Part shown: piece after piece, positions 1 to 64,000 of the stretch
Layout of the letters: each line of letters begins with the position of its first letter
How positions within the stretch are numbered: position 1 is the first letter of the stretch
Assembly: GCA_963772375.1 (NCBI GenBank)
Contig: CAVYXG010000009.1
Span: 31,312 to 95,311 of the forward strand
Source of the DNA: an uncultured Actinomycetes bacterium
GTDB taxonomy: Bacteria > Actinomycetota > UBA4738 > JACQTL01
Length of the DNA stretch: 64,000 nt
Reading direction: 5' to 3'
Translations under genes and position numbers: made by a program
The notes under the pieces: model-generated
What the model saw: the letters and a program-made list of their open reading frames with translations, nothing else
The model's database searches: none
What the model was told of the DNA's origin: nothing

Positions 1-1
1 G

Positions 2-1183
2 CTGGGCATCGCGTTCGGACACCACTACTTCAAGCGAACGGGCGAGGACCGGGGGGAGTTCTACGGGCTGGTCCTGCTGTGCACGAGCGGCATGACCCTG
101 ATCGCGTCGGCGAACAACCTCATCGTGGTGTTCCTCGCCCTCGAGATCCTGTCGCTGTCGCTGTACGTGCTGACCGGGTTCTCGTTCCGGCTGACCGCGA
201 CCGAGGGCGCGATGAAGTACTTCCTGCTGGGCGCGTTCTCGTCCGCGTTCTTCCTGTATGGCATCGCGATGGCGTACGGCGCGACCGACACCACCAGCAT
301 CACCGGGATCGCCCGCGCCTTGAGCGGGAGCACGGGGAGCGACGCCCTGGCGCTCGCCGCCGCCGGCCTGCTGGCGGTGGGGTTCGCGTTCAAGGTGGCG
401 GCCGTGCCGTTCCACACGTGGGCGCCCGACGCGTACCAGGGCGCGCCGACCCCGATCACGGCGTACATGTCGGCGGCGACCAAGGTGGCCGCGTTCGCCG
501 CGCTGCTCCGCGTCTTCAACGTGGCGTTCGCGCCGCTGCAGTGGGACTGGACGCCGATGATCTGGGTGCTGGCCGCCCTGAGCATGGTCGTGGGCGCGGT
601 GATCGCGCTGTCCCAGACCGACATCAAGCGGATGCTCGCGTACTCGAGCGTGGCCCAGGCGGGGTTCATCCTCACCGGCGTCACCGTGGCCGGACAGGCC
701 GGCATCAAGGCGTCGATGTTCTACCTGGTGGCGTACGCCGCGATGATCGTCGGGGCGTTCGGCATCGTCATGGTGGTGTCGGTGCGGGGTGAGGACCGGA
801 CCTCGATCTCCTCCTACGCGGGCCTGGCCCGGACGCACCCCGCGCTGGCCGGCGCGCTGACGCTGTTCCTGGCCTCGCTGGCGGGCCTGCCGCCCACGGC
901 GGGGTTCGTCGCCAAGGTCGGCGTGTTCGGTGCCGCGGTGAACGCGGGGGAGTGGCCGCTGGTGCTGATCGCCGTGCTGGCGAGCGTGGTGGCCGCGTTC
1001 TTCTACCTGCGGGTGATCGTGATCATGTACACGCAGGAACCCCCGCCCGGCGAACCCGTCATCGAGCGCGCCACCGGGCCGTCGATCGGGATCGTCCTCG
1101 TCGGCATCGTGACGCTCGTGCTCGGCGTGTTCCCGGGGATCGCGTACCACTTCCTCGACCAGGCCTCGGTGCTGCGTTGGTGA
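2..1183 (+). CDS. nuoN: NADH-quinone oxidoreductase subunit N (5' end outside window; last gene of a first nuo locus)
   Basis: Frame is open from base 2; EGAMKYFLLG, FKVAAVPFHTWAPDAYQGAP, DIKRMLAYSS motifs; many TM segments. Confidence 0.93.
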   Translation: MGIAFGHHYFKRTGEDRGEFYGLVLLCTSGMTLIASANNLIVVFLALEILSLSLYVLTGFSFRLTATEGAMKYFLLGAFSSAFFLYGIAMAYGATDTTSITGIARALSGSTGSDALALAAAGLLAVGFAFKVAAVPFHTWAPDAYQGAPTPITAYMSAATKVAAFAALLRVFNVAFAPLQWDWTPMIWVLAALSMVVGAVIALSQTDIKRMLAYSSVAQAGFILTGVTVAGQAGIKASMFYLVAYAAMIVGAFGIVMVVSVRGEDRTSISSYAGLARTHPALAGALTLFLASLAGLPPTAGFVAKVGVFGAAVNAGEWPLVLIAVLASVVAAFFYLRVIVIMYTQEPPPGEPVIERATGPSIGIVLVGIVTLVLGVFPGIAYHFLDQASVLRW

Positions 1184-1223
1184 CAACACGGAGGCGACCG
1201 GGCGCGGGTACGATCCGTCATCC

Positions 1224-2228
1224 ATGACTCGCGCCGAGAACCCCGGGCTCCAGGCGCCCGACCCCGCCCTCGAGGCCGAGCTCCGCGCGCGTCTCGACCT
1301 CGTGGAGCGGGCCCTCGAGAAGGCCGTCGTCGCCGACTACGACCTGATGACCCAGGCCGCCGGCCACCTGCTGCGGGCGGGCGGCAAGCGGTTCCGGCCG
1401 ATGCTCGTGGTGCTGTCCGGGTACTTCGGCGACCCGGCGGACTCCCGGCTGGTGCCGGGCGCCGTGGCCATCGAGCTCACCCACGTGGCGACGCTGTACC
1501 ACGACGACGTGATCGACGAGGCGGAGTTCCGCCACGGGGTTCCCTCGGTCAACGCGCAATGGAGCAACAGCGTGGCGATCGTCTCCGGCGACTACCTGTT
1601 CGCCCGCGCGGCGGAGATCGCGTCCGACCTCGGCACGGAGGTCACCCGGCTCCTCGCCAAGACCATCGCCACGGTGTGCGACGGGCAGGTCCGCGAGGTG
1701 ACGAACGCCGGCGCCGTCGCCCCCGACGAGGCCGCGTACATGGACACCATCCGCCGGAAGACGGCGGCCCTGATCGCCACGTCCTGCCGGCTGGGGGGCA
1801 TCCTGTCCGACGCCGCACCGGAGCACGTCGAGCTCCTCGACGAGTTCGGCGACGCGCTGGGGACGGGGTTCCAGCTCTCGGACGACATCATGGACGTCAT
1901 CTCCTCGGAGACGACGCTCGGGAAGGAACCGGGCGTCGACATGAAGGAGGGCGTCTACACGCTGCCGGTGCTGCACGCGTTGACGGCGGGACCGGACCGC
2001 GACGAGCTCCGCTCCCTCCTCGCGCCGGGCCCGCCCGACGGCGATCGCCACGCCCGCGCGCTGGAGATCGCCAGGGCGCCGGAGTCACTCGACCACGCCC
2101 GCGCCGCCGTGACCCGCGAGGTCCGCCGCGCCCTCGCCCTGGCCGAACGGCTTTCGGAGGGCTCGCCTCGCGACGCGCTGGAGCACATGGCCCGGTTCGT
2201 CGCCGAGCGCTGCGGCGCCGAGGCGTAG
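1224..2228 (+). CDS. Polyprenyl diphosphate synthase (menaquinone side chain, HepT/IspB-like)
   Basis: GGKRFRP, FARM HDDVID, SARM DDIMD, KTAAL motif. Confidence 0.92.
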   Translation: MTRAENPGLQAPDPALEAELRARLDLVERALEKAVVADYDLMTQAAGHLLRAGGKRFRPMLVVLSGYFGDPADSRLVPGAVAIELTHVATLYHDDVIDEAEFRHGVPSVNAQWSNSVAIVSGDYLFARAAEIASDLGTEVTRLLAKTIATVCDGQVREVTNAGAVAPDEAAYMDTIRRKTAALIATSCRLGGILSDAAPEHVELLDEFGDALGTGFQLSDDIMDVISSETTLGKEPGVDMKEGVYTLPVLHALTAGPDRDELRSLLAPGPPDGDRHARALEIARAPESLDHARAAVTREVRRALALAERLSEGSPRDALEHMARFVAERCGAEA

Positions 2229-2254
2229 CCGGCGCCGGTCGAGGGGCCCGCCCG

Positions 2255-3235
2255 GTGGCGGTGATCGAGGTCCGGGGGCTCCGCAAGTCGTATCGGCGTC
2301 TGCGGGGGGGCGCGACGACGGCGCTCGACGGGCTCGACCTCGAGGTCCCCGAGGGCGGGGTGTTCGGGTTCCTCGGGCCGAACGGCTCCGGCAAGACCAC
2401 GACGATCCGGTGCCTGCTCGGCCTGGTCCGACCGAGCGGCGGCGAGTGCCGGCTGCTCGGCGCGGCGCCCGACGACCTGGCCGGCGTGATCGGCCGGACC
2501 GGGGCCATCGTGGAGACGCCGACGTTCTTCCCGAGCTTCTCCGGCCGCCGGAACCTCGACCTCCTCGCCGGGATCCGCGGCGTTCCGAGGGGACGGGTGG
2601 GCGAGGTCCTCACGCGGGTCGGCCTGGCCGATCGCGCCGGCCAGCGTGTGAGGGCCTACTCGCTCGGGATGAAGCAGCGGCTCGGGATCGCGGCCGCCCT
2701 GCTGAAGGACCCCGAGGTCCTGATCCTCGACGAGCCCGCGAACGGCCTCGACCCGGCGGGGATCCGTGAGGTCCGGGAGCTGATCCGCACGCTGGGCGCC
2801 GAGGGCCGGACGGTGTTCCTGTCCAGCCACCTCCTCGGCGAGATCGAGCAGGTCTGCGATCGCGTGGCGATCCTGGCCCGGGGGCGGTGCATCACCACGG
2901 GCACGGTCGACGAGGTGCTGAGGGCCGGCCGGGCCGCGGGGGTGGTCGCCCGGCTCGCGCCGGACGAGGTTCCGGCCGGGCTCGCGGCGCTGGCGGACGC
3001 GGAAATCGAAGCGCTGGCCGGCGACCAGCCCGGCGCGATCCGGGTTCGGCTCGATCCGTCGGAGGGGGCCCGCGTGACGAAGGCGCTCGCCGACCGGGGC
3101 ATGTACGTGGCCGAGCTCCGGCCGGACGAAGCGAGTCTGGAGGACGTGTTCCTCCAGCTGACGGGCCCCCCCGCCGGGGCCGCCGGTCCCGGGGCGCCGC
3201 CGGGCCGTCCCGACCTTCCGGGATCCGCGCCGTGA
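2255..3235 (+). CDS. ABC transporter ATP-binding protein
   Basis: Walker A GPNGSGKT, signature YSLGMKQR, Walker B ILDEP, SSH; start GTG inferred. Confidence 0.92.
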   Translation: MAVIEVRGLRKSYRRLRGGATTALDGLDLEVPEGGVFGFLGPNGSGKTTTIRCLLGLVRPSGGECRLLGAAPDDLAGVIGRTGAIVETPTFFPSFSGRRNLDLLAGIRGVPRGRVGEVLTRVGLADRAGQRVRAYSLGMKQRLGIAAALLKDPEVLILDEPANGLDPAGIREVRELIRTLGAEGRTVFLSSHLLGEIEQVCDRVAILARGRCITTGTVDEVLRAGRAAGVVARLAPDEVPAGLAALADAEIEALAGDQPGAIRVRLDPSEGARVTKALADRGMYVAELRPDEASLEDVFLQLTGPPAGAAGPGAPPGRPDLPGSAP

Positions 3236-3999
3236 TCGCGCTCCTGGCGGTCGAGCTCCGCCGGCTGCTGGCCCGCCGGCTGGTCCGCGTGCTCGGCCTG
3301 CTCACGGCGCTCGGCGTCGTCGTCGCCGGCCTCTGGGTGTTCGTCCGGGCGCCGTCGAACTTCGGCCTGCACTCGCTGCGCGACGTGTTCGCCGGGACGA
3401 CCGCGCCGATCGCGCTCGCGGCCTGGGTGGTGGGGGCGTCGGCGGTCGGCGCCGAGTGGCACACCGGGTCCATGACCACCACGCTCACCTGGGAGCCCCG
3501 CCGCATCCGCCTGCTGGTCGCCAAAGCAGCCGCCGTGGTGGTGTTCGCGGCCATCGCGACGGTCGCTGTCCAGGCGCTCCTGGGGGTGGCGCTCGCCCCG
3601 GCGGCCCTCAAAGGGCCGGATGTCCAGGCCTGTTACGGGCCATGCGGTCCGAGGCCGGCATGGTTCCCGTCCGCGGCCGGGATCGTGCTGCGGGCCGCGG
3701 CGCTCTCGGCGGTGCTCGCGGCGATCGGGTTCTCGATCGCGTCGATCGGCCGGAATACGGCCGCCAGCGTCGGTGTCGGGTTCGGCTATCTGCTCGTGGT
3801 CGAGGGCCTGCTGGCGGCGCTCGTGCACTGGCTCCGGCCGGTGCTCATCACGCCGAACGCGGTGGCGTTCGTCGGCGGCGAGGCGCTGGGCGAGATGGGG
3901 CTCTCGTCGCCGGGCGCCGCGGGCCTGCTCCTCGTCGCCTACGCGGTGGGCGCGCTGCTCGCGGCCGTCGCCCTGTTTCGGGTCCGCGACGTCACCTGA
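3232..3999 (+). CDS. ABC-2 type permease
   Basis: GTGA overlap with the ATPase; GAEWHTGSMTTTLTWEPRR motif; about 6 TM segments. Confidence 0.85.
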   Translation: MIALLAVELRRLLARRLVRVLGLLTALGVVVAGLWVFVRAPSNFGLHSLRDVFAGTTAPIALAAWVVGASAVGAEWHTGSMTTTLTWEPRRIRLLVAKAAAVVVFAAIATVAVQALLGVALAPAALKGPDVQACYGPCGPRPAWFPSAAGIVLRAAALSAVLAAIGFSIASIGRNTAASVGVGFGYLLVVEGLLAALVHWLRPVLITPNAVAFVGGEALGEMGLSSPGAAGLLLVAYAVGALLAAVALFRVRDVT

Positions 4000-4062
4000 C
4001 CGGCAGGCCAGCTCACCTGGGCGGTGTGATGTAGGTCATAGCGGAAGCGATAACATGTCGTC

Positions 4063-4317
4063 ATGATCCGGACGCAGATGCAGCTGCGGGACGATCAGGT
4101 GCGGGCCCTGAAGCGGCGAGCAGCCGAGCGGGGGGTGTCGATGGCGGAGCTGATCCGTGAGGCGATCGACCGAGCGCTCGAGCGCGACGACGAGGACGCG
4201 AAGTGGGAGCGGGCGCTGTCGGTGGTCGGGAAGTTCCACTCGGACGTCACCGATCTGAGCGAACGGCACGACGACTATCTGGCCGACGCGTTCCTGTATC
4301 GGCCCGACGACGCGTGA
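4063..4317 (+). CDS. vapB: CopG/ribbon-helix-helix antitoxin
   Basis: MIRTQMQL...GVSMAELIREAID RHH pattern; DLSERHDDYL tail; upstream of a PIN gene. Confidence 0.85.
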   Translation: MIRTQMQLRDDQVRALKRRAAERGVSMAELIREAIDRALERDDEDAKWERALSVVGKFHSDVTDLSERHDDYLADAFLYRPDDA

Positions 4318-4712
4318 AGATCCTCGTCGACACGTCGGCCCTCCTGGCGGTGCTCTCTCCGGAAGACCAGCATCACGCCGCTGCTGGAAGGTGGCTCACG
4401 GACTCACGCCGACGCGAGGGGGATCGGCTCGTCACCCACAACTACGTCGTCCTCGAGAGCGCGGCATTGGTCCGCGGGCGCCTCGGGGCTCTGGCGACGA
4501 GAGCGCTGTTCGAGGACCTCTTTCCACTGGTCGAGTTGGCGTTCGTCGACCGATCCTTGCACCGTGCCGCCGTCTCCTCATACCTCGCGCGTCCGTCAGG
4601 CCCGTCCCTCGTCGATCGGGTCAGCTTTCACGTGATGCGGGATGCCGGCATTCGTCAGGCCTTCGCGTTCGACTCGGACTTTGGCCGCGAGGGGTTCGAA
4701 ACCGTTCCGTGA
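4314..4712 (+). CDS. vapC: PIN-domain toxin
   Basis: ILVDTSAL, NYVVLE, SLVDRVSF, AFDSDF acidic PIN residues; GTGA overlap with the antitoxin. Confidence 0.88.
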   Translation: MKILVDTSALLAVLSPEDQHHAAAGRWLTDSRRREGDRLVTHNYVVLESAALVRGRLGALATRALFEDLFPLVELAFVDRSLHRAAVSSYLARPSGPSLVDRVSFHVMRDAGIRQAFAFDSDFGREGFETVP

Positions 4713-4842
4713 ACATGGCCGCCGTTTGAGGCAACGAGGCTACGTGCACGGGTCCGTTGGTGGCACGATGCGTCAGAAAGCCCTTCTGACCAGCATGGAT
4801 GCGCGGTTCGGCCCCAATGGGAGCCGCTGCTAGAATCCGCGC

Positions 4843-5232
4843 TTGAGAATGCTTTCACAAGCTGCTCCAGAGACCTTCTACCAGCAGTACGCCACCCTCA
4901 TCGGCGTGATCGTCGCCGGGATCGGACTGGTGGCGGTCGCATTGATCACGGCCCGCGCGCTGTCGCCCCGCCGTCCGGTCCCCGCCAAGCTCACCACCTA
5001 CGAGTGCGGGATGGACCCCGTGGGGGAGGGCTGGAGCCAGACCCAGATCCGCTACTACATCTACGCGTTCCTGTTCGTCATCTTCGACGTCGAGAGCGTG
5101 TTCCTCTTCCCGTGGGCCACCGTGTTCGAGTCGCTCGGGTACCAGGCGGTCGTGGAGATGGCGATCTTCATCGGGATCCTCGGCGCCGGGCTGCTGTACG
5201 CGTGGCGGAAGGGAGTCCTGCGATGGGTGTGA
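4843..5232 (+). CDS. nuoA: NADH-quinone oxidoreductase subunit A
   Basis: [26 protein letters not shown]; start either TTG 4843 or ATG 4849. Confidence 0.95.
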
Positions 5233-5729
5233 TCGACAACATCAAGGTGCCCCAGCCGATGAAGTTCATCCTCAACTGGGGCCGGCGGTACTCCCTGTGG
5301 ATCATGAACTTCGGCCTGGCGTGCTGCGCCATCGAATTCATCGCGGCGTCCACGTCGAAGCACGACTTCATCCGGTTCGGGGTGATCCCGTTCGCGCACG
5401 GCCCCCGGCAGGCCGACCTGCTGCTCGTGGCCGGAACGGTGACCGACAAGATGGCCCCGGCCATCAAGCGCGTCTACGACCAGATGCCGGACCCCAAGTA
5501 CGTCATCTCGTTCGGCTCGTGCTCGAACTGCGGCGGCCCGTACTGGGACAGCTACTCGGTGACCAAGGGGGTGGACCAGTTCGTCCCGGTGGACGTGTAC
5601 GTCCCGGGGTGTCCCCCGCGTCCGGAGGCCCTGCTGCACGGCATCATGAAGCTGCAGGAGAAGATCGCGCAGGAAGACATCGGGGAGAAGTGGACTGGTG
5701 GCATCTCGCCGGCCCCTCACGGTTCCTGA
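5223..5729 (+). CDS. nuoB: NADH-quinone oxidoreductase subunit B
   Basis: [32 protein letters not shown]. Confidence 0.96.
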
Positions 5730-6222
5730 CGTCGGGAACGCCCTGCGGGCGCAGTTCGGCCAGGACCTGGCCGACGTCGCCGACCGCGACGGCCACGCCG
5801 TCGTGACGATCACGGAACCGAGGTACCGCGAGCTGATCACCGTGCTGCGGGACGACCCGGAGTTCGACTGCGACTACTTCGACTTCCTCACGGCGGTCGA
5901 CTTCCCCGACCAGCAGCAGTTCGAGGTGGTCGTCCACCTGTACTCGAACGCCCGCAACCACCACGTGCGGGTGAAGCTTCGCATCCCCCGCGACCAGCCG
6001 GTGGCGCCCAGCATCCACGACCTGTATGCGGGCGCGAACTGGTTCGAACGCGAGGCCTGGGAGCTGTTCGGCATCGTGTTCGACGGCCATCCGCACCTCG
6101 TGAAGCTGGTGCTGCCGGAGCCGTTCGAGGGCCACCCCCTCCGCAAGGACTTCGAGCTCATGAGCCGCGTCGCCAAGCCATGGCCTGGCGCGGCCGAGGG
6201 CGAGGAGGGCGAGGAGGAGTGA
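5698..6222 (+). CDS. nuoC: NADH-quinone oxidoreductase subunit C
   Basis: [28 protein letters not shown]. Confidence 0.93.
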
Positions 6223-7310
6223 CGGCCGCCGCCGCCATGCCCGCCCTGGTCGCCCACGGCCTCGGGCTGCCCGTCGCGCAGACGAACCCGTCGTTCGTGA
6301 ACGACCTGTTCAACGGGTTCTGGTGGATCGTCATCGTGAAGGCGCTGCTGGTGCTGATCGTGTTCCTGTCCGCGCCGATGGTGGTCGGCTACATGGAGCA
6401 CAAGGTGCTGGCGCACATGCAGCACCGCCTGGGGCCCATGTACGCGGGGGGGTTCCACGGGTGGGCGCAGCTCATCGCGGACGGGGTGAAGTTCGTCCAG
6501 AAGGAGGACGTCATCCCCAACGCCGCCGACCGATGGGTGTTCGGCCTCGCGCCGGCCGTCGCGATGATCCCGTACATCCTGCTGTTCGCCGTGATCCCGT
6601 TCGACGGCGGGATCTACGCCGAGAACCTCGACGTCGGGATCTTCTTCGTGGTCGCCGTGACCTCGATCTCGGTGATCGGGATCCTGATGGCCGGGTGGTC
6701 GAGCGCCAACAAGTTCTCGCTGATCGGCGCCCTGCGGGCCGCCGCGCAGCTGATCGCGTACGAGCTGCCGCTGATCCTCGCCGCCGTCGCCGTGGTCATG
6801 CAGGCGAGCGGCCTGGTGCCCGGCTCCGACGGCCACAGCAGCCTGTCGCTGCTGTTCATCACCGAGGCCCAGCAGAAGCTGTGGTTCGTGTTCCCGCAGA
6901 TCGTCGGGTTCGTCATCTTCATGGTCGCAGCCGTGGCGGAGCTCACCCGCCCGCCGTTCGACATGCCGATCGCCGACTCCGAGATCATCTTCGGCGCGTA
7001 CACCGAGTACTCGGGGCTGCGGTTCGCGTTCTTCCTGCTCGCCGAGTACGGCGGCATCGTGGCGCTGTCGGCGATCGCGTCGGTGCTGTTTCTCGGGGGG
7101 TTCCAGCCCCTTCCCTTCCTGTCGTTCATCCCGGGGTGGATGTGGATGGCGGGGAAGATCATGGGGCTCGCGTTCTTCATCATCTGGCTGCGTGCGACGT
7201 ACCCGCGCCTGCGGGAGGACCAGCTCCAGCGGTTCTCGTGGGTCGGGCTGATCCCGCTGGCCCTGTTGAACCTCATGGTCACGGCGTTCCTGAAGGTGGC
7301 GGTGGGGTAG
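6219..7310 (+). CDS. nuoH: NADH-quinone oxidoreductase subunit H
   Basis: QHRLGP, ADGVKFVQKED, AELTRPPFD, TEYSG, YPRLREDQL; start either 6219 or 6237. Confidence 0.95.
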   Translation: MTAAAAMPALVAHGLGLPVAQTNPSFVNDLFNGFWWIVIVKALLVLIVFLSAPMVVGYMEHKVLAHMQHRLGPMYAGGFHGWAQLIADGVKFVQKEDVIPNAADRWVFGLAPAVAMIPYILLFAVIPFDGGIYAENLDVGIFFVVAVTSISVIGILMAGWSSANKFSLIGALRAAAQLIAYELPLILAAVAVVMQASGLVPGSDGHSSLSLLFITEAQQKLWFVFPQIVGFVIFMVAAVAELTRPPFDMPIADSEIIFGAYTEYSGLRFAFFLLAEYGGIVALSAIASVLFLGGFQPLPFLSFIPGWMWMAGKIMGLAFFIIWLRATYPRLREDQLQRFSWVGLIPLALLNLMVTAFLKVAVG

Positions 7311-8282
7311 ATGGCGCAGAAGATCCGGATCCGGCGCCAGGAGGGCTCGCGGACCGCGTCCGACGCCGACCTGCCCAAGCCGATCAGGGGGACCGGCCTG
7401 ATCAAGGGCCTGATGGTCACCCTGAAGCACCTGCTGTCGCCGGCGATCACGCAGCAGTACCCGGAGGAGAAGCCCGATCTCCCGGCGCGGACGCGGGGCG
7501 TCATCGCGCTGAAGCAGGAGAACTGCACCGTCTGCTACAAGTGCTCGCGCGAGTGTCCGGACTGGTGCATCTACATCGACGCCCACAAGGAGACCCACGA
7601 GCCGGCCTCGGGCGGCCGCGCGCGGTCGGTGAAGGTGCTCGACCGGTTCGCCATCGACTACGCCCTGTGCATGTACTGCGGGATCTGCGTGGAGGCGTGT
7701 CCGTTCGACGCCCTGTTCTGGTCGCCGGAGTTCGAGTACGCCGAGTACGACATCCACGAGCTGATCCACGAGAAGGAACGGCTCGAGGAATGGACGTACC
7801 ACGTGAAGCCGCCGCCGGAGCTCGAGGTCGGGGCCGAACCGCCGGCCGATGCGCCGCCCGCCCCCGCACCGGCGCCGACCGCTCCGGCCGCCGCCGCCGC
7901 CCCGCCCGCCGCGCCCGTGCTCCAGGCGCAGCCGCCACTCGTCGGGCAGGAGGCCCCTCCCCAGCCCACCGGGGCCGCACCCCCCGCGCAGCCGGCCGCC
8001 CCGCCCGCCGCCACCGGCGCCGCTCCGCCCACGACGCCGGCCGGTCCCGCGGAGGGCTCGCCGGAGGAGACCACCCCGAACGTCGCCGCCGCCGGCGAGC
8101 AGACCGCCGCGCCCGTGGCCGCGGGCCCCCGGGGCGAACGCGTCGAGGTCGAGCTCGACCAGCCGACGTTCGAACGCGTCCTCGAAGAGGAGCTGGCCAA
8201 GGGGACCCAGCGCCGGGTCGCCGAGGGCAAGGCCCGCCGGGCCGCCATGCTCGAGGCCCGCAGGAAGGCGGCCGAGGGATGA
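7311..8282 (+). CDS. nuoI: NADH-quinone oxidoreductase subunit I with long C-terminal extension
   Basis: TQQYPEEK; two [4Fe-4S] motifs [12 protein letters not shown] and [12 protein letters not shown]. Confidence 0.93.
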
Positions 8283-8848
8283 TCGCGTCCTACTCGGCGC
8301 AGGACTGGGCGTTCACCGCGGTCGCGGTCGTCGGGATCATTGCGGCGCTCCGCATGGTGACCACGAAGAACGTCGTCCACGGGGCCCTGTACCTGGTGAT
8401 CGCGCTGTCGATGATCGGCGCCGGCTATCTGGTCATGGCGGCGGAGTTCGTCGCGTGGGTCCAGATCATCATCTACGTGGGCGCGATCGTGGTGCTGCTG
8501 CTGTTCGCGCTGATGCTGACCAAGGCGCCCATCGGCCGGGAGGCGCTCGACAACCAGCAGCGGGGGATCAGCTCGCTGGTGGCGCTCGCCGTGCTCGCCG
8601 GGCTGGTGTTCCTGGTGCTCGACGCGTTCCGGAACCAGACGATCCCGCTGGCCGGCCCCGCGCCGCAGACGACGACCGGACAGATCGGCGAGTCGCTGTT
8701 CCGGGCGTTCGTCGCGCCGTTCGAGATCGTGTCGATCCTGCTGCTCGCCGCCCTGATCGGCGCCATCGCCATCGCCCGCAAGGATGACCCGGTCCACTCG
8801 GAGCAACCCCCCGTCAGGACCGCCGAGACCGCCCGGAGGGAGGGCTAG
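8279..8848 (+). CDS. nuoJ: NADH-quinone oxidoreductase subunit J
   Basis: [35 protein letters not shown]; ATGA overlap. Confidence 0.94.
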
Positions 8849-9178
8849 ATGCACCTGTGGCTGCCGCTCGTGTTCTCCGCCGCGCTGTTCGCGATCGGGG
8901 TGTACGGCGTGCTGGCCCGCCGCAACGCGGTGCTGATCCTGATGTCGATCGAGCTGATGCTGAACGCCGTCAACGTCAACCTCGTGGCGTTCTCGAAGGC
9001 CATCAGGAGCGGGCTGGCCACGGCGGGCGCCACCGCCGCGACCACCGGGCAGATCTTCGCGCTGTTCGTCATCACGGTGGCGGCCGCGGAGATCGGCATC
9101 GGGCTCGCGATCGTCATCCTCATCTACCGCAACCGCGAGTCCATCAACGTCGACGAGGTCAACCTCCTGAAATGGTGA
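8849..9178 (+). CDS. nuoK: NADH-quinone oxidoreductase subunit K
   Basis: [27 protein letters not shown]. Confidence 0.95.
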
Positions 9179-9209
9179 CCTCGGCCCGTCGGCACCGGGG
9201 GGAACGCGC

Positions 9210-11057
<1,848 letters not shown>

Positions 11058-11097
11058 GGAGGTCCAGGGGGGCAGCGGCCCCGCGGAGGAGTCGAAG

Positions 11098-12633
11098 ATG
11101 AGCGGGTGGGAGAAGACCTCGGTCACGCTGCTCACGTTCCTGCCGGCGGCGGGGGCGCTCCTGGTGGCGCTGGTCCCGGCGGGGCGCGACCGGGCCGCGC
11201 GGGTGCTCGGCGTGCTGTTCTCGGGTGCCGCGCTCGCGGTCGGCATCGCGGTGCTGTTCGGGTTCGACTACGGCGCCGGTGGCGGGTACCAGTTCGAGCT
11301 GCAGACCACGTGGATCAAGGCGCTCGGCGTGGGGTACCACGTGGGGCTCGACGGCATCAGCCTGCCGCTCGTCGAGCTCACGCTGCTGACGACGTTCCTG
11401 TGCGCGGTCTACTCGCTCAACCGGATGCCGTCGGGCGGGTCGGCCAAGGCGTTCATCTCGTTGATGCTCCTGCTCGAGACGGGGATGCTCGGCACCTTCG
11501 TGGCCCTGGACCTGATGCTGTTCTTCGTCTTCTGGGAGATGGTCCTCGTCCCGATGTACTTCATGATCGGGGTGTGGGGGTCGGGCAACCGCCAGTACGC
11601 CGCCACCAAGTTCTTCCTGTTCACGTTCTTCGGCAGCGTGTTCATGCTGCTGGCCTTCATCGGGACGGCCTTCCAGGCGCACCCGCACACGTTCGACATC
11701 GTGCTCCTGCAGCAGAGCGGGAGCGCGATCTCCCACACGCTCCAGCTGGTCCTGTTCGGCGGGATGTTCCTGGGCTTCGCGGTGAAGGTGCCGATGTGGC
11801 CGCTCCACACCTGGCTGCCGGACGCCCACACCGAGGCGCCGACCGTCGGCTCGGTCCTGCTGGCCGGCGTCCTGCTGAAGATGGGCGCGTACGGATTCAT
11901 CCGGATCGCGCTTCCGCTGCTGCCGTACGCCGCGCGGCAGTTCGCGCCATACCTGGCCGTGCTGGCGGTGATCGCGATCGTGTACGCGTCGCTGGCATGC
12001 CTCGCCCAGCGCGACCTCAAGCGGCTGATCGCGTACTCGTCGGTGGGGCACATGGGGTTCGTGATGCTAGGGATCGCGACGCTCACGCCGCTCGGGATCG
12101 ACGCGGCGATCTTCGGCATGGTCGCCCACGGCGTGATCACCGGGATGCTGTTCTTCGAGGTGGGGTCGATCTACGACCGGTATCACACGCGCCAGCTGGC
12201 GGACCTCGGCGGCGGGATGATGCAGATCATGCCGCGCATGGGCGCGGTGTTCTGGCTGACGTGCATCGCGTCCCTCGGGCTGCCAGGCCTCGCGGGGTTC
12301 TGGGGCGAGGTGCTCTCGCTGTTCGCCGCGTACAACCCTGCCGCCGGCCTCTCGGTCCCGCTGTTCCGCACGCTCATGGTGTTCGGCGGGATCGGCACGA
12401 TCCTCACGGCGGGCTACCTGCTGTGGACCGTCCAGCGCGTGAACATGGGCGTGTTGCCCGACCGGTGGGGCCAGTCGAGGGGCACGCTGCTCGACACCTC
12501 GCGCGGTGAGTGGGTGGCCTGGGCGCCGCTCGTCGTCCTCATGGTCCTGCTCGGACTCGTGCCCTCGCTGATCTTCGGCATCACGAACGACGCCGTGAAC
12601 GCCATCAGCCACGTGATCGGCGCGGTGCCGTGA
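11098..12633 (+). CDS. nuoM: NADH-quinone oxidoreductase subunit M
   Basis: VKVPMWPLHTWLPDAHTEAPT, LKRLIAYSSVGHMG. Confidence 0.96.
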   Translation: MSGWEKTSVTLLTFLPAAGALLVALVPAGRDRAARVLGVLFSGAALAVGIAVLFGFDYGAGGGYQFELQTTWIKALGVGYHVGLDGISLPLVELTLLTTFLCAVYSLNRMPSGGSAKAFISLMLLLETGMLGTFVALDLMLFFVFWEMVLVPMYFMIGVWGSGNRQYAATKFFLFTFFGSVFMLLAFIGTAFQAHPHTFDIVLLQQSGSAISHTLQLVLFGGMFLGFAVKVPMWPLHTWLPDAHTEAPTVGSVLLAGVLLKMGAYGFIRIALPLLPYAARQFAPYLAVLAVIAIVYASLACLAQRDLKRLIAYSSVGHMGFVMLGIATLTPLGIDAAIFGMVAHGVITGMLFFEVGSIYDRYHTRQLADLGGGMMQIMPRMGAVFWLTCIASLGLPGLAGFWGEVLSLFAAYNPAAGLSVPLFRTLMVFGGIGTILTAGYLLWTVQRVNMGVLPDRWGQSRGTLLDTSRGEWVAWAPLVVLMVLLGLVPSLIFGITNDAVNAISHVIGAVP

Positions 12634-14087
12634 ACATCGACTACCACGCCATCGCCCCCGAACTGATCATGACCGGGACCATCCTCGTGGTCCTGCTGTT
12701 CGACGCCTTCCTGTCGGAGCGGCGCAAGCAGGTGACGATGGTCGTCGGGCTGCTCGGGTCCGTGGCGGCCCTGATCGCGACGCTCACCCTGATCGGAGAG
12801 CACCGCGTGACGTTCGGCGGGATGTTCGTCGTCGACCCGTTCTCGGTGCTGTTCGACGTGTTCTTCCTGGTCTCGGCCATCGTGGTGCTGGGGCTCTCGC
12901 TGCGCTACATGCAGGACGGGCGGTACTACCAGGGCGAGTACTACGTGCTGCTGCTGTCGGCGTTCCTGGGCTGCCTGACCATGCCCTCGTCGCGCGACCT
13001 GATCATGCTGTTCATCTCGCTGGAGCTGGTCTCGGCCCCGGGGTTCCTGATCGCGGCCTTCCGCAAGACCGACCCCAAGTCGAACGAAGCCGGCCTCAAG
13101 TACTTCCTGTTCGGCGTGCTGTCATCGGCCCTGATGCTGTACGGGATGAGCCTGATCTTTGGGGTGACCGGTACCACCCGGCTCGACGGGATCGCCACCG
13201 CGCTGGCCGGGAAGGCCGGCGACCTGAACGTCACGCTCGCGGCAATCGTGCTGGTGGTGGCGGGGTTCGCGTTCAAGGTGTCGAGCGTGCCGTTCCACTT
13301 CTGGGCGCCGGACACGTACGAGGGCGCGCCGATGCCGGTGGCGGCGTTCCTGTCGGTGCCGTCGAAGGCGGCCGGGTTCGCCGGCCTGCTCCAGCTGATG
13401 TTCATCGCGTTCCTGCCGAAGGCCGACTTCTGGGCTCCGCTGTTCGCGGTGCTGTCGATCCTCACGATGACGCTGGGGAACCTCGTCGCCCTCCGCCAGC
13501 GGCAGATGGTCCGGCTGCTCGCGTACTCGAGCATCGCCCAGGCCGGGTACATGCTGCTGCCGTTCGCGCTGGCCACGGTGGGCAACGCCCAGGTCAACCA
13601 CGCGGCGTTCTCGTCCGCCGTGCTGTACATCCTCGTGTACGGCGTGATGTCGCTGGGGGCGTTCGCGGTCGTGATCGGCCTGGCCCGCGAGGCGCCGGGG
13701 GCCCTGATCGAGGACTACTCGGGGATGATCCACCGCGCACCGGTGCTGGCGGTCGCCATGACCGCGTTCCTCGTGTCGCTGGGCGGCGTCCCGCCGACGG
13801 CGGGCTTCTGGGCGAAGTTCTCGATCTTCTCGGCGGCGATCTCCCGGGGCGGGCTGGGGCCGTGGCTCGCCGCCATCATGGTGATCAACTCGGTGATCTC
13901 GCTGGGGTACTACCTGATGGTGGCCCGCACCATGGTCCTCGCGCCGGCCGTCGACGAACGCCGGGCCCGCGTGCCCGGCCTGGTCGGCGCGCTCGCGCTC
14001 CTCGGGGTGATCGTGGTCATCGCGGTCGGCATCTACCCCGACCTGTTCGCCCGGTTCCCCCAGGGCGCCACGCTGTTCGGCCCGTAG
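12630..14087 (+). CDS. nuoN: NADH-quinone oxidoreductase subunit N (second copy)
   Basis: SNEAGLKYF, FKVSSVPFHFWAPDTYEGAP, RLLAYSSIAQAGY; GTGA overlap. Confidence 0.95.
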   Translation: MNIDYHAIAPELIMTGTILVVLLFDAFLSERRKQVTMVVGLLGSVAALIATLTLIGEHRVTFGGMFVVDPFSVLFDVFFLVSAIVVLGLSLRYMQDGRYYQGEYYVLLLSAFLGCLTMPSSRDLIMLFISLELVSAPGFLIAAFRKTDPKSNEAGLKYFLFGVLSSALMLYGMSLIFGVTGTTRLDGIATALAGKAGDLNVTLAAIVLVVAGFAFKVSSVPFHFWAPDTYEGAPMPVAAFLSVPSKAAGFAGLLQLMFIAFLPKADFWAPLFAVLSILTMTLGNLVALRQRQMVRLLAYSSIAQAGYMLLPFALATVGNAQVNHAAFSSAVLYILVYGVMSLGAFAVVIGLAREAPGALIEDYSGMIHRAPVLAVAMTAFLVSLGGVPPTAGFWAKFSIFSAAISRGGLGPWLAAIMVINSVISLGYYLMVARTMVLAPAVDERRARVPGLVGALALLGVIVVIAVGIYPDLFARFPQGATLFGP

Positions 14088-14169
14088 GTCCGATCTCTCA
14101 GGAGATTCTTCGGCGCCGTCTGCGCATCCCCCGGACCGGGAACGATCTCCGGATGGGATACTGGGCGGA

Positions 14170-14268
14170 GCGAAGGGGAGTAGCCCAGGCCGGTCGGCCG
14201 TCAACACGGAGTCTCGCGGAACGAGGCCCCCGGCCCCGGCGGGAGAACACCCCCGGCAAGACCTTCGC
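14170..14268 (+). ncRNA. yybP-ykoY (Mn2+-sensing) riboswitch aptamer
   Basis: Hallmark segments AAGGGGAGTAGC...CGTCAACAC...GGCAAGACCTT; closing helix GCGAAGG (14170-76) / CCTTCGC (14262-68); lies in the 5' leader of htpX. Confidence 0.85.
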
Positions 14269-14291
14269 CGGTACTTGACGGCGGAGGTCTT
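14258..14291 (+). terminator. Riboswitch expression-platform hairpin (terminator-like)
   Basis: 13-bp stem AAGACCTTCGCCG / CGGCGGAGGTCTT with an 8-nt loop; competes with the aptamer 3' strand; weak U-tract; just upstream of the AAGGAGG RBS. Confidence 0.6.
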
Positions 14292-14312
14292 CTTCGCAAG
14301 GAGGACGGAACG

Positions 14313-15185
14313 ATGACGGGGATCAACCGGTTCAAGACCTGGATCCTCATCGCTACCCTGGGTGGCCTGTTCGTGGGGATCGGGGCCCTGCTCGGCGGGC
14401 GGCAGCTCGCGACGATCATGCTGGGGGTCGCGATCCTGTTCAACTTCGCCATGTACTGGTTCTCCGACCGCATCGCCATCGCGGCCAGCCGGTCGAAGCC
14501 CGTCACCGAGCGCGAGATGCCCGAGCTGTACTCGATCGTCCGCGAGCTGACCCAGGCCCGGAACATGCCGATGCCGGCGATCTACGTGAGCGAGATGCCC
14601 CAGCCCAACGCGTTCGCCACCGGCCGCAACCCGTCGCACGCCGCGGTGTCGGTCACGCGGGGCCTGCTGCAGATCGTCGACCACCGCGAGCTCCGCGCCG
14701 TGCTGGCGCACGAGATCTCCCACGTGGCCAACCGCGACATCGCGATCTCCTCGATCGCGGCGGCGATCGCCACCTCGATCACCTACCTGGCGCAGATGGC
14801 GTTCTGGTTCGGGGCGTTCGGGGGCGACGACCGCGAGGGCGGCGGCAGCCCGATCGTCCTGCTGCTCACGGTGCTGCTCGCGCCGATCGCCGCGATGATC
14901 ATCCAGCTCGCGGTGTCCCGGTCCCGCGAGTTCCAGGCCGACGAGTCGGGCGCCGAGCTGATCCACGATCCCGAAGCCCTGGCCAGCGCGCTGCTGAAGA
15001 TCGACGCGTCCGCCAAGCAGACGCCGCCGGCGACGCTCAGCCCGTCGCAGGCGCACCTGTTCATTATGAACCCATTCAGCGGGCGCAACCGCGGCTCGAT
15101 GATGGCCGGGCTGTTCTCGACCCATCCGCCGACGGAGGACCGGGTCGCCCGGCTCCGGGCGATGGCTCAGGGCCAGCCCCACTAG
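14313..15185 (+). CDS. htpX: Zinc metalloprotease HtpX (M48)
   Basis: PNAFATGRNP, HEISH, SRSREFQAD, FSTHPP. Confidence 0.95.
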   Translation: MTGINRFKTWILIATLGGLFVGIGALLGGRQLATIMLGVAILFNFAMYWFSDRIAIAASRSKPVTEREMPELYSIVRELTQARNMPMPAIYVSEMPQPNAFATGRNPSHAAVSVTRGLLQIVDHRELRAVLAHEISHVANRDIAISSIAAAIATSITYLAQMAFWFGAFGGDDREGGGSPIVLLLTVLLAPIAAMIIQLAVSRSREFQADESGAELIHDPEALASALLKIDASAKQTPPATLSPSQAHLFIMNPFSGRNRGSMMAGLFSTHPPTEDRVARLRAMAQGQPH

Positions 15186-15198
15186 CGCCGGCTCACCA

Positions 15199-16041
15199 GT
15201 GGAACACCCGCCTCCCCTCGACCTCGGGTCAGGGGAGGCGGTCGTCTCCGCCATCGTGGAGCACGACGCGTTCCTGGTGACGACGCTCGTCCGGCTGGCG
15301 GGCGTCACGCTGTACGAGGACGCGTTCGCCACGTGGTACCTGTCCGGTGTTCCGGAGGCGATGTTCAACGGGGTGATCGCCACCCGGATGACCGAAGCCG
15401 ACGCCGACCGCCGGATCGACGAGCTGGTGGGCCGGTTCAAGGAGGAGGACGTGCCGGCCATGTGGTGGGCGAGCCCGCTGTCCACGCCCGCCGACCTCGC
15501 ATCGCGGCTGGCGGTGCGCGGCCTGCACCGGACCACCATGCCGGGCATGTCGCTCGACCTCGACGCGTTCACGCCTGTGGCCGTGCCGGGCGGGCTTCGC
15601 ATCGAGGTCGTGCGGGACGAGGGCGGCATCGACGCCTGGATGGAGGCGAGCAGCGAGGCGTTCGGAATCGAGCCCGAGCAGCTTCCGCGGTACCGCCAGA
15701 CGCCGGAGGCGGTCCTCGCCGGGGACGTGCCGGGGTGGTGCCTCACCGGGTGGTGGGAGGAACGGCCGGTCGCCACCGCGATGGTGTGCGTCGGCACCGG
15801 CGTGGCCGGCCTGTCGAACATCGCGACGATCCCGTCGCATCGCCGTCGCGGCCTGGGGGCGGCGGTCACGTCGCGCGGGCTGGAGCTGGCCCGTGACGCC
15901 GGCTACCGGACGTCGGTGCTCACGTCGACCGACTCGGGCCGCCCGCTGTACGAGGCGCTCGGGTTCGAGACGCGCTGCACGGTGGACGTGTTCGAGCTCG
16001 CGCCGGCCGGACCGCCCGGCGCTACGGCCGGAAGTTCGTGA
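15199..16041 (+). CDS. GNAT N-acetyltransferase
   Basis: IATIPSHRRRGLGAAV acetyl-CoA motif; LYEALGF. Confidence 0.85.
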   Translation: MEHPPPLDLGSGEAVVSAIVEHDAFLVTTLVRLAGVTLYEDAFATWYLSGVPEAMFNGVIATRMTEADADRRIDELVGRFKEEDVPAMWWASPLSTPADLASRLAVRGLHRTTMPGMSLDLDAFTPVAVPGGLRIEVVRDEGGIDAWMEASSEAFGIEPEQLPRYRQTPEAVLAGDVPGWCLTGWWEERPVATAMVCVGTGVAGLSNIATIPSHRRRGLGAAVTSRGLELARDAGYRTSVLTSTDSGRPLYEALGFETRCTVDVFELAPAGPPGATAGSS

Positions 16042-16516
16042 ACTGCAGGGCCACGCCGAAGTCGTGCTCCTTGACCGCCTTGATCACGAACTGGAGGTCG
16101 TCCTTCTTCTTCGACGTCACGCGGATCTGCTCGCCCTGGATCTGGGTCTGGACCTTGGGCGGGAGGCCGCGGACGAACTTCGAGATCTCCCTGCCCTTGT
16201 CCTCGTTGATGCCCTTGTTCACGTAGACGTGCTGGCGGGAGTGGCCCTTGGCGGCCGGAAGCACCGGGCCCTCGGTGAGCGCCTTCAGCGAGATCCCGCG
16301 CTTCACCATCTTGTCCTTGAGCACCTCTCGGGCGGCGTCCAGGCGGTTCTCGGTGGAGGAACGGATCTCGAGCGCGGCCTCGTCGCGCTCGATGAGGGTG
16401 TCGGTCCCCTTGAAGTCGAACCGGGTCCCGATCTCCCGCCGGGCCTGGTCGAGGGCGTTGGTGACCTCGGCCATGTCGACCTCGGACACGATGTCGAATG
16501 AGAAGGAGCTCGCCAT
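16022..16516 (-). CDS. yajQ: YajQ family nucleotide/c-di-GMP-binding protein
   Basis: SFDIVSEVD, RFDFKG, KVQTQIQGEQIRVTSKKKDDLQ, LQFTNFR. Confidence 0.95.
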   Translation of the reverse strand: MASSFSFDIVSEVDMAEVTNALDQARREIGTRFDFKGTDTLIERDEAALEIRSSTENRLDAAREVLKDKMVKRGISLKALTEGPVLPAAKGHSRQHVYVNKGINEDKGREISKFVRGLPPKVQTQIQGEQIRVTSKKKDDLQFVIKAVKEHDFGVALQFTNFRP

Positions 16517-16584
16517 GACGGCACATGGTAGCGGTCCGCGGCTCGAGCCGACGTGCAGCGGTGCTATCCTGCCGCGCGTTCCCC

Positions 16585-16669
16585 GGGAGGGTGCCCGAGC
16601 GGCCAAAGGGAGCGGTCTGTAAAATCGCCGGCGATGCCTACGGAGGTTCGAATCCTCCCCCTCCCACCA
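16585..16669 (+). tRNA. tRNA-Tyr (GTA)
   Basis: Acceptor stem GGGAGGG/CCCTCCC, anticodon arm GCGGT-CTGTAAA-ATCGC, long variable arm, T arm GGAGG-TTCGAAT-CCTCC, encoded CCA. Confidence 0.97.
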
Positions 16670-16740
16670 GCCAGCCAACCAACCAACGGTGGTTCCCCAA
16701 CGTGAGCCACCTGGGACCCCGGAACTCCTGAGCGCGGAGT

Positions 16741-16772
16741 CGGCTGCCCGGCTGTCCGGCTGTCCGGCTGCT
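16741..16772. repeat. Short tandem repeat, 4 x 8 bp (CGGCTGYY)
   Basis: cggctgcc-cggctgtc-cggctgtc-cggctgct. Confidence 0.6.
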
Positions 16773-16787
16773 CGCTGATCGGGAGCC

Positions 16788-17054
16788 TCAGCGCCTCTTT
16801 CGCCACTGACGGAGGGCCACGAGCGCGACGATCGCGCCGACCGCGATCGCGATGATGCGAGGGGAGACCAGCCGGGCCTTCGTTGCGCGCGCCTGGGCCT
16901 TCAGCTGATCGACGGCCTCGACCAGGCCGAGACGTTCCCGTTCGAGGTCGGTGAGGACCTCGTCGACGGGGCGTGCCGGGGTCCTGGCCTGGCGACCGTT
17001 CGAGGCGGCCTTCGAGCCGCGTGCGCCCTCGGCCTCAGCCGGCATTGAACCCAC
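16788..17054 (-). CDS. Small coiled-coil protein with C-terminal TM anchor (DUF3618-like)
   Basis: DLERERLGLVEAVDQL helix, then TM and basic tail; follows a holin-X-like gene. Confidence 0.6.
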   Translation of the reverse strand: MGSMPAEAEGARGSKAASNGRQARTPARPVDEVLTDLERERLGLVEAVDQLKAQARATKARLVSPRIIAIAVGAIVALVALRQWRKRR

Positions 17055-17523
17055 TGGATTGGTCGGCCGGGGACGCGTTCGCCGTGACGCCCGCGGACAC
17101 GTCGATCGGAGGAGCAGGGCCGGGCGTCGGCGACGGGGTGGATCCGTCCTTGGGGCGGATCCCGAGAGCAGCGGCGGTGAGTCGGGCCTGCTCCTTGGAC
17201 AGCCGGGGGCCCTTGGTCTTGTTGAAGCGATCCCGCGCGAGCGCCCCGAGTGCGGCCATCACGATCAGGTACAGGACCAGGACGATCAGGATCGACAGCC
17301 ACAACGGCAGCGGGATCGCAAGGACGACCACGAGCAGGGCCGTGACGAGCCCGAACACGAACACGCCGATGAACGCCGCCGCGAAGGCGAGGGCGGCTCC
17401 GATCCCGGCGTTCTTGCCCGTGCTCGCGAGCTCCGCCTTGACGAGCTCGGCCTGGAGGCGCGAGACGGCCGTCGCCCGCTGCGCTACCTCTTTGACGGCT
17501 GCCCGAAGCCCTCGCTCCTTCAT
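17035..17523 (-). CDS. Actinobacterial holin-X / phage holin family membrane protein
   Basis: RLQAELVKAEL followed by two TM helices and LPLWLSILIV. Confidence 0.75.
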   Translation of the reverse strand: MKERGLRAAVKEVAQRATAVSRLQAELVKAELASTGKNAGIGAALAFAAAFIGVFVFGLVTALLVVVLAIPLPLWLSILIVLVLYLIVMAALGALARDRFNKTKGPRLSKEQARLTAAALGIRPKDGSTPSPTPGPAPPIDVSAGVTANASPADQSSGFNAG

Positions 17524-17610
17524 CCGAGGAACCGTAGCACGCAGCATCCTTCGGCCCGCACGGCGACGCGCCTCCCCGGCAGGACCGGGTCGCCCCGCGT
17601 CTGCCCACCG

Positions 17611-17997
17611 TCACGTCGTGACGTGCTCCAGCTCCTCGGCCGCAAGCGCCTCCGCCCTGGTCCGATGGACCGTCCCGGGTGCGTGCTGGGGCGGGGCGTA
17701 CAGGGTCAGCAGCTTCATCGAGGCCTCGCCCGTGTTCCGGATGTCGTGCCTCGTCCCGGCCGGAACGTACAGGAGCTCACCGGGCTCGAGCGACCGTGCC
17801 GCCCCGTTCAGCACCGCCTCGCCGTGGCTGTCGACCATCACGAACAGCTGGTCGACGTCGTGCACCTCCTCGCCGATCGCCTCATGCGGTTCCAGGGCCA
17901 TGACGACCACCTGCGCGTGCTCGCCCGTGAACAGCACCGACCGGAACCACTCGTTCGTGCGGGCCGCGGCGGCCAGGTCGACCTCGAACGGTTCCAT
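17611..17997 (-). CDS. Cupin domain protein
   Basis: QVVVMAL, IGEEVH, VPAGTRHDIRNTG, LYAPPQH. Confidence 0.88.
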   Translation of the reverse strand: MEPFEVDLAAAARTNEWFRSVLFTGEHAQVVVMALEPHEAIGEEVHDVDQLFVMVDSHGEAVLNGAARSLEPGELLYVPAGTRHDIRNTGEASMKLLTLYAPPQHAPGTVHRTRAEALAAEELEHVTT

Positions 17998-18229
17998 CCC
18001 GCCTCCTCTCCATCGGGCGACGCGCGCCCGAACGCTCGCCGGCAGTCTGGACGTGCGCGCGATGCGGCGGAGAGGTCGACCGGCCCCTCCTGGATGGGGA
18101 GCTCGCCGGATCGTTGCCACCTCGGGAGGAGGATGAAGGCCCGGATGCCCGCCATCTCCGCGAGCCCGCGGGCCCGACGCGACGGCCCATGTCATGATCG
18201 GTGGAGCGGTTCGAGACGGAGGTGACGGG

Positions 18230-18619
18230 ATGGACGAGACGAAGCGGGCCTGGGACGAGGTGGGGGAGGCGTTCACGACGCTGGGCCGGGTCGTGTCGGA
18301 GCGGTACCGGCGTCTGGGCGGGGAGCGTGCCGCTCAGCCGAGCGCCGGGAAGGAGGGCGGGGTGGCGGACGCCGTTCGCCGGGCGATCGACGAGCTTGAT
18401 CTCGCGTTCACCTCCCTCGGCGACACCATGAGGGACGACGAGACCCGGCAGCACGTGCGGGACAGCGGCCGCAAGCTGAGCGACGCGCTGAAGGTGACGT
18501 TCTCGGAGATCGGCGACGAGGTTCGCCGGGCGATGGGCGGCGCTCCGCCGCCCGGACCGGGCGCGCCTCCGCCTCCGGCGCCGCCATCCGAGCCTCGGCC
18601 CGACTCCGACGCGTCGTGA
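18230..18619 (+). CDS. Hypothetical helical protein
   Basis: GGAGG RBS; amphipathic helices with a Pro-rich tail. Confidence 0.65.
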   Translation: MDETKRAWDEVGEAFTTLGRVVSERYRRLGGERAAQPSAGKEGGVADAVRRAIDELDLAFTSLGDTMRDDETRQHVRDSGRKLSDALKVTFSEIGDEVRRAMGGAPPPGPGAPPPPAPPSEPRPDSDAS

Positions 18620-18650
18620 GCGAGCGCGGTCGCAACGGACCGCACCGGAG

Positions 18651-19532
18651 TCACGTCCCGGGCGCGAGGAGACGGGCGACCTCGGCGAGGCCCGGCCAGT
18701 CGATCGATTCCTGAACGCACCGGGCGAACAGCCACAGCAGGAGGCGCTCGCGGTCGAGATCCAGCAGGTCGGCCATCCGCGCGGCGAGTCCGGCCGGATC
18801 CGCCCGGAGCCGCTCCCCGCAGTTGAGCATGTGCTGGAGCGCGTCGTAGGCCGGGTCGCCCACGTGTGGCTTCGGGTCGATCGCCAGCCACGGCTCTCGT
18901 GCCGCCGACAGCACGTTGCCCGCGTGGAGGTCGGTGGCCAGGAGCGTGCGCCGTGAGGCGCTTCCCGGCAGCTCGCGGAACAGCGCGAGCCCCTCGCGCA
19001 CCAGGCCGGAGTCGAGTGGAAGCTCGCTCTCGGACCGCTTCCGCTCGACCTCGACGGCCCACTGATCGCACGTGGCCCCCAGCGAGGGGAACGGATGCCC
19101 CGGCGGGGGCTCGCGCCACAGCCGGCGGAGCAGGCCGGCCACGACGACGTCCTGTTCCGGTTCGGGGAGCAGCTCCATCGTCGTGCCGGGGCGGCACCGC
19201 TCGAGGAGCAGGGCGGTGGTGTGCGGGTCGACGTCGACGCTCTCGTGGAGCAGCACCGCGCCGTCGCCCGCCCAGAATCGGAGGCCGTCGGCTTCGTGCT
19301 CGGCTTCGGGATGCCGCCACAGCACCTTCACGACCAGATCGTCGCGGCCGTTCCTGGACGCGGGGGCGACCCACGCCGTCTGGCCTCCGGGGCGGAACGG
19401 CGCGCCCACCTCGACCGCCCACCGCCGTTCGAGTCCGCCGACGGTGAGGGGGAGGGTCGCCAGCCAGTCCTCGCGGCCCTCCGCCCGCGCGGCGGCGGCC
19501 AGGTTCCCGGGGATCTCGACACGTCCGCTCAC
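18651..19532 (-). CDS. Aminoglycoside/hydroxyurea resistance kinase family (APH(6)-like)
   Basis: LVVKV, EADGL, LLLERC, DLHAGNVL, WLAIDPKPHVGDPAYD. Confidence 0.85.
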   Translation of the reverse strand: MSGRVEIPGNLAAAARAEGREDWLATLPLTVGGLERRWAVEVGAPFRPGGQTAWVAPASRNGRDDLVVKVLWRHPEAEHEADGLRFWAGDGAVLLHESVDVDPHTTALLLERCRPGTTMELLPEPEQDVVVAGLLRRLWREPPPGHPFPSLGATCDQWAVEVERKRSESELPLDSGLVREGLALFRELPGSASRRTLLATDLHAGNVLSAAREPWLAIDPKPHVGDPAYDALQHMLNCGERLRADPAGLAARMADLLDLDRERLLLWLFARCVQESIDWPGLAEVARLLAPGT

Positions 19533-19688
19533 GTCGGGGCGAGCTTCCCACGACCCGTCCCGGACCCGGGACGTTCGTGCGGGGGAGGGGCCGAGGTGCC
19601 GACGGCGTTTCGGAGGACCGGCGGGTAGAGTCGGGCGCCGTCTCGACGGGTCCGGTGTCGGGGCGACGGAACGATCCACGGAGGGCGG

Positions 19689-20468
19689 ATGGATCTCGGT
19701 CTGGGCGGCAAGGTCGCCCTGGTGGCCGCGTCGAGCAGGGGGCTGGGCAGGGCCTCGGCGGTCGCGCTCGCCCGCGAGGGCGCGCGGGTCACGCTCTGCG
19801 CGCGGACCGAGGCCGACCTCGAGGCGGCCGCGGACGAGATCCGGGGCGAGACCGGCGCGGCGGTGCTCGCCGTGGCGGCGGACCTGTCGACCGCCGACGG
19901 CGTCGCGACGGTGGTGGCCGCCACGGTTGAGCGGTTCGGCGGCATCGACGTCCTGGTGAACAACAACGGCGGCCCGCCGCCGGGGCGGTTCTTCGATCTC
20001 ACCGACGACGACTGGCGGCGGGCGTTCGAGACGGTGACCCTGAACTTCGTCCGGTTCGTCCGGGCGGTCGTGCCGCACATGCGGGAACGGCGGTGGGGCC
20101 GGATCGTCGGCATCCAGTCGAGCTCGGTGAAGCAGCCAGTCGAGGGCATCGACCTCTCGAACGGCATCCGGCCGGGGGTCGCGGGTCTGGTGAAGGCGAT
20201 CGCACCCGACCTCGCCCGGGACGGCATCACGATCAACCTCGTGCTGCCGGGGACGTTCCTGACCGACCGCCTCCGCCAGGGGTTCGGGCCGACGGCGCCG
20301 GACGATGCCGTGATCGAGTCCGCCGTGGGGCCGACGATCCCGATGGGCCGTCTCGGGCGGCCGATGGAGCTCGGCGCGCTGGTGGCGTTCCTGGCATCCG
20401 AACCGGCGGCCTACATCACCGGGGCCGTGTACCAGGTCGACGGGGGCGGCATCCGCTCGAACGTGTAG
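19689..20468 (+). CDS. SDR family oxidoreductase
   Basis: ASSRGLG, VNNNGGPPPG, YITG; no canonical YxxxK (LSNGIR). Confidence 0.9.
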   Translation: MDLGLGGKVALVAASSRGLGRASAVALAREGARVTLCARTEADLEAAADEIRGETGAAVLAVAADLSTADGVATVVAATVERFGGIDVLVNNNGGPPPGRFFDLTDDDWRRAFETVTLNFVRFVRAVVPHMRERRWGRIVGIQSSSVKQPVEGIDLSNGIRPGVAGLVKAIAPDLARDGITINLVLPGTFLTDRLRQGFGPTAPDDAVIESAVGPTIPMGRLGRPMELGALVAFLASEPAAYITGAVYQVDGGGIRSNV

Positions 20469-20521
20469 CCGGCGATCCGTGGGTCACGGCACGACGGCGT
20501 GACCGTGCGCAGAATGGGCCG

Positions 20522-21523
20522 GTGCGAGTGGGTCGAATCCTGGCCGGGCTGACGGCCGCGCTGGCCCTGGCGGCCTCGTGCGTCGTCGGGCACGACGACC
20601 ATGGCGCCCGGCCGGCGACCGGACCATCCCGCGAGCCGTCGCCGACGCCCCCCGTTCGCTCGCCCCGGCCGCTGCGCGCCGGAACGTCCATTCCCTCGAG
20701 TCCTCCGGCCGGCTCTTCCTCGGCGGGCCCCGGTGCGCCGTTCGTCCCCGCCGCGAACGCGCCGATCCCCGCGACGGCCGCGCCCCTCGCGACGGCCCTG
20801 GCCAGGACGACCCACGCCCTCCGCGTCTCGACCGCCCGGTGGGTCGCCACCGGCGATCCGGTCACGGACCGGCCGCCGCCCGGCCTCGTGCTCCAGGCGC
20901 TCTACGAACAGCGGATCTACCGGGACCTCATGCGGAAACCGGCGCTCACCGGCGCCGTCCTGGCACGGCTCCCCGCGGATGTCCGGACGCGGGCCAGGCT
21001 GACGACCCGGGCCATGGCAACGCTCATCGCCGGCATCCGGCCGCTGCCGTCCGCGGCAGGGTTCCGCACCGGTCCGCCCAAGCCGCCCGGCGCGCTGCTC
21101 GCGGACTTCGACGAGGCCGAGCAGCGGTTCGGCGTTCCGTGGGAGGCGCTCGCCGCGGTGATGTACGTGGAGTCGAAGTTCGGCCGGGCGCGGTCGGACA
21201 GCACGGCCGGCGCGCAGGGCCCGATGCAGTTCCTGCCCTCGACGTGGGCGGCGTACGGGCTGGGCGGCGACGTCGACGACCCCCGCGACGCGATCCTCGG
21301 CGCGGCCAACTTCCTCCGGGCCAACGGGGCGCCCGGCGACCTGCGGCGGGCGCTGTTCGCCTACAACCACTCCGACCGCTACGTCGGCGCGGTCCTGCTG
21401 CTGGCCGACCGGCTGCGACGGGAGCCCGCGAGCCTCGTCGCCCTGTACGCCTGGCAGGTGTTCGTCGTCACCGTCCACGGCGACGTGCGCATCACCGGGC
21501 CCGGTCTGCCGGCCGGCACATAG
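20522..21523 (+). CDS. Lytic transglycosylase (SLT-like), probable lipoprotein
   Basis: LAASC lipobox; VESKFG, GAQGPMQFLPSTW, AYNHS. Confidence 0.85.
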   Translation: MRVGRILAGLTAALALAASCVVGHDDHGARPATGPSREPSPTPPVRSPRPLRAGTSIPSSPPAGSSSAGPGAPFVPAANAPIPATAAPLATALARTTHALRVSTARWVATGDPVTDRPPPGLVLQALYEQRIYRDLMRKPALTGAVLARLPADVRTRARLTTRAMATLIAGIRPLPSAAGFRTGPPKPPGALLADFDEAEQRFGVPWEALAAVMYVESKFGRARSDSTAGAQGPMQFLPSTWAAYGLGGDVDDPRDAILGAANFLRANGAPGDLRRALFAYNHSDRYVGAVLLLADRLRREPASLVALYAWQVFVVTVHGDVRITGPGLPAGT

Positions 21524-21548
21524 ACTCGCGTCCTCACCGACGACGGAG

Positions 21549-22565
21549 GTGGTCATGACCGACGTGCGGGCGCTCATCGAACGCATCCCCAAGGCGGAGC
21601 TGCACCTCCATCTCGAGGGCACGCTCGAGCCCGAGCTGAAGTTCGAGCTCGCGAAGCGGAACGACGTCGCGCTGCCATACGCATCGGCGGAGGAGATGCG
21701 CGCGGCGTACGACTACCACGACCTCAAGGGGTTCCTCGACATGTACTACGAGGGCATGGGCGTGCTGCGGGCCCGTCAGGACTTCCGCGACCTCGCGATG
21801 GCCTACTTCCGCAAGGCCGCGTCGCAGGGCGTCGTGTACGCCGAGGTGTTCTTCGATCCCCAGGCCCACGCCACGCGCGGCGTGGACCTCGCCACGGTGA
21901 TCGGCGGGATCCGCGATGCCCGCGACGAGGCGAACGACACGCTGGGCCTCCGCACGCAGCTGATCATGTGCTTCCTCCGGGACATGTCGGCGGAGTCGGC
22001 CATGGAGACGTTCGATCAGGCGCTGCCGTTCCGCGACGAGCTGGTCGGCGTGGGGCTCGACTCGAACGAGCTCGGCAACCCGCCCGTGAAGTTCGCCGAG
22101 GTGTTCGAGCGGGCCCGCGCCGAGGGCCTGCGCCTCACCATGCACTGCGACGTCGACCAGGTGGAGGCCGTCCGGAACATCGGCCAGTGCCTCCACGACA
22201 TCGGCGTCGAGCGCATCGACCACGGCTCGAACTGCCTCGACGACGAGGCACTCGCGAACGAGATCGCCGAACGCGGCATCGGCCTCACGTGCTGCCCGAT
22301 CTCGAACTCCTGGGTGGCCGGCGGCCTCAAGGCGCCCGAGCTCAAACAGCTCCTCGATCGGGGGATCCGCGCCACGGTGAACTCCGACGACCCCGCGTAC
22401 TTCCCGGGCTACGTGCTCGAGAACCTCGTCGCCGTGCAGGAGGCGGCATCGCTGACGGCGGAGGAGATCGTGCAGCTCGAACGCAACGCGTTCAGGATCG
22501 CGTGGCTGGACGACGCCGACCGGGCGGCGTACCTCCGGGACCTCGACTCGGCCGCCGCGGGCTGA
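21549..22565 (+). CDS. add: Adenosine/adenine deaminase
   Basis: PKAELHLHLEGTLEP, RIDHG, NSDDPAYF. Confidence 0.92.
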   Translation: MVMTDVRALIERIPKAELHLHLEGTLEPELKFELAKRNDVALPYASAEEMRAAYDYHDLKGFLDMYYEGMGVLRARQDFRDLAMAYFRKAASQGVVYAEVFFDPQAHATRGVDLATVIGGIRDARDEANDTLGLRTQLIMCFLRDMSAESAMETFDQALPFRDELVGVGLDSNELGNPPVKFAEVFERARAEGLRLTMHCDVDQVEAVRNIGQCLHDIGVERIDHGSNCLDDEALANEIAERGIGLTCCPISNSWVAGGLKAPELKQLLDRGIRATVNSDDPAYFPGYVLENLVAVQEAASLTAEEIVQLERNAFRIAWLDDADRAAYLRDLDSAAAG

Positions 22566-22658
22566 TCCTGCCGCACGGACCGATGAGTTCCGCGGCGCCG
22601 GTTCGTCGGAAACGAACAGCGGGCGGCGAACGACGCCGCGTGCGGGAAGGAGGCGACG

Positions 22659-23156
22659 GTGCAGGGCATCACCACGTTCCTGTGGTTCGACGAGCATGCC
22701 GAGGAGGCCGCCAACCACTACGTGTCCACCTTCAAGGCTATGGGCCGGGAGGATTCCGAGGTCACGCTCGTCTCGCGGTACGGGCCCTCGGCGGCGAAGG
22801 CGGCGGGCCGGCCGGAGGGGTCGGTGTTCACGGTGTGGTTCCGCCTGGACGGGCAGGAGTTCGGCTCGCTGAACGGCGGCCCGATGTTCCCGTTCTCCGA
22901 GGCGGTCTCGCTGATGGTGAACTGCAAGGACCAGGCCGACATCGACGGGTTCTGGGAGCGCCTCTCCGAGGGCGGCGAGGAGGGCCCGTGCGGCTGGCTG
23001 AAGGACCGCTACGGCCTGTCGTGGCAGGTCGTCCCCGCGGAGATGGAGCGCATGATGCAGCAGGGCGACCCCGAGCGGCAGGAACGGGTCATGGCCGCCG
23101 TGCTCGAGATGAAGAAGCTCGACCTGGCGGCGCTCCGGCAGGCGTACGACGGCTGA
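22659..23156 (+). CDS. VOC family protein (PhnB/3-dmu-9 methyltransferase-like)
   Basis: ITTFLWFD..AEEAA, LNGGP, CGWLKDRYGLSWQVVP. Confidence 0.92.
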   Translation: MQGITTFLWFDEHAEEAANHYVSTFKAMGREDSEVTLVSRYGPSAAKAAGRPEGSVFTVWFRLDGQEFGSLNGGPMFPFSEAVSLMVNCKDQADIDGFWERLSEGGEEGPCGWLKDRYGLSWQVVPAEMERMMQQGDPERQERVMAAVLEMKKLDLAALRQAYDG

Positions 23157-23171
23157 AAGGGGAGATCGGAG

Positions 23172-23549
23172 ATGGCGGAGTTCAAGTTCCAGGGGATCAT
23201 GATCGGATCGGGGGACCCCGAGACGTTGGGGAAGTTCTACACGGCCGTGCTGGGACGGGATCCCGAGATGGCCGAGGGCGGGTTCTTCGGCTGGGCGTTC
23301 GGCGACGCGTGGTTCTCGGTCGGCGAGCACTCCGAGGTGAAGGGCACCGCGGCGGAACCGCAGCGCGTGATCCTGAACCTCGAGACGCCCGACGTGCAGA
23401 GGGAGTTCGAACGCATCCGTGACGCGGGTGCGACCGTGGTGAAGGAGCCGTACGAGCTCCAGGGCGCGTGGATCGCGACGTTCGCCGACCCCGACGGGAA
23501 CTACTTCCAGCTGATGTCCCCGTGGCCGGAGGCCGCCGGGGCGAACTGA
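23172..23549 (+). CDS. VOC/glyoxalase family protein
   Basis: FYTAVLG, ATFADPDGNYFQL. Confidence 0.9.
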   Translation: MAEFKFQGIMIGSGDPETLGKFYTAVLGRDPEMAEGGFFGWAFGDAWFSVGEHSEVKGTAAEPQRVILNLETPDVQREFERIRDAGATVVKEPYELQGAWIATFADPDGNYFQLMSPWPEAAGAN

Positions 23550-23637
23550 CGACCCCCAGGCCGGCCACATCGCTTGCCGCCACGATCGATGACCGAATAG
23601 CGTGGGTGCGGTTCGAGCGGGAGCGGGAGCGAGGGTC

Positions 23638-25551
23638 ATGGCACGAGCACACTGGCTGCGGTTGCGTTCGTCGTTGGTGGTGGGTGCCGTGGCCCTCGTG
23701 GCCGCCGCGGCGATGATGGTGCCGGTGGGCGCGTCGCCGACGGCCGCCCTCCGCGCGGGCTGTTCGTCGGGGTCGCACTCGCTGTCGCCGCCCGGCTCCC
23801 GCGTCTACCCGGAGGTCGGCAACGGCGGCTACCGCAGCGTCCACACCCACGTGTTCATGGTGTACGACGCCCCGACCAACAGGTTCCTGCATGGGAACCA
23901 CGTCGTCCTCACCGACGTGGCCACCAAGTGCCTCACGGACTTCAGCCTCGACTTCGAACGGTCCTCCGCCGACCACAAGGCCGGCCCGCACCTCACGGTC
24001 GGGTCCGTGAAGGTGAACGGCCACCCGGCGGCGTTCGAGTTCGTGCAGCCGACCTACCCGGGAGACCCCAACGGCGACGACGACCCGGACCCGCTCGCCC
24101 ACGAGGTGTCGAACGTCAACCCCGTCGGCCCCGGCAACCCGAACCCGCCGGCCTGCTCGCCCCAGGTCGCGGGGGACTCGCAGAACGGCCAGCAGTGTCC
24201 GGCGAACAAGCTGGTGATCACGCCGTCGTCGCCGATCCCGAAGGGGTCGACGTTCGTGGTGTCCGTGGCCTACACGGGCAAGCCGGGCGTCCACCACGAC
24301 GGCGACGGCACCACCGAGGGCTGGTTCCGCTCGAACGAACCCCCGGGCGACGGCGGGTTCGTCACCACCGAGCCGGTCGGCACCGAGGATTGGATGCCGC
24401 TCAACGACTTCCCGACGGCCAAGCCCACGTACGACTTCCACGACACCGTGAACCTCGGCCGGACGGCGATCGCCAACGGCGAGCTCAAGACCTCCAACCC
24501 GCCGCCCCCCAACCCGCCGGACGCGAACTTCCCGGGGGGCTCGGTGACGTGGATCTGGCACAGCCCCGAGCCCATCGCCAGCTACCTCGTGGAGAACAGC
24601 GTCGGCGCGTACGGCCTCCGCGAGCTGGTGCGAAACGGCATCACGTTCTACGAGGCGCAGGCGCGCGCGATCCGCCCGGGCCGCAAGGCCCGGAACCGCG
24701 CGATCATGAACCAGCAGCCGGACATCACGCGGTTCGAGGCGAAGTTCAACGGGCCGTTCCCGCTCACGACGGACGGCGTGGTCGTCGGCCTGCCCACCGC
24801 GGGGTTCGAGGAGGAGATGCAGGGCAAGATCACGTTCCAGGGCGGCCGGGTCGACGTCGGGACCCTCTACCACGAGAACTTCCATCAGTGGTTCGGGGAC
24901 AACGTGTCCGAGGACCAGTTCCGCGACACGTTCTGGAAGGAGGGGTGGGCCACCGTCGGGGAGTTCCTGCTCGAAGCCCGCATCGCGCAGCGGAACGCCG
25001 GCGGCCCCGGGACGCCCGCCGGCGACCGGGCGTTCGACCGGTCCCTCCGGCGCGGATTCGCGTCGGTGTACGCGGCCGGTGGGAAGTTCTGGACGATCGC
25101 TCCGTCCGACCCGACCGTGGAGTCGTTGTTCGGCGGGGCGAACACCTACGTCCGTCCCGCGGCCGCCTACCTCGCGCTCCGGCAGATCCTCGGGGCCCGG
25201 GCGGCGCACCCCCGGCACGACCTGTGGATCAAGGCCATCCACGACATCCAGCGCCGGTACCGTGGCGGCTCCATCACCGAGGCGCAGCTCGAGGCAGTGT
25301 TCCACGACCGGCTCCCCAGCCAGAGCGCGGGATGCCAGGCCAAGCTGACCCGGTTCTTCCGGCAGTGGTTCGACACGGTGTATCCGGCGGGCGGTGGGGC
25401 GGCGAACGAGCCCCGGATCACCGGTCCCGGGCTCCCCGGTCCGGACCAGTTCTACGAGGCCGGAACCGCCTGCGCGCCGCCGCCCGGGTTCCCCGCGGTC
25501 CCGGCCCCCGCCGCGCCCGGGGCCCGGATACCGGACGTGGCCACCCGCTGA
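23638..25551 (+). CDS. Secreted M1-family zinc aminopeptidase
   Basis: Signal peptide; YPEVGNGGY; HENFH-x18-E zinc motif. Confidence 0.85.
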   Translation: MARAHWLRLRSSLVVGAVALVAAAAMMVPVGASPTAALRAGCSSGSHSLSPPGSRVYPEVGNGGYRSVHTHVFMVYDAPTNRFLHGNHVVLTDVATKCLTDFSLDFERSSADHKAGPHLTVGSVKVNGHPAAFEFVQPTYPGDPNGDDDPDPLAHEVSNVNPVGPGNPNPPACSPQVAGDSQNGQQCPANKLVITPSSPIPKGSTFVVSVAYTGKPGVHHDGDGTTEGWFRSNEPPGDGGFVTTEPVGTEDWMPLNDFPTAKPTYDFHDTVNLGRTAIANGELKTSNPPPPNPPDANFPGGSVTWIWHSPEPIASYLVENSVGAYGLRELVRNGITFYEAQARAIRPGRKARNRAIMNQQPDITRFEAKFNGPFPLTTDGVVVGLPTAGFEEEMQGKITFQGGRVDVGTLYHENFHQWFGDNVSEDQFRDTFWKEGWATVGEFLLEARIAQRNAGGPGTPAGDRAFDRSLRRGFASVYAAGGKFWTIAPSDPTVESLFGGANTYVRPAAAYLALRQILGARAAHPRHDLWIKAIHDIQRRYRGGSITEAQLEAVFHDRLPSQSAGCQAKLTRFFRQWFDTVYPAGGGAANEPRITGPGLPGPDQFYEAGTACAPPPGFPAVPAPAAPGARIPDVATR

Positions 25552-25629
25552 CGGAATTTTTGGGAACATCGCTCGAGCACCGGCGGCCACGCCGCGACCG
25601 CCGACGACCAGGGGGAGCTCCGAGCTTCG

Positions 25630-26493
25630 ATGTATCAGTGGTGGGTCCTGCTGCACCTCACGGGGGTGTTCGTATTCCTCCTGTCCCACGGGGTCTCCGT
25701 GGGCGTGCTGTTCCGCCTCCGGTCCGAGCGTCAGCCGGCCAAGGTGGCCACGCTCCTCGAGCTGTCGGGGACCTCGGTCAAGGGGTTCTACGTGGGCCTC
25801 GTCGTGCTGGTGGTGGGGGGGTTCGCCGCGGTCGCCTCCGGCCACCTGTGGGGGCAGGCCTGGATCTGGGTCTCGGTCGGCGTGCTGGTGCTGGCCTCCG
25901 TCGCGATGACCTCGATGGCCACGCCGTACTACCGGCGGGTGGGGTTCGTCGCCCGGGCCATGGAGGGGGGAACCGAGGCCGTCACGCCCGAGCAGTTCGA
26001 CGAGGTGCTGAAGGACAGCCGGTCGGGCTCCGTCGCCGGGATCGGCTTCGTGGCCCTCGCGCTGATCCTGTACATGATGGTGATGAAGCCCACGTTCGGG
26101 CTGGGGGGCTCGAGCGCGTCGCCGCCTCCGCCGTCGGGGTGCGCGCCGGCGACGACCATCCACGTCCAGGCGTCTGGGCTGAAGTTCGACACCGATTGCC
26201 TCGCCGCGCCCGCGAACACCGCGTTCAAGATCGTGTTCGACAACAAGGACCCGGATCAGCACAACGTCGCGATCTACAACGGCTCGACCAACCTGTTCCG
26301 CGGGGCCATCTTCGGCGGGCCGAACACCGAGACCTACTCGGTGCTGGCGCTCCCGGCGGGCACCTACAAGTTCCAATGTGACGTGCACACGTTCATGAAC
26401 GGAACCTTCAAGGTGGAGGCGGGCGGCGCAGCGACGGGCGGGCCCTCCTCCGGCGCGTCCACCTCCACGACATCGGGCACATCGGGGAGCTGA
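25630..26493 (+). CDS. 4-TM membrane protein (DUF2269-like) fused to a C-terminal cupredoxin domain
   Basis: N-terminal LLHL...SHG TM segments ending MVMKP; HNVAIY and YKFQCDVHTFMNG type-1 copper ligand set (H, C, H, M). Confidence 0.8.
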   Translation: MYQWWVLLHLTGVFVFLLSHGVSVGVLFRLRSERQPAKVATLLELSGTSVKGFYVGLVVLVVGGFAAVASGHLWGQAWIWVSVGVLVLASVAMTSMATPYYRRVGFVARAMEGGTEAVTPEQFDEVLKDSRSGSVAGIGFVALALILYMMVMKPTFGLGGSSASPPPPSGCAPATTIHVQASGLKFDTDCLAAPANTAFKIVFDNKDPDQHNVAIYNGSTNLFRGAIFGGPNTETYSVLALPAGTYKFQCDVHTFMNGTFKVEAGGAATGGPSSGASTSTTSGTSGS

Positions 26494-26496
26494 CAC

Positions 26497-27537
26497 ATGG
26501 GGTATCGCAGGATCCTGGCCGGGACGGACGGCTCGAAGACCGCGGCGGTTGCCGTGTCGGTGGCGGCGCGGCTGGCTGCGCGAACCGGCGCCGACCTCCA
26601 TCTGGTGATGGGTTGGCAGCCGCCGGAGCTGGACGCCGACCGGGCCGAGGCCATCCTGGCCAAGGCTCGTGAGGCGGTGTCGGACGGGAAGCTGACCGTG
26701 ACCGGCGAGCACCACATCGGCGACGGTGCGGCCGTGATCCTCGACGTGGCCAAGCGCCACCGGGCCGACCTGGTCGTGATGGGGAACAAGGGCATGGGCA
26801 GGGCCCGGCGGATCGGGCTCGGCGCGATCCCCGACAAGGTCGCCCACCAGGCCGGGTGCGACGTGCTCATCGTTCGCACCACCCACCACAATCAGCCGAT
26901 CACCGGCCGGGCCGAGGGCCTCTACGCGCACATGGTCATCGGGACCGACGGCTCCCCGACGGCGACCGAGGCCGCGTCGAAGGCGTTCGAGCTGGCCATG
27001 ATGGTCCGCTGCGAGGTGTCGGCCGTCTACGTGGGCGACCCGATCGTCGGAGCGATCACGCTCGAGGAGGCCGCCAAGCGCCGCATCGGCCGCACCAAGG
27101 TCCACCCGGTGGTCGTCGAGCGGGGCGAGCCGGCCAAGGTGCTGGTCAAGGTCGCGAAGGACGCAGGGGCCGACCTCGTGGTCGTGGGGAACAGGGGCAT
27201 GACCGGCGCCCGGCGCGTGCTCCTGACGAGCGTTCCGAACGTCGTCAGCCACACCGCCCCCGCCGACGTGCTGATCGTGCGGACGGTGGGGCGTTCCGTG
27301 GAGGACCTCCGGCCCGGCTCCGGCGGCGTCGTCCTGGCCGGCGGCCGTCCGGTCGCGGCGTACCTCGACGAGGGGGGCGTCCTGCACGCGTCCTCGCCGC
27401 GGTGCACGCACATGGGCTGCACCGTCGACTGGAACGAGGCCGACCGGACCTGGGACTGCCCCTGTCACGGCTCCCGCTACGACCTCGACGGCCACGTGAT
27501 CCACGGTCCGGCCACGAAGGACCTCGAACCGGCGTGA
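26497..27537 (+). CDS. Tandem universal stress protein domains fused to a Rieske [2Fe-2S] domain
   Basis: Two GTDGS...DLVV(M/V)GN(K/R)GM USP units; CTHMGC and WDCPCHGSRY Rieske boxes. Confidence 0.88.
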   Translation: MGYRRILAGTDGSKTAAVAVSVAARLAARTGADLHLVMGWQPPELDADRAEAILAKAREAVSDGKLTVTGEHHIGDGAAVILDVAKRHRADLVVMGNKGMGRARRIGLGAIPDKVAHQAGCDVLIVRTTHHNQPITGRAEGLYAHMVIGTDGSPTATEAASKAFELAMMVRCEVSAVYVGDPIVGAITLEEAAKRRIGRTKVHPVVVERGEPAKVLVKVAKDAGADLVVVGNRGMTGARRVLLTSVPNVVSHTAPADVLIVRTVGRSVEDLRPGSGGVVLAGGRPVAAYLDEGGVLHASSPRCTHMGCTVDWNEADRTWDCPCHGSRYDLDGHVIHGPATKDLEPA

Positions 27538-28751
27538 CCGGCCAACCCCGGCGCATCGTCGTCGTCGGGGCCGGCGTCGCCGGGGGCAGCGCGGCCCTCG
27601 CCGTCCGCGACGCCGGGTTCGACGGCGATCTCACGTTGATCGGCGCCGAGCCCCATCTTCCGTACGAACGGCCCCCGCTGTCGAAGGCGTTCCTCCGCGG
27701 CGAGCTGCGCGACGAACGCCTCGACCTGCGCCCGGCAGCGGCCTGGGGGGAACGCGGCATCGACGTCCGCACCGGAGCCCGGGTGGCGGCGATCGACCCG
27801 GCCGCCGGCGAGGCGACCCTCGAGGACGGCGCGGTGGTCGGGTTCGACCGGGCGGTCGTCGCCACGGGATCGCGGAACCGCCGCCTCGAGGCGCCGGGCA
27901 CGGACCTCGAGGGGGTGTTCGACCTGCGGACGGTGGACGACTGCCGGCGGCTGCGGGCCGCGGCGCAGCCGGGGCGTCACGCGGTGATCGTGGGGATGGG
28001 GTTCGTCGGGTCGGAGGTGGCCGCGTCGCTCCGCTCGCTCGGCGTGGAGGTCACCGCCCTGTTCCCCGGCGACGCGCCGCTCGACCGGGTGCTCGGCCCG
28101 GAGGTCGGGCGGGCGGTGGCCGGGGTGCACGCCGAACACGGCGTCCGGTTGCTGCCCCGGACCCGGTTCGCGGCCTTCGAGGGCGCCTCCGGTTCCGTGG
28201 CCGCAGCCGTGGCGGGGGACGGCCGGCGCTTGGGGTGCGACCTCGCGATCGTCGGCGTGGGCGCCCGGCCGAACGTCGAGCTCGTTCGCGCGGCGGGGCT
28301 GGAGGTCACCGACGGCGTCGTGGTCGACGACCGGGGCCAAACGAGTGCGCCGAACGTGCTCGCGGCCGGCGACATGGCGTCGTTCCCGCTGGGCGGGACG
28401 GGCCCGCACGTCCGCATCGAGCACTTCCAGCACGCGGTTCGCCACGGCCGGGCGGTGGGGAAGGCCGCGGCGGGGGAGGGCGAGCCGTTCACCGACGTGC
28501 CGTGGTTCTGGTCGGACCAGTACGACCAGCACCTCCAGTACGCCGGTTGGCACCGGACGTGGGACGCGTTCGAGGTGCGTGGCTCGGTGGACGCCCGCAG
28601 CTTCCTGGGGTTCTTCTGCGAGGCCGGCGTGGTGCGTTCGGTGGTGTCGATGAACCGCAACCAGGAGCTCCGCCGGGCGATGCCGGCGATCGGACGCGAG
28701 GTGTCGCCCGAGGTGCTGCGAGACGAATCCGTGGACCTCCGGGACATCTGA
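27534..28751 (+). CDS. FAD-dependent ferredoxin reductase (GR-type, oxygenase-reductase-like)
   Basis: GAGVAG, PYERPPLSK, GMGFVGSE, AAGD, VPWFWSDQYD; GTGA overlap. Confidence 0.92.
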   Translation: MTGQPRRIVVVGAGVAGGSAALAVRDAGFDGDLTLIGAEPHLPYERPPLSKAFLRGELRDERLDLRPAAAWGERGIDVRTGARVAAIDPAAGEATLEDGAVVGFDRAVVATGSRNRRLEAPGTDLEGVFDLRTVDDCRRLRAAAQPGRHAVIVGMGFVGSEVAASLRSLGVEVTALFPGDAPLDRVLGPEVGRAVAGVHAEHGVRLLPRTRFAAFEGASGSVAAAVAGDGRRLGCDLAIVGVGARPNVELVRAAGLEVTDGVVVDDRGQTSAPNVLAAGDMASFPLGGTGPHVRIEHFQHAVRHGRAVGKAAAGEGEPFTDVPWFWSDQYDQHLQYAGWHRTWDAFEVRGSVDARSFLGFFCEAGVVRSVVSMNRNQELRRAMPAIGREVSPEVLRDESVDLRDI

Positions 28752-28885
28752 TCCGGACCGCGGGCGACACCCGAACGGCCGATGACGGGTGACGGAGGAA
28801 TCACCCTTGTGCCCCCCGCCGGCGGGAGTCGATACTCGCCTTGGTTCGATGCGGTCTCGACCCCCCCTTCGAAAGGAGGCCGCCC

Positions 28886-30475
28886 ATGCGTCCGCCACCG
28901 CGTGTGGTGATCCCGATCCTCGTCGTCCTGGCCTCCGCCGCCGTCACCGCGGCGGCCGCCCCCTCCCACGGTCCGGGCAGGGGCGTGCGGCACGAGAGCA
29001 AGCTCGGCCGGGCGTCGATCGCCCACCGGATGAAGGGCGGAACCTTCTTCCGCCACTCCAAGGGCAACATCCAGGGCCACGACCAGGAGGGCGTTGCCAA
29101 GATCCCGACCGGGAAGTTCGTCAAGCGGATCCACACCGGGCAGTCGAGGGTCGTGCCGCTGCAACAGCCCGGGTCTCCGGCGCCCGCGGCGGAGACCCGG
29201 GCGCGAACGCTCACGTTCTTCCGAAACACCCCCCGGATCGTGACGGGCCTCGGAACGCCGAACGACCCGAACGTCGCGGCGGCGGGCCAGAAGGTGGTCG
29301 TGGTCAACAACGAGAAGATCTCGCTGTCGGTCGACGGCGGGCTCACGTTCCACTCCTTCGGCGTCGGATCCCTGTACGCGGACAGCCCCGACGGGGGGGT
29401 CTGCTGCGACCAGGTGATCCGCTACGCGCCGTCGATCAACCGGTTCATCTGGATCGACCAGTACTGGAACGCCGTCGGGCATCCCAACAATCGCGACCGG
29501 CTTGCGGTGTTCCCGCCGTCGGCCGTCACGACGGGCGGCCTGACGTCGTGGACGTACTGGGATATCACCGCCGCCATGCTTCCCGGGACCCATAAGTTCC
29601 TCGACTACCCCGACCTCGCCGTCGGCACCAGCTACGCGTACCTCTCACAGGACGCGGGCGACGCCTGCTGCAGCGTCAACCAGTCCTTCATCGCTCGGAT
29701 CGGCCTCGACAACCTCCAGAGCGGCCTGAACCTCGCGGCCGGGCCGCACGCGTGGCGCTATCTCGATCAGGTGCTCCTGGGCGGCCAGGTGGCACAGAAC
29801 ACGCTCGGTCGGGCGTTCTGGGCCCGGAACACCGACACCAGTCACATCCAGGTCAACTCGTGGGCCGAGTCCTCGACCTCGTACCTCAGCCCGGCGGCCA
29901 CGATCACGATCGGGACGTGGCCGAACTCCGACTACGTCAGCAAGACGCCCGACGGGACGCCGTGGATCGCGACCTACGGCGGGGCCGTGATCGGCGAGGC
30001 CCGCGGCGGGCCGAAGAACGGCAGCCTGTGGTTCGCATGGACGGCCGGGCGCGGATCCGGGAAGCTCAGCTGGCTCGCGCAACCCCACATCGAGCTGGTC
30101 GAGATCAGCGCCTCGGGCCTCTCGCTCGTCAGCCAGCGGGCCATCTGGAATTCGAACTACGCGTTCGCCTATCCCGCGCTCATGACGAACGCCGCGGGCC
30201 AGCTCGGGATCTCGATGGCCTGGGGAGGCGGGACGAACTACGAGAACTTCGCGGTGGGCAACCTGACCAACTCGCCGTTCCTCGTGTACAGCGCGACCAA
30301 CAGCACGGCGAACTGCGGGTGTGGCAGGTGGGGCGACTACTTCGGGATCGGGACGGCCGGTGAGGTGGACCGGCCGAACGAGTTCGTGGCGGCCGGGTAC
30401 GGGTTCAGCCCACCGCCCGCCGGCGGCCCGGCGAGCTACGACGCACACTTCGTCGGGTTCCAGATCGACCCGTAG
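28886..30475 (+). CDS. Secreted beta-rich hypothetical protein
   Basis: GGAGG RBS; signal peptide; CCDQ, DYPDL, RWGDY motifs. Confidence 0.75.
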   Translation: MRPPPRVVIPILVVLASAAVTAAAAPSHGPGRGVRHESKLGRASIAHRMKGGTFFRHSKGNIQGHDQEGVAKIPTGKFVKRIHTGQSRVVPLQQPGSPAPAAETRARTLTFFRNTPRIVTGLGTPNDPNVAAAGQKVVVVNNEKISLSVDGGLTFHSFGVGSLYADSPDGGVCCDQVIRYAPSINRFIWIDQYWNAVGHPNNRDRLAVFPPSAVTTGGLTSWTYWDITAAMLPGTHKFLDYPDLAVGTSYAYLSQDAGDACCSVNQSFIARIGLDNLQSGLNLAAGPHAWRYLDQVLLGGQVAQNTLGRAFWARNTDTSHIQVNSWAESSTSYLSPAATITIGTWPNSDYVSKTPDGTPWIATYGGAVIGEARGGPKNGSLWFAWTAGRGSGKLSWLAQPHIELVEISASGLSLVSQRAIWNSNYAFAYPALMTNAAGQLGISMAWGGGTNYENFAVGNLTNSPFLVYSATNSTANCGCGRWGDYFGIGTAGEVDRPNEFVAAGYGFSPPPAGGPASYDAHFVGFQIDP

Positions 30476-30497
30476 CGGGGAGGTGCGGGGGCCGGTC

Positions 30498-30818
30498 TCA
30501 GCCCCACCGGCCGTACAGCTCGCTGGCCGGGTCGAAGAACCCGCCCTCCGGCCTGGCGTGCGCGTGCCAATGGTCGGGGATGCGCCGGCGTTCGCCGTCG
30601 ATCCAGTAGCCGTCGGGGTAGCGCTCGGAGGCCACGGCGCCCAGTCGCTGCAACAGCGCGCGTTCGACGTCGGCGTCGGGCAGGCCGTGCGTCCGCCACA
30701 CGATCATGGGCGTGGCGCAGACCATGCAGTCGGCCACCCAGCAGTCCTCGTCCTCGAAGTGCCACCGCGTGATCTGTTCGGCCCGGCAGAGCAGGCAGTC
30801 AGGGGAGGACGATGGCAA
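30498..30818 (-). CDS. Small Zn-binding HIT-like protein
   Basis: CLLC, CMVC, HWHAH; start uncertain. Confidence 0.65.
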   Translation of the reverse strand: MPSSSPDCLLCRAEQITRWHFEDEDCWVADCMVCATPMIVWRTHGLPDADVERALLQRLGAVASERYPDGYWIDGERRRIPDHWHAHARPEGGFFDPASELYGRWG

Positions 30819-31248
30819 CCCGGTCTCCCACCTCGACGCCGTGCCCCGCGAAGAACCCCTGGTGCGCCTCGATCGCCCCGACGAACGGCGCGTCCGGCCG
30901 GTACGTCGGGCACGGATCGGCCGTGCAGGGCGGCATGTCCATCAGCGACAGGATCCGGCCGTCCGCCCCCCAGAACGCGATCGACAGCGGCGTCGGCGTG
31001 TCCTTCATCCAGAACGCGGTGTGGGTCGGCCCCTCGAACAGGAACGCCATCCCGCCGTCGGCCGCGAGGTCGTTGACGCCCTGCAGGCCGCGTTCCCGCA
31101 CCGTGTCGGTGTCGGCGACGCGGACGTGCAGCGTGACCGGCCCGGAGGGCGTCGATATCCTCGCCTCGGCCCGCGCGGCGGACGCGGACGAGCAGGCGGC
31201 GAGCCCCAGGGCCGCGGCCGCGGCGAGTGGAACGAAGGCACCGCGCAC
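30799..31248 (-). CDS. DUF192 family lipoprotein
   Basis: LAAC lipobox; VADT..RERGL, GMAFLF, FWMKDT..PLSIAF, PPC..DPCP.Y. Confidence 0.9.
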   Translation of the reverse strand: MRGAFVPLAAAAALGLAACSSASAARAEARISTPSGPVTLHVRVADTDTVRERGLQGVNDLAADGGMAFLFEGPTHTAFWMKDTPTPLSIAFWGADGRILSLMDMPPCTADPCPTYRPDAPFVGAIEAHQGFFAGHGVEVGDRVAIVLP

Positions 31249-31378
31249 GTTCCCATGCTCGCACGCCGGGGACGCTTCCGGCCGGTTCGGCGGCCCGCCC
31301 GCCCCGGGCGGCTTGCCCGTGTGCCGCGGGACCGCTGCCGCACGTCCCCCCGGTCGCGCTCACTAGCATGGCGACGAC

Positions 31379-32377
31379 ATGGCCTCGTCGGACGGGTTGG
31401 CCCGGCGGCTCCGGCTCCCGGTGCTGGGGGTGGTGCTGGTCTACGCGTACGGCGTCGCCGGCTACCTGCTGTTCGGGTTCGGCTGGGTTGACGCGGTGAC
31501 GCAGACGGCCCTGGCGCTGACGACGGTGGGGTTCTCGATCCAGGTGCCGCTCTCGAACGGCGAGAAGCTGTTCACGGCGAGCCTGGCGCTGGCGGGCGTG
31601 AGCCTGTTCCTGATCCTGCTGGCCGTGCTGGGGGCCGGGCTGGTGGAGGGCAACTACCTCCAGGCGGGGAGGAGACGACGCATGCAGTCGCGGATCGATC
31701 GAATGCGGGACCACTACATCGTGTGCGCATACGGCCGGGTCGGCCAGACCGTGGCCCGGGAGCTCGAGTCGGAGGGCGTGCCGTTCGCGGTCATCGAGCA
31801 GCGCGAGGACCTCGAGGACCTCATGCGCTACGACGACGTCCCCTACCTCGTGGGGTCGCCGTCGACGGAGTCCGTGCTCCGGCTGGCCGGGGTCGAACGC
31901 GCTCGAGGCCTGGTGTGCGCGGTCGACTCCGACACCGAGAACGTCTACATCGCGCTCACCGCGCGGTCGCTCAACCCGGGCATCTTCATCGTGGCCCGGG
32001 CCGGCAAGCCCGAGTCGCCCGCCCGCCTGCTCAGAGCCGGGGCGAACCGCGTGATCTCGCCGTACGTCACGAGCGGCCGGCACATGGCCGTGCTGGCCGT
32101 CCACCCGGAGGTCACCGACTACCTGGACCTCGAGGGGGCGACGGGGGGCGTCCGCCTGGAGCAGCTGGTGATCGAGCCGTCCTCGCCGCTCGTCGGGCAG
32201 ACGCTCGAGGAGGCGTGCGGCGACGCCGTGCCGATGCTGCTGCTCCGCCCGACCGGCGAGCGGATCCCCAATCCGGCCCCCGGCGAACGCGTCCGCGAGG
32301 GCGACCTCGTGATCGTGTTCGGCGAGAGCGCCCAGCCGGGGGCCGGACGGCCCGAGTCCCTGGGCCGGAGGGCCTGA
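31379..32377 (+). CDS. Potassium channel with TrkA-N/TrkA-C (RCK) domains
   Basis: TTVGF pore motif; HYIVCAYGRVG; AGANRVISPY. Confidence 0.9.
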   Translation: MASSDGLARRLRLPVLGVVLVYAYGVAGYLLFGFGWVDAVTQTALALTTVGFSIQVPLSNGEKLFTASLALAGVSLFLILLAVLGAGLVEGNYLQAGRRRRMQSRIDRMRDHYIVCAYGRVGQTVARELESEGVPFAVIEQREDLEDLMRYDDVPYLVGSPSTESVLRLAGVERARGLVCAVDSDTENVYIALTARSLNPGIFIVARAGKPESPARLLRAGANRVISPYVTSGRHMAVLAVHPEVTDYLDLEGATGGVRLEQLVIEPSSPLVGQTLEEACGDAVPMLLLRPTGERIPNPAPGERVREGDLVIVFGESAQPGAGRPESLGRRA

Positions 32378-33465
32378 TGATGCCGGTCGAGCGCGGGGCG
32401 GGAACGGGGGACGGCCCGCCGTCGGGCTCCCGGCGGAGGAGCTGGGAGGTCGCCGTCCTGGTGGCGGCCGGGGCGGCGATCGGGGTCGGCGTCGCGGCGC
32501 GACGCTCCGCCCGCCGAGCCCCGCCGTCGGCCGGCGACGGGCTGCGGCAGCTGTCGTGGGTCGGCCGGCGGCTCGACCCCTACCGGCTCCACGCCGATCC
32601 CGGCCTCGCGATCCCGCCGCTGCCGCCAGCCCGGGTCGTGATGGTCCCGGGCCGTGGCGAGGTGTTCGTGCGGCATGCGCCCCGGGACGAGGGCGTGCCG
32701 ATCGTCCTGCTGCACGGGTGGATGGCGACCGCCGACCTGAACTGGTTCCTGCTGTACGAGGCCCTCGCCGCGCACCACACCGTCGTCGCTCCGGACCTCC
32801 GGGGGCACGGCCGGGGCATCCGGAGCTTCGGGGCGTTCTCGATCGAGGACTGCGCCGACGACACCGCGGGTGCGCTCCGCGCGCTCGGAGTGAACCGCGC
32901 CGTGGTGGTCGGCTACTCCATGGGCGGGCCGGTCGCGCTCGAGCTGTGGCGGCGGCACCCGGACCTGGTCTCGGGGCTGGTGCTGGAGGCGACCGGGCTG
33001 CAATTCGCCTCCACACAGCTGCAGCAGAGGGCCTGGCGCCTGCTCGGCGCGACCGGCGTGCTGCTCCGGTGGCCGACCGGGCGGATGATCCTGTTCCGTC
33101 TGGGGGGCGGACTGGACGACCTGCCGGGCGAGCTCCTGACCTACCGGGGGTGGGCGGACGGCGAGTTCCGCCGGAACGACCCGATGGAGATGGTGGAGGC
33201 CGGCCGGGCGCTCAGCCGGTTCGACGCGCGGTCGTACGCGTCGACGGTCGATGTTCCGACCGCCGTGGTCGTCACGACCCGCGACCGGCTGGTGCCGCCC
33301 GTCGAGCAGCGCGCGCTGGCCCGGGCCACGCGGGCGCGGGTGTTCGAGTTCCATGCGGACCATTCGGCGGTAGCGATGCACCCGTCGGAGTTCGCCGAGG
33401 TCACGCTCCGGGCCATCGCGGCCGTCTCCGGACCGGCCGAGCTGGACATGCCGGCCACCCGCTGA
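32377..33465 (+). CDS. Alpha/beta hydrolase
   Basis: LLHGW, PDLRGHG, GYSMGG nucleophile elbow, D and H candidates. Confidence 0.88.
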   Translation: MMPVERGAGTGDGPPSGSRRRSWEVAVLVAAGAAIGVGVAARRSARRAPPSAGDGLRQLSWVGRRLDPYRLHADPGLAIPPLPPARVVMVPGRGEVFVRHAPRDEGVPIVLLHGWMATADLNWFLLYEALAAHHTVVAPDLRGHGRGIRSFGAFSIEDCADDTAGALRALGVNRAVVVGYSMGGPVALELWRRHPDLVSGLVLEATGLQFASTQLQQRAWRLLGATGVLLRWPTGRMILFRLGGGLDDLPGELLTYRGWADGEFRRNDPMEMVEAGRALSRFDARSYASTVDVPTAVVVTTRDRLVPPVEQRALARATRARVFEFHADHSAVAMHPSEFAEVTLRAIAAVSGPAELDMPATR

Positions 33466-33569
33466 CCCGCGACGCCGAAGGCCCCACGCCGAGGGGGCAC
33501 TTGGACACCATCCGGCCGCCCACGCCGGCACGACCATGATCTCGGGACGCCCCGGGAACCGGGTGGGAG

Positions 33570-34982
33570 GTGGCGGCGGTGCGGTACGGCGAGGCGGTGT
33601 CGGGGCGCGATGCGGCGTTCTTCTTCCTGGAGGGCCGGACCACCCCGTACCACATGGCGGCCCTCGGGCTCGTCGAGGGGCCACTGCCCCCATACGACGA
33701 GGTCCTCGACGCGGTCGGGCCCAGGCTGGCCCTGCTGCCGCGGTTCCGCCAGCGGCTCGCATACCCCTTCGGCCGGGGCCGGCCGGTCTGGGTGGAGGAC
33801 TCGGACCTCGATCTCGCGTTCCACGTGCGAACGGCGACGGTTCCCGCCCCCGGGTTCGAACGCGACCTCCGCGGCGTCGTCGCGGTGCTCATGGAGGCCC
33901 ACCTCGACCGGCACCGGCCGCTGTGGGAGCTGTGGGTGCTGGACGGCCTCGCCGGCGGTGACTGGGCGTTCCTGCTGAAGGTCCACCATTCCCTGGTCGA
34001 CGGGGTGGGGGGCATCGCGGTGGCGGACGCCTTGTTCGACGACCGGCCGCACCCCCGCCGCCCAAGCGGTGGGGGAGAGCCCGCCGCGGAGCACCCGCCG
34101 ACGCCCGGTGGCCTCCAACTGGCCGCCGACGTGCTGCTCGACCGGCTGATCCGTCCGGCGCGGCTGGCCCGCGACGCGCTGCGGGCCGGTCGCCACCCGG
34201 CGCGGCTGGCCCGGACCGCCCTCACCCTCGCTGCCGCGGTCGAGAGCCTCGTCGAGGCGGGCGTCCGCCCAGCCCCTCGGGTCCCGTGCAACGGCCTGAT
34301 CGGCCCCAACCGGACGTTCGAGCTCGCCGAAGTCCCGCTGCAGGACCTCAAGGACGTGAAGAACGCCCTCGGGGGCACGGTGAACGACGTCGTGCTGGCG
34401 GTGGTGTCGGGCGGCCTCCGGTCGTGGCTCCTCGCCCGCGGCCTGGAGATCGACGGCCTCGGGATGAAGGCCCTCGTCCCGATCTCCATGCGCCGCCCCG
34501 GCGCCGACGTCCGGCAGGGGAACCTCGTGGCCGGTGTCATCGCGCCGCTCCCGGTGGGGGAGCCCGACCCCGCGGAGCGTCTCCGGATCGTCCGCGATGC
34601 CACGGCGCGGGCGAAGGGCTCGTCCCAGGCCGCCGGCACCGCCATGCTGCTCGAGCTGCCCTCGCTCCTGCCGGCGGCGCTCACGCGGGGCGTGGCGGCC
34701 GCGCAGCGGGTCCAGCGGTTCTTCAACCTGTCCATGACGAACGTCCGCGGCTCCGAGGGCCCCCTGTACGTGGCCGGCCGCCGGATCCGGTCGTTCGTCC
34801 CGGTCCCGCCCCTCTCGGCGAACGCCGGGCTGATCGTCGGCGCCATGTCCTACGACGGCGCGATGACCTTCGGGTTGCTCGCGGACCCGGTCCTCGTGCC
34901 CGATCTCGCCGTGATCGCCGAGGGCATCGAGAAGTCCGCCGCCGAGCTCCTCCACGTCGCGGCCGAAGGAGGTTCGCCATGA
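33570..34982 (+). CDS. Wax ester/triacylglycerol synthase (WS/DGAT)
   Basis: PRFRQRL, RPLWE, HHSLVDG catalytic motif, TVNDV, TNVRG. Confidence 0.93.
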   Translation: MAAVRYGEAVSGRDAAFFFLEGRTTPYHMAALGLVEGPLPPYDEVLDAVGPRLALLPRFRQRLAYPFGRGRPVWVEDSDLDLAFHVRTATVPAPGFERDLRGVVAVLMEAHLDRHRPLWELWVLDGLAGGDWAFLLKVHHSLVDGVGGIAVADALFDDRPHPRRPSGGGEPAAEHPPTPGGLQLAADVLLDRLIRPARLARDALRAGRHPARLARTALTLAAAVESLVEAGVRPAPRVPCNGLIGPNRTFELAEVPLQDLKDVKNALGGTVNDVVLAVVSGGLRSWLLARGLEIDGLGMKALVPISMRRPGADVRQGNLVAGVIAPLPVGEPDPAERLRIVRDATARAKGSSQAAGTAMLLELPSLLPAALTRGVAAAQRVQRFFNLSMTNVRGSEGPLYVAGRRIRSFVPVPPLSANAGLIVGAMSYDGAMTFGLLADPVLVPDLAVIAEGIEKSAAELLHVAAEGGSP

Positions 34983-36136
34983 CCGACGTCCTGATCCCTC
35001 GAACAGGGGCGGTCTCCGTTCGGCCGGTCCGGACGCGGGACGAGCTCCGCGAGTTCCTGCGTCTGCCCCATCGGCTCTACGCGCTGGATCGCAACTGGGT
35101 TGCGCCTCTGAACGGGGAGATCCGGGCGAAGCTCGACCCCCGGCGCGGGCCCTTCTTCGAACACGGCAACGCGCGGCTGTTCCTGGCCCGGCGGGGCGGG
35201 CGCACCGTCGGACGGATCTCCGCGCAGGTCGACCGCCGTCACAACGCGTTCCACTCGATGTCCCAGAGGATCGATTCGACCGGGTTCTGGGGGTTCTTCG
35301 AGTGCGAGGAGGATCCGGAGGCGGCCGGGGCGCTGTTCGACGCGGCCGGGCGATGGCTGGGCGAGCGCGGGATGTCGGTCATGGTCGGCCCGGCCTCGTT
35401 CACGCTCAACGACGAGGCCGGCCTGCTGGTCGACGGGTTCGACAGCCCGCCGATGCTGCTGATGACCTACAACCCGCCCGGGTACGCGCGGCTGATCGAG
35501 GGGGCGGGGTTCGAGGGCGTGCAGGACCTGCTCGCGTACCGGCTGGACACCACCGCCGAGCCGCCGCCGCAGGTCGTCGAGGAGGCCCGTGTGGCCGCAC
35601 GGCAGTTCTCGTTCCGATCCATCCGCATGCACGACTTCGAGGCGGAGATGCGGCGGTTCCTCGGCGTGTACAACGTCGCATGGGAGCGCAACTGGGGCTT
35701 CTGCCCGATGACCGAACGCGAGATCCGCGAGCATGCCAAGGCGCTGAAGCCCGTCCTCGACCCCGACCTCGTGCTCGTGGGCGAGTCGGGCGGGGAGGTG
35801 GCCGCCGTGGCGCTCACCGTCCCCAACGTCAACGAGGTGCTGGTCCGGGCGCGCGGCCGGCTGGGCCCGGTCACCCTGTCCCGGCTGCTGTGGCGGGGCC
35901 GTCGCCGGCGGTGGGACAGCTGCCGGGTCGTCGCGCTGGGGGTCCGGCCGGAGTTCCGGCAGACGGGGATCGGCGCGCAGCTGTACGTCGAGACGCTCGC
36001 CGCGGCCCGCCGGGGTGGGTACCGGTGGGGGGAGATGAGCTGGATCCTCGAGTCGAACGCCCCGATGAACCGGGCCATCCGGCGCATGGGCGGGACCGTG
36101 TACAAGACCTACCGGATGTACGCCCGCCCGGTCTGA
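34979..36136 (+). CDS. Tandem-GNAT acyltransferase, YghO/bacterial ceramide synthase-like
   Basis: GRISA, GFFEC, GPASFTLNDEAGLLVDGFDSPP..MTYNP, NWGFCP, SWILESN.PM; ATGA overlap. Confidence 0.8.
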   Translation: MTDVLIPRTGAVSVRPVRTRDELREFLRLPHRLYALDRNWVAPLNGEIRAKLDPRRGPFFEHGNARLFLARRGGRTVGRISAQVDRRHNAFHSMSQRIDSTGFWGFFECEEDPEAAGALFDAAGRWLGERGMSVMVGPASFTLNDEAGLLVDGFDSPPMLLMTYNPPGYARLIEGAGFEGVQDLLAYRLDTTAEPPPQVVEEARVAARQFSFRSIRMHDFEAEMRRFLGVYNVAWERNWGFCPMTEREIREHAKALKPVLDPDLVLVGESGGEVAAVALTVPNVNEVLVRARGRLGPVTLSRLLWRGRRRRWDSCRVVALGVRPEFRQTGIGAQLYVETLAAARRGGYRWGEMSWILESNAPMNRAIRRMGGTVYKTYRMYARPV

Positions 36137-36152
36137 CCCCCCTGAACCGGGG

Positions 36153-37463
36153 TCAGCGCGGCGTCGGCACCTCGTCCGACGCGAGCGGGGCCGGCGGCAT
36201 GGCCTCGTCGGCCGCCTCGGCGTCGGCAGCGTCGGCCTCGATGCGGTCGGCCGGCTCGCGGAGGCTCCGCAGCCGCCCGTAGATCGGGAGCGTGAGGAGC
36301 GTGAACAGCCCACCCACGACGAACCCCGCCGGCACCGAGCGCTCCTGCGACAGCCATCCCAGCCCGGTCTGGCCGCCGACGCTCCCCAGGCTCCCCACGA
36401 GCGAGTCGAACGACACCAGCGTGGCGCGTTCCGACGTCGGGATCGACCGGTGCAGGTACGTCTGCCGAACCGGCCCGCCGAGGCCGCCCGCCACCGCCCC
36501 CAGCAGGAATACGGGCACCGCGATCCAGAACGTCCGGAAGGTCCCCGTCGCCACCATGGTTGCGCTGGACACTGCGGAGGTCCACAGCAGGATCGTGGTC
36601 CGGCGTCGTCCCGGCGTGGCGAACCGCCGCACCAGCTGGTTCCCGACGATGCCGGCCAGCGCGAACAGCGAGGCGATGAGGCCGGACAGCCAGATGGCGT
36701 TCCGCCCGAACAGCTGGAGGAAGTAGGGCTGCCACGCGTACCAGGCCCACGAGAAGAAGCCGTACGAGACGAACGACTGCAGCACCAGCAGGCGAACCGC
36801 CGGCTTGCGCCACCCGTAGGTCATGCCAGCCCGGGCCACCCTGCCCATCTCGCCGGCCACGCCCCGCACGTGCAGTGCCCGAGGCGTGAACCCGACGTCG
36901 AACATCGTCCGGAACCCGACGACGAACGCGATCAGGACGAGGGCGGTGCGCGCGAGGTACGGCGCCGACAGGTTCAGCTGTCCGAGCAGGCCGCCGAGGA
37001 TGGTCCCGGCGATCATCGCGACGCTCGACACGGTGGACGCCCGGGCGAACACGCCGTCGAGCTCCTTCGTGTACCCGGTGGCGTGCAGCGCGTCGACGAG
37101 CCAGGCCTCGACGGCGCCCGAGTAGAACGTGTAGCCCAGGCCGAGGATCACGCCCGCCAGGCAGAACAGCGCCAGACCGCCGTGGATCGCGGCCACGCCC
37201 ACGTAGGCCAGGGTCCCCACGGCGAGCGTGGCCTCCGACAGCAGGAACGACACCCGCCGTCCCAGCGTGTCGGCGACGACGCCGGTCGGGATCTCGAGCA
37301 GCGCCATCGCCGCCGTGAACGCCGCGTTCGCGACGAACACCTCGAAGATCGACAGCCCCGCGTGCAGCAGGAACAGCGTGTTGATGCCCCAGATGAGCGA
37401 GGCGGACAGCGTGAACAGCCCGGTCAGCACGAGGTAGCTCCGGATGACCCGCCGTGGATCCAT
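36153..37463 (-). CDS. MFS transporter
   Basis: EIPTGVVADTLGRR motif A; about 12 TM segments. Confidence 0.92.
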   Translation of the reverse strand: MDPRRVIRSYLVLTGLFTLSASLIWGINTLFLLHAGLSIFEVFVANAAFTAAMALLEIPTGVVADTLGRRVSFLLSEATLAVGTLAYVGVAAIHGGLALFCLAGVILGLGYTFYSGAVEAWLVDALHATGYTKELDGVFARASTVSSVAMIAGTILGGLLGQLNLSAPYLARTALVLIAFVVGFRTMFDVGFTPRALHVRGVAGEMGRVARAGMTYGWRKPAVRLLVLQSFVSYGFFSWAWYAWQPYFLQLFGRNAIWLSGLIASLFALAGIVGNQLVRRFATPGRRRTTILLWTSAVSSATMVATGTFRTFWIAVPVFLLGAVAGGLGGPVRQTYLHRSIPTSERATLVSFDSLVGSLGSVGGQTGLGWLSQERSVPAGFVVGGLFTLLTLPIYGRLRSLREPADRIEADAADAEAADEAMPPAPLASDEVPTPR

Positions 37464-37590
37464 GCCGTCAGCATGAACCACGCCGACCGCGGATTCGATT
37501 CCGTTCCTCCGCGGCATTCCGCCACGGGCGTGCCGTCGGCCCGGCCGCGCCACGGCCGGTCGTCGCCGTCGCCGGTGGGAACGCCCGGAG

Positions 37591-37638
37591 AATACCGTGG
37601 TCCTACGGATGCTCCGTGCGTCGCCCGCGGTCCACACT
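37591..37638 (+). promoter_or_regulatory. Candidate operator (CCGTGG-TC-CTACGG) plus -10 box (CACACT) of a leaderless promoter
   Basis: Imperfect palindrome at 37595-37608; CACACT at 37633-38, 7 nt before ATG 37646; no SD. Confidence 0.4.
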
Positions 37639-37645
37639 CCCGCAC

Positions 37646-38260
37646 ATGGAAGGAACCGGTGTGGCCGGGCGGCTCCTCGAGGCGATCGTCGCCCGCGACT
37701 TCGACGGGATCGGGGCGCTCGCGGCGCCGGAGGCGCGTCTCCGGTACCTGATCCCGTCCGGGTCCGGCGAGTCGAACGGCCCCGGGGAGGTGGCGGCGCG
37801 GTTCCGGGAGTGGTTCGGCGAGGTGGACGCCTCGGAGGTCCTCGATGCCGGAGTCGAGGAGCTGCCGGGGCGATCCTCGGTCCGGTACCGAGTCCGGCTT
37901 CGCGAGCACGGCGAGTGGTACGTGGCCGAGCAGCAGGCGTACGTGACGGTCGGTGACGACGGGCGGATCGCGGTGATCGACCTCCTGTGCTCCGGGTTCC
38001 GGACCCTGCCCGATCGGGGCCCGGGAACCGCGTCGCACGAGTTCGACGCCGGCCGTCTCGGGTGCGCCGACGGTCTCGCGGGGGAGTTCCGGCGGCGGAT
38101 CGCGGCGATCCCGGTGGGCGACGTGCTGGTCGTTCGCACCACGGATGCGGCGGCCAAGGCGGACCTGCCGCCCCTCGCCAGGATGATGGGTCACACGGTG
38201 CGTTCGGTAGAGGCCGCAGGTCCAGCGGGCCTCGTGATCAGCGTGGAGCGTGGACGATGA
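37646..38260 (+). CDS. SnoaL/NTF2-like domain fused to a TusA/SirA sulfur-carrier domain
   Basis: N-terminal ARDFD..FREWF..DLLCSGF; C-terminal FDAGRLGC...GDVLVVRTTD..AKADLP..ARMMGH. Confidence 0.72.
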   Translation: MEGTGVAGRLLEAIVARDFDGIGALAAPEARLRYLIPSGSGESNGPGEVAARFREWFGEVDASEVLDAGVEELPGRSSVRYRVRLREHGEWYVAEQQAYVTVGDDGRIAVIDLLCSGFRTLPDRGPGTASHEFDAGRLGCADGLAGEFRRRIAAIPVGDVLVVRTTDAAAKADLPPLARMMGHTVRSVEAAGPAGLVISVERGR

Positions 38261-38625
38261 GCGAGCTGTTGATCTTCAACTGCACCCACGGAGCGGAGGA
38301 CCCCGAGCGGGCCACGCTGCCGTTCGTCGCGGCCAACGTCGCGGCGACCGCGGGCCAGGACGCGGTCGTGCTCTGCACGATCGACGCGGTCTGGATCGGA
38401 ACGGAGGGAGGCGCCGACCGGATCGCCCAGCCGGGCCTCCCGGCATTGGCCGAGCTGTACCGGGAGTTCGTCGACAACGGGGGGACGGTGTGGCTGTGCG
38501 GGGCCTGCACGAAGCCCCGCGGGATCGGCGAGGAGCAGCTGGTGAAGGGCGCGACGATCGTGGGCGCCGCCCGGGTCGTCGAGGAGGTCGTGGCGGGGGC
38601 CCGGACGATCGCCTTCGCCGGCTGA
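38257..38625 (+). CDS. DsrE/DsrF-like protein
   Basis: THGAEDPERATLPF, VWLCGACTKPRG, GAARVVE; ATGA overlap. Confidence 0.88.
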   Translation: MSELLIFNCTHGAEDPERATLPFVAANVAATAGQDAVVLCTIDAVWIGTEGGADRIAQPGLPALAELYREFVDNGGTVWLCGACTKPRGIGEEQLVKGATIVGAARVVEEVVAGARTIAFAG

Positions 38626-38682
38626 CGCCGCCGTGCCTCGGGCCTGGCCCGTCCGGACCGGCGGCCGTAGCCTCTTGCCGGG

Positions 38683-41544
38683 ATGAACGAGGACCTCGTC
38701 GGCAGGGAGGGCCTGCTGGGGGAGCTCACGGACTGGCTGACCGGGGCCCTCGCCGGCCGGGGGTCCGTCCTGTTCGTGGCCGGCGAGGCGGGGGTGGGGA
38801 AGACCGCGCTCGTCCGGGCGGCCCTCGGGGACGCGGTCCCCGACGTGGTGGAGGGCGTGGGGGTCGAGGACGGCGCCGCCCCGTACGGCCCGGTCGTGTC
38901 GGCGCTGCGACAGGTCCGCCGGGACCGGGACCCCGGTCTCGACGAGCCGGCGCGTTCGGCCCTGTCGAGCCTGCTCCCGGAGCTCGGAGCGCCGGACGGG
39001 CGAACGGACCGCAATCGGCTGTTCGACGCCGTGTGCGGCATGCTCTCGGCGGCGGCCCGGGACCGTCCGCTCGTCGTGTTCCTCGACGACCTCCAGTGGG
39101 CCGACCACGCCACGCTCGACCTGCTGCCCGCCCTGGCGCGGTCGCTGGAACACGTTCCGGTCGCCATCATCGGCGCGTACCGTTCCGACGAGCTGCCCAG
39201 GGGGCACCCGATCCGGGGGGCCCGGATGGAGCTTCGCCGGACGGGCCGGTTCCGGGAGATCGTCGTGGGGCTGCTCGACATGGACGCCACCGCCGAGCTC
39301 CTGCGGCGCAGGCTGGGCGACCGGGCCTCGCCCTCCCTCGCGGCCACGGTGTTCGACCGGACGGACGGCGTGCCGTTCTTCGTGGAGGAGCTCGCAGCCG
39401 CCCTGTCGGCCGGTGGGCGGCTGCGGGCCGGGCCGGCCGGCCTCGAGCTCGCCGGGAGCGGGGACGTTCCCGTGCCGGAGAGCGTCCGCGACGCGGTCCT
39501 GGTCCGCGCGTCGGGGCTTCCGGCGGACGCGTGGTCGGCCGTGCTGGCCGCGTCGGTGGCGGGGCAGGCGTTCGATCCGGCGACGGCCGCCGTGATCGCC
39601 GGCCTCGGCGAATGGCCGGACGAACCGGCCCGCGCCGGGCTCGTCGTCGAGGCCGGAGACGGGATGGCGTTCCGGCATGCGCTCGTCCGCGACGCCTGCT
39701 ACGGCGAGATCGGCTGGACCCGGCGGACGGCGTTGCACCGTTCGGTCGCCGAGCGGCTGCAGCTGGCCGGGGCGCCGCCGGCCGTCGTGGCGGAGCACTG
39801 GGCCCGGGGCCGGGAGCCGGAGCTGGCCAGGAGCTCGTTCGCCGCGGCAGCCGAGGAGTTCCGCAGGGTGCACGCCCATCGCGACGCCGTGCGGGCCGAC
39901 CGCCGTGCCCTCGACCTGTGGCCCGAGGGGATGGACCCTTCCGGTCGCCAGGAGGTCCTCGAGCACCTCGCCGGGTGCGCGGAGCTGGCGGGTGAGCTCG
40001 GGGAGGCGGTGGCGACGTGGCGGGAGGCGGCCGAGGGGTGGCGGCAGCAGGCCGACGCCGCGCGGCTCGGCCCGGCCTGCCGGCGTCTGGCCGGCGCCCT
40101 GGAGATGCAGGGCCGGTGGGAGGAGGCGCTGGCGGCCAGGGAGCAGGCCGCGGGGGCGTTCGACGCGGTGGCCTCGCCGGCCGACGCTGCTGCGGAGCGC
40201 CTCGCGGCCGGCGCGCACCTCCGTTCGGCCGCCCGGTTCCGGGCGGCTCTCGACGTCTGCGAACGGGGGCTCGCCGACGCCCGCCGCGCGGGCCGGATCG
40301 ACCTCGAGACGCGCATCCTCGGGCTCGAAGGCAACGTCCGGGCGCGAATGGGGGAGGGGGAGCCGGCGCTCGACCTGGTGCGGTTCGCCCTGACGACCGC
40401 GCTCGGCAACAACCTGACGGGGCCGGCCGCGGACATCTACCAGCGGCTGGCGGACGCGCTGGAGCACGCCGGCGAGTACCCGGCGGCCAGGGAGGCGTAC
40501 GACGCGGCGGTGGGGTTCTGCTCGGCCAACGCGCTCGACCGGCCGGAACAGCTGTGCCTGGCCTGCCTCACGGTGGTGCTGCGGCAGTCGGGGGACTGGG
40601 AGCGGGCCGTCACGGTGTGCCGCCGGGTCATCGCCTCGCCGGAGGCATCTCTCCACGCCCGGGCCGTCGCCACCGGGACGCTGGGCACGATCCTCGCGGT
40701 GCGGGGGCAGGCGAGGCGGGCCCGGCCGCTGCTGCTGGAGTCGGCGTCGGTGGCCCGCCGGATCGAGCTGACCGCCATGGAGCTGCTCTCCGGATGGGGG
40801 CTGGCCCTCGAGGCCCACCTCGGAGGCTCGGATCAGTCGGCTGCCGAGGGCTGCCGCGGCATCCTCGAACGGTGGGCCCGCTCCGAGGACCGCCACTACG
40901 CGATCTCGCCGCTCCGGTGGGCGGCCACGCTGTTCGCGGAGTCGGGCGACGCTGCCGGCGCCGGCGCGTGCGTCGAGGCCCTCGGCCGGATCGCGTCCGA
41001 CTCGCCGCAGCCCGAGTCCCTGGCCGCGCTCTCGCACGCGATCGGCGAGGCGGCGATCCTGGACGGCGACCCCGAGACGGCGGCGGCGCAGTTCGCGCAG
41101 GCCCTCGACCTCCTGCGTCCGGTGGACGTGCCGTTCGAACGGATGGAATCCGAACGCCGCTGCGCCGCCGCGCTGGCGTCGGCCGGCCGCCGGGAGGAGG
41201 CGGTCGAACGGCTGGTCGTGGCCCACCGCACGGCCGTCCGGCTGAAGGCCCGTCCGTTCACCGAACGCATCGCCGCCGGCCTCGCCGCCCTCGGCGAGCG
41301 GCCGGACCGCCGGTTCAGCCGGCGTGCGGCCGAACAGCTCGCCGCCGGCGGGTTGACGCGTCGCGAGACGGAGGTGGTCCGGCTGGTGGCGGTGGGGCGG
41401 ACCAACCGGGAGATCGCGCGGGAGCTCTTCGTGAGCCATCGCACGGTGGAGATGCACGTGCAGCACATCCTGGCCAAGCTCGACTGCCGGACGCGGGCGG
41501 ACGCCGCCCGGCGGGCCACCGAGCTTGGGCTGCTGGGCGCCTGA
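38683..41544 (+). CDS. Large AAA-ATPase/LuxR (LAL/STAND) transcriptional regulator
   Basis: GEAGVGKT, LDDLQWAD, FRHAL, TPR-like middle, LTRRE..TNREIA..LFVS HTH. Confidence 0.93.
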   Translation: MNEDLVGREGLLGELTDWLTGALAGRGSVLFVAGEAGVGKTALVRAALGDAVPDVVEGVGVEDGAAPYGPVVSALRQVRRDRDPGLDEPARSALSSLLPELGAPDGRTDRNRLFDAVCGMLSAAARDRPLVVFLDDLQWADHATLDLLPALARSLEHVPVAIIGAYRSDELPRGHPIRGARMELRRTGRFREIVVGLLDMDATAELLRRRLGDRASPSLAATVFDRTDGVPFFVEELAAALSAGGRLRAGPAGLELAGSGDVPVPESVRDAVLVRASGLPADAWSAVLAASVAGQAFDPATAAVIAGLGEWPDEPARAGLVVEAGDGMAFRHALVRDACYGEIGWTRRTALHRSVAERLQLAGAPPAVVAEHWARGREPELARSSFAAAAEEFRRVHAHRDAVRADRRALDLWPEGMDPSGRQEVLEHLAGCAELAGELGEAVATWREAAEGWRQQADAARLGPACRRLAGALEMQGRWEEALAAREQAAGAFDAVASPADAAAERLAAGAHLRSAARFRAALDVCERGLADARRAGRIDLETRILGLEGNVRARMGEGEPALDLVRFALTTALGNNLTGPAADIYQRLADALEHAGEYPAAREAYDAAVGFCSANALDRPEQLCLACLTVVLRQSGDWERAVTVCRRVIASPEASLHARAVATGTLGTILAVRGQARRARPLLLESASVARRIELTAMELLSGWGLALEAHLGGSDQSAAEGCRGILERWARSEDRHYAISPLRWAATLFAESGDAAGAGACVEALGRIASDSPQPESLAALSHAIGEAAILDGDPETAAAQFAQALDLLRPVDVPFERMESERRCAAALASAGRREEAVERLVVAHRTAVRLKARPFTERIAAGLAALGERPDRRFSRRAAEQLAAGGLTRRETEVVRLVAVGRTNREIARELFVSHRTVEMHVQHILAKLDCRTRADAARRATELGLLGA

Positions 41545-41608
41545 GCCCTACCCCCTGGCCGACGAAGGGGGACGCAGCTCCGCGGGTGCGCTCGAGGAGG
41601 GCCTGAGC

Positions 41609-42745
41609 TCAGCCGCCGAACCAGCGGGCCCCGCGGGAGGCCGCGTACTCGCGCTTCTCGGCCGCGGTCGCCTCGGAGGGCTCGGTGAACGTTCCCGTCG
41701 GGTGGCCGGGGGTCGCGAAGAAGTCCACGTCGACACGACCGACGGTGTGCTCGCCGAACTCGACGTAGCACGTGCCCGTGCCGTCGTACCCGGGCGGCGT
41801 CTCCCGGCCGCGGATCCGCGCGACCAGGTGGTCGGCCACCACGCGCGCGGCCCGCTCCGCGAACACGCCCGCCTTCGGCGTCCCCACGCTGGTCACGTCG
41901 CCAACCGCGTACACGCCCGGGAACCGCGTCGCCAGGGTTCGCTTATCGACCGGGACCCAGCCGTCGACCGCGAGGCCGGACTCCTCGACGACGCGCGGCA
42001 CGCGATGGACCGGGACCCCGAGGAACAGGTCGAAGGGCAGGCGCCGTTCGTCGGAGAGGACCGCCTCGCGCGCCGCCGGGTCGAGCGCCGTCACCCGGGC
42101 GTTCGGCACGAACTCGATGCCCTGCTCGGCGAACCTGGCCAGGATCGCCTCCGACGTGTCGCGCGAGGGCGGGATCGGGGTTCCGAACGGGATCACCACC
42201 TGGATCCGGACGTCGTCGCGAAGCCCGCGTTCGCTCAGGAACTCGTCGAGCAGCAGCGCGGTCTCGCTCGGTGCCGGCGGGCACTTGAACGGCGCCCCGC
42301 ACACGCCGACGATCGCGGTCCCCGACCGGAACTCCGGGAGCACGTCCCGAAGGGCCGCGGCGCCGGCCACGGTGTAGAACTCGTGCCCGGCCTCCGCCAG
42401 GCCCGACGTGGCGCCGACGTCGAGGTCCGCCCCCAGCGCCACCACGAGGACGTCCGCCCCGTGCTCGTCGAGGTCCGTGACGACGCGCCGCCGCTCCGGA
42501 TCGATCGCCGTGATCGTCTCCTGCCGGAACCGGACCCGCGGCGTCGTGATCGAGGCGTAGGGCAGCCGAACCGCCTCGGGCGTCCGCTCGCCGAACATCA
42601 CGTCCAGCTTGGCGAAGCCGAACACGAACGCGTCCGACCGGTCGATCAGCGTGACCTCGACGAGGTCGCCCAACGCCTCGGACAGGCGCGTGGACAGCTC
42701 GAGCCCGCCGAAGCCGGCGCCGAGCACGAGAACGGAGGTCGTCAT
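41609..42745 (-). CDS. FAD-dependent oxidoreductase, sulfide:quinone oxidoreductase/FCSD-like
   Basis: GAGFGG, PFKCPPAPSE, YAVGD, PKAGVFA, TCYVEFG. Confidence 0.82.
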   Translation of the reverse strand: MTTSVLVLGAGFGGLELSTRLSEALGDLVEVTLIDRSDAFVFGFAKLDVMFGERTPEAVRLPYASITTPRVRFRQETITAIDPERRRVVTDLDEHGADVLVVALGADLDVGATSGLAEAGHEFYTVAGAAALRDVLPEFRSGTAIVGVCGAPFKCPPAPSETALLLDEFLSERGLRDDVRIQVVIPFGTPIPPSRDTSEAILARFAEQGIEFVPNARVTALDPAAREAVLSDERRLPFDLFLGVPVHRVPRVVEESGLAVDGWVPVDKRTLATRFPGVYAVGDVTSVGTPKAGVFAERAARVVADHLVARIRGRETPPGYDGTGTCYVEFGEHTVGRVDVDFFATPGHPTGTFTEPSEATAAEKREYAASRGARWFGG

Positions 42746-42839
42746 GGAGCGAACCCTACGCGACTCGCCTGTGGTTCGGTCGAGGTGTTCCGGGCCGCCG
42801 GGGCCCACTTAGACTGCGTCCGATCGTCCTTCGATCCAG

Positions 42840-45800
42840 GTGGTGCCGGGAATGGGGACCAGGCGTGCTCGCGCGGGACCGGGGGACCGGAATGCGCTGA
42901 ACAGGCGGTTCGAGGCGATCGTCTTCGACTGGGAGGGGACGGCCGTCCCCGACCGCTCGGCCGACGCGTCCGGGGTGCGCGAGCTCGTCGAGCGTCTGTG
43001 TGCCGAGGGCATGGACGTCGTCGTGGTCAGCGGGACGCACGTCGGGAACGTGGACGGGCAGCTGGGGGCCCGGCCCGGCGGACCCGGACGCCTGTACCTG
43101 CTCCTGAATCGGGGGTCCGAGGTCTTCCTCGCGGGCCGGGACGGCGTCGAGCTCGTCTTCCGACGACTCGCCACCCCGGAGGAGGAAGCGGCCCTGACAC
43201 GGGCGGCCCAGCTCACCGTGTCGACGCTGGCCGACCTGGGGCTCCGGGCCGAGATCGTCTCTGAGCGTCTGAACCGAAGGAAGGTGGACCTCATTCCCGA
43301 GCCGGAATGGGCGGATCCTCCGAAGGCCCGGATCGACGAGCTGGTCGCGGCGGTGGAGGGCCGCCTCAGCCGCGTCGGCCTCGGCGGGTTGCCCCAGATC
43401 GTCGGGATCGCGGAGCTGGCGGCCGCCGAGGCGAACCTGCCGCACGCCCGGGTGACCAGCGACGCGAAGCACGTGGAGATCGGTCTCACCGACAAATCCG
43501 ACTCGGCGCGATGGATCCTGGCCGAGCTGTGGCGACGGGGGATACGACCCGGCCAGGTGCTGATCGCGGGGGATGAGCTCGGTCCCCTGGGCAGGCTCCC
43601 CGGCAGCGACTCGCTGATGTTGGTCCCCGAGGGGGCCGCCGCCACGGTCATCTCGGTCGGCGTCGAGCCCACCGGCGTCCCCGCGGGAGTCGTCGCCCTG
43701 GGTGGCGGGCCCGCGGCGTTCGTCGACATCCTCCGGGACCAGCTTCGGCGGAGGCGGGATGGGGAGATTCCACAGATCGGCGACGAGCCCGAATGGACGA
43801 TCACCATGCACGGATTCGACCCTGAGGCGGAGCGCGTCCAGGAGTCCCTCCTGACCCTGGCGGACGGTCGTATCGGCACTCGCGGGAGCCCGCTCGGCGA
43901 GGATCCGTCGGCGACGAGCGCGGTCCTGGCATCGGGCATCTACATGGACCAGGGCCCGGAGACCGAGCTGCTGTCCTGTCCGCTGTGGAATCGTCTGTCC
44001 TTCCACATGGATGGCCAAGCGGGGCTCCGTCGCACCCTCGACCTGCGGACGGGACTGCTCCGCCGTGAGTTCTCCTCCGGGGGCGGGTCCCTCGCCGCCG
44101 TGATGTTCTCGTCGTTCGCCCGTCCCGGCATCGTCGCCCTGCGCGCCGAGGGGTCGGCCGATCTGCTCGGTCCCGGGCCGATCCTGCTCCCCGGAGCCGG
44201 CGGCCCATCGAGTGATGGTCAGACCGGTGAGGCCGAGAGCGCCAGATGGGCGCTGGTGGCCGGGACGAACGGGGGCGTCGCGGCCGCTGCGGCGGAGGCG
44301 AGAGTCGACCGTCAGGGGCCCACCCGGCTCGAGCGCATGGCCGCCTACGTCTCCGATCCGGTCGAGGTGCCGCCTCCCGATGCCCCGCTCCGGTACCTCC
44401 AGGAGGCCAGGGAGGCGGGGTTCGAGCATCTCCTCGCGGAACACCGATCGCAGTGGTCCCGGCGGTGGGAGCAGGCGGACGTCGTCATCCACGGTGATCC
44501 GGAGCTGCAGCAGGCCGTCCGGTTCGCGCTGTTCCACCTGATGGCCTCCGTGACGGACTCGGGGGAGGCCGGGGTCGGGGCGCGGGGGCTCACGGGGCGC
44601 GCGTACCGAGGGCACGTGTTCTGGGACAGCGACGTCTTCGTCCTCCCGTTCCTCGCAGCCACCCACCCGGAGGCCGCCCGGGCCATGCTCGAGTATCGGG
44701 TTCGGCGCCTCCCCGCCGCCCTGGCGTTCGCGCGGGCGATGGGGCGGAAGGGCGCCCGGTTCCCGTGGGAGTCGGCGGCCACCGGCCGGGACGTCACGCC
44801 GATCAAGACCCGGGACCGGACGGGGAACGTCGTCCCGATCCGGACCGGCCTGCTCGAGGAGCACATCGTGGCCGACGTCGCGTGGGCCGCCGCCTGCTAC
44901 ACGGACTGGACGGGGGACGAGGCGTTCGCCCGAGGTCCCGGACGCAGCCTCCTGATCGAGACCGCGCGGTTCTGGAGCTCGCGGGCGAGATTCGACGCCG
45001 AGGGCAGGGCCCACATCTACGGGGTGGTCGGCCCCGACGAGTATCACGAACCGGTGGACGACAACGCCTTCACCAACGTGATGGCCCGGTGGAACCTCCG
45101 CCGGGCGGCAGGGGCGGTGGCCGGAGGCGACGAAGAGGTCGGCGAGTTCGAGCGCCTTCAGTGGCTGGAGCTGGCGGACGCGATGGTCGACGGCTTCGAT
45201 CCGAGGACCCGCCTGTACGAGCAGTTCGCCGGGTTCCACGATCTGGAGCCGCTCGTCATCGCGGACTTCGCCCCGCGCCGGCCCGTGTCTGCCAGCTTCC
45301 TGCTCGGCACGGACCGGGTGCGGGGAGCCCAGGTGGTGAAGCAGGCCGACGTCCTGATGCTCCACCACATGGTCCCCGAGGAGGTGTCGCCCGATTCGCT
45401 GCTCGCGAACCTTCGCTTCTACGAGCCCCGGACCGCCCACGGCAGCTCGCTGTCTCCGGGGATCCACGCCGCCGTCTTCGCGCGGGCCCGCCTGCTCGAC
45501 GCGGCCGTGAGATCGCTCCACCTGGCGAGCAGGATGGACCTCGACGACCTGACGGGGACCACCGCGGGAGGGCTGCATCTGGCGACCATGGGCAGCGTGT
45601 GGCAGGCGCTGGTCTTCGGCTTCGCCGGCATCCGGCCGCGCGGGAACGCCTTGCATATCGATCCGGTCCTGCCGCCGACCTGGAAGGGCCTGGAGGTCAG
45701 GGTTCGATTTCGGGGCATCCCGGTCCGGGCGACCGTCGGGTTCGCGTCCCTTCGGGTGGAATGCGAACGACCCGTCTCCGTCCTGATCGGGGAGCGGGGT

Positions 45801-45875
45801 GAGCCCGTCGAGGTCGGGCCGTCGGGGGCGAGCTTCCGGTTCGCGGGTGGAGGCTGGGAGATGGAGGAACCGTGA
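42840..45875 (+). CDS. HAD-like domain fused to a glycoside hydrolase family 65 (disaccharide phosphorylase) domain
   Basis: N-terminal VFDWEGT and IAGDE; GH65 GLTG..YRGHVFWD, GPDEYHE.VDDNAFTN, KQADV, HGSSLS; start uncertain. Confidence 0.88.
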   Translation: MVPGMGTRRARAGPGDRNALNRRFEAIVFDWEGTAVPDRSADASGVRELVERLCAEGMDVVVVSGTHVGNVDGQLGARPGGPGRLYLLLNRGSEVFLAGRDGVELVFRRLATPEEEAALTRAAQLTVSTLADLGLRAEIVSERLNRRKVDLIPEPEWADPPKARIDELVAAVEGRLSRVGLGGLPQIVGIAELAAAEANLPHARVTSDAKHVEIGLTDKSDSARWILAELWRRGIRPGQVLIAGDELGPLGRLPGSDSLMLVPEGAAATVISVGVEPTGVPAGVVALGGGPAAFVDILRDQLRRRRDGEIPQIGDEPEWTITMHGFDPEAERVQESLLTLADGRIGTRGSPLGEDPSATSAVLASGIYMDQGPETELLSCPLWNRLSFHMDGQAGLRRTLDLRTGLLRREFSSGGGSLAAVMFSSFARPGIVALRAEGSADLLGPGPILLPGAGGPSSDGQTGEAESARWALVAGTNGGVAAAAAEARVDRQGPTRLERMAAYVSDPVEVPPPDAPLRYLQEAREAGFEHLLAEHRSQWSRRWEQADVVIHGDPELQQAVRFALFHLMASVTDSGEAGVGARGLTGRAYRGHVFWDSDVFVLPFLAATHPEAARAMLEYRVRRLPAALAFARAMGRKGARFPWESAATGRDVTPIKTRDRTGNVVPIRTGLLEEHIVADVAWAAACYTDWTGDEAFARGPGRSLLIETARFWSSRARFDAEGRAHIYGVVGPDEYHEPVDDNAFTNVMARWNLRRAAGAVAGGDEEVGEFERLQWLELADAMVDGFDPRTRLYEQFAGFHDLEPLVIADFAPRRPVSASFLLGTDRVRGAQVVKQADVLMLHHMVPEEVSPDSLLANLRFYEPRTAHGSSLSPGIHAAVFARARLLDAAVRSLHLASRMDLDDLTGTTAGGLHLATMGSVWQALVFGFAGIRPRGNALHIDPVLPPTWKGLEVRVRFRGIPVRATVGFASLRVECERPVSVLIGERGEPVEVGPSGASFRFAGGGWEMEEP

Positions 45876-46633
45876 CGAGAGTGATCGCCGCGATCGCCGG
45901 CAGCGACGTCGACGGTGCCGTGATGGAGGTCGCCACGGTGATCGCCTACGTGCTCGGTGCGACCCCCGAGGCCGTGCACGTGGGGGGCGGTGACGTGGGG
46001 TCACCCGGTGAGGCGGACGTGGGCGGGATGCGGGTCTGGAACGTGACCGGCGCTCCCGAGCGGGTCCTGCGCCAGATCGCGGACGAGATGGACGTCGTCG
46101 CGCTCGTGATGGGGACGGGCGGCACCGGGGGAGGGGCTCGCCCGGTCGGTTCGGTGGCCGGGGACGTGATCACGTCGGTTCGCGTTCCGGTGGTGCTGGT
46201 CCCGCCGGCGACTCCGAGCCCGTTCGCGATCCATCGGGTGCTCGTGCCGCTGGCCGGGGATCCCGGCTCGGCCGCTCCGGTCGGCACCGCGGTCCGGGTC
46301 GTGCGCGCACGCGACATCGAGGTGATCGTCCTGCACGTGTTCACCGACTCATCGATACCGGCGTTCGACGATCAACCGCAGCACGAGACCGACGCCTGGG
46401 CCCGGGAGTTCCTGGCCCGCTACGTTCGCCTCGACGAGAGCGCGGTGCGGCTGGAGCTTCGGGTCGGAGACCCCGCCGAGGAGCTCCTGACGCTGGCCGA
46501 GGAATCCGAGGCCGACATGATCGCCCTGGGGTGGGCCCAGGACCTGTCCCCTGCCGGGGCGAGGATCGTTCGCCCCGTCCTCGAGCGCTCGAGGGTTCCC
46601 GTCGTGCTCCTGCCGCTGATGCAGGCCGAATGA
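45872..46633 (+). CDS. Universal stress protein (two degenerate domains)
   Basis: GSVAGDVI..VPVVLVP; GDPAEEL..ADMIALG..VPVVLLP. Confidence 0.8.
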   Translation: MTRVIAAIAGSDVDGAVMEVATVIAYVLGATPEAVHVGGGDVGSPGEADVGGMRVWNVTGAPERVLRQIADEMDVVALVMGTGGTGGGARPVGSVAGDVITSVRVPVVLVPPATPSPFAIHRVLVPLAGDPGSAAPVGTAVRVVRARDIEVIVLHVFTDSSIPAFDDQPQHETDAWAREFLARYVRLDESAVRLELRVGDPAEELLTLAEESEADMIALGWAQDLSPAGARIVRPVLERSRVPVVLLPLMQAE

Positions 46634-48000
46634 CGATGTCCACGCTGCTCGTGGCCGGCGCCGCCCACGTGTGGTGCGGCGACGCTGGGGAGACCGAGGT
46701 TTCCGACGCGTCGATCCTGTGCCGCGACGGCGTCATCGACCGGATCGGGACCCCGGACCACACGTGGCCGGCGGCCGACGAAGTGCTCGACGCACGTGAC
46801 TGCCTGGTCGTGCCGGGCCTCGTGAACACCCACCACCACCTCTACCAGACGCTCACGCGGGCCTACTCGCCCGCGGTCGGATGCGATCTGTTCGGCTGGC
46901 TCCGGGCCCTGTATCCGGTGTGGGCCAGGCTGGACGAGGAGAGCGCGTACGTCTCCGCATGGGTGGGCCTCGCGGAGCTGCTGCTCTCCGGATGCACGAC
47001 ATCGAGCGACCTGCTGTACGTGCATCCCCACGGCCGAGAGCGACTGATCGACGCGGAGATCCGCGCCGCCGAGGAGCTGGGGATCCGGTTCCATGCGACG
47101 CGCGGATCCATGTCGTTGTCGGAGAAGGACGGGGGTCTGCCCCCCGACGAGGTCGTGCAGAAGGACGACGAGATCCTGGCCGACAGCGAACGTCTCGTGC
47201 GCCGGTTCCACGACCCGGCTCCTGGAGCGATGGTCCGGGTGGGGCTGGCGCCGTGTTCGCCGTTCTCGGTGACCCCGGAGCTGATGCGCCGATCAGCCGA
47301 GCTGGCCAGGGCCCTCGGGGTTCGGCTGCACACGCACCTTGCCGAGACCACGAACGAGGAGGCGTACTGCCGGGAACGGTTCGGAACGACCCCCTACGAG
47401 CTGGCCCGGAGGCTGGACTGGCTGGCGCCCGACGTGTGGCTCGCGCACGGCGTGTGGACGAGTCCCGGCGAGGCCGCCCTCCTCGCGGAGACGGGAACAT
47501 CCGTCACGCACTGCCCGACCTCGAACATGATGATCGGAGCCGGCCTCTGCCCGGTGACCGACCTCCTGGAGGCCGGAGTCTCGGTCGGCTTGGGCTGCGA
47601 CGGGTCCGCCGCCAACGACGCGAGCGATCTGTGGGGCGAGGTCCGGCAGGCCGTGCTGCTCGCCCACCTCCGGGGCGGCCCGGCCTCGTTCGCCGCCCGG
47701 GACGCCCTCGCCCTCGCGACCCGGGGAAGCTCCGCATGTCTCGGCAGGGACGACATCGGTTCCCTCGAGCCCGGGAAGCGCGCGGACATCGCCTGCTTCC
47801 CCCTCGACGGGCTCTCGCTGGCCGGGGCCGTCCTCGATCCGGTGGAGGCGTCCATCCGGTGCGCCGTGCGGGGTGCGAGACACACGGTCGTCGAGGGTCG
47901 CGTGTTGGTCAGGGATGGCCGGCTCGTGGCCGATCCGGGTGCCGTCGTCGACCGTCATCGGGCCATCGCGGCCGAATGGGCGGAGGCCGTGGCCCGGTAG
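46630..48000 (+). CDS. 8-oxoguanine deaminase/AtzB-like amidohydrolase
   Basis: PGLVNTHHHLYQTLTR, APCSPFSVT, HTHLAET, HCPTSNM, GCDGSA.ND. Confidence 0.88.
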   Translation: MTMSTLLVAGAAHVWCGDAGETEVSDASILCRDGVIDRIGTPDHTWPAADEVLDARDCLVVPGLVNTHHHLYQTLTRAYSPAVGCDLFGWLRALYPVWARLDEESAYVSAWVGLAELLLSGCTTSSDLLYVHPHGRERLIDAEIRAAEELGIRFHATRGSMSLSEKDGGLPPDEVVQKDDEILADSERLVRRFHDPAPGAMVRVGLAPCSPFSVTPELMRRSAELARALGVRLHTHLAETTNEEAYCRERFGTTPYELARRLDWLAPDVWLAHGVWTSPGEAALLAETGTSVTHCPTSNMMIGAGLCPVTDLLEAGVSVGLGCDGSAANDASDLWGEVRQAVLLAHLRGGPASFAARDALALATRGSSACLGRDDIGSLEPGKRADIACFPLDGLSLAGAVLDPVEASIRCAVRGARHTVVEGRVLVRDGRLVADPGAVVDRHRAIAAEWAEAVAR

Positions 48001-48075
48001 CGGATCAGGGGAAAGTCCCGGGCCGAGCGGCTCAGCGATCTTCCTCCGCTCGGCCGAGAGGTCCATGGGCCTGCT

Positions 48076-49389
48076 TCACGTGATGACCCGCTCCGCGAAG
48101 AACACCTCGCCCGGCGACGAGTCGATGCTCACGTGCCCACCCACGACGAGCTTGCCGTCATCCTGAAGCGTGGCTGCACCTGCATCCGCGGCCCCTCTTC
48201 GGGAGGGGGTGTCGACGAACCCATCGGCGCCGAACGACGGATCGCGCTTCCCATTGGCCGTGTAGCGGATGACGAACGGTGGATCGAACCCATCGTCCCC
48301 GACCAGCAGGAGCCTCCCGTCCGGTTGGCGCACCAGGGCGGACTCACCGCTCCCGGGCCCGAGCCATTCGTCCACGCGACCGTGGCCCGAACCGAAGGCG
48401 AGATCAGGCTTCCCGTTGGACAGCAACCGGGCCACGGTCACCACCCCCAGGCGACCGCCCGTCCACGCCAGCACGATCCGCCCCCGAGGCGTGACGACGA
48501 CGTCGTTCGCCATCGTCGGGTCCATGGGCCCGAATGAGAACGAGGTCCGGCCGTCGCCGGAGAAGGATCGATCGAGGCGCCCGCCCGGGAGGTATCTGAC
48601 CACCGCAGGACCGATCACCTGGCCCTTCGTTGTGGATCCCACTGCCACGACACGACCTCGAGAATCCGTCGCGAGGCCCTCGCAGGACGCGCTTCGCTCG
48701 GGGAAGTCCGTCACGACGGTTCCATCACCCCCGAAGGCCGGATCGAGGGAGCCGTCCGCCCGGAACCGGGCCACCGCGAACCGAGATGCGGTGGATCCAC
48801 AGATCAGGAACCTCCCGTTCGCCAGCAGGATCCCCTGGGCCGCGTAGGAGGGTCCCCGCCCGTACGAGGCGAAGGCGATCCCATCTCCGCCTCCGAAGGC
48901 GTGGTCGACCCCGCCGTCCGCCAGATAGCGCACTGCGGAAAGGCGGGAGCGCCCCGCGATTCGGCTCTCGCCGGTTGCCAGGATCTTGCCGTTGGGCAGG
49001 ACGGCCAGCGACGCCAGGTCGCTGTCGGCATCGGTCGCCAATCGGGTGCGGACGCGGCCACCGATTCCGAAGGACGGGTCGAGGGTGCCGCTCGCCGTGA
49101 ACCGGGCCAGAGCGAAGTCCCTCCTCCCCGGTACCGACGAGGCGGATCCGCCCAGGAGGATCCGCCTGCCCTGCATGGCCACCGCGGTGGCCCCGGCCCT
49201 GGCGGAGTCGAACCGCAGCGTCCGCTGCCCGTCGCCCGAGAACGAGGGGTCGAGATGGCCCGCTGCCGGCGCGGCCACCGACGTTGTGCCTGATCTCGGG
49301 CTTTGTGCGGCATTCGACGTGGCCGTCACCGATCCCAGCGCGATCACGCCGGCGGCCAGCACGGGAAGAACGTGGGAACTGGACCTCAC
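48076..49389 (-). CDS. Secreted delta-60 repeat (beta-propeller) protein
   Basis: Signal peptide; repeated AR(F/Y)..dG.LD.SFg.dG and (Q/L)PdGKil units. Confidence 0.85.
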   Translation of the reverse strand: MRSSSHVLPVLAAGVIALGSVTATSNAAQSPRSGTTSVAAPAAGHLDPSFSGDGQRTLRFDSARAGATAVAMQGRRILLGGSASSVPGRRDFALARFTASGTLDPSFGIGGRVRTRLATDADSDLASLAVLPNGKILATGESRIAGRSRLSAVRYLADGGVDHAFGGGDGIAFASYGRGPSYAAQGILLANGRFLICGSTASRFAVARFRADGSLDPAFGGDGTVVTDFPERSASCEGLATDSRGRVVAVGSTTKGQVIGPAVVRYLPGGRLDRSFSGDGRTSFSFGPMDPTMANDVVVTPRGRIVLAWTGGRLGVVTVARLLSNGKPDLAFGSGHGRVDEWLGPGSGESALVRQPDGRLLLVGDDGFDPPFVIRYTANGKRDPSFGADGFVDTPSRRGAADAGAATLQDDGKLVVGGHVSIDSSPGEVFFAERVIT

Positions 49390-49566
49390 TGCTCCCTCCC
49401 CGCCGAGGTTGCTCTCGGGACAGTTTGGCATCGGGGCATAGGTGAACGCCAGGAGGGGCCTCTCGATCGGGACGCTGATCGGGACTCGCCGTCCTGCCCT
49501 GACCGATCGGGCCACCCGACCCCGAACCGGCTGATGGCCGCTGGCTAAGGTCGCCGAACCAGTCGA

Positions 49567-50124
49567 GTGGGGAGGTTCGAGATGCCGACGACGATCGACG
49601 TGACGGCGATCCCGAGGCCGATCGAGGTGGGGCCGGAGATGGCGGCACTCCGCAGGTTCTTCCCCGGGGTCACCTGGAGGGGGACCATCCACGAGGGGGG
49701 CATGGGCCCGGGGACGCCGGCCATGACCGGGGTCGGCCGCGGCTCGGCGGGCCTCATCCAGGACGGCCGATGGATCGCGGGGGACTTCGAGCAGGAGCAG
49801 TTCCTCGAAGACGGGACGTTCGTCCTGCGGTGGCAGCTCCACTGGGTGTGTGGCTGGTCCCCCGAGCACGGTGAGTACCGGGCCTCGATGGTCGACAACT
49901 ACGGCCACGCGGACGTCTACCGGGGACGCCTCGACGGCGACCGGTTGGTGTTCGAATCGATCGCCGAGGAGGGTCCCCGCCTCCGGTTCACGTGGGACGC
50001 CTCCGACCTCGACCTGATCCGCTGGCGGAACGAGATGACCGTCGACGGCGAATCGTGGTTCCTCATCGAGGAGTACCCGATGGTGCCGGCACCCGGTGAC
50101 GCCGCCCCGCCGATCGAGGACTGA
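49567..50124 (+). CDS. Hypothetical beta-barrel protein (DUF1579-like)
   Basis: PEMAALRRF..W.GTI, YRASMVDNYG, WFLIEE; start may be 49582. Confidence 0.7.
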   Translation: MGRFEMPTTIDVTAIPRPIEVGPEMAALRRFFPGVTWRGTIHEGGMGPGTPAMTGVGRGSAGLIQDGRWIAGDFEQEQFLEDGTFVLRWQLHWVCGWSPEHGEYRASMVDNYGHADVYRGRLDGDRLVFESIAEEGPRLRFTWDASDLDLIRWRNEMTVDGESWFLIEEYPMVPAPGDAAPPIED

Positions 50125-50159
50125 AGCCGACGTCGTCGAGGACGAGGCGACCGTCGCGA

Positions 50160-50935
50160 TCAGTCGACCTCGGGTCCGGCTTCCTCGAGCGAGCCGAACC
50201 GCACCGGTACGCGATCCTCGCCCCACACGCGGCGTGGGGAAGCGAGGACCTCGAGCTCGATCCCCAGGCGCCGGTACAGCCGGAGAACCGGCACCGACAC
50301 ATCCAACTGATCGCGCTGAATCCCCGGGCCCGCAGCTCCAGCCAGCTCCGGCCGATCAGCCCGGCCAAACGCATCCCGCTCGAGCCCCTCCGGGTGGTCG
50401 TCCGCCGCGCCCATCCCCGTGTCGTCACGACCTGGAACCGGCGCCGATGGACGGTACAGGACCACCTTCTGCGAAAACGGCGCTCCCTTGACCCCCCGTC
50501 CGAACAGCAGGTGATCCCCCGAGATCGACGGGTTCCGCTCGGACTTCGCCGTCGTGTTGATGCCCGCAGGCACGGGGAGGAACTTCTTCGCTGCCAGATC
50601 CCAGAGCCTGACGCTCCAGTCACCGATCCCGCGCTTCGCACCTACCCCGTAGACCAGCACGTCCCCGTGTGGGCCACCGAGCTCGATGCTTCCCGCCTCC
50701 GCGCTGGTCGTTGTCGGGTTGACGGCGTACGCCGGCTGGCCGGCCGGTTTCACCTTCAACGACCAGACGTACGAGGTTCCCTTGTCGACGGCCCAGACCG
50801 TGTAGCCGGCCTCAACCGCGACGCTCCACTCGTTGTTGGCCGTGTCGATGAATTCGTCGGCGTGGCCGCCAGCGCCACCTGCGACACCGACAACAGGACC
50901 GCGACCACCATCGTCATGACCAGGGCCCTCCGCAT
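50160..50935 (-). pseudogene. Frameshifted and truncated secreted protein
   Basis: RBS, ATG and signal peptide (MRRALV...ALAATP) in one frame; mature-like sequence (EFIDTANNE...PSISGDHLLFGR..VVLYR) continues in another frame from about 50858. Confidence 0.6.
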
Positions 50936-51090
50936 GATCGCCTCCTCCCCGGATCGGCTGCACGAGCCACTGGTTTGGAGTGGACGGTGAAGCTCGGAAA
51001 GGGCAGGTCGCACCGAGCGACCTCGCAGGGCCACAGACACGAGCGCACGCGTCGGGATACCTTCTTCACGCCAACCGACGGGAGGCGGAG

Positions 51091-52314
51091 ATGACCACCA
51101 CAGAGGAACGGGGAGCCTGGACCGACCTGTTCGCCACCCGGGCCTCCGGCGACGCCGACGACGGTCTCGCATCGATCCTCGCTCTCTCCACCGCAACCGA
51201 CCTCATCTCCTTCGCCGGGGGCTTCCCTGACCCCGCCACGTTCCCGGGCCCCGTGCTCGCCGAGATCCTTGGTGATCTCCTGCGGGCCGGCGACGCCTCC
51301 GCGCTCCAGTACGCGCCGACCCCCGGCCTTCCCGGGTTCCGAGAGTTCCTGACGACCAGGATCGAGCGTCTGGAAGGCCGACGCCTCGCCGACGACGAGC
51401 TGCTCGTCACGAGCGGGGGGATCGAGGCTCTGGAGCTCCTCGGCAAGGCCTTCCTCGAACCGGGCGACCCGGCGTTCGTGGAGGCCCCGACCTACCTCGG
51501 CGCCATCATGGCCTTCCGGAGCTTCGAGGCTGACGTTCGCGGTGTCCCCGTGGACGACGGAGGCCTGGAGGTGGAGGAGCTCGGGCGGATGCTGTCGGTC
51601 GGGCCTCAGCCGAAGCTCCTGTACGTCATCCCGGACCACCAGAACCCGGCTGGGGTAACCCTGTCCGGCGACCGGCGCGCGCCGCTCGTCGAGCTGGCCC
51701 GGCGATATGGATTCCTCATCGTGGAAGACGTGGCCTATCGCGAGCTGGGATTCACCCGGGATCGCCTCCCCAGCCTGTGGGCACTCGGTCCCGACACGGT
51801 GGTCCAGGTCGGGACGTTCTCCAAGACGTTCTTCCCCGGGGTCCGGCTGGGGTGGGCCGCCGGCCCCAGGGAGGTGATCGCCGGGATGACTTGGGCCAAA
51901 CAGAACACCGATCAGTGTGCGGGGGCACTCGGGCAGCGGCTGCTCGAGGAGTACGGACGACGGGGATTGCTCGAGGACCAGAATGAGCGGGCCCGCGAGC
52001 TCTACCGGCGGCGCTGCGACCTCCTCCTGGCATCGCTGGAGGAACACCTGCCAGATGGCGTGAGGTGGACCCGCCCGCTGGGAGGCTTCTTCACGTGGTT
52101 GACCCTGCCCTCCGAGGCCGATGCCGTGGTCCTCGCGGCCCGGGGGATGGACGCGAAGGTGGCCTTCGTCCCGGGGGCTCCGTTTCATCCCGACGGGCGG
52201 GGCCGAAGCAACATCCGGCTGGCCTTCAGCCGGATCCGGGACGAGGAGATCGATACAGGAGCCGCGCGGCTCGGTCGGCTGCTGCGGGACGAGTTGCGGA
52301 GGCTGGGGACATGA
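51091..52314 (+). CDS. PLP-dependent aminotransferase class I/II (2-aminoadipate transaminase-like)
   Basis: ISFAGGFPD, LQY, QNPAG, EDVAY, GTFSKTFFPGVRLGW. Confidence 0.92.
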   Translation: MTTTEERGAWTDLFATRASGDADDGLASILALSTATDLISFAGGFPDPATFPGPVLAEILGDLLRAGDASALQYAPTPGLPGFREFLTTRIERLEGRRLADDELLVTSGGIEALELLGKAFLEPGDPAFVEAPTYLGAIMAFRSFEADVRGVPVDDGGLEVEELGRMLSVGPQPKLLYVIPDHQNPAGVTLSGDRRAPLVELARRYGFLIVEDVAYRELGFTRDRLPSLWALGPDTVVQVGTFSKTFFPGVRLGWAAGPREVIAGMTWAKQNTDQCAGALGQRLLEEYGRRGLLEDQNERARELYRRRCDLLLASLEEHLPDGVRWTRPLGGFFTWLTLPSEADAVVLAARGMDAKVAFVPGAPFHPDGRGRSNIRLAFSRIRDEEIDTGAARLGRLLRDELRRLGT

Positions 52315-52724
52315 GCGAGAGCGGCGAGTACTTCGCCTCCGAGTCCGGAGTTGCCGCCGACAAGCCCCGGTACGTGGAGATCGTCGATATCGCACCCATC
52401 GAGATCGCACCCGGGCTCCTATTCCGCCCGGTGCTCGGCGAGGGACTGCTCGTCAACTTCGTGCGGTTCGAACCCCATACCGAAGCACCCGTCCACACCC
52501 ACGAGGAGGAGCAGGTGGTCGTCGTGCTCGACGGCGAGATCGAGTTCGACGTCGATGGGGACGTGCGGACGGTCCGTCCGGGGGAGGCCATCCACCTCCC
52601 GCCGCATGTGCCGCACGGGGCGCGGACCCTCGACTCGAGCTGCTCCGAGATCGACATATTCTCCCCGCCCCGTCGCGCCCTGGTTGACCTCATGGGCCCG
52701 GCCGTGGAATCACCCGGGGCGTAG
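52311..52724 (+). CDS. Cupin domain protein
   Basis: PVHTHEEEQ, PPHVPHG, DIFSPPR; ATGA overlap. Confidence 0.88.
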   Translation: MSESGEYFASESGVAADKPRYVEIVDIAPIEIAPGLLFRPVLGEGLLVNFVRFEPHTEAPVHTHEEEQVVVVLDGEIEFDVDGDVRTVRPGEAIHLPPHVPHGARTLDSSCSEIDIFSPPRRALVDLMGPAVESPGA

Positions 52725-52730
52725 TCGCGG

Positions 52731-53513
52731 ATGGATCTCGGCCTCACGGGACACGCGGCGATCGTCACCGGAGGTTCGAGGGGGCTCGGGCGCGCCATCG
52801 CCCGCGAGCTCGCCACGGAGGGGGCGAACGTCGCGATCTGCGCCCGAACGGAGAGCGAGCTCGCCGCAGCCGCCAAGGAGCTCCGCTCGACCGGCCGGAC
52901 CGTGCACGTTCAGGTTGCGGACGTCACCGACCCCGAGCAGGTTCGGGACTTCGTGGCCCGGTCCGCCGAGGCGCTCGGCGGGGTCGACATCCTCGTCAAC
53001 AACGCCGGTCGGGCGCATCCGGGGAACTTCGAGACGCTCACCGACGACGACTGGCAGGACGATCTCGACGTGAAGCTGTTCTCGATGATCCGGTGCACGC
53101 GCGAGGTGCTCCCCCGAATGCGGGAGCGAGGCGGTGGGCGGGTGATCAACATCAATGCGGTGTTCGGTCGCTCTCCCGATCCCGCCTTCTTCGCCACCAG
53201 CGTGAACCGTGCTGCCTGCCTCTCCCTCACGAAGACGCTCGCCCAGGAGCTCGCCCCGGACGGGATTCTGGTCAACAGCGTCAACATCGGCTTCGTCCTG
53301 ACCCCGCAGTGGGAGAACATCCGCAGACGCAGGGCGCCCGACCTCTCCATCGACGAGTTCTCGCACCGCATAGCCCAAGCCGATGTCCCCCTCGGAAGGT
53401 TCGGCCGGGCCGAGGAGGTTGCCGGAATCGTCGCCTTCCTCGCCGGCGACCGGGCGGGCTACATCACGGGGGCATCGATCGACGTCGCGGGCGGCATGGG
53501 CAAGTACGTCTGA
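52731..53513 (+). CDS. SDR family oxidoreductase
   Basis: TGGSRGLG, VNNAG, YITGASIDVAGG. Confidence 0.9.
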   Translation: MDLGLTGHAAIVTGGSRGLGRAIARELATEGANVAICARTESELAAAAKELRSTGRTVHVQVADVTDPEQVRDFVARSAEALGGVDILVNNAGRAHPGNFETLTDDDWQDDLDVKLFSMIRCTREVLPRMRERGGGRVININAVFGRSPDPAFFATSVNRAACLSLTKTLAQELAPDGILVNSVNIGFVLTPQWENIRRRRAPDLSIDEFSHRIAQADVPLGRFGRAEEVAGIVAFLAGDRAGYITGASIDVAGGMGKYV

Positions 53514-53870
53514 AGCTCCAGAACCTGGGGGACGGACGGATTGGCGCTACGCCGAGACGGAAGTGCCGCCAGACGGAGGCCGAGGTCCCTCGGTCCCCGA
53601 CGGCCGTGACCCGCCAGGAGTAGGCACTGTTCGGCCTCAGGGCGTTGGTCTTGAGTGTGGAGGCGCCGAGCCCGGTCTCCTTCTGCACCGTGGGACCCGT
53701 CCTCGACCCGCGCTTCACGATCACCGTGTAGCCCTGGATGCACGACACGTCACTCCAGTCAAGGACGACCAGCGGGCCACGCAAGGTCGTGTTCGTGGGA
53801 GCGATCAGGGCGGGCCTCGAGGGCTTCCCGGGGCAGACCTCGACCGCGCCGACGTCGATGACCAGCCTGG
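53464..53870 (-). pseudogene. C-terminal remnant of a surface protein (DVGAVE motif + FN3-like domain)
   Basis: IDVGAVE..PALIAP..LDWSDV..GYTV..L.PNSAYSWRVTA; no credible start or signal peptide. Confidence 0.5.
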
Positions 53871-53929
53871 GGGCGCACGATCCCACGCTGGTCGTTGGTC
53901 GGCGCGCCGCTGCTCGTGCCCCGTCCACT

Positions 53930-54976
53930 TCAGAACCAGCCGCGCCGCCTGAAGAGCGAGAGCAGGAGGCCGACGATCGTGATCTCCAGGCCGATGCCCA
54001 ACAGCGGAAACAGCGGAAGGGTCGATATGTGCCGCACCATCCAGCCGAAGTTCTGGCCGAAGAAGCCGGTGATGAAGGTGAGCGGCAGGAAGATCGTCGC
54101 GATCACGGTGAGCTGCTTCATCACGGCGTTGAGTCGATTCGAGACCGTCGACAGGTAGACGTCCATCGCGCCGGTGAGGAGATCGCGGTAGCTGTCGATC
54201 AGATCGCTGATTCGGATCAGGTGATCGTAGACGTCGCGGAAGTACCGCTCGTCCTCCTTTCCGAGCCCCGGCAGCTCGGTGAGGCCCCCCATGAGGCTCG
54301 CGAACGCGTCGCGCTGAGGCGTGACGGCCTTGCGCATGCCCACCAGTAGGCGCTTCATCCCGAAGATCTCCTGGAGCTGCCGGTCATCCGCCTTCTGGAA
54401 GATGCTGCTCTGGAGCTCGTCGATCCGATCGTCGAAGGCCGACAGGATCGGAAAGAAGCTGTCGACGAGGCCGTCCACGACGCGGTACAGCAGCAGCGAC
54501 GGGTGGTCGAACTTCGCGTCGCTCCTCTGGTAACGCCGCCGGATCTCGGCGAAGGACGGGCAGTCGTCGTGGTGGATAGTGACGAGGAAGCGCTCGGAAT
54601 AGAAGCAGTGCACCTCCACCAGGCGGTCTTGATCCGATGTCGCTCCGTAGACCACTACGAAGATGAAGTCGTCGTAGTCGTCGAACTTGGCCCGCTGGTC
54701 GAAGTGCTGGGAGTCCTCGATGGCAAGCGGATGGAACTTGAAGACGTCACGGAGGATCTCGAAGTCCACCGCGGTGGGCTGGTCGAGGTCGAGCCAGAAG
54801 AAACGCCCGCTCGCAAGGCGGGCCTCGACCGTCTCTCGGCTGAAGTGGACGCGCTCAGAGCCGTCCCGGTCTACCACGTAACAGGCCGAGGGCCCTGTCC
54901 GGTCCGGCGTAGCTTGTGTCCGGGTGGAGTCAAGGCCGACGGCGAGCGGATCGCTCGCCGACGAATCATGTCCCAT
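53930..54976 (-). CDS. corA: CorA family Mg2+/Co2+ transporter
   Basis: FHPLAIED, YFRDVYDH, LTVIATIFLPLTFITGFFGQNF (GQN variant of GMN). Confidence 0.92.
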   Translation of the reverse strand: MGHDSSASDPLAVGLDSTRTQATPDRTGPSACYVVDRDGSERVHFSRETVEARLASGRFFWLDLDQPTAVDFEILRDVFKFHPLAIEDSQHFDQRAKFDDYDDFIFVVVYGATSDQDRLVEVHCFYSERFLVTIHHDDCPSFAEIRRRYQRSDAKFDHPSLLLYRVVDGLVDSFFPILSAFDDRIDELQSSIFQKADDRQLQEIFGMKRLLVGMRKAVTPQRDAFASLMGGLTELPGLGKEDERYFRDVYDHLIRISDLIDSYRDLLTGAMDVYLSTVSNRLNAVMKQLTVIATIFLPLTFITGFFGQNFGWMVRHISTLPLFPLLGIGLEITIVGLLLSLFRRRGWF

Positions 54977-55019
54977 GGCCGCGATGGTACTGCCGAGCGC
55001 TTGGGCCAGAGGCGTCGTC

Positions 55020-55592
55020 AGACCAGTCGCATCGGAGGCGGCAACTACCCCAGCTTCACGGTGAAGGCGCCTCCCCGTGGTCCGCTGACGGCCAATTCGT
55101 GCACGTGCTCGGCCCCGCGGAGCAGGTGGTGCTCGGCCTCAGCGTGTGGGACGTCGGCCGGGTTCCCCGGAACCCGTGCCACTCGATCGGGCACCTGTAC
55201 GATCCCGGAGCGACGGTCGAGGATCTGGCTGCGGCACTCGCGGCCCAGCCGATGCGCCATGCCACGATGCCGACGGACGTGGTGCTCGGCGGCTACCACG
55301 GGCGGTACCTCCAGTGGTCGGTGCCGGCTCACATGGTGGTGACCGGGGATTCCGACTTCGCAGGCTGCGACGTCCGGAGCGGCGGACACCGGGACTTCGT
55401 CAGCTGGTTCGGCAACCGGATGGGCGAGCGGTGGCAGCAGGAGGCAGGCCAGGTGGACCGGCTGTGGATCCTGAATGTCACGGGCAACGGCTCGTGGTCG
55501 ACGCGACCTACTCGCCTGGAGCGACGCAGTCGCAGCGCGACGAGGAGGACCGGGTCGTGCACTGGCTCCGGTTCGACGGCTCGGCTGGGTAG
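55020..55592 (+). pseudogene. Multiply frameshifted remnant of an exported protein
   Basis: Protein-like sequence spread over changing frames: YPSFTV / VWDV..NPC..TVEDLAAAL..DRLWILNV / GQRLVVDA..LRF*; no N-terminus. Confidence 0.55.
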
Positions 55593-55757
55593 GTACCGGT
55601 GAGCAGGGCGAGCCAGGCCAGGGGCGGCTGGTTCAGCGCCTTCCGTGGGCCCGTCCCCGCGACGTAGGGCGAGATCGAGCGCAGGGTCGCCGGAACAGAA
55701 CTTGTCGCGGCCGCGCGATCCTTCGTGCTCGCCGACGTGTATCCCGCTGGTGGTGGT

Positions 55758-56141
55758 TCAGTCGGCATCCATCGAACCGAGGGCTCGCTCAGCACTCGCC
55801 AGGGCCTGGTCCGGATTCACGCCGAGCTGTCGGGCTTGGAGAGCGAAAGCTCGTGCCGCCTCGAGCAGCTCGCGCTCGCGGTCGGGCGGCTCGGACTCGA
55901 TGGGGAGGGAACGTACCGATGTGCCGTTCCTGCCCCTGCCTCCGATCAAGCCGGACTGCTCGAGCTCCCGGTAGGCGCGTGCCACCGTGCCGACGGCGAG
56001 CCCGAGGTCCCCGGCCAGCTGTCGGATCGATGGCAGGCGCGTCCCCGGTCTGAGCACGCCCGAGGCGATCATGGTCGCCACTTGCGAACGGATCTGTTCG
56101 TACGGAGGAACAGGGGAGCCCGCGTCCACCCGAACGATCAC
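55758..56141 (-). CDS. GntR family (YtrA-type) transcriptional regulator
   Basis: PPYEQI, G.RLPSIRQLA.DLGLAVGTVARAYREL; short C-terminal helix. Confidence 0.93.
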   Translation of the reverse strand: MIVRVDAGSPVPPYEQIRSQVATMIASGVLRPGTRLPSIRQLAGDLGLAVGTVARAYRELEQSGLIGGRGRNGTSVRSLPIESEPPDRERELLEAARAFALQARQLGVNPDQALASAERALGSMDAD

Positions 56142-57007
56142 GCCTGGCTCCCGACCTCGGTTCGGCGTACCTGCCAGGAGTCTGCGCGACCAAGCAGCAA
56201 CCACACGAACATCGCGAGCGCGAAGGTCAACAGAGCAGCCCACCCGAACCAGGACCCGCCCCACGGGCCGGCCGAAGGAGCGCGATGCGACAGCGCAGCG
56301 CACTGAGCCGAGACGATGAGGAGCACGATCGCCAAGCCGGCTCCGCCAACCGCATGGATCGACGATGCCCGGATCGCCTGATCGGCGACGAGCAGGTCGT
56401 CCGACACTACGGGCTGGGGGCGCCCCGAGATCGTCCGCTCGAGGATCTCGAGCACCACGTTCAGCCCGACCGCGACCAGGGCGAGTGTGACGAACCACGG
56501 GAACCGCAGTCCTGTGAGCGACGCGCCCGAGATTCCGGCCCCGAGAGCGAGCCCGATCGAAGCGGTCGCTGCGATCCGTGTCCCCCAGACGGTCCAGGCG
56601 GGGAGGTAGTCGTGTACCCCTCGTGGCGAGAGCGAGGCCGACCGCATGGTTCCGGGCGGCGGACGTCGAAGCGAGAGCTCAGCGACCACCGTGCCGGTCA
56701 GGTATCCGATCATGATCAGCTGCCAGAAACCGATCGCCACATGCTGTCCGCCGGTAGCGAGCGTCAGCCCGATGGAGGCCAGGTACGCGACCAGCGCACC
56801 GACAATCCGGAAGCGACGCGCACGCCCAAGGTATCGGTACACCATCGGACGACTGGTCTCGGTCAACACCAGGCCGTGACCGTTCGCCCATCGATCCGCG
56901 GACCCGAAGCCCCCGATCCGCGCCGACGCGTAGATGATCGTTCCGAGTATCACGGCCGGGACTACGAGGATCGCCGCTTCCTGGAGTCCGATCCCAAACG
57001 CATCCAT
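56138..57007 (-). CDS. Multi-pass membrane protein
   Basis: About 7 TM segments; RSASLSPR...YLP motif; GTGA overlap with GntR. Confidence 0.8.
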   Translation of the reverse strand: MDAFGIGLQEAAILVVPAVILGTIIYASARIGGFGSADRWANGHGLVLTETSRPMVYRYLGRARRFRIVGALVAYLASIGLTLATGGQHVAIGFWQLIMIGYLTGTVVAELSLRRPPPGTMRSASLSPRGVHDYLPAWTVWGTRIAATASIGLALGAGISGASLTGLRFPWFVTLALVAVGLNVVLEILERTISGRPQPVVSDDLLVADQAIRASSIHAVGGAGLAIVLLIVSAQCAALSHRAPSAGPWGGSWFGWAALLTFALAMFVWLLLGRADSWQVRRTEVGSQA

Positions 57008-57056
57008 GCTCGGTGCCCCTTTCGCCGAGCGGTCACCCATCCGGCGGTCGCTGAGA

Positions 57057-57088
57057 AGCGTATTAATGTACTGCTACATTGACACACT
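57057..57088. promoter_or_regulatory. Candidate GntR/YtrA operator palindrome
   Basis: AGCGTATTAATGTA-CTGC-TACATTGACACACT; AT-rich inverted repeat about 50 nt upstream of the membrane protein-gntR operon. Confidence 0.65.
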
Positions 57089-57489
57089 CCAAGGCCGGCG
57101 TCAACTTCGCAGGCAAGGACCACCCAGTCCCGAACGTCGTCCTCGATGACCTCCGGCGGCGATGGGAGGTGGCACAAGGGAGGTTCGGGCGTCTTCGGCC
57201 TCGCGACGGACCTTGGCCATGGCCCTGGGTTTCTTCTCCTACCATCTGGCCAAGTCCCGCCGGAGTGCTGGAGTAGGACTGGGAGAGAACTCTGTCTGCG
57301 CTGGTCAGCGCCCCTCTCCTCGACCGCCAGGTAACGCGGCAAGGCCGGTTGGTAACGCTCTTGGCACGTGCCGCGTGACTGAGAGGGGCGCCGGGAGTAC
57401 ATCCCCGGCGTGCGAAGGCGCACGTGATGCCGAAGATCTCGACTACCAGAGTCCTTGTTCCCTCAATCCTTCGAGGTGCCCATCGAACC

Positions 57490-57745
57490 TCAGCCAAGAT
57501 CTCGGCGGCCGTCGCACTCGGATACAACCGCAAGTCCTGCAGACCGATGTGGAGCTCCGTGATCGGTTCGGGCGGGCTCCTCGCCTACCTGTGGGTGGGC
57601 GGGTCCGTGTTCAACGGGTATGTCGATCCTGATCAGCCTGACCCGCTCCTCCACGCCGTCGATCTGGATGCGGCCCGTGTCCCCGTCCACCACCGCGAGG
57701 ACGGTCGCTTCCTGACCGTCGAGGGGCGCAGCCGACGGACCCGTG
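57490..57745 (-). pseudogene. Degraded thermonuclease (SNase-like) remnant
   Basis: ATVLAVVDGDT..IDGVEERVRLIRIDIP resembles the SNase N-terminus, then similarity is lost. Confidence 0.6.
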
Positions 57746-57851
57746 ACCTGCAGGCGTCGCCACGATGAGCAGCGGCACCGAGAAAGCGGTTGATGACCAC
57801 CTTCGGCACCTCGTGAGCGTACGCTTACCGCCCGTCTCCCAGCTCGCCCGA

Positions 57852-57896
57852 TGCATGGCTTCGGGCCTCGGGGCCAGCGCGGCACCCCCCTACGGT
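57852..57896 (+). promoter_or_regulatory. Photolyase promoter: TGCATGGCTTC motif plus -10 TACGGT (leaderless)
   Basis: Motif starts 39 nt before the -10 hexamer; GTG start 6 nt after the hexamer. Confidence 0.45.
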
Positions 57897-57902
57897 GGAC
57901 GG

Positions 57903-59315
57903 GTGCGCACCCTCGTGCTGTTCACCCGTGACCTCCGCCTTCACGACCATCCGGACCTGAGCGAGGCGTGCCGGACCGGGGAGGTCGTCCCCGCGTTCGT
58001 GTGGGATCCGGACCTCGCGTCGGCTTCACCGAACCGGGCACGGTTCCTGGCGGAGAGCCTGGTGGATCTGGAACAGGCCCTCCGGCAGCGGGGCAGCCGG
58101 CTGCTCCTCCGGCGCGGGCCCGTCGCGGAGGGCGCAGCGCAACTGGCGATGGAGACCCGCTGCGACCGGATCTTCCTCACCGCGGACGCGGGGACCTACG
58201 CGACCGCACGGCTCGAGCGCCTGAACCGGTTGGCGGCGGACCGCGGCATCGGCGTGGAGACCTTCCCCGGCCACGCCGTCGTCGAGCCGGGAACCATCGC
58301 CCCAGCCGCGCGGTCCTCGTACCGGGTGTTCACCCCGTACTGGCGGGCGTGGCGCGCCGCTGACTGGCGCCGGCCCCTCCCCGCTCCGCCGTCGATCCCG
58401 ACGCCCCCGGACCTCGAGCCCGGAGCCCGGCCGGACCCTTCCCGGATCTTCCCCACCGCGTCCGACCTGCCGCCCGGCGGCTCCCACGCCGGCCGACGGA
58501 GTCTCTCGCGATTCCTGCGCGACGACCGCGGCGACGACCGCGGCCTCCGGAACGACCTGGCCGCCGACGCCACGTCGAGGCTGTCGCCATACCTCCGATT
58601 CGGCTGCGTGTCCGCGACGGAGGTGGCTCACCGTGTCGAGCGGGCCGGAGGGGATGAGTGGTTCCTCCGGCAGCTCGCGTGGCGCGACTTCTACTCTCAG
58701 CTCCGGGTCGAGCTGCCCGAGCTCACCCGCCAGGACCTCCGTGAGCCTCCGGACGGTCCCCGGCTCCAGGACGACGAGCTGTTCGCGGCGTGGGCGGAGG
58801 GGCGGACCGGATTCCCCCTGGTGGACGCCGGCATGCGCCAGCTCCTCGGGGAGGGGTGGATGCACAACCGGGCCCGGATGGTGACCGCGTCGTTCCTGGT
58901 CCGCCGGTGCGGCATCCCGTGGCAGGAGGGGGCCCGCCACTTCCTCGCGCATCTGGTCGACGGCGACCCGGCCAGCAACGCCGGTGGATGGCAGTGGGCC
59001 GCCGGGACGGGAACCGACCCCCGGCGGTCGCGTCCGCTGAACCCGCTGCGACAGGCCGCCCGGTTCGACCCCACCGGCGCGTACATCCGGCGCTACGTGC
59101 CCGAGCTGGTGGGACTGCCCACCCCCCTCGTCCACGCGCCGTGGCTGGACCCGGTCCGGGCTCGTTCCGTGGGTTACCCGGACCCGGTGATCGAGGTCGC
59201 CGGCATGGGGATCCGCGACCCGATCAGATCCGACCCGGCCAGGACATCGTCCCCCAGGTACGTCCCGAGGGCGTCCCGGCGCGAGGCGCTCGAGGAGAAC
59301 GCCGCCCCGGCGTAG
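57903..59315 (+). CDS. phrB: Deoxyribodipyrimidine (CPD) photolyase
   Basis: RDLRLHDH, FTPY, TSRLSPYLRFG, QLAWRDF, GWMHNRARM, DGDPASN.GGWQW. Confidence 0.94.
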   Translation: MRTLVLFTRDLRLHDHPDLSEACRTGEVVPAFVWDPDLASASPNRARFLAESLVDLEQALRQRGSRLLLRRGPVAEGAAQLAMETRCDRIFLTADAGTYATARLERLNRLAADRGIGVETFPGHAVVEPGTIAPAARSSYRVFTPYWRAWRAADWRRPLPAPPSIPTPPDLEPGARPDPSRIFPTASDLPPGGSHAGRRSLSRFLRDDRGDDRGLRNDLAADATSRLSPYLRFGCVSATEVAHRVERAGGDEWFLRQLAWRDFYSQLRVELPELTRQDLREPPDGPRLQDDELFAAWAEGRTGFPLVDAGMRQLLGEGWMHNRARMVTASFLVRRCGIPWQEGARHFLAHLVDGDPASNAGGWQWAAGTGTDPRRSRPLNPLRQAARFDPTGAYIRRYVPELVGLPTPLVHAPWLDPVRARSVGYPDPVIEVAGMGIRDPIRSDPARTSSPRYVPRASRREALEENAAPA

Positions 59316-60088
59316 AAGACCTCCACCCCGGACAGCCCGTTCACCGCCTTCAGCGACGCCACGGTGCTCTGGCGGTGGACGCTCCGCTGCGCCACCACCA
59401 CCGCGGCCCGGGCTCGGGTGGTCCGGCAGGCCTCGACCAGGGCTCCGGGCGGAGTGAGGGCACCGAGCATCCGGGTCGGCCATCCCCGCAGCGCGAGCAA
59501 CGTGGCGAAGGCCTCCAGTCCCACGCTGTGCAGTTCCTTCGGGCCGCAGGCGAGCACCACAGGCGCGACGGCCCTCGGCGGGGGAGCCAATGTCCGCAGG
59601 CGGGCCAGCCACGACCGGACCATGTCGGTGAGCAGGTGCTCGTTCTCGACGTCGCACGTGCCCGCTTTCCACCGGGAGCCCACCTCGTGCAGGGCATCCA
59701 CGGCGACCCTCCCGATCGCGGCGTCCACGCCCAGGCGGCCGGCCGCCTCGTCCAGGGTGGCGCGCACGCGGTCCGCGTCCAGGGCGGTCGCCGCCGCGAG
59801 GAGGGCATCGACGAAGGGTCGCGAGGCGGCGTCGGAGCCCGCCCCCGAGGCGGCCATCGCGGCCGCATCCCTGGCCGTGTGCCCGGCTCTGATGGCATCC
59901 CGCATCACCCGCAGACGCTCGGCGTCCTGGATCGAGTACCGCCGGTGGCGTCCGTCGGTCCGGGACGGGCTCCCGAGTCCGTACCGCCGCTCCCATGACC
60001 GGATGGTCGGGACTGGGATGCCCAACATCTCCGAGACGCCCGCGATGGGCATCCGTCCGGACGCACGCTTCACCGTTCGTTCGCTCAT
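59174..60088 (-). CDS. MerR-family regulator with cobalamin-binding domain (CarH/LitR-like photoreceptor)
   Basis: TIRSWERRYG..R..G.HRRYS MerR HTH; W-x9-EH (WKAGTCDVENEH); ELHSVG ExHxxG B12 motif; LGA.TP. Confidence 0.88.
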   Translation of the reverse strand: MSERTVKRASGRMPIAGVSEMLGIPVPTIRSWERRYGLGSPSRTDGRHRRYSIQDAERLRVMRDAIRAGHTARDAAAMAASGAGSDAASRPFVDALLAAATALDADRVRATLDEAAGRLGVDAAIGRVAVDALHEVGSRWKAGTCDVENEHLLTDMVRSWLARLRTLAPPPRAVAPVVLACGPKELHSVGLEAFATLLALRGWPTRMLGALTPPGALVEACRTTRARAAVVVAQRSVHRQSTVASLKAVNGLSGVEVFYAGAAFSSSASRRDALGTYLGDDVLAGSDLIGSRIPMPATSITGSG

Positions 60089-60090
60089 AA

Positions 60091-60879
60091 TCAGTTCGGG
60101 CGGAGGGTCCCGCCGTACACCTGCCATGCCAGCAGCGACTTGGCGACCAGCGACAGCAGGATGTACACCCGCTCGCCGTAAAGGTAGTCCCGCCACGGAC
60201 CGACCTTGCGGTACTGCAGCACCATGTTCACGGCGAACACGTTGAAGAACAGGAAGATCGACACGAAGATGAAGTAGACGAAGGTCGGGGGGCCCACCTC
60301 CCCGCGGCCCGCTCCGATGAGGTAGATCGCGATGGCCACCCACGGGACCGCACCGGCGAACACGCCGAACCAGTAGGACAGCCAGTTCGTCTTCCGGGTG
60401 GTCTGATTGTGGACCTCCATAACCCAGCCGAACAGGATCATGCACGCGTTCACAGCGGCGATCGCGAGCAGCGCGACGACGTCGTAGATGCCGACGAGCA
60501 TCGAGATCACCACGATCATCAACGACGAGCTGACGGCGTACTCCATCCAGCGCCCCGGGTTCATGCCGAGGGCGAGGTTCCGGCGGTACCAGCCGTACCC
60601 CACGGTGGCGATGAGCAGGTGGGCGAGGGCCGACAGGAACAGGAACCCCACCACCAGCAGCGCGACGGGCAGGTCGAACAGGACCTGCGGCTCGGGGAAG
60701 AGGCGAACCCCTGGGCCGGGCTGGTCCTGCAGGAAGTTGGACATCACCGGCAGGGTGACGCCGCTCGCGATGGCGAGCATGACGAGGCCCTGCACGAGAT
60801 GGAGGGATCCGGCGCCGAGGTTCCAGCTGCGGAGCCGATCGGAGCGCTCCGCTCGAGCCGCGATCGCCGCTGTGCTCAT
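60091..60879 (-). CDS. heR: Heliorhodopsin
   Basis: 7 TM; WN..G.LH..Q, SALAH, NPGRWMEYAVSSS (Glu counterion), YGERVYILLSLVAKSLLAWQ with the SLVAK retinal lysine. Confidence 0.95.
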   Translation of the reverse strand: MSTAAIAARAERSDRLRSWNLGAGSLHLVQGLVMLAIASGVTLPVMSNFLQDQPGPGVRLFPEPQVLFDLPVALLVVGFLFLSALAHLLIATVGYGWYRRNLALGMNPGRWMEYAVSSSLMIVVISMLVGIYDVVALLAIAAVNACMILFGWVMEVHNQTTRKTNWLSYWFGVFAGAVPWVAIAIYLIGAGRGEVGPPTFVYFIFVSIFLFFNVFAVNMVLQYRKVGPWRDYLYGERVYILLSLVAKSLLAWQVYGGTLRPN

Positions 60880-60882
60880 GTC

Positions 60883-61350
60883 TCATGCCTCCTTCGCCGG
60901 GCGCGAGCGGGCCGCGCCGAGCCAGGCCTTCATTCCGGCGAGCGCCGCCTTGCCCATCTGGTTGAACGCTCCCCTGAGGAAAGGGGCGGCGAGGATGGCC
61001 AGTCCGGTGAGCCGGAGGTCTGCCTCGTAGGTGATGCGGGTCCCGCCGGGGACGGCGGCGAACTCGATGGTGTCGACCGCCTTCACCCGGGGCCCCTCAC
61101 CTCGGAGGACCACCCGGTGGGGGCGCCGGTACTCGGTGGTCACGTACGTCATGTCCTGCTCCGAGCCGCGGAACCGGACCCTCACGAGGTACTCCGCCCC
61201 CACCCCGCTCGGGTCCCCGCTGCCATCCCGGACCCGCTCGGCCCGGACCACGCCCGGGTCCCATCGCTCGGAGCTGGAGAAGTCCGCCACCGCGTCGAAC
61301 GCGTCACCTGCCCGCCCCGACACCTCGATCACCTCTCGAAGCACCGCCAC
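60883..61350 (-). CDS. SRPBCC/START-like ligand-binding protein
   Basis: AFDAVADFS...WDPGV, TRITY.ADL, C-terminal helix; GTG start fits the GGAGG spacing. Confidence 0.87.
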   Translation of the reverse strand: MAVLREVIEVSGRAGDAFDAVADFSSSERWDPGVVRAERVRDGSGDPSGVGAEYLVRVRFRGSEQDMTYVTTEYRRPHRVVLRGEGPRVKAVDTIEFAAVPGGTRITYEADLRLTGLAILAAPFLRGAFNQMGKAALAGMKAWLGAARSRPAKEA

Positions 61351-61364
61351 CTTCATCCTCCTGT

Positions 61365-61429
61365 TTGCATCGGTTCTCTCCACAAGGCTAGGTCTCCCCC
61401 CGATAGCTTCCATGCATGAACCTGTGCAA
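61365..61429. promoter_or_regulatory. Divergent promoter region with two inverted copies of the TGCAYMGGTTC motif
   Basis: TTGCATCGGTTC (61365-76, +) and TTGCACAGGTTC (61429-18, -), each 38 nt upstream of a TAGC(T/C)T -10 box on its own strand. Confidence 0.6.
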
Positions 61430-61452
61430 GTGCGATGAGGAAGGACGTTGCC

Positions 61453-62451
61453 GTGGCTGATGCCGCCTCCCTGCTCGACCGGGCCCTCGAAGCCCTGGTC
61501 GTCCCGTCGTTCTCCAGGATCGGCCCCGCGGTGCGCCGGCGCCTGTTCGACTGGGACGACCCCGCCTCGCCCTCCGTGGCCGGGCGGACCGTGGCCGTCA
61601 CCGGGGCGACCTCCGGCCTCGGCTTCGTGGCCGCCGAGGCGCTGGCCCGGGCCGGGGCCCGCGTCCTGCTCATCGGACGTGACCAGGCACGGACCGAGGC
61701 CGCCGCCGAGCGCATCCGGGGGGCGACGGGGCGCGACGACCTGGGGGTGTACCTCGCTGACCTCAGCGACCTGTCGAAGGTCCGCTCCCTCGCCGAGGCC
61801 ATCACCGCGTCCGAGCACCGGCTCGACGTGCTGGTCCACAACGCGGGGGCGCTGCTCACCGAACGACGGGACTCAGTGGACGGCCACGAGATGACGTTCG
61901 CCACGATGGTCCTCGGGCCGTTCTTGCTCACCCGCGAGCTCCTGCCGATGCTGCGGAGGAGCGACGACGGGCGGATCGTCACGGTCACCTCCGGGGGGAT
62001 GTACGCCCAGGCGTTGCGGCTCGACGACCTCCAGAGCGAGGAGTACCCGTACCGGGGCTCGATCGCCTACGCCAGGGCCAAGCGGGCCCAGGTGGTCCTG
62101 ACCCGTCTGTGGGCCCGGCAGCTCGCGGGCACCTCGGTGGTGGCGCACGCCATGCATCCGGGCTGGGCCGACACGCCCGGGGTGGAGGCCTCGCTTCCTC
62201 GGTTCCGCCGGCTGATGGGTCCCCTCCTGCGGACCCCCGAGGAGGGCGCCGACACCATCGTCTGGCTCGCCGCCGCGCCGGAGGCGTCCCGGTCGACCGG
62301 CCAACTGTGGCTCGACCGCCGGCCCCGACCCCTGGACAAGCTGCCCTGGACCCGGGTGAGCCCGGACCAGGCCCGTGCGCTGTGGCAGGCCTGCGACCAC
62401 ATGGTCGGCGATGCCCTGGAGCCCCGGCCGCCGCGGCCGTTGACTGCATAG
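61453..62451 (+). CDS. SDR oxidoreductase (DHRS12/retinol-dehydrogenase-like)
   Basis: TGATSGLG, HNAG, SGGMY, YARAK, MHPGWADTPG. Confidence 0.9.
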   Translation: MADAASLLDRALEALVVPSFSRIGPAVRRRLFDWDDPASPSVAGRTVAVTGATSGLGFVAAEALARAGARVLLIGRDQARTEAAAERIRGATGRDDLGVYLADLSDLSKVRSLAEAITASEHRLDVLVHNAGALLTERRDSVDGHEMTFATMVLGPFLLTRELLPMLRRSDDGRIVTVTSGGMYAQALRLDDLQSEEYPYRGSIAYARAKRAQVVLTRLWARQLAGTSVVAHAMHPGWADTPGVEASLPRFRRLMGPLLRTPEEGADTIVWLAAAPEASRSTGQLWLDRRPRPLDKLPWTRVSPDQARALWQACDHMVGDALEPRPPRPLTA

Positions 62452-62489
62452 GTTCGCACCCCACAACCTCTGCAACTGCCGGGGACCAT
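62445..62489 (+). promoter_or_regulatory. Internal promoter/operator: TGCATAGGTT-N10-AACCTCTGCA plus -10-like GACCAT
   Basis: 9/10 inverted repeat; motif starts 39 nt before the hexamer; ATG 6 nt after it. Confidence 0.45.
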
Positions 62490-62495
62490 GGGGGC

Positions 62496-63794
62496 ATGCG
62501 GATCGCGGTGATCGGTGGAGGGATCTCGGGCCTCGGCGCGGCGTGGGCGCTCTCCCGTCGGCACGCGGTGACGGTCTACGAATCCGAACGTCGGCTCGGA
62601 GGGCACGCGAACACGGTCGAGATCGACGAAGGCGACCGGGTCGTTCCGGTCGACACCGGGTTCATCGTCTACAACGAGCGCACCTACCCCAACCTGACCC
62701 GGCTGTTCGCCGCCACCCGCGTCTCCACGGAGCCGAGCGACATGTCGTTCGCGGTGTCCCGGGACGGCGGCCGGTTCGAGTACGGCGCCAGCGCGCCGGG
62801 CCTGCTCGCGCAGCTCCCGAACCTGGCCCGGGGCAGCTACCGGACCATGGTCCGCGACATGCTGCGGTTCATGCGCGAGGCTCCCGCCCTGGTCGGGTCG
62901 GGGTCCACCGAGCCGCTGGGTGAGTTCCTGGACCGGGGCCGGTACGGGGAGCCGTTCCGGCGCGACTTCCTGCTCCCGATGCTGGCCTGTATCTGGTCCT
63001 CGAGCCTCGACGCGATGCTCGACTACCCCGCGGAGTCGATGGCCGGCTTTCTGGACAACCACGGCCTGCTCCGGGCGGTCGGGCAGCCCCGGTGGCGCAC
63101 GGTGACCGGCGGAAGCCGCGAGTACGTGCGGCGGCTCTCGGCCGGCTTCGCCCGGGATGTCCGGCTGGCGACGCCGGTGCAGGCCGTCCAGCGCCACGCC
63201 GACGGCGTGGTGATCAGGGACGCCCGGGGCGGCGCCGACCGCTTCCACCACGTCGTATTCGCCACCCACGCCGACATCACGCTCCGGATCCTCGGGCCCG
63301 ACGCCTCCCCCACCGAGCGTGCGGTGCTGTCGGCGTTCCGGTACCAGGAGAACCGGGCGGTCCTGCATCGGGACCCCTCGCTGATGCCGCGACGTCGCCG
63401 GGTCTGGTCGAGCTGGAACTACCTGGCGGATGGCGACGACGGCTCGGAGCGGGTCAGCCTGTCGTACTGGATGAACCGGCTCCAGAACCTCCGCACCGAA
63501 CGACCGGTCATCCTGACCCTGAACCCCTCGCGCGAGCCCCGCCATGTGGAGAGCGAGCACATCTACCACCATCCGCAGTTCGACGGCCGGGCGGTGAACG
63601 CCCAGCGCCGGTTGCCGGGGATCCAGGGTGTGGACCGGACGTGGTTCGTCGGCGCGTGGACCGGCTACGGCTTCCATGAGGACGGCCTGCGCTCGGGCCT
63701 CGAGGTCGCGGCCGCCCTCGGCGCGCCGGCGCCGTGGTGGGCCTCGCGGACCGTGACCCACCCGGAGCGTCGGATGGCTGGAGCGGTAGCGTGA
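62496..63794 (+). CDS. FAD-dependent oxidoreductase/desaturase of the CFA/furan-fatty-acid cluster type
   Basis: GGGISGL, RLGGHANT, VDTGFIVYNERTYPNL, SWNY, YGFHEDG. Confidence 0.92.
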   Translation: MRIAVIGGGISGLGAAWALSRRHAVTVYESERRLGGHANTVEIDEGDRVVPVDTGFIVYNERTYPNLTRLFAATRVSTEPSDMSFAVSRDGGRFEYGASAPGLLAQLPNLARGSYRTMVRDMLRFMREAPALVGSGSTEPLGEFLDRGRYGEPFRRDFLLPMLACIWSSSLDAMLDYPAESMAGFLDNHGLLRAVGQPRWRTVTGGSREYVRRLSAGFARDVRLATPVQAVQRHADGVVIRDARGGADRFHHVVFATHADITLRILGPDASPTERAVLSAFRYQENRAVLHRDPSLMPRRRRVWSSWNYLADGDDGSERVSLSYWMNRLQNLRTERPVILTLNPSREPRHVESEHIYHHPQFDGRAVNAQRRLPGIQGVDRTWFVGAWTGYGFHEDGLRSGLEVAAALGAPAPWWASRTVTHPERRMAGAVA

Positions 63795-64000
63795 GCGAGG
63801 CGCGAGCCTCCGCGCTGTACGTCGGCCGGGTCACCCACGCGCGTCACATCCCCCCCAAGCACCGGCTGTCCTACAGGGTGTGGTACCTGCTCCTGGATCT
63901 CGACGAGATCGAGGAGCTGGACCGCGACCTCCCTGGGTTCGCCGCCGAGCGACCCGGGCCGGTGAGCTTCCGGGCGGCCGATCACGGGCCCGGCGACGGC
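63791..64000 (+). CDS. DUF1365 family protein (runs off the window)
   Basis: SALYVGRVTHAR..P.H...Y....LLLDLDE...SF..ADHG; GTGA overlap. Confidence 0.88.
   Translation, partial: MSEARASALYVGRVTHARHIPPKHRLSYRVWYLLLDLDEIEELDRDLPGFAAERPGPVSFRAADHGPGDG

Follow-up and report, generated by a model that had tools for sequence, protein, structure and literature searches.

We identified three adjacent genes in a 64,000-nucleotide window (the whole stretch of DNA analysed) from an uncultured soil Actinomycetes bacterium that may encode a nucleotide-gated conduit, carrying electrons from NAD(P)H inside the cell to a blue copper centre outside it; we give this reading an even chance. The trio spans window positions 25630-28751 (Table 1). 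A first-pass annotation had described three co-oriented genes with a 3-nt gap between genes 1 and 2 and a 4-nt overlap between genes 2 and 3, and the open reading frames, all on the + strand, together with the junction letters bear this out: direct reading of the sequence gives TGA-CAC-ATG between genes 1 and 2, and GTGA where the gene 3 start overlaps the gene 2 stop. A literature search found no published description of the three-gene module or of a USP-Rieske fusion, in line with the annotation's remark that the arrangement was not recognised as a described system.

Table 1. Predicted features of the three-gene module in window coordinates
Feature	Position	Strand	Basis
Gene 1: DUF2269 four-helix membrane protein with C-terminal type-1 cupredoxin	25630..26493	+	ORF, 287 aa; Pfam; AlphaFold2
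DUF2269 domain, residues 1-154	25630..26091	+	conservation, predicted helices, loop charge
Cupredoxin domain, residues 172-263; ligands H211, C250, H253, M256	26143..26418	+	Pfam, Foldseek, ligand counts
Gly/Ser/Thr-rich tail after the cupredoxin	26419-26490	+	
Gene 2: cytoplasmic USP-USP-Rieske protein	26497..27537	+	ORF, 346 aa; Pfam, NCBIfam; 44-relative alignment
Tandem USP domains, about residues 3-127 and 143-263	26503..27285	+	Pfam Usp E 1.4e-45; invariant columns
Rieske [2Fe-2S] domain, residues 268-343	27298..27525	+	Pfam Rieske E 1.3e-13; invariant columns
Gene 3: FAD-dependent ferredoxin-NAD(P)+ reductase	27534..28751	+	405 aa; GTG start; Pyr_redox_2 + Reductase_C

At the cytoplasmic end of the proposed chain, gene 3 is assigned by its domains to the BphA4/PdR-type reductases, FAD enzymes of the glutathione-reductase type with a Reductase_C domain. 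Its product matches Pfam Pyr_redox_2 (E = 8e-63) and Reductase_C (E = 3e-18), and the closest solved structures are PuR (3fg2), ArR (3lxd), PdR (1q1r), TodA (3ef6) and BphA4 (1d7y), with E-values from 4e-74 to 5e-50. It scores below NCBIfam equivalog cutoffs (HcaD, 277 against 450).

The Rieske domain of gene 2 contains the cluster motifs CTHMGC (residues 303-308) and CPCHGS (321-326). C303, H305, C308, C321, C323 and H324 do not vary across 44 sequences; they comprise the four cluster ligands plus the disulfide pair C308 and C323. PetC, a cytochrome b6f subunit, is the domain's top match in both NCBIfam and the PDB (2zt9_D, E = 5.7e-14), and the PDB matches listed are b6f, bc1 and arsenite-oxidase Rieske proteins. 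Identity as an oxygenase-type Rieske ferredoxin is ruled out by an HcaC score of 19.5 bits (cutoff 150), by the b6f/bc1 PDB matches and by the disulfide cysteines. A b6f/bc1 Rieske subunit was also rejected: gene 2 misses the family cutoffs (PetC, 62 against 250 bits; actinobacterial QcrA, 29 against 275) and carries no anchor or export signal, its N-terminus holding a USP domain instead of a hydrophobic segment, and its neighbour is DUF2269, with no Pfam match to cytochrome b. By these matches we class the domain as b6f/bc1-type rather than the low-potential ferredoxin type usually fed by such reductases. The first-pass annotation had described gene 3 as a reductase of the kind that feeds Rieske ferredoxins; the point to correct is the partner, a Rieske domain with both disulfide cysteines, which is presumably high-potential and unusual beside a reductase of this family.

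Both USP domains that precede the Rieske domain retain TDGS (T10/D11/G12 and T150/D151) and the Gly motif, represented by G96, G99 and G109 in the first and by G231, N232, G234, G237 and S245 in the second. In the 44-relative alignment D11, D151, G96, G99, G231 and G234 are invariant, and G109, G237 and S245 recur in 90% or more of the sequences. A strand-1 Asp and a G-x2-G-x9-G-(S/T) motif are the hallmark of nucleotide-binding USPs; gene 2 combines the tandem Usp fold with the nucleotide motif, its own last motif positions reading G-A in domain 1 and T-S in domain 2. Among solved USP structures, 5ahw, 1tq8 (Rv1636), 1wjg and MJ0577 come closest. An adenine nucleotide, ATP or cAMP, is the probable ligand of the two domains, which would probably gate the electron flow.

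The membrane part of gene 1 reads as a divergent DUF2269 subfamily. Pfam DUF2269 (PF10027) matches residues 7-154; with the cutoff at 28 bits, the whole protein scores 26.4, the isolated domain 28.8 and the genome-wide search 28.3. In the AlphaFold2 model (mean pLDDT 89.4) four long helices are followed by a beta-sandwich, and the four transmembrane helices expected of DUF2269 are present at residues 2-32, 36-70, 77-112 and 130-151 (pLDDT 92). The predicted topology is N-out/C-out: lysine plus arginine averages 4.8 in loop 1-2 and 6.2 in loop 3-4, against 0.3 at the N-terminus and 0.3 in loop 2-3, so that the charge puts the cupredoxin on the extracytoplasmic side, with the conserved loops RLRxERDP and GGSxAVS facing the cytoplasm. 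Conservation, read from 70 relatives, 51 relatives and 140 cluster representatives, singles out H9, H20, G21, S23, S46, G64, W78, G114, G139, M150 and P154 as invariant or near-invariant, with M93 nearly so. Among the 140 representatives H20 is retained in 139, H9, G21, G64 and W78 in 137 each, G139 in 130, M93 in 127 and M150 in 126. Counting along the predicted helices, we infer that H9, G64 and M150 share one membrane depth, and H20/G21, M93 and G139 the other. Fold searches with the bundle brought up nothing beyond generic four-helix bundles, with a best E of 0.75 in Foldseek and Z-scores of at most 12 in VIA, a range common for helical bundles.

The outer domain of gene 1 matches Pfam Cupredoxin_1 at residues 172-260 (E = 6e-9), and its top Foldseek matches are auracyanin (6kol, E = 4e-9), amicyanin and plastocyanin, at a probability of 1.00. 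H211, C250 and H253 are each kept in all 36 aligned relatives that bear the domain and M256 in 35 of them, giving a predicted type-1 (blue) copper site with the full His-Cys-His-Met set. In the 10 longer DUF2269-family representatives scanned, the same C-terminal position is occupied by a cupredoxin in two and by a CXXCH cytochrome c in three; the outer carrier domain of DUF2269 appears interchangeable between the two.

We then examined the gene neighbourhoods of 80 related loci, the check that the first-pass annotation had named for its trio. The DUF2269 gene adjoins USP-USP-Rieske in 76 of these loci, which are kin and not independent samples, at identities of 36-92% and with 2 Chloroflexota records included. 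Three of the four loci without DUF2269 lie on cut contigs whose upstream flank does not exceed 68 bp, and the fourth, a non-orthologue, lacks the Rieske domain. A 77-row tree shows the pairing in all of its deep clades, and gene order varies around a constant gene set. The remaining partners are less constant: a cupredoxin occurs in about 52 of the 80 loci and a reductase lies nearby in 46, fused in 27, separate and downstream in 8 and upstream in 11. In the fused cases the Rieske protein and the reductase form one stop-free ORF of 762-788 aa. At least 120 homologues are 607-2000 aa long, and all those listed carry Usp, Rieske and Pyr_redox_2, with no other partner domain among the 120. There is no reductase within 4 kb or more on either side in 23 of the 80 loci, and a comparable enzyme was found elsewhere in the genome in only three of the five searched among reductase-less loci (46-47% identity). 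The deepest clades have no cupredoxin and no reductase within 8 kb; the ancestral pair, then, functioned in the absence of both parts that make the chain recognisable. By these comparisons the grouping of the three genes is far beyond chance and marks a real functional unit, as had been claimed, with the refinement that the conserved core is DUF2269 plus USP-USP-Rieske, and the cupredoxin and reductase are clade-specific additions.

In a clade of 17-20 loci (representative L042) the neighbours comprise a response-regulator adenylate cyclase, a histidine kinase, a small cNMP-binding protein and a USP-ABC1 kinase. Of the 294 genomes in the class, 251 encode USP-USP-Rieske, as do 96 of its 109 high-quality genomes, a count that includes 21 unpublished genomes; the genomes of this class are small (2-3 Mb). 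Its near-universal presence in a class represented by metagenomes alone makes it likely to be central to redox balance or stress survival in these abundant soil bacteria.

Structure prediction offered a view of how the two core partners might meet. The complex of USP-USP-Rieske with DUF2269(1-160) scored 0.55, in a band where the tool expects most calls to be wrong if the pairing was not already probable, against 0.07 for the best control; at least 83% of contacts are shared between runs, and partner pLDDT is at least 82. In calibration, 58 of 80 solved complexes scored up to the tool's mark, as did 2 of 110 mismatched pairs, and scores of 0.60 or lower among those that reached it came from only 7 of the 80 solved complexes plus both passing mismatches. 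The prediction, a check that the first-pass annotation had also named, thus lends weak support to docking of the Rieske protein on DUF2269.

Starting from the observed domain identities, adjacency, fusions, residue conservation and predicted topology, we suggest a path whose steps, direction, cofactors, acceptor and gating we infer as follows. The reductase would oxidise NAD(P)H on its FAD and reduce the C-terminal b6f-type [2Fe-2S] cluster of the USP-USP-Rieske protein, which would dock where the DUF2269 bundle presents its conserved loops to the cytoplasm. Since the cupredoxin is predicted to lie outside the membrane, where the Rieske domain could not touch its copper, the bundle would have to carry the electron; its two His/Met/Gly layers, one per leaflet, most likely bind heme b or copper and would relay the electron across. 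It would arrive at the bundle's own extracytoplasmic type-1 copper, or in relatives at a cytochrome c domain or a separate carrier, and the copper domain would pass it to an external acceptor. A chain from NAD(P)H through FAD and Rieske to a membrane protein and copper centre had been proposed at first pass. Its reductase-Rieske step is favoured by the fusions (27 of 80 loci and all 120 listed proteins) and its Rieske-DUF2269 step by the adjacency and the predicted complex, and direct contact between Rieske and copper drops out, the cupredoxin being outside. We advance more tentatively, as a possibility that has less than an even chance, that DUF2269 represents a previously unrecognised class of transmembrane conduit: a minimal four-helix bundle with one His/Met-ligated centre per leaflet, charged inside by a nucleotide-gated Rieske protein and discharged outside by a fused cupredoxin or cytochrome c.

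The same parts could instead form a sensor or regulator, in which USP-USP-Rieske reads nucleotide and redox state, its cluster poised by the reductase, and switches a DUF2269 transporter or channel, with no electron transfer across the membrane. Regulation is the usual role of USP domains, both of those here keep their nucleotide-binding motifs, and the mycobacterial 5ahw and 1tq8 are among the closest solved examples; the deep clades dispense with reductase and cupredoxin, and the adenylate cyclase response regulator, histidine kinase, cNMP-binding protein and USP-ABC1 kinase beside the L042-clade loci would suit such a role. We nevertheless consider it unlikely: two classes of carrier, cupredoxin and cytochrome c, are fused at the outer end of DUF2269, the NAD(P)H reductase is the only fusion partner at the Rieske end (120 of 120 listed proteins), and carriers outside with reductase-only fusions at the Rieske domain therefore argue for electron throughput, beyond signalling alone. 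Copper handling, with a CopD-like DUF2269 moving copper to or from its own copper domain and the Rieske protein and reductase reducing Cu(II) to Cu(I), strikes us as improbable. It draws on conserved His and Met, typical Cu(I) ligands, and on a language-model feature search in which the CopD, DUF4149, DUF2214 and HemJ clusters came nearest, at 0.77-0.80 against a lead threshold of 0.9, and are rated as leads only; Pfam gave no CopD-, HemJ- or DUF4149-type match in the gene 1 product. The outer domain, however, has all four His-Cys-His-Met ligands of an electron-transfer site and resembles auracyanin, amicyanin and plastocyanin, relatives swap in cytochrome c, which plays no part in copper trafficking, and no CopC, CopA or other copper-homeostasis gene was found among the neighbours scanned.

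Flow in the reverse direction, from an external donor through the cupredoxin inward to NAD(P)+, uphill as in lithotrophs, would be very improbable: transfer from copper or Rieske to NAD(P)+ is strongly unfavourable by established redox potentials, and Pfam identifies no proton-translocating subunit or quinone site in the module, although high-potential-type Rieske and blue copper proteins do occur in the uphill branches of iron oxidisers. We disfavour most strongly, as scarcely credible, an ordinary reductase pair for an oxygenase or P450 whose terminal enzyme lies elsewhere, with the membrane protein an incidental neighbour. The reductase is indeed nearest to PuR, ArR, PdR, TodA and BphA4, and genome-wide searches gave six P450 matches and one Ring_hydroxyl_A match, all on contigs other than the window's. 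On the window's own 118-kb contig, profile searches matched no P450, no Ring_hydroxyl_A and no second Rieske, gene 2 being the sole Rieske match, which agrees with the earlier observation that no oxygenase or P450 lies nearby; none was seen among the conserved neighbours of the 80 loci either. Against such a pair stand the adjoining DUF2269 in 76 of 80 loci, the b6f-type Rieske domain with its low HcaC score (19.5 bits, cutoff 150), the invariant USP fusion and a module found in 251 of the 294 genomes of a class whose genomes are only 2-3 Mb in size.

If the electron conduit from NAD(P)H to blue copper is real, DUF2269, with more than 1000 clusters at 50% identity, would gain a function, USP domains would directly control an electron-transfer protein, and a new compact electron route across the cytoplasmic membrane would be added. 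A whole class of uncultured soil Actinomycetota could then export NAD(P)H reducing power to the cell surface under regulation. The module is small (two or three genes, with soluble or four-helix parts), and its function is therefore open to direct testing by spectroscopy and reconstitution.

Among known systems, three-component Rieske oxygenases and P450 systems, with BphA4/BphA3, TodA/TodB, HcaD/HcaC and PdR, share the FAD reductase family paired with a [2Fe-2S] Rieske, whereas the module's Rieske is assigned to the b6f/bc1 type, is fused to USP domains and has a membrane protein as its constant partner, with no oxygenase or P450 on the contig. PetC and QcrA share the CTHxGC and CPCHGS motifs and a four-helix membrane partner; gene 2, in contrast, is predicted to be cytoplasmic, without anchor or export signal, and it pairs with DUF2269 instead of cytochrome b. 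The TDGS motif and a Gly-rich nucleotide motif are common to gene 2 and to MJ0577, TTHA0895 (1wjg), Rv1636 (1tq8) and MSMEG_3811 (5ahw), but only the gene 2 USPs among these are covalently joined to a redox domain. The NOX/ferric reductase domain, STEAP and MsrQ with Fre pass electrons from NAD(P)H through flavin and helical-bundle centres to an outside acceptor, the same logic as in the module; we found no sequence or clear fold relationship to them, and the module adds a Rieske step and USP domains. Auracyanin, a blue copper protein of Chloroflexi whose structure 6kol ranked first among the fold matches to the cupredoxin domain, is likewise attached to the outer face of the membrane, tethered by a lipid or single helix, as against the conserved four-helix bundle of gene 1. 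Animal AIFM3/AIFL (PMC6518782) joins a Rieske domain in one chain to a pyridine-nucleotide-disulfide oxidoreductase domain, a flavoprotein of the AIF/ferredoxin-reductase type that comes after it, like the fused relatives, but is eukaryotic, without USP domains and without a DUF2269 partner. The membrane urate oxidase PuuD, a DUF989 domain with a C-terminal cytochrome c, shares with gene 1 an N-out/C-out helical core, conserved cytosolic loops and a C-terminal periplasmic carrier domain (PMC4562309). The PuuD authors report a remote resemblance of DUF989 and DUF2269 in an HMM-HMM comparison (E = 0.15), the sole link between the two membrane domains, as Pfam gave no DUF989 match in the gene 1 product at E ≤ 10. 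They also propose that electrons run outward from the cytosolic face to the carrier (PMC4562309); unlike in PuuD, the carrier of gene 1 is a cupredoxin, and its electron source would be the Rieske and reductase proteins rather than a small-molecule substrate.

Three adjoining genes form a real, strongly conserved redox module: gene 1 encodes a DUF2269 membrane domain joined to a cupredoxin, gene 2 a USP-USP-Rieske protein and gene 3 an FAD-dependent ferredoxin reductase. All three open reading frames lie exactly where the first-pass annotation had placed them, with the 3-nt gap between genes 1 and 2 (TGA CAC ATG) and the overlap between genes 2 and 3 (GTGA) read directly from the sequence. The window has a G+C content of ~70% and belongs to a 118-kb contig of a 4.75-Mb genome that is 95% complete; its nearest matches in public records are MAGs of an uncultured "Actinomycetota bacterium". 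Adjoining genes encode an adenosine deaminase, an M1-like secreted protein, a secreted protein without family, a DUF192 protein and a TrkA-type channel. The sole match of the secreted-looking product encoded directly 5' of the module is a short, sub-threshold Peptidase_M1 hit (27.0 vs 27.7 bits) around an HExxH-like region, and the protein encoded directly 3' carries an N-terminal signal-like hydrophobic stretch and matches no Pfam or NCBIfam family. A scan of positions 25300-29100 that recognises sigma-70-type sites only found no promoter or terminator. No public sequencing run, and no RNA data set, is listed for positions 25500-28900.

Coordinates of the module, its neighbours and related features at other loci
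Feature	Location	Strand	Remarks
Gene 1 (DUF2269-cupredoxin)	window 25630-26493	+	ORF read from sequence
Gene 2 (USP-USP-Rieske)	window 26497-27537	+	ORF read from sequence
Gene 3 (FAD ferredoxin reductase)	window 27534-28751	+	ORF read from sequence
Secreted-looking protein 5' of module	window 23602-25551	+	649 aa
Protein 3' of module	window 28841-30475	+	544 aa
Second reductase, own genome	contig C4 218764-219963		50% identical to gene 3
Second DUF2269 locus, own genome	L093:4918-8949 (contig C5 1125917-1129948)		His-x10-HisGly subfamily
NirK-like copper nitrite reductase	L093:4918-6564	-	TIGR02376 E 1.8e-49; divergent from second DUF2269
Rrf2-family regulator	L093:6701-7144		directly before second DUF2269
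Second DUF2269	L093:7219-7661		37% identical to the window's
Multi-pass membrane protein, no family	L093:7717-8949		411 aa; follows second DUF2269
Two USP-USP-Rieske genes	L062:8103-9122 and 13458-15758		on one MAG contig
Cupredoxin part	L058:7208-7992		out-of-frame piece
Reductase part	L078:8001-10321		out-of-frame piece
Module amid signalling genes	L042:2157-12997		annotated array

When one genome of each species was scanned, 318 relatives of gene 2 came up; we kept the best 80 loci and placed genes 1 and 3 in them by tblastn. A DUF2269 gene adjoins the USP-USP-Rieske gene in 76 of these 80 loci; three of the misses (L008, L065 and L066) have an upstream flank of at most 68 bp, and the fourth (L080) matches the USP part only. 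The two genes still occur together at 36-42% identity, and also in two Chloroflexota records; there the DUF2269 gene lies downstream and is often convergent. At locus L062 the DUF2269 gene is 3.9 kb from the best match, yet stands directly 5' of a second USP-USP-Rieske copy; this second copy is seemingly fused to a reductase, and the first stands alone. All-against-all clustering of the neighbours revealed no further gene common to more than 20 of 81 loci.

Of the trio described by the first-pass annotation, the DUF2269/USP-USP-Rieske pair is the constant part; the presence of the reductase and the cupredoxin varies by clade. The cupredoxin is fused to DUF2269 in 50 loci, in L058 (as split matches) and in L078 (partially), and is absent in 25. 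The out-of-frame pieces of the cupredoxin at L058 and of the reductase at L078 could reflect misassembly or gene decay. In 27 loci the reductase and the USP-USP-Rieske protein form a single fusion; in 8 the reductase gene stands apart downstream, and in 11 upstream. It is absent in 23 loci whose flanks extend 4 kb or more each way, and 11 further loci are unassessable. Each fusion is one reading frame of 762-788 aa without internal stops. A protein-database search for homologues of 607-2000 aa gave 165 at E <= 0.001, and 120 of 120 among the matches listed combine Usp, Rieske and Pyr_redox_2 with no other added domain.

A rapid IQ-TREE phylogeny built from 77 USP-USP-Rieske sequences (L065, L066, L079 and L080 left out) implies at least seven changes of reductase state and at least three of cupredoxin state. 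Because the deepest clades under midpoint rooting have neither reductase nor cupredoxin, we regard the DUF2269 and USP-USP-Rieske pair as the core of the module. Among five genomes without a reductase near the module, three have one elsewhere at 46-47% identity, one has only a 32% relative and one has none at E <= 1e-30. Within the uncultured soil Actinomycetota class of the source genome, gene 2 was detected at E <= 1e-40 in 251 of 294 genomes, a count that takes in 21 unpublished genomes and describes kin, not independent samples (96 of 109 high-quality genomes; 65 of 78 genera). The source genome has one gene 2 copy.

Gene 2 comprises two Usp domains (Pfam E 1.4e-45), with a Rieske domain at its C-terminus (E 1.3e-13). 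Across 44 aligned relatives the cluster ligands C303, H305, C321 and H324 and the disulfide cysteines C308 and C323 are invariant, as are T10, D11, G12, G96, G99, T150, D151, G231, N232 and G234 of the USP domains, whose closest solved counterparts are 5ahw, Rv1636 (1tq8), 1wjg and MJ0577. The Rieske part best matches PetC of cytochrome b6f (NCBIfam E 4e-17; PDB 2zt9_D, E 5.7e-14), followed by the bc1 and arsenite-oxidase Rieske proteins, and the oxygenase ferredoxin HcaC reaches only 19.5 of the 150 bits set as its cutoff; on these matches the domain is of b6f/bc1 type. Tested for membership, it classed neither as an oxygenase ferredoxin nor as a b6f/bc1 subunit, and since the protein begins with a USP domain, we take this Rieske domain to be soluble and cytoplasmic.

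In gene 1, Pfam assigns residues 7-154 to DUF2269 and 172-260 to Cupredoxin_1, DUF2269 scoring 28.8 for the domain alone and 26.4 for the whole protein at a gathering cutoff of 28. The AlphaFold2 model (pLDDT 89.4; 51-row alignment) contains long helices at 2-32, 36-70, 77-112 and 130-151, a short helix at 120-127 and, after a low-confidence linker, a β sandwich at 176-263. Alignments of 70 and of 51 relatives show H9, H20, G21, S23, S46, G64, W78, G114, G139, M150 and P154 without variation and M93 with almost none. Among 1.84 billion cluster representatives, a profile search picked out 1304 relatives at E <= 0.001, mostly of ~160 aa; in the 140 of the best 150 that we aligned (10 shorter than 145 aa were left out), H9 is conserved in 137, H20 in 139, G21, G64 and W78 in 137 each, M93 in 127, G139 in 130 and M150 in 126. 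Mean Lys+Arg content is 4.8 in loop 1-2 and 6.2 in loop 3-4, compared with 0.3 in the N-terminus and loop 2-3, and this concentration argues for an N-out/C-out topology with an extracytoplasmic cupredoxin. By residue counts along the modelled helices, H9, G64 and M150 would share a similar depth in the outer leaflet, and H20/G21, M93 and G139 would lie in the inner leaflet. Each of these two layers would draw a His, a Met and a Gly from different helices, as a pair of buried redox cofactors would require; heme and copper are both candidates.

Foldseek with the DUF2269 domain alone returned no PDB structure at E <= 0.001 (best, cytochrome b6 2e74_A, E 0.75), and a profile search of PDB sequences gave no meaningful match (best, CD81, E 0.04). 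In a wide VIA-align search the best hit was a de novo bundle (Z 12.0), with bd oxidase 5ir6_B at 11.0 and cytochrome b6 7r0w at 9.8; since these Z values all fall in the range common for helical bundles, they do not name a fold family. No similarity to CopD, HemJ, DUF989 or cytochrome b was found in Pfam at E <= 10. The source genome also encodes a second DUF2269 (table), beside a NirK-like reductase whose C-terminal cupredoxin is 52% identical to that of gene 1. A search of 150 other genomes of the class did not find this paralogue; the same search missed the window's own copy and is thus insensitive for a short membrane protein.

By sequence and by fold, the cupredoxin of gene 1 classes with the type-1 copper proteins: its β sandwich matches auracyanin (6kol, Foldseek E 4e-9), amicyanin and plastocyanin, and the copper ligands H211, C250 and H253 are each present in 36 of 36 aligned relatives having the domain, and M256 in 35. 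Ten longer representatives of the DUF2269 family were scanned. Cupredoxin_1 occurs in two, and three (P0166, P0256 and P0210) carry a CXXCH cytochrome c at the same C-terminal position, after a Ser/Thr-rich linker; one has DUF2269 and a tail without family, and four have no family. Representative P0208 resembles a mistranslated frame. A metagenome scan with P0210 yielded 18 loci, all matching its cytochrome c part only. That small electron carriers of two unrelated classes are joined to one and the same end of the bundle suggests that the bundle itself exchanges electrons, and among indirect signs of such exchange this carrier swap is the strongest.

For the USP-USP-Rieske protein with DUF2269(1-160), complex prediction from our own alignments gave a score of 0.55 vs 0.07 for the best control, and the runs agreed in at least 83% of contacts with a partner pLDDT of at least 82. 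In calibration, 58 of 80 solved complexes attained the pass mark, as did 2 of 110 mismatched pairs; scores of 0.60 or less went to only 7 of the 80 and to both mismatches that passed. The score thus weakly supports the predicted complex; because gene adjacency gives a strong prior, we count it as modest support.

In the best-supported reading, electrons would pass from NAD(P)H to FAD, thence to the b6f-type Rieske cluster, into the DUF2269 bundle by its inner and then its outer site, and on to the external cupredoxin and a further acceptor, with adenine-nucleotide binding by the USP pair as a gate; cofactors, direction, acceptor and gating are all putative. The Rieske-reductase fusions support the steps up to the Rieske cluster, adjacency and the weak complex score support transfer to the bundle, and transfer from bundle to cupredoxin draws its support from topology, from residue conservation and from the carrier swap.

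This path has less probable rivals. The module might act as a sensor or regulator: in the clade of loci L032-L058, as annotated at L042, it stands amid signalling genes in a cAMP-signalling array, preceded in order by a LuxR-type response regulator, a response-regulator adenylate cyclase, a HisKA_3 histidine kinase and a 255-aa protein without family, and followed by a 139-aa cNMP-binding protein and a USP-ABC1 (UbiB-like) kinase. These surroundings hint at cAMP as a ligand of the USP domains; no signalling genes of this type occur in the window. The module might also serve copper handling, or electrons might run in reverse along the same carriers.

Least probably, gene 3 might be an orphan oxygenase reductase. 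It is an ordinary member of its family, a Pyr_redox_2 and Reductase_C flavoprotein nearest to 3fg2, 3lxd, putidaredoxin reductase, TodA and BphA4, under the NCBIfam equivalog cutoffs. The first-pass annotation was right that no oxygenase lies nearby: among P450, ring-hydroxylase and Rieske matches, only gene 2 is on the window's contig, and the whole genome has six, one and 11, respectively. A second reductase on another contig (C4) could partner the genome's P450s or ring-hydroxylase.

A literature search, judged in part by title and abstract, found no description of the module or of a USP-Rieske fusion, and the redox module is apparently undescribed. Its parts are familiar; its architecture and membrane component are not. 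The fused Rieske-reductase chains of its relatives resemble animal AIFM3 (PMC6518782), and the closest functional analogue of the module is PuuD, in which a DUF989 membrane core whose cytosolic loops are conserved carries a periplasmic cytochrome c, and for which electron flow from cytosol to periplasm has been proposed (PMC4562309).

What the first reader, a model, noticed from the sequence alone, without database searches (positions are those of the whole stretch)
57852..64000. Light-response island: heliorhodopsin co-transcribed with a B12 photoreceptor, flanked by photolyase and lipid-protection genes
Seen: minus-strand operon SRPBCC -> heliorhodopsin -> CarH/LitR-like regulator (gaps of 3 and 2 nt), a convergent CPD photolyase, and a divergent SDR -> FAD oxidoreductase -> DUF1365. 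Three chromophore systems (retinal, adenosylcobalamin, FAD) sit within 3 kb. Known: heliorhodopsin function is largely unresolved; CarH/LitR are B12 light switches that usually control carotenoid genes; HeR-photolyase neighbourhoods have been noted before. Inference: HeR is itself a light-regulated member of a photo-oxidative defence regulon, and it may interact with the photolyase or the regulator. No crt or blh genes are present in the window.
Basis: partly seen in the sequence, partly recalled or inferred. Interest (0 to 1): 0.85.

Follow-up and report, generated by a model that had tools for sequence, protein, structure and literature searches.

The report
Heliorhodopsin inside a B12 light-switch regulon
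A heliorhodopsin gene sits in one operon with a vitamin-B12 light-sensing repressor, and it shares that repressor's likely DNA binding site with DNA-repair and membrane-protection genes, which suggests the rhodopsin is switched on by light as part of a sun-damage response.

Summary
On the minus strand lie SRPBCC (60883-61356), heliorhodopsin (60091-60879) and a CarH/LitR-type MerR-B12 regulator (59174-60088), with gaps of 3 and 2 nt. A CPD photolyase is convergent. An SDR, a FAD oxidoreductase and a DUF1365 gene are divergent.

New here is a conserved 11-bp half-site, TGCAnnGGTTC. It lies at the SRPBCC/SDR divergent promoter (two copies), upstream of the FAD oxidoreductase (a pair) and 40 nt before the photolyase start. 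The same site precedes litR, phr, SDR and SRPBCC in relatives: 31 of 32 exact sites in 29 LitR-ortholog loci are promoter-proximal. It also precedes heliorhodopsin genes that are not next to litR, in 12 of 22 assessable loci.

A second, distant LitR clade is divergent from heliorhodopsin operons that carry ACA repeats at 11-nt spacing, which resemble the CarH operator as I recall it.

The genome has one LitR, one heliorhodopsin and no phytoene synthase.

Best reading (0.66): this is a LitR light regulon without carotenoid genes, and heliorhodopsin is one of its outputs. Physical contact between heliorhodopsin and the photolyase or the regulator remains untested. It is a new variant of a known kind.

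The parts
57852..57862 (+). Operator-like half-site TGCATGGCTTC, one mismatch to TGCAnnGGTTC, ending exactly 40 nt before the photolyase start codon
   Evidence: Read. The same 40-nt spacing is seen in L001 and L002. A spacing of 40-41 nt is seen in 6 of 29 LitR-ortholog loci.
57891..57896 (+). Putative -10 hexamer TACGGT, 6 nt before GTG 57903, implying a leaderless photolyase mRNA
   Evidence: Sequence. L001 has TACCGT and L002 has TAGCGT at the same place. This is an inference; no transcript data exist.
57903..59315 (+). Photolyase of the CPD class I / 8-HDF type, assigned at family level only
   Evidence: PF00875 and PF03441; best NCBIfam models are photolyase_8HDF and PRK10674, both below their equivalog cut-offs; 53-58% identity to 11 orthologues.
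59174..60088 (-). LitR/CarH-type MerR-family regulator with both B12-binding domains; the only such gene in the genome
   Evidence: E 1e-20 to Thermus CarH (5c8d), with W140-x9-E150-H151 and H187 aligned; the only other B12-binding_2 hit is a 1259-aa open frame on C2; the motifs are kept in 40 of 40 sequences.
60091..60879 (-). Heliorhodopsin; the only one in the genome
   Evidence: E 5e-69 to TaHeR (6is6). K247, E113, H27 and H87 are invariant in 16 sequences.
60883..61356 (-). SRPBCC (Polyketide_cyc2) protein, first gene of the operon. The start may instead be GTG 61350, which has better spacing to the AGGAGG.
   Evidence: sequence. In 7 of 29 LitR-ortholog loci SRPBCC lies upstream of litR and divergent from the SDR.
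61366..61376 (.). Exact half-site TGCATCGGTTC; read towards SRPBCC it is GAACCGATGCA. It lies 8 nt after a TAGCCT -10-like hexamer.
   Evidence: It forms the only pair of two exact sites in the 4.75-Mb genome. It is conserved in L001 and, with one mismatch, in L002.
61418..61428 (.). Exact half-site GAACCTGTGCA, oriented towards the SDR, 6 nt before its ATG
   Evidence: It is conserved in L001 and L002.
61435..62451 (+). SDR of the LPOR/PRK06197-like branch
   Evidence: the best solved relatives are a mycobacterial SDR (3rd5) and protochlorophyllide oxidoreductases.
62445..62474 (.). Inverted pair TGCATAGGTTC-N8-CAACCTCTGCA (one exact site, one with a single mismatch). It overlaps the SDR stop codon and ends 21 nt before the FAD-oxidoreductase ATG.
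   Evidence: An exact site lies at the same gene junction in L001.
62496..63794 (+). FAD oxidoreductase of the amine-oxidase/phytoene-desaturase superfamily, UfaD-like by position
   Evidence: PMC7380195 passages describe UfaD as an NAD/FAD-binding protein related to phytoene desaturases. Orthology was not tested directly.
63791..64000 (+). DUF1365 protein, UfaO-like. It is cut by the window end and continues to G000:C9:95914.
   Evidence: PMC7380195 passages state that UfaO carries DUF1365.

Best explanation
The stretch is a compact light regulon governed by its own AdoB12-dependent CarH/LitR-type repressor, and heliorhodopsin is one of the regulated outputs.

Inferred mechanism, by analogy with characterised class I LitR/CarH proteins: in the dark, the AdoB12-bound LitR oligomer occupies 11-bp half-sites (GAACCnnTGCA, read on the other strand as TGCAnnGGTTC). 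These overlap the promoters of three units:
1. the SRPBCC-heliorhodopsin-litR operon and the divergent SDR gene;
2. the FAD-oxidoreductase/DUF1365 pair;
3. the photolyase gene.

Light breaks the Co-C bond, the repressor leaves the DNA, and all units are transcribed. The products are photolyase (DNA repair), UfaD/UfaO-like enzymes (furan fatty acids that scavenge singlet oxygen), the SDR and SRPBCC proteins, heliorhodopsin, and LitR itself.

The tight 3-nt and 2-nt junctions suggest translational coupling of SRPBCC, heliorhodopsin and LitR.

The genome has no carotenoid pathway, so this LitR does not do the classical job of CarH, and heliorhodopsin must obtain retinal from outside.

What is shown: gene content, motif conservation and its positions, conservation of the B12 residues, and absence of crt genes. 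What is inferred: that LitR binds this site, that expression is light-induced, and what heliorhodopsin does once it is made.
For: 1. The regulator is CarH-like. It matches Thermus CarH at E 1e-20, with Wx9EH and the axial His aligned, and these residues are kept in 40 of 40 LitR-like sequences aligned. It is the only such gene in the genome. A PduO-type adenosyltransferase is present.

2. Sites in this genome. Exact TGCAnnGGTTC sites lie at 61366, 61418 and 62445, with one-mismatch sites at 62464 and 57852. The 61366/61418 pair is the only pair of two exact sites in 4.75 Mb.

3. Sites in close relatives. The same positions are occupied in L001 and L002. Nine of the 17 exact sites in 1.155 Mb of the 80 heliorhodopsin loci fall in these two loci, and all are intergenic or at gene junctions.

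4. Sites in LitR orthologues. In 29 loci holding LitR orthologues of 50-61% identity there are 32 exact sites in 107,687 bp, against 68 in the whole 4.75-Mb genome. Of these, 31 of 32 lie within 160 nt upstream of a LitR, SRPBCC, heliorhodopsin, SDR or photolyase start, and 23 of 29 loci have at least one. Where litR is the first gene, a palindrome GAACCnATGCA-N4-5-GCATnGnTTC overlaps a TTGnTT -35 element 17 nt before a TAnnnT -10. That is the layout expected of an autoregulated repressor.

5. Heliorhodopsin genes not next to litR still carry the site. It occurs with at most one mismatch within about 110 nt upstream in 12 of 22 assessable loci, and exactly in 6 of them. The chance per 110 nt, taken from the genome-wide rate, is 0.037 and 0.0016 respectively.

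6. Heliorhodopsin has been placed at different points of the same gene set:
- between SRPBCC and litR (this genome);
- upstream of litR (G194, G210);
- between the CMAS gene and the photolyase (G120, G107);
- before FADox-DUF1365 (L051);
- between SRPBCC and the SDR (L077).

7. A second LitR clade, about 30% identical, is divergent from heliorhodopsin operons. In 8 of 9 such loci ACA-N8-ACA repeats lie just after the -10.

8. Co-occurrence in the class. LitR-like genes are found in 41 of 51 heliorhodopsin-bearing genomes against 68 of 243 others. Relatives are not independent, so this is descriptive only.

9. Precedent. LitR-linked light-inducible regions in Pseudomonas hold phrB, an SDR, a FAD oxidoreductase and ufaM (PMC9758184, passages). 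A MerR-like/phr operon mediates the blue-light response in Vibrio cholerae (PMC5241685, passages).
Against: - There are no expression data: no RNA run holding this DNA was listed.
- There is no binding data. That LitR, rather than another factor, recognises the site rests on the site's association with litR's own promoter.
- The site differs from the 11-bp direct repeats I recall for Thermus CarH.
- The regulator scores far below NCBIfam's CarH equivalog cut-off (103 bits against 400), and the Pfam B12-binding domain is below its cut-off (20.3 against 32.1).
- The photolyase site in this genome has one mismatch, and it lies upstream of a poor -35 region, so repression geometry there is unclear.
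- 10 of 22 unlinked heliorhodopsin loci show no site. Some of these may be promoter-distal members of operons.
- 6 of 29 LitR loci have no exact site.
- Exact sites are common in coding DNA (68 genome-wide, mostly of the CTGCACGGGTTC type), so single sites prove little.
- The one pair of exact sites and the one exact-plus-one-mismatch pair that I treat as operator-like both lie in this island. The same call also found four exact-plus-one-mismatch pairs elsewhere in the genome (one on C1, three on C5), whose context I did not examine. So the regulon looks very small, or my scan is too strict.
- Many relatives are of one family and are not independent.
Confidence: 0.66

Rival explanations
1. The shared 11-bp site belongs to a different regulator or promoter class, such as another transcription factor or an alternative sigma factor. 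On this view LitR is merely one more gene of that regulon, and heliorhodopsin is co-regulated but not by the B12 switch.
For: No binding data exist. The site does not look like the Thermus CarH repeats as I recall them. At the photolyase promoter the site lies about 45 nt upstream of the inferred transcription start, a position also used by activators.
Against: The site follows litR wherever litR is the first gene, and there it overlaps the -35 as a palindrome. No second regulator gene recurs in the island in this genome, L001 or L002. Among unlinked heliorhodopsin loci, 11 of 12 genomes with the site have a clade-1 LitR, while 3 of the 9 without the site lack any LitR-like hit (read). The motif is contiguous, not a -35/-10 pair. 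The recognition-helix region of clade 1 differs from that of clade 2 and of Thermus CarH, which fits a changed operator.
Confidence: 0.14
2. Heliorhodopsin is an input rather than an output. It would be a membrane photoreceptor that passes a light signal to LitR, to the SRPBCC protein or to the photolyase by direct contact, giving a two-chromophore circuit. The operon would then exist to keep partners in fixed proportion.
For: The junctions are tight at 3 nt and 2 nt. The heliorhodopsin-litR order recurs in G194 and G210. CMAS-heliorhodopsin-photolyase operons occur in G120 and G107. Published work reports heliorhodopsins that bind and modulate a photolyase, glutamine synthetase and an ABC transporter; I saw this only as passages and references in PMC11109279.
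Against: Most LitR orthologues have no heliorhodopsin beside them (27 of 29 loci). Most heliorhodopsins of the class are not beside LitR (39 of 50 other genomes), yet many of them carry the operator. That pattern is what co-regulation predicts and what an obligate pair does not. This reading is not exclusive of the best explanation.
Confidence: 0.12
3. The heliorhodopsin is a recently transferred passenger that is not functional in this host. The host cannot make retinal, so the gene's position in the operon would have no physiological meaning.
For: No SQS_PSY and no RPE65 were found in the 95%-complete genome. Heliorhodopsin is absent from the 8 other genomes of the same family. This genome's LitR is closer to LitRs of another family (61%) than to same-genus ones (43-52%). 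A 63-residue heliorhodopsin remnant lies beside litR in G287.
Against: The reading frame is intact, with the Schiff-base Lys, the counter-ion Glu and both His residues invariant. 50 of the 51 heliorhodopsin-bearing genomes of the class lack SQS_PSY (G274 is the exception), yet they keep intact heliorhodopsins. So life without endogenous retinal is the rule here, not a sign of decay.
Confidence: 0.08

Closest known systems
Class I LitR/CarH AdoB12 photoreceptor-repressors (Thermus thermophilus CarH/LitR, Bacillus megaterium LitR, Myxococcus xanthus CarH)
   Same: An N-terminal MerR helix-turn-helix is followed by a four-helix bundle carrying Wx9EH and a Rossmann-type B12 domain with the axial His. 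The operator is placed over litR's own promoter in orthologues. The dark-repressor, light-release mechanism is described in PMC9758184 and PMC4557120 (a passage and an abstract seen).
   Different: There are no carotenoid genes to control: no SQS_PSY in this genome, and only 20 of 294 class genomes have it. The half-site GAACCnATGCA, often palindromic, is unlike the tandem ACA-containing 11-bp repeats I recall for Thermus CarH. The score is below the NCBIfam CarH equivalog cut-off. Heliorhodopsin is a target.
Light-inducible regions of Pseudomonas class II LitR (PplR/PmlR)
   Same: The gene set is almost the same: phrB, a short-chain dehydrogenase, a FAD-dependent oxidoreductase and ufaM next to a LitR-family gene, and it is light-induced (PMC9758184, passages).
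   Different: Those regulators lack a working B12 domain and depend on LOV proteins. They occur in diderm hosts and have no heliorhodopsin or SRPBCC member in the passages seen.
The sigmaE-ChrR singlet-oxygen regulon of Rhodobacter sphaeroides, with the RSP1091-1087 operon (ufaD, ufaO)
   Same: A FAD desaturase-like gene followed by a DUF1365 gene, with a CMAS-type methylase in relatives (L001, L002), functions as a photo-oxidative membrane defence (PMC7380195, passages).
   Different: The regulator is a sigma/anti-sigma pair that responds to singlet oxygen, not a photoreceptor. In this genome the CMAS gene is unlinked, at C1:1428978.
Published heliorhodopsin neighbour groups (photolyase, MerR-family regulator, SDR, glutamine synthetase, ABC transporter and others)
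   Same: PMC11109279 (passages) lists the MerR-family regulator, photolyase and SDR among ten frequent operon neighbours of heliorhodopsin. PMC8612252 (passages) links heliorhodopsins to oxidative-stress genes.
   Different: In the passages seen, the MerR neighbour is not identified as a B12 photoreceptor, no operator is described, and the paper states that MerR-, SDR- and TerC-group operons do not contain other grouped genes. Here MerR, SDR and photolyase occur together. Its Supplementary Data 1-10 could not be read.

Membership tests
Heliorhodopsin (Pfam PF18761 / NCBIfam NF038020) | Full-length match above the curated cut-offs | tested here: met
   PF18761: 342.7 bits against 26.7. NF038020: 343.5 bits against 100. 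E 5e-69 to solved TaHeR 6is6.
Heliorhodopsin (Pfam PF18761 / NCBIfam NF038020) | Schiff-base lysine in the last helix and glutamate counter-ion. The residue roles are recalled, not taken from a call. | tested here: met
   SLVAKSLLAW aligns to SLVAKSALAW of TaHeR, and RWMEYAVS aligns to RWFEYSIS. K247 and E113 are invariant in 16 sequences.
Heliorhodopsin (Pfam PF18761 / NCBIfam NF038020) | Binds all-trans retinal, has an inverted membrane topology and a slow photocycle | not testable with these tools
   No retinal pathway was found in the genome, so the chromophore would have to be taken up.
Class I LitR/CarH (AdoB12-dependent light-responsive repressor) | MerR-type helix-turn-helix followed by B12-binding_2 and B12-binding domains | tested here: met
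   PF13411: 48 bits. PF02607: 36.1 bits. Both are above their cut-offs. PF02310 is below its cut-off at 20.3 against 32.1 bits, but aligns over residues 177-270. The alignment to Thermus CarH covers residues 9-234.
Class I LitR/CarH (AdoB12-dependent light-responsive repressor) | Wx9EH in the helical bundle and a lower-axial histidine. The motif definition is recalled. | tested here: met
   W140, E150, H151 and H187 are aligned to the Thermus residues and kept in 40 of 40 LitR-like sequences.
Class I LitR/CarH (AdoB12-dependent light-responsive repressor) | NCBIfam equivalog NF052513 (CarH) cut-off | tested here: not met
   103.4 bits against a cut-off of 400. It is a family-level relative, not an equivalog of the modelled CarH.
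Class I LitR/CarH (AdoB12-dependent light-responsive repressor) | AdoB12-dependent oligomerisation and dark-only operator binding | not testable with these tools
   Needs purified protein. A candidate operator is given under parts.
Class I LitR/CarH (AdoB12-dependent light-responsive repressor) | Controls carotenoid synthesis genes. This is its usual role, not a strict defining feature. | tested here: not met
   No SQS_PSY in this genome. 20 of 294 class genomes have it, each as two tandem copies.
Cryptochrome/photolyase family, CPD photolyase | DNA_photolyase plus FAD_binding_7 domains | tested here: met
   138.8 and 223.5 bits. The best NCBIfam models are photolyase types, but all are below their equivalog cut-offs, so the CPD class is probable, not proven.
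UfaD/UfaO furan fatty acid pathway | A FAD/NAD-binding desaturase-like gene immediately followed by a DUF1365 gene | tested here: met
   62496-63794 is followed by a DUF1365 gene starting at 63791, with a 4-nt overlap. UfaO is described as a DUF1365 protein and UfaD as related to phytoene desaturases (PMC7380195).
UfaD/UfaO furan fatty acid pathway | A partner methylase (UfaM, of the CMAS family) and actual furan fatty acid production | tested here: inconclusive
   No CMAS gene follows DUF1365 here. One full-length CMAS lies on C1. Relatives L001 and L002 have CMAS directly after DUF1365. Lipids cannot be tested here.

The most novel reading that the evidence does not exclude
Heliorhodopsin and the B12 regulator form a two-photoreceptor circuit. 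AdoB12-LitR first switches heliorhodopsin on in light. The retinal-loaded heliorhodopsin then acts at the membrane as a light-gated modulator of its co-induced partners: the photolyase, the UfaD/UfaO lipid enzymes, or the SRPBCC/SDR proteins, which might handle retinal or oxidised lipids. Heliorhodopsin would then be the effector arm of a bacterial sun-damage response in organisms that must scavenge both chromophores, B12 and retinal.
Probability: 0.12. Interest if true: 0.85.

Novelty: new variant of a known kind. Interest (0 to 1): 0.62.

Why it matters
What heliorhodopsins do is still largely open. A handful have been tied to partner enzymes, and gene-neighbourhood lists exist.

This result makes a concrete and cheap prediction for a whole actinobacterial class: heliorhodopsin transcription is under a vitamin-B12 light switch, together with photolyase and furan-fatty-acid genes. 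A defined 11-bp operator can be tested by gel shift, reporter fusion and dark/light RNA measurements.

It also shows a CarH/LitR regulon that has nothing to do with carotenoids, in genomes that lack phytoene synthase. Two distant LitR lineages have each taken heliorhodopsin as a target. That places heliorhodopsin downstream of another photoreceptor, which changes how its 'sensory' role should be tested.

The operator and repressor pair could also serve as a new green-light switch for high-GC hosts.

Tried and rejected
- **Complex prediction**. Photolyase (alignment A2) was folded with heliorhodopsin (alignment A1). The verdict was 'no answer', so it counts neither for nor against binding. Only this pair was tried. 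Heliorhodopsin with LitR, and heliorhodopsin with SRPBCC, were not tried because the cap is one job.
- **Sequencing runs**. No RNA holder was listed. All 20 holders are DNA metagenome contigs with shares of 0.23 or less. Read laying was not used, because DNA contigs cannot show expression.
- **Rfam and tRNA scans of 50000-64000**. Nothing found.
- **Consensus sigma-70 and terminator scan of 57000-64000**. No promoter was found. The one terminator-like site lies inside the heliorhodopsin gene, which is at chance level.
- **Inverted-repeat scan of the three promoter regions**. It added nothing beyond the half-sites.
- **Genome-wide scan for further regulon members.** My crude gene caller used longest ORFs and wrongly classed the island's own sites as coding, so one search was set aside. 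The pair scan found six pairs at its threshold: the two in this island, and four exact-plus-one-mismatch pairs elsewhere (one on C1, three on C5) that I did not follow up. Single sites are too common in coding DNA to interpret.
- **An ECF-sigma reading of the motif** was considered and dropped. No conserved second element lies 16-18 nt away.
- **BCD (blh) search**. It is uninformative because no control genome matched.
- **SRPBCC against solved structures**. Only one weak hit, E 0.005.
- **Literature.** A search for heliorhodopsin plus LitR gave one paper, and that match was the word 'litre'. Heliorhodopsin plus CarH gave 0 papers. In the broader search, the 15 listed of 1,162 papers all had zero heliorhodopsin occurrences. 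These searches cover only the held library, and supplements were closed. Supplementary Data 1-10 of PMC11109279 may list the MerR-group operons and could bear on the novelty claim.

Full report
**What is there.** The window is G000:C9:31312-95311 of a 4.75-Mb, 70% G+C genome, 95% complete, in 10 contigs. The ORF list, coordinate mapping and two family scans give these genes:
- photolyase, + strand, 57903-59315;
- MerR-B12 regulator, - strand, 59174-60088;
- heliorhodopsin (HeR), - strand, 60091-60879;
- SRPBCC, - strand, 60883-61356;
- SDR, + strand, 61435-62451;
- amine-oxidase-type FAD oxidoreductase, + strand, 62496-63794;
- DUF1365, + strand, from 63791. It runs past the window end to C9:95914.

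The 3-nt and 2-nt gaps are exact. The photolyase and regulator genes overlap tail to tail by 142 nt.

**The proteins.** The regulator aligns over residues 9-234 to Thermus CarH (5c8d, E 1e-20). W140-x9-E150-H151 and H187 fall on the residues that I recall as the AdoB12 signature. It is below NCBIfam's CarH equivalog cut-off, so I call it a class I LitR/CarH-type protein rather than a CarH equivalog.

HeR matches TaHeR (6is6) at E 5e-69. The lysine, glutamate and two histidines that I recall as functional are aligned and invariant in 16 relatives.

The SDR falls in the LPOR/PRK06197-like branch.

FAD oxidoreductase followed by DUF1365 is the arrangement of ufaD-ufaO, the desaturase and oxygenase of furan fatty acid synthesis in Rhodobacter. 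Furan fatty acids scavenge singlet oxygen there (PMC7380195, passages). Close relatives L001 and L002 carry a CMAS-family methylase right after DUF1365. This genome does not; it has one full-length CMAS elsewhere, on C1.

**The genome as a whole.**
- There is one HeR.
- There is one LitR-type gene. The only other B12-binding_2 hit lies in a 1259-residue open frame.
- A PduO-type adenosyltransferase is present.
- No SQS_PSY and no RPE65 carotenoid oxygenase were found. The BCD search was uninformative.
- Across the class, SQS_PSY is found in only 20 of 294 genomes, always as two tandem copies, and in only one of the 51 HeR-bearing genomes. Two unpublished genomes, G256 and G283, are among the 20.

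So this LitR cannot be doing the classical job of switching on carotenoid synthesis, and HeR must depend on retinal from outside.

**A shared cis-element.** I compared the SDR/SRPBCC intergenic region and the photolyase and HeR upstream regions of this genome with L001 and L002, whose proteins are 55-73% identical. This revealed an 11-bp half-site, TGCA(T/C)nGGTTC.

In the window, exact copies lie at three places:
- 61366-61376 and 61418-61428, which face outward towards SRPBCC and the SDR;
- 62445-62455, paired with a one-mismatch inverted copy at 62464-62474 just before the FAD oxidoreductase.

A one-mismatch copy lies at 57852-57862, ending exactly 40 nt before the photolyase GTG.

The genome holds 68 exact copies, most of them in coding DNA of the CTGCACGGGTTC type. 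The 61366/61418 pair is the only pair of two exact sites.

Of the 17 exact sites in 1.155 Mb of the 80 HeR loci, nine are in L001 and L002. All nine lie at the equivalent junctions, including 103 nt upstream of the HeR-litR operon of L002.

**The element follows litR.** A search of 294 genomes of the class found LitR-like genes in 109. In the 29 best loci (50-61% identity, about 1.5 kb of flank on each side):
- the photolyase is adjacent in 16 (14 convergent, 2 divergent);
- SRPBCC lies upstream of litR and divergent from the SDR in 7;
- HeR precedes litR in 2. These two are the same genomes as L001 and L002.

These loci hold 32 exact sites in 107,687 bp. About 1.5 would be expected at the genome-wide rate.
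- 31 of the 32 lie within 160 nt upstream of a LitR, SRPBCC, HeR, SDR or photolyase start.
- 23 of 29 loci have at least one.
- The spacing to the photolyase start is 40-41 nt in six loci.

Where litR is the first gene, the layout is GAACCnATGCA-N4-5-GCATnGnTTC. The right half overlaps a TTGnTT -35 hexamer, 17 nt before a TAnnnT -10 hexamer that lies 6-7 nt before the start codon. This describes a leaderless, autoregulated promoter with the operator over the -35, which is how CarH-type repressors are described as working.

The helix-turn-helix region of this clade (PVPTIRSWERRYG) differs from that of the second clade and of Thermus CarH (SPELLRAWEQRYG, SAEVLRQWERRYG). That fits a different operator. 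That LitR binds the site is an inference. No other regulator gene recurs in the island.

**HeR belongs to the element-defined regulon.** HeR occurs in 51 of the 294 genomes. By coordinates, 11 of the 50 other HeR genomes have a LitR-like gene within 2.5 kb:
- two have a HeR-litR operon;
- two have CMAS-HeR-photolyase convergent on litR;
- five have a divergent clade-2 LitR;
- one has a LitR 2 kb away;
- one has a 63-residue HeR remnant.

More telling, HeR genes that are not next to litR still carry the site, with at most one mismatch, within about 110 nt upstream. This holds in 12 of 22 assessable loci, and the site is exact in 6. Several have the same promoter geometry; in L114, for example, the palindrome is followed by 17 nt, TACCGT, 6 nt and ATG. 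The chance expectations per 110 nt are 0.037 and 0.0016. Relatives are not independent, so the binomial tails are only indicative.

Eleven of the 12 site-bearing genomes have a clade-1 LitR. Of the 9 without a site, 3 lack any LitR-like hit.

Outside the class, HeR lies directly before FADox-DUF1365 in an Acidimicrobiia contig (L051). In a Chloroflexia genome it lies between SRPBCC and the SDR, with a LitR-like gene next door (L077).

HeR has thus been inserted at several different points of one gene set. That is hard to explain without a functional tie.

**A second LitR lineage.** In L016, L020, L023, L029, L048, L117 and L122, a LitR about 30% identical to this one keeps the same B12 residues. 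It is divergent from an operon that ends in, or consists of, HeR. That operon often begins with a small DUF378-like membrane protein and a fasciclin-like protein; both names come from my reading of the translated sequence and were not scanned. In 8 of 9 such loci, two ACA triplets 11 nt apart lie just after a TTGAC-17/19-TAnnnT promoter. This resembles the Thermus CarH repeat as I recall it.

**How it most likely works.** See Best explanation. Shown: gene content, residue conservation, the element and its positions, and the absence of crt genes. Inferred: LitR binds the element, repression in the dark is lifted by photolysis of AdoB12, and HeR is made together with the repair and lipid enzymes.

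What HeR then does is open. Published heliorhodopsins modulate a photolyase, glutamine synthetase and an ABC transporter; I saw this only through PMC11109279 passages and its reference list. The CMAS-HeR-photolyase operons of G120 and G107 make the photolyase or the lipid enzymes the obvious candidates.

**Comparison with what is known.** LitR-family regulators next to phrB, an SDR, a FAD oxidoreductase and ufaM are known as light-inducible units in Pseudomonas, but with B12-independent class II regulators (PMC9758184). A MerR-like/phr operon mediates the blue-light response in Vibrio cholerae (PMC5241685). MerR-family regulator, photolyase and SDR are three of ten published HeR neighbour groups (PMC11109279).

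I did not find the following in print (searches; held library only; supplements closed):
- identification of the MerR neighbour as a B12 photoreceptor;
- an operator shared by HeR, litR, phr and the ufa genes;
- the point that these genomes lack carotenoid synthesis.

**Verdict.** This is a new variant of a known kind, the LitR/CarH light regulon, with HeR as a recurrent member. Interest 0.62.

Noticed in passing
window 57201-57357; G000:C9:96009-96161, 104417-104522, 117991-118055: A repeat of about 160 bp, 74-79% identical between copies, with the core TTCTCCTACCATTTGGCCAAG..CCCGCTGGAGTGCTGGAGT. It occurs four times, all on contig C9 and all in the same orientation. Two copies bracket the seven-gene island, one before the photolyase and one 95 bp after the DUF1365 stop. 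There is no Rfam or tRNA hit for the window copy, and no copy in any fetched locus.
   Followed up: partly
L016, L020, L021, L023, L029, L048, L117, L122: A second LitR/CarH clade is divergent from operons of a small DUF378-like membrane protein, sometimes a fasciclin-like protein, and heliorhodopsin. ACA-N8-ACA repeats lie right after the -10 in 8 of 9 loci. The DUF378 and fasciclin names are my reading of the translated sequence and were not scanned.
   Followed up: partly
whole class (294 genomes): Heliorhodopsin occurs in 51 genomes, but SQS_PSY occurs in only 20, always as two tandem copies, and in only one heliorhodopsin-bearing genome (G274). These organisms seem to keep a retinal protein without a carotenoid pathway.
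   Followed up: partly
G000 compared with G253, G255 (same genus) and G046 (another family); L149: This genome's LitR is 61% identical to that of G046 but only 43-52% identical to same-genus LitRs. No other genome of its family (0 of 8) has a heliorhodopsin. The same-genus LitR of G255 has none of the island genes within about 4 kb. The island may have arrived by transfer.
   Followed up: partly
G287:C6:1541446-1542739: A 63-residue remnant of the heliorhodopsin C-terminus lies 254 nt from a divergent LitR orthologue. It may be a decayed copy of the same arrangement.
   Followed up: no
window 59174-59315: The convergent photolyase and litR genes overlap by 142 nt at their 3' ends. Transcripts of each would be antisense to the other's tail. 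Orthologues overlap by 0-30 nt at most in the loci I looked at.
   Followed up: no
window 57490-57885 (- strand): An ORF between the repeat element and the photolyase contains a stretch (VVDGDTGRIQIDG..VRLIRIDIPV) that reminds me of staphylococcal-nuclease-like proteins. It looks truncated. It was not scanned against any library.
   Followed up: no
window 61435-62451: The closest solved relatives of the SDR include light-dependent protochlorophyllide oxidoreductases, and NCBIfam LPOR also hits it. Other SDRs sit next to heliorhodopsin in Anaerolineales loci L052, L058, L066 and L070. A role in retinal or lipid-aldehyde handling is conceivable but untested.
   Followed up: no

Follow-up and report, generated by a model that had tools for sequence, protein, structure and literature searches.

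What signal might place the light-protection genes of this uncultured actinomycete under common control, and which protein would read it? Within the window (the whole 64,000-nt stretch that was analysed), one 11-bp word with the consensus TGCAYNGGTTC (reverse complement GAACCnRTGCA) stands at one fixed distance before four neighbouring light-protection operons (Table 1). A first-pass annotation had listed five copies of this word, had measured four of them as beginning 39, 38, 38 and 39 nt before the hexamers TACGGT, TAGCTT, TAGCCT and GACCAT, and had assigned them to photolyase, SDR, SRPBCC-HeR-regulator and FAD oxidoreductase genes. All five copies were located at their positions on re-scanning, re-measurement returned the same distances, and Pfam agrees with the gene identities. 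Judged from the sequence, the cluster's own B12 light-sensing regulator very probably docks on this word.

Table 1. Motif units, -10 hexamers and genes of the light-protection cluster (window coordinates)
Feature	Position	Strand	Remarks
Unit TGCATGGCTTC	57852-57862	+	Photolyase promoter; weak variant, PWM 14.4; without nearby second unit
-10 hexamer TACGGT, photolyase	57891-57896	+	39 nt from unit start
DNA photolyase gene	57903-59315	+	Pfam DNA_photolyase and FAD_binding_7; GTG start
CarH/LitR-type regulator (litR)	59174-60088	-	Pfam MerR HTH and B12-binding; last gene of SRPBCC-HeR-litR operon
Heliorhodopsin gene	60091-60879	-	Pfam Heliorhodopsin, E 1.3e-102
SRPBCC (Polyketide_cyc2) gene	60883-61356	-	Pfam; heads minus-strand operon
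Unit TGCATCGGTTC	61366-61376	+	SDR promoter; PWM 18.8, genome rank 2
-10 hexamer TAGCCT, SRPBCC-HeR-litR	61385-61390	-	Offset 38 from 61428 unit
-10 hexamer TAGCTT, SDR	61404-61409	+	Offset 38 from 61366 unit
Unit TGCACAGGTTC	61418-61428	-	SRPBCC-HeR-litR promoter
Short-chain dehydrogenase (SDR) gene	61435/61453-62451	+	Pfam adh_short
Unit TGCATAGGTTC	62445-62455	+	Flavoprotein operon promoter; exact consensus; PWM 22.4, rank 1 in 4.75-Mb genome
Second, inverted unit TGCAGAGGTTG	62464-62474	-	Flavoprotein promoter; 19 bp from 62445 unit
-10-like hexamer GACCAT, flavoprotein	62484-62489	+	39 nt from unit start
Flavin amine-oxidase-type oxidoreductase gene	62496-63794	+	Pfam
DUF1365 gene, first part	63791 to window end (64000)	+	Pfam

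Results

Organization of the cluster and its promoters

The photolyase GTG and the flavoprotein ATG each come 6 nt after their hexamers, and the SRPBCC start lies 28 nt downstream of its own. Although the SDR reading frame opens at ATG 61435, its likely start is GTG 61453, behind GAGGAAGG; its TAG stop falls within the 62445 unit. The heliorhodopsin stop is 2 nt ahead of the litR ATG, and the flavoprotein operon continues beyond the window with a 166-aa protein, a cupin and a GNAT (ORFs of L087). Among the genes examined by Pfam in and beside the cluster in the host genome, LitR was the only transcription factor; neither a sigma factor nor another regulator turned up.

Strict TANNNT hexamers peak only at offsets 38 and 39 from the unit (14 of 79 sites, with at most one at any other offset), and the start codon follows the hexamer by 6-7 nt in 13 of 33 sites, a spacing from which leaderless promoters are predicted; two of the four cluster promoters, those of the photolyase and the flavoprotein, would belong to this type. 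The -10 boxes had originally been picked by eye, and they hold up: the 38/39 peak recurs in relatives, and start codons stand 6-7 nt on at the photolyase, the flavoprotein and their orthologues. Only 28 of the 66 near-consensus sites obey the 38/39 rule. The promoters lack a -35 box or extended -10, and several have a weak first base in the hexamer (GACCAT, GATACT, CATACT, CAGGAT). In an alignment of 19 promoters, information was confined to the 11 bp and the -10, and no signal appeared at 11, 22 or 33 columns to either side, that is, the 11-bp-period tandem array of CarH operators was absent from this alignment.

Where a second unit exists, it is either inverted (at +17 to +19 or +52/53) or direct (at -20/-21). 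The 61428 (-) unit is inverted relative to the SDR unit at a 52-bp offset; inverted partners at +17 to +19 also occur in L041, L049 and L054, and direct pairs 20-21 bp apart in L071, L042 and, by reading, L069 and L070. Within 70 bp, no second unit of at least 6 bits was found in 5 of the 19 promoters, including that of the host photolyase. Counted from inferred TSSs, the strong unit runs from about -51 to -41 (centre about -46), outside the core promoter. Only two arrangements reach the core: the second flavoprotein unit, at about -32 to -22, and the divergent SDR/SRPBCC pair, each of whose units overlaps the other promoter at about +2 to +12. A classical MerR-type operator is a palindrome inside the 19-20-bp spacer between -35 and -10; this design was rejected here, as a -35 box is lacking and the unit ends 27-28 nt before the -10.

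Significance and conservation of the motif

The pattern TGCANNGSTTC occurs 5 times in the window; 100 shuffles average 0.46 occurrences, and none reaches 5. The fifth match, at 54602 (-), lies inside an ORF for a Pfam CorA transporter (53930-54976, -) and looks fortuitous. Allowing the consensus up to two mismatches gave 8 window matches; the shuffles averaged 4.02 and reached 8 in 3 cases out of 100, which makes this a weak test by itself. Across the genome, 103 sites match the degenerate pattern, and the majority are TGCA[GC]-type words with the look of in-frame coding sequence, judged by eye without gene calls. Because of these 103 matches, the window statistic alone is insufficient, and the case rests on comparative evidence.

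A PWM trained on 22 sites, all from relatives, was scanned over the 4.75-Mb host genome and returned 71 matches of at least 13 bits; the 62445 and 61366 units took the two highest ranks, and 5 of the 71 fall in the 4.6-kb cluster stretch. Of the 530 host-genome sites of at least 8 bits, 25 are followed at 38/39 by a -10-like hexamer. The four cluster promoters, that of the photolyase included, head these 25, and no such combination elsewhere in the host genome scores as high.

An unbiased 8-mer count upstream of orthologous cluster genes placed CATAGGTT/GCATAGGT first (14 of 43 segments), with only 18 occurrences across all of L041-L058. The exact 10-mer TGCATAGGTT is present in 36 of 39 LitR-positive genomes (89 matches; reversed-word control, 17) versus 19 of 112 LitR-negative genomes (21 matches; reversed-word control, 59), counts that overstate significance because the relatives are not independent. 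In 23 of the 39 it is found no more than 600 bp from litR. Across these 39 and 112 genomes, the putative operator is co-inherited with the regulator gene and linked to it, as expected of a CarH/LitR system. At orthologous promoters the flanks have diverged, but at least 10 other genomes keep the word, its orientation and its spacing: photolyase orthologues carry the unit at the matching offset in L042 (8621) and L077 (8223), flavoprotein orthologues keep it at 38/39 in L041, L050, L077 and L079, and the divergent pair of the SDR/SRPBCC type recurs in L041 and L079. At stand-alone litR genes (L043, L045, L047, L052), the sites have the opposite orientation and other distances, and LitR is their sole identifiable neighbour.

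The regulator and the CarH repeat unit

The cluster regulator matches Pfam MerR_1, B12-binding_2 and, weakly, B12-binding, as a CarH-type regulator should. It retains the WERRYG recognition-helix region together with W-x9-EH and E-x-H; we take W-x9-EH (four-helix bundle) and E/D-x-H (Rossmann fold) to be the B12 motifs of CarH. The protein aligns with Thermus CarH 5C8D over both domains (E 1.2e-20), and the alignment shows WKAGTCDVENEH and ELH. The host genome also encodes a PduO-type adenosyltransferase.

In the available part of PMC9304148, the CarH repeat unit is given as 5'-nnnnTnnACAn-3', with the relaxed form N4-T-N2-RCR. By this rule, the other strand of the word, GAACCTATGCA, matches the 11-bp unit as nnnnTnnRCAn, and the reverse complement AACCTATGCA matches the relaxed form; AACCTATGCAn has T at position 5 and, at positions 8-10, GCA instead of the canonical ACA. 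The same partial text describes operators with one true repeat that are still bound, and single operators that can serve two divergent promoters.

Discussion

The original proposal, in which the motif is the operator that marks out the regulon of the CarH-like regulator, is supported by the top-ranked 8-mer, by co-occurrence with and adjacency to litR, by the confinement of the motif-hexamer combination to four promoters of the host genome and by the fit to the CarH unit. We favour, with a probability of roughly 0.6, the reading that the word is the recognition unit of the cluster's own LitR, which would act by dark repression on a four-promoter regulon. The DNA-binding domain of LitR would recognise TGCAYNGGTTC, presented as a single strong, gene-facing unit 38-39 nt before the -10 of four putatively sigma-A-type, -35-less promoters. 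In the dark, an adenosyl-B12-bound LitR oligomer would anchor on the strong unit, and its other DNA-binding domains would cover the stretch beside it, from -40 to -20. These remaining domains would occupy the second, inverted unit of the flavoprotein promoter; in the divergent SDR/SRPBCC pair their place would be the partner unit, which lies at +2 to +12 of the facing promoter. RNA polymerase would be excluded. Light would cleave the Co-C bond and dissociate the oligomer, and all four operons would be transcribed: the photolyase, SRPBCC-heliorhodopsin-litR (autoregulated), the SDR and the flavoprotein-DUF1365 lipid-type operon. We infer the binding of the word by LitR, the direction of dark repression and the oligomer geometry. 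Dark repression is the most likely mode, being the rule for the LitR/CarH family in the accessible portions of PMC9304148, PMC9758184 and PMC11519972. The unit overlaps at -32 to -22 (flavoprotein) and +2 to +12 (divergent pair) are consistent with occlusion; the strong unit lies upstream of the would-be -35, so it alone need not block the polymerase.

The unit keeps its distance to within 1 bp at unrelated promoters and in several families, a rigidity that is commoner among activator sites than among steric repressor sites and leaves room for light activation, as the first-pass annotation had cautiously suggested from a position of about -50 to -40. The same LitR at the same site might be a positioned activator or dual switch, contacting RNA polymerase from about -46 and required for transcription in response to light, whether or not it also represses in the dark. 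We consider this unlikely, though it accounts for the single orientation and tight spacing across genes and families over an unconserved 27-28 nt, and for promoters that lack a -35 or extended -10 and in several cases have a weak first -10 base. Light-exposed Thermus CarH, however, is not known to bind DNA, MerR-type activators sit between -35 and -10 and not at -46, actinobacterial -35-less TANNNT promoters are normally self-sufficient, and 38 of the 66 near-consensus sites do not obey the spacing. The characterised LitR/CarH proteins in the available parts of PMC9304148 and PMC9758184 repress in vitro, but the Streptomyces model (PMC11519972, in part) gives LitR two roles: it represses litR and litS in the dark, and its light form 'activates' the litS promoter. 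Unlikely as well is the proposal that the unit is no steric operator but a positioning element through which the B12 photoreceptor touches RNA polymerase, and that LitR of this actinobacterial lineage is a light-dependent activator, or a repressor-to-activator switch, at -35-less leaderless promoters; if true, one photoreceptor would set the level of another, heliorhodopsin being co-expressed with LitR.

It is far less probable that the word is read by a factor other than LitR, either as the -35 of an alternative, LitS-like ECF sigma or as the site of an unlinked regulator travelling with the cluster. The Streptomyces LitS-type promoter, GCATCCR-N15-CVGAAD in the accessible text of PMC11519972, has GCAT of its -35 in common with the motif, and a motif-bearing promoter drives an ECF sigma gene in two relatives (L041 1282-1989; L085 794-1375). 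Nothing is conserved 15-18 nt downstream of the word, however; TANNNT at 38/39 is the only other signal. An ECF promoter of the LitS type, in which a conserved -10 word comes about 15-17 nt after the -35, was rejected, with no conserved positions in between and no sigma gene in the cluster. The genes examined in the host cluster and its flanks include neither a sigma factor nor a second regulator, stand-alone litR sites have LitR as the only identifiable neighbour, and motif frequency tracks the presence of LitR. A functionless chance cluster of common words in a GC-rich genome would suit the weak two-mismatch test (8 versus 4.02; 3 of 100 shuffles) and the 103 mostly coding-looking matches. 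It is effectively refuted by the 8-mer ranking, ranks 1 and 2 under an independently trained matrix, the offset peak of 14 versus at most 1 elsewhere and the co-occurrence with LitR, along with the conservation of the word, with its orientation and spacing, at the orthologous promoters of 10 or more further genomes.

Compared with CarH of Thermus thermophilus and Bacillus megaterium (5C8D/5C8E; PMC9304148, in part), the regulator has the same MerR-type DNA-binding domain and B12 module with W-x9-EH and E-x-H, the 11-bp unit has the same T-N2-RCA core (here TATGCA), and the regulator gene likewise belongs to a light-protective regulon and adjoins its own operator. In contrast, their operators consist of three to four tandem direct repeats with an 11-bp period that overlap the -35 or -10, whereas here one conserved unit stands without phased pseudo-repeats, in antisense-strand orientation, upstream of the -35 position and fixed 38-39 nt from the -10. 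The core is GCA and not ACA, the GAACC half is conserved too, and the targets are photolyase, heliorhodopsin and lipid-type genes and not carotenoid genes. Single operators for two divergent promoters are shared with the CarH operators of Sorangiineae and Nannocystineae, which differ in having contiguous 11-bp repeats and pseudo-repeats over the core promoter; no fixed-distance rule was found in the accessible text of PMC9304148, whose authors stress the plasticity of operator design.

Class II LitR proteins of Pseudomonas (PplR1/PmlR2) recognise TGTACA-N12-TGTACA, according to the available part of PMC9758184, two direct hexamer cores about two helical turns apart (18 bp) that resemble the direct pairs at 20-21 bp in the relatives, and they repress light-induced photolyase-type genes, the role favoured here for LitR. 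They do not bind B12 and are switched by a LOV anti-repressor; their word is different, and their sites overlap the -35 or the leader. Streptomyces LitR-LitS (PMC11519972, in part) offers an actinobacterial B12-LitR at bidirectional promoters with a proposed light-state activating role, and the ECF sigma genes behind the motif in two relatives recall it. No ECF sigma was found in or beside the host cluster, however, and the host LitR appears to control effector genes directly, unlike the Streptomyces LitS cascade.

Our literature search returned no published operator for these Actinomycetota, the motif strings matching only primers by coincidence, and no paper pairing heliorhodopsin with CarH under that name. 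From sequence comparison, the putative design is new, a lineage-specific variant of the light switch in which one strong anchor, at about -51 to -41, replaces the tandem repeats. Heliorhodopsin is a photoreceptor of still-debated role, and it is predicted here to belong to a small photoprotection regulon of LitR, which would place it under a B12 photoreceptor and in the same operon as the regulator. The spacing, rigid to 1 bp, gives a handle on whether actinobacterial LitR only represses or activates too, and the compact 11-bp unit plus -10 is a potential small light-switchable promoter for high-GC hosts. For B12-based light control in uncultured soil Actinomycetota, a large group, the finding would supply a concrete, testable DNA word and a promoter architecture.

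Organization of the light cluster

Pfam searches confirmed the gene assignments of the first-pass annotation for the light cluster. The SRPBCC gene, the heliorhodopsin (HeR) gene and litR, which encodes a CarH/LitR-type regulator with a MerR domain and a B12 domain, are packed stop to start (60086-60093 and 60879-60885). Because only 2 nt separate the HeR stop codon from the litR ATG, litR would be transcribed from the SRPBCC promoter and thus stand under its own motif. The flavoprotein operon continues beyond the window with a 166-aa protein without known function, a cupin and a GNAT acetyltransferase.

Genes of the light cluster (window positions) and genes found behind the unit plus -10 design in fetched loci of relatives (L numbers)
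Feature	Position or locus	Strand	Remark
DNA photolyase	57903-59315	+	Pfam; GTG start 57903
MerR-plus-B12 regulator (litR)	59174-60088	-	Pfam; SRPBCC-HeR-litR operon
Heliorhodopsin	60091-60879	-	Pfam; SRPBCC-HeR-litR operon
SRPBCC protein	60883-61356	-	Pfam; operon with HeR and litR
Short-chain dehydrogenase (SDR)	ends 62451	+	Pfam
Flavin amine-oxidase-type protein, then DUF1365	62496-63794	+	Pfam
ECF sigma factors	L041, L085		unit plus -10
Soluble acyl-desaturase-type protein	L042		unit plus -10
Epimerase/DUF1731 protein	L071		unit plus -10
DUF4397 secreted protein	L078		unit plus -10
SRPBCC proteins	relatives		unit plus -10
Heliorhodopsins	L054; L056, L057		unit plus -10; weaker variants in L056, L057

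In the convergent photolyase and litR genes, 142 bp (59174-59315) belong to both open frames. Matches from relatives end at about residue 432-434 of 470 in the photolyase and 290-302 of 305 in LitR, so both proteins appear to carry nonconserved tails that run into each other. The LitR orthologue matches in four genomes (G012, G074, G125 and G144) each contain one in-frame TGA, probably a natural stop read through by the search, as those matches reach furthest (query residues 296-302). Just downstream of the cluster lie genes for a UDG-family glycosylase and a protein of 615 aa homologous to animal haem peroxidases (Pfam An_peroxidase, E = 5e-102; 98447-100294 on contig C9 of the source genome, 3548-5395 of its locus L087); no motif was seen before either gene in this locus.

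The motif in the source genome and its relatives

All five copies of the 11-bp unit TGCAYNGGTTC sit exactly where the first-pass annotation had placed them, at 57852(+), 61366(+), 61428(-), 62445(+) and 62474(-). Its distances from unit start to -10-like hexamer were likewise reproduced: 39 nt to TACGGT (photolyase), 38 to TAGCTT (SDR), 38 to TAGCCT (SRPBCC-HeR-litR) and 39 to GACCAT (flavoprotein). The pattern TGCANNGSTTC occurs five times in the window against 0.46 expected. The two-mismatch test in the window was weak (8 matches against 4.02), and the pattern has 103 matches in the genome (4.75 Mb, 70% GC), mostly words resembling coding sequence; the decisive evidence is therefore comparative.

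LitR orthologues were located in 12 of 60 sampled relatives (E below 1e-70). Up to 20 kb was fetched around regulator orthologues and HeR genes, and 10 named MAG loci were added later. An unbiased count over 43 upstream segments of orthologous cluster genes returned CATAGGTT, GCATAGGT, ATAGGTTC and TGCATAGG as the top 8-mers, present in 14, 14, 11 and 11 segments, with total occurrences of 18, 18, 11 and 14 in all of loci L041-L058. When 22 sites, all of them from relatives, were used to train a matrix and the entire source genome was scanned with it, 71 matches reached at least 13 bits. The 62445 unit (22.4) led the ranking, followed by the 61366 unit (18.8); the remaining three cluster copies scored 15.2, 14.4 and 13.6. 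The motif, whose significance had been made to depend on a background check, thus stands out in the strict window count, in the relatives' 8-mers and in genome-wide matrix rank.

The third-best match (TGCATGGGTTC, 18.3 bits; contig C1, 291392-291402, or L088, 993-1003) lies beside an unusually AT-rich spacer and over the ATG of a gene for an Lrp/AsnC-type regulator; it lacks a -10 at 38 or 39 nt and is probably fortuitous. A -10-like hexamer at 38 or 39 nt accompanies 25 of the 530 sites of at least 8 bits in the source genome, and the best four of these are the four cluster promoters. The composite matches that follow reach no more than 12.9 bits and resemble noise. Within this genome, the motif-plus--10 element is thus confined to the light cluster. 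The unit at 62445-62455, the best of the genome, contains the SDR stop codon (TGCA-TAG-GTTC), so the end of the SDR coding sequence doubles as part of the putative flavoprotein operator.

Promoter spacing and second units

The distance to the -10, judged by eye in the first pass, proved to be shared by the relatives. Among 79 loosely defined sites from the window and 31 loci, not selected for any promoter, strict TANNNT occurred nine times at offset 38 and five times at offset 39, and at most once at each other offset from 11 to 99. In the opposite direction, it was absent at 38/39 and reached at most three occurrences at any offset. The rule is not universal: of 66 sites that differ from TGCATAGGTT(C/T) at no more than one position (498 kb), 28 have [T/C/G]ANNNT at 38/39, and 38 depart from the rule. 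The departing sites include second units as well as units next to stand-alone litR genes (L043, L045, L047, L052), which face away from litR at other distances.

Column statistics of the aligned promoters revealed no conserved column in the 27-28 nt between unit and hexamer, no -35 box and no tandem 11-bp pseudo-repeats; an ECF-type -10 element downstream of the word was sought in the same way and not found. An E. coli-type promoter scan of 57600-62700 returned 0 promoters, a scan uninformative for promoters that lack a -35. A start codon of a long, high-GC3 frame follows the hexamer by 6 or 7 nt at 13 of the 33 sites with a hexamer, at least four of the 33 being probable chance coding matches (two in L055, L056 8258 and L057 7903). 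Among these starts are those of photolyase, flavoprotein, heliorhodopsin, SRPBCC and epimerase genes of different genomes. The photolyase GTG and the flavoprotein ATG of the source genome each stand 6 nt past the proposed hexamer, which, judged from sequence, is the layout of leaderless actinobacterial transcripts.

Second units, where present, fall into three arrangements. An inverted unit stands 17-19 bp away in the flavoprotein promoters of the source genome and L041 and in L049 and L054. The divergent SDR/SRPBCC pair of the source genome and L041 has inverted units 52-53 bp apart, each 38-39 nt from its own -10 and over +2 to +12 of the opposite promoter; the same arrangement is visible in L079. 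Direct units 20-21 bp away were found in L042 and L071 and, by reading, in L069 and L070. No second unit of at least 6 bits was found in 5 of 19 positioned promoters, including the photolyase promoters of the source genome and L042; in these two and in L077, the word of the photolyase promoter is a weaker variant.

Association with LitR

An alignment of LitR to Thermus CarH spans both domains (E = 1.2e-20), and LitR retains the WERRYG helix region, a W-x9-EH motif and an E-x-H histidine loop, the last two being motifs of the CarH B12 module. The source genome encodes a PduO-type adenosyltransferase; a CobA/BtuR-type enzyme was not found in it. Across 151 genomes of the order, tallied by hand with LitR orthologues taken at E of 1e-40 or better, the exact 10-mer TGCATAGGTT occurs in 36 of 39 LitR-positive genomes (89 matches, compared with 17 of the reversed word used as control) and in 19 of 112 LitR-negative ones (21 compared with 59), counts that are descriptive and carry no statistical test because the relatives are not independent. 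In 23 of the 39 LitR-positive genomes, litR has a copy no more than 600 bp away. The "negative" group includes some genomes that are incomplete or carry a LitR fragment beside the word (G039); eight unpublished genomes enter these tallies only, and G073 gives 3 of the 21 LitR-negative matches.

No flavoprotein orthologue was found in any of the five LitR-negative relatives searched (G001, G004, G006, G007 and G018), one of which is of the same genus, where two other genomes carry LitR. This suggests that the whole light module is gained or lost as a block.

Discussion

The first-pass annotation regarded the motif as the operator of the cluster, and this reading is supported by its linkage to litR, its confinement to the cluster and its fit to the CarH unit. 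That the words cluster by chance is poorly supported and hardly credible. Recognition by a factor other than LitR is also poorly supported and improbable, as examination of the genes and Pfam revealed no other transcription factor or sigma factor in or beside the cluster of the source genome.

We consider it most likely (probability of about 0.6) that the word is a LitR operator working by dark repression. In the dark, the strong unit would serve as the anchor of an AdoB12-bound LitR oligomer whose further DNA-binding domains would cover -40 to -20 or occupy a partner unit; light would release the oligomer from the operator. This reading is favored because dark repression is the family rule in the available text of PMC9304148, PMC9758184 and PMC11519972 and because the positions of the second units fit. 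It leaves unexplained why the anchor keeps a distance rigid to 1 bp and a single orientation across unrelated promoters, as is characteristic of sites at which the bound protein contacts polymerase. In the Streptomyces model, as outlined in the available part of PMC11519972, dark repression is followed by activation of litS through LitR in its light form. We therefore retain, as a distinctly less probable alternative, that LitR acts at the unit as an activator or dual switch.

Neighborhoods that combine heliorhodopsin with photolyase, SDR and MerR-family regulator genes have been noted in print before; the accessible text of PMC11109279 ranks MerR-family regulators among the ten commonest neighbors and proposes that HeRs bind operon partners. 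No published link of heliorhodopsin to CarH was found in the literature searched, in which one paper mentions both heliorhodopsin and "LitR". In L041 (genome G035), a heliorhodopsin gene is flanked by two near-identical, oppositely oriented promoter modules (unit, spacer, TAGGTT; 1141-1290 and 5440-5586) separated by about 4.4 kb. Both extend into the first codons MEMRIANRLAVIV, and the genes they drive encode an ECF sigma factor and a 195-aa protein without a Pfam match, respectively. In L051 (genome G030; 10405-10749), a consensus unit is followed by a leaderless ORF of 115 aa that directly precedes the flavoprotein gene. Its match to the heliorhodopsin model is limited to the last 63 positions, and it looks like the remnant of a heliorhodopsin gene, retained as the first ORF of the operon.

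According to the accessible text of PMC9304148, CarH binds as a tetramer to 11-bp direct repeats arranged in tandem (5'-nnnnTnnACAn-3'), three per operator in Thermus and four in Bacillus, that overlap the -35 or -10; for myxobacterial homologues one true repeat per operator is enough, and single operators there serve divergent promoters. The other strand of our word, GAACC-TAT-GCA, satisfies the search pattern N4-T-N2-RCR used in that text. However, its core is GCA rather than ACA, its GAACC half is conserved too, it lacks phased neighbors at an 11-bp period, and its strong unit stands upstream of the -35 position, in every case on the antisense strand. Class II LitR sites are TGTACA-N12-TGTACA in the available part of PMC9758184. 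The accessible portions of PMC12705666 give no LitR site, and those of a freshwater-actinobacteria RNA-seq paper (PMC8591293) contained no LitR or motif content. Searches for the motif strings returned only unrelated primers, and a similar Streptomyces or Bacillus LitR site could stand in older J Bacteriol papers or supplements. Overall, the comparison supports the word as a putative CarH/LitR operator variant specific to this lineage, its design being unusual in that a single anchor would be kept in a fixed register.
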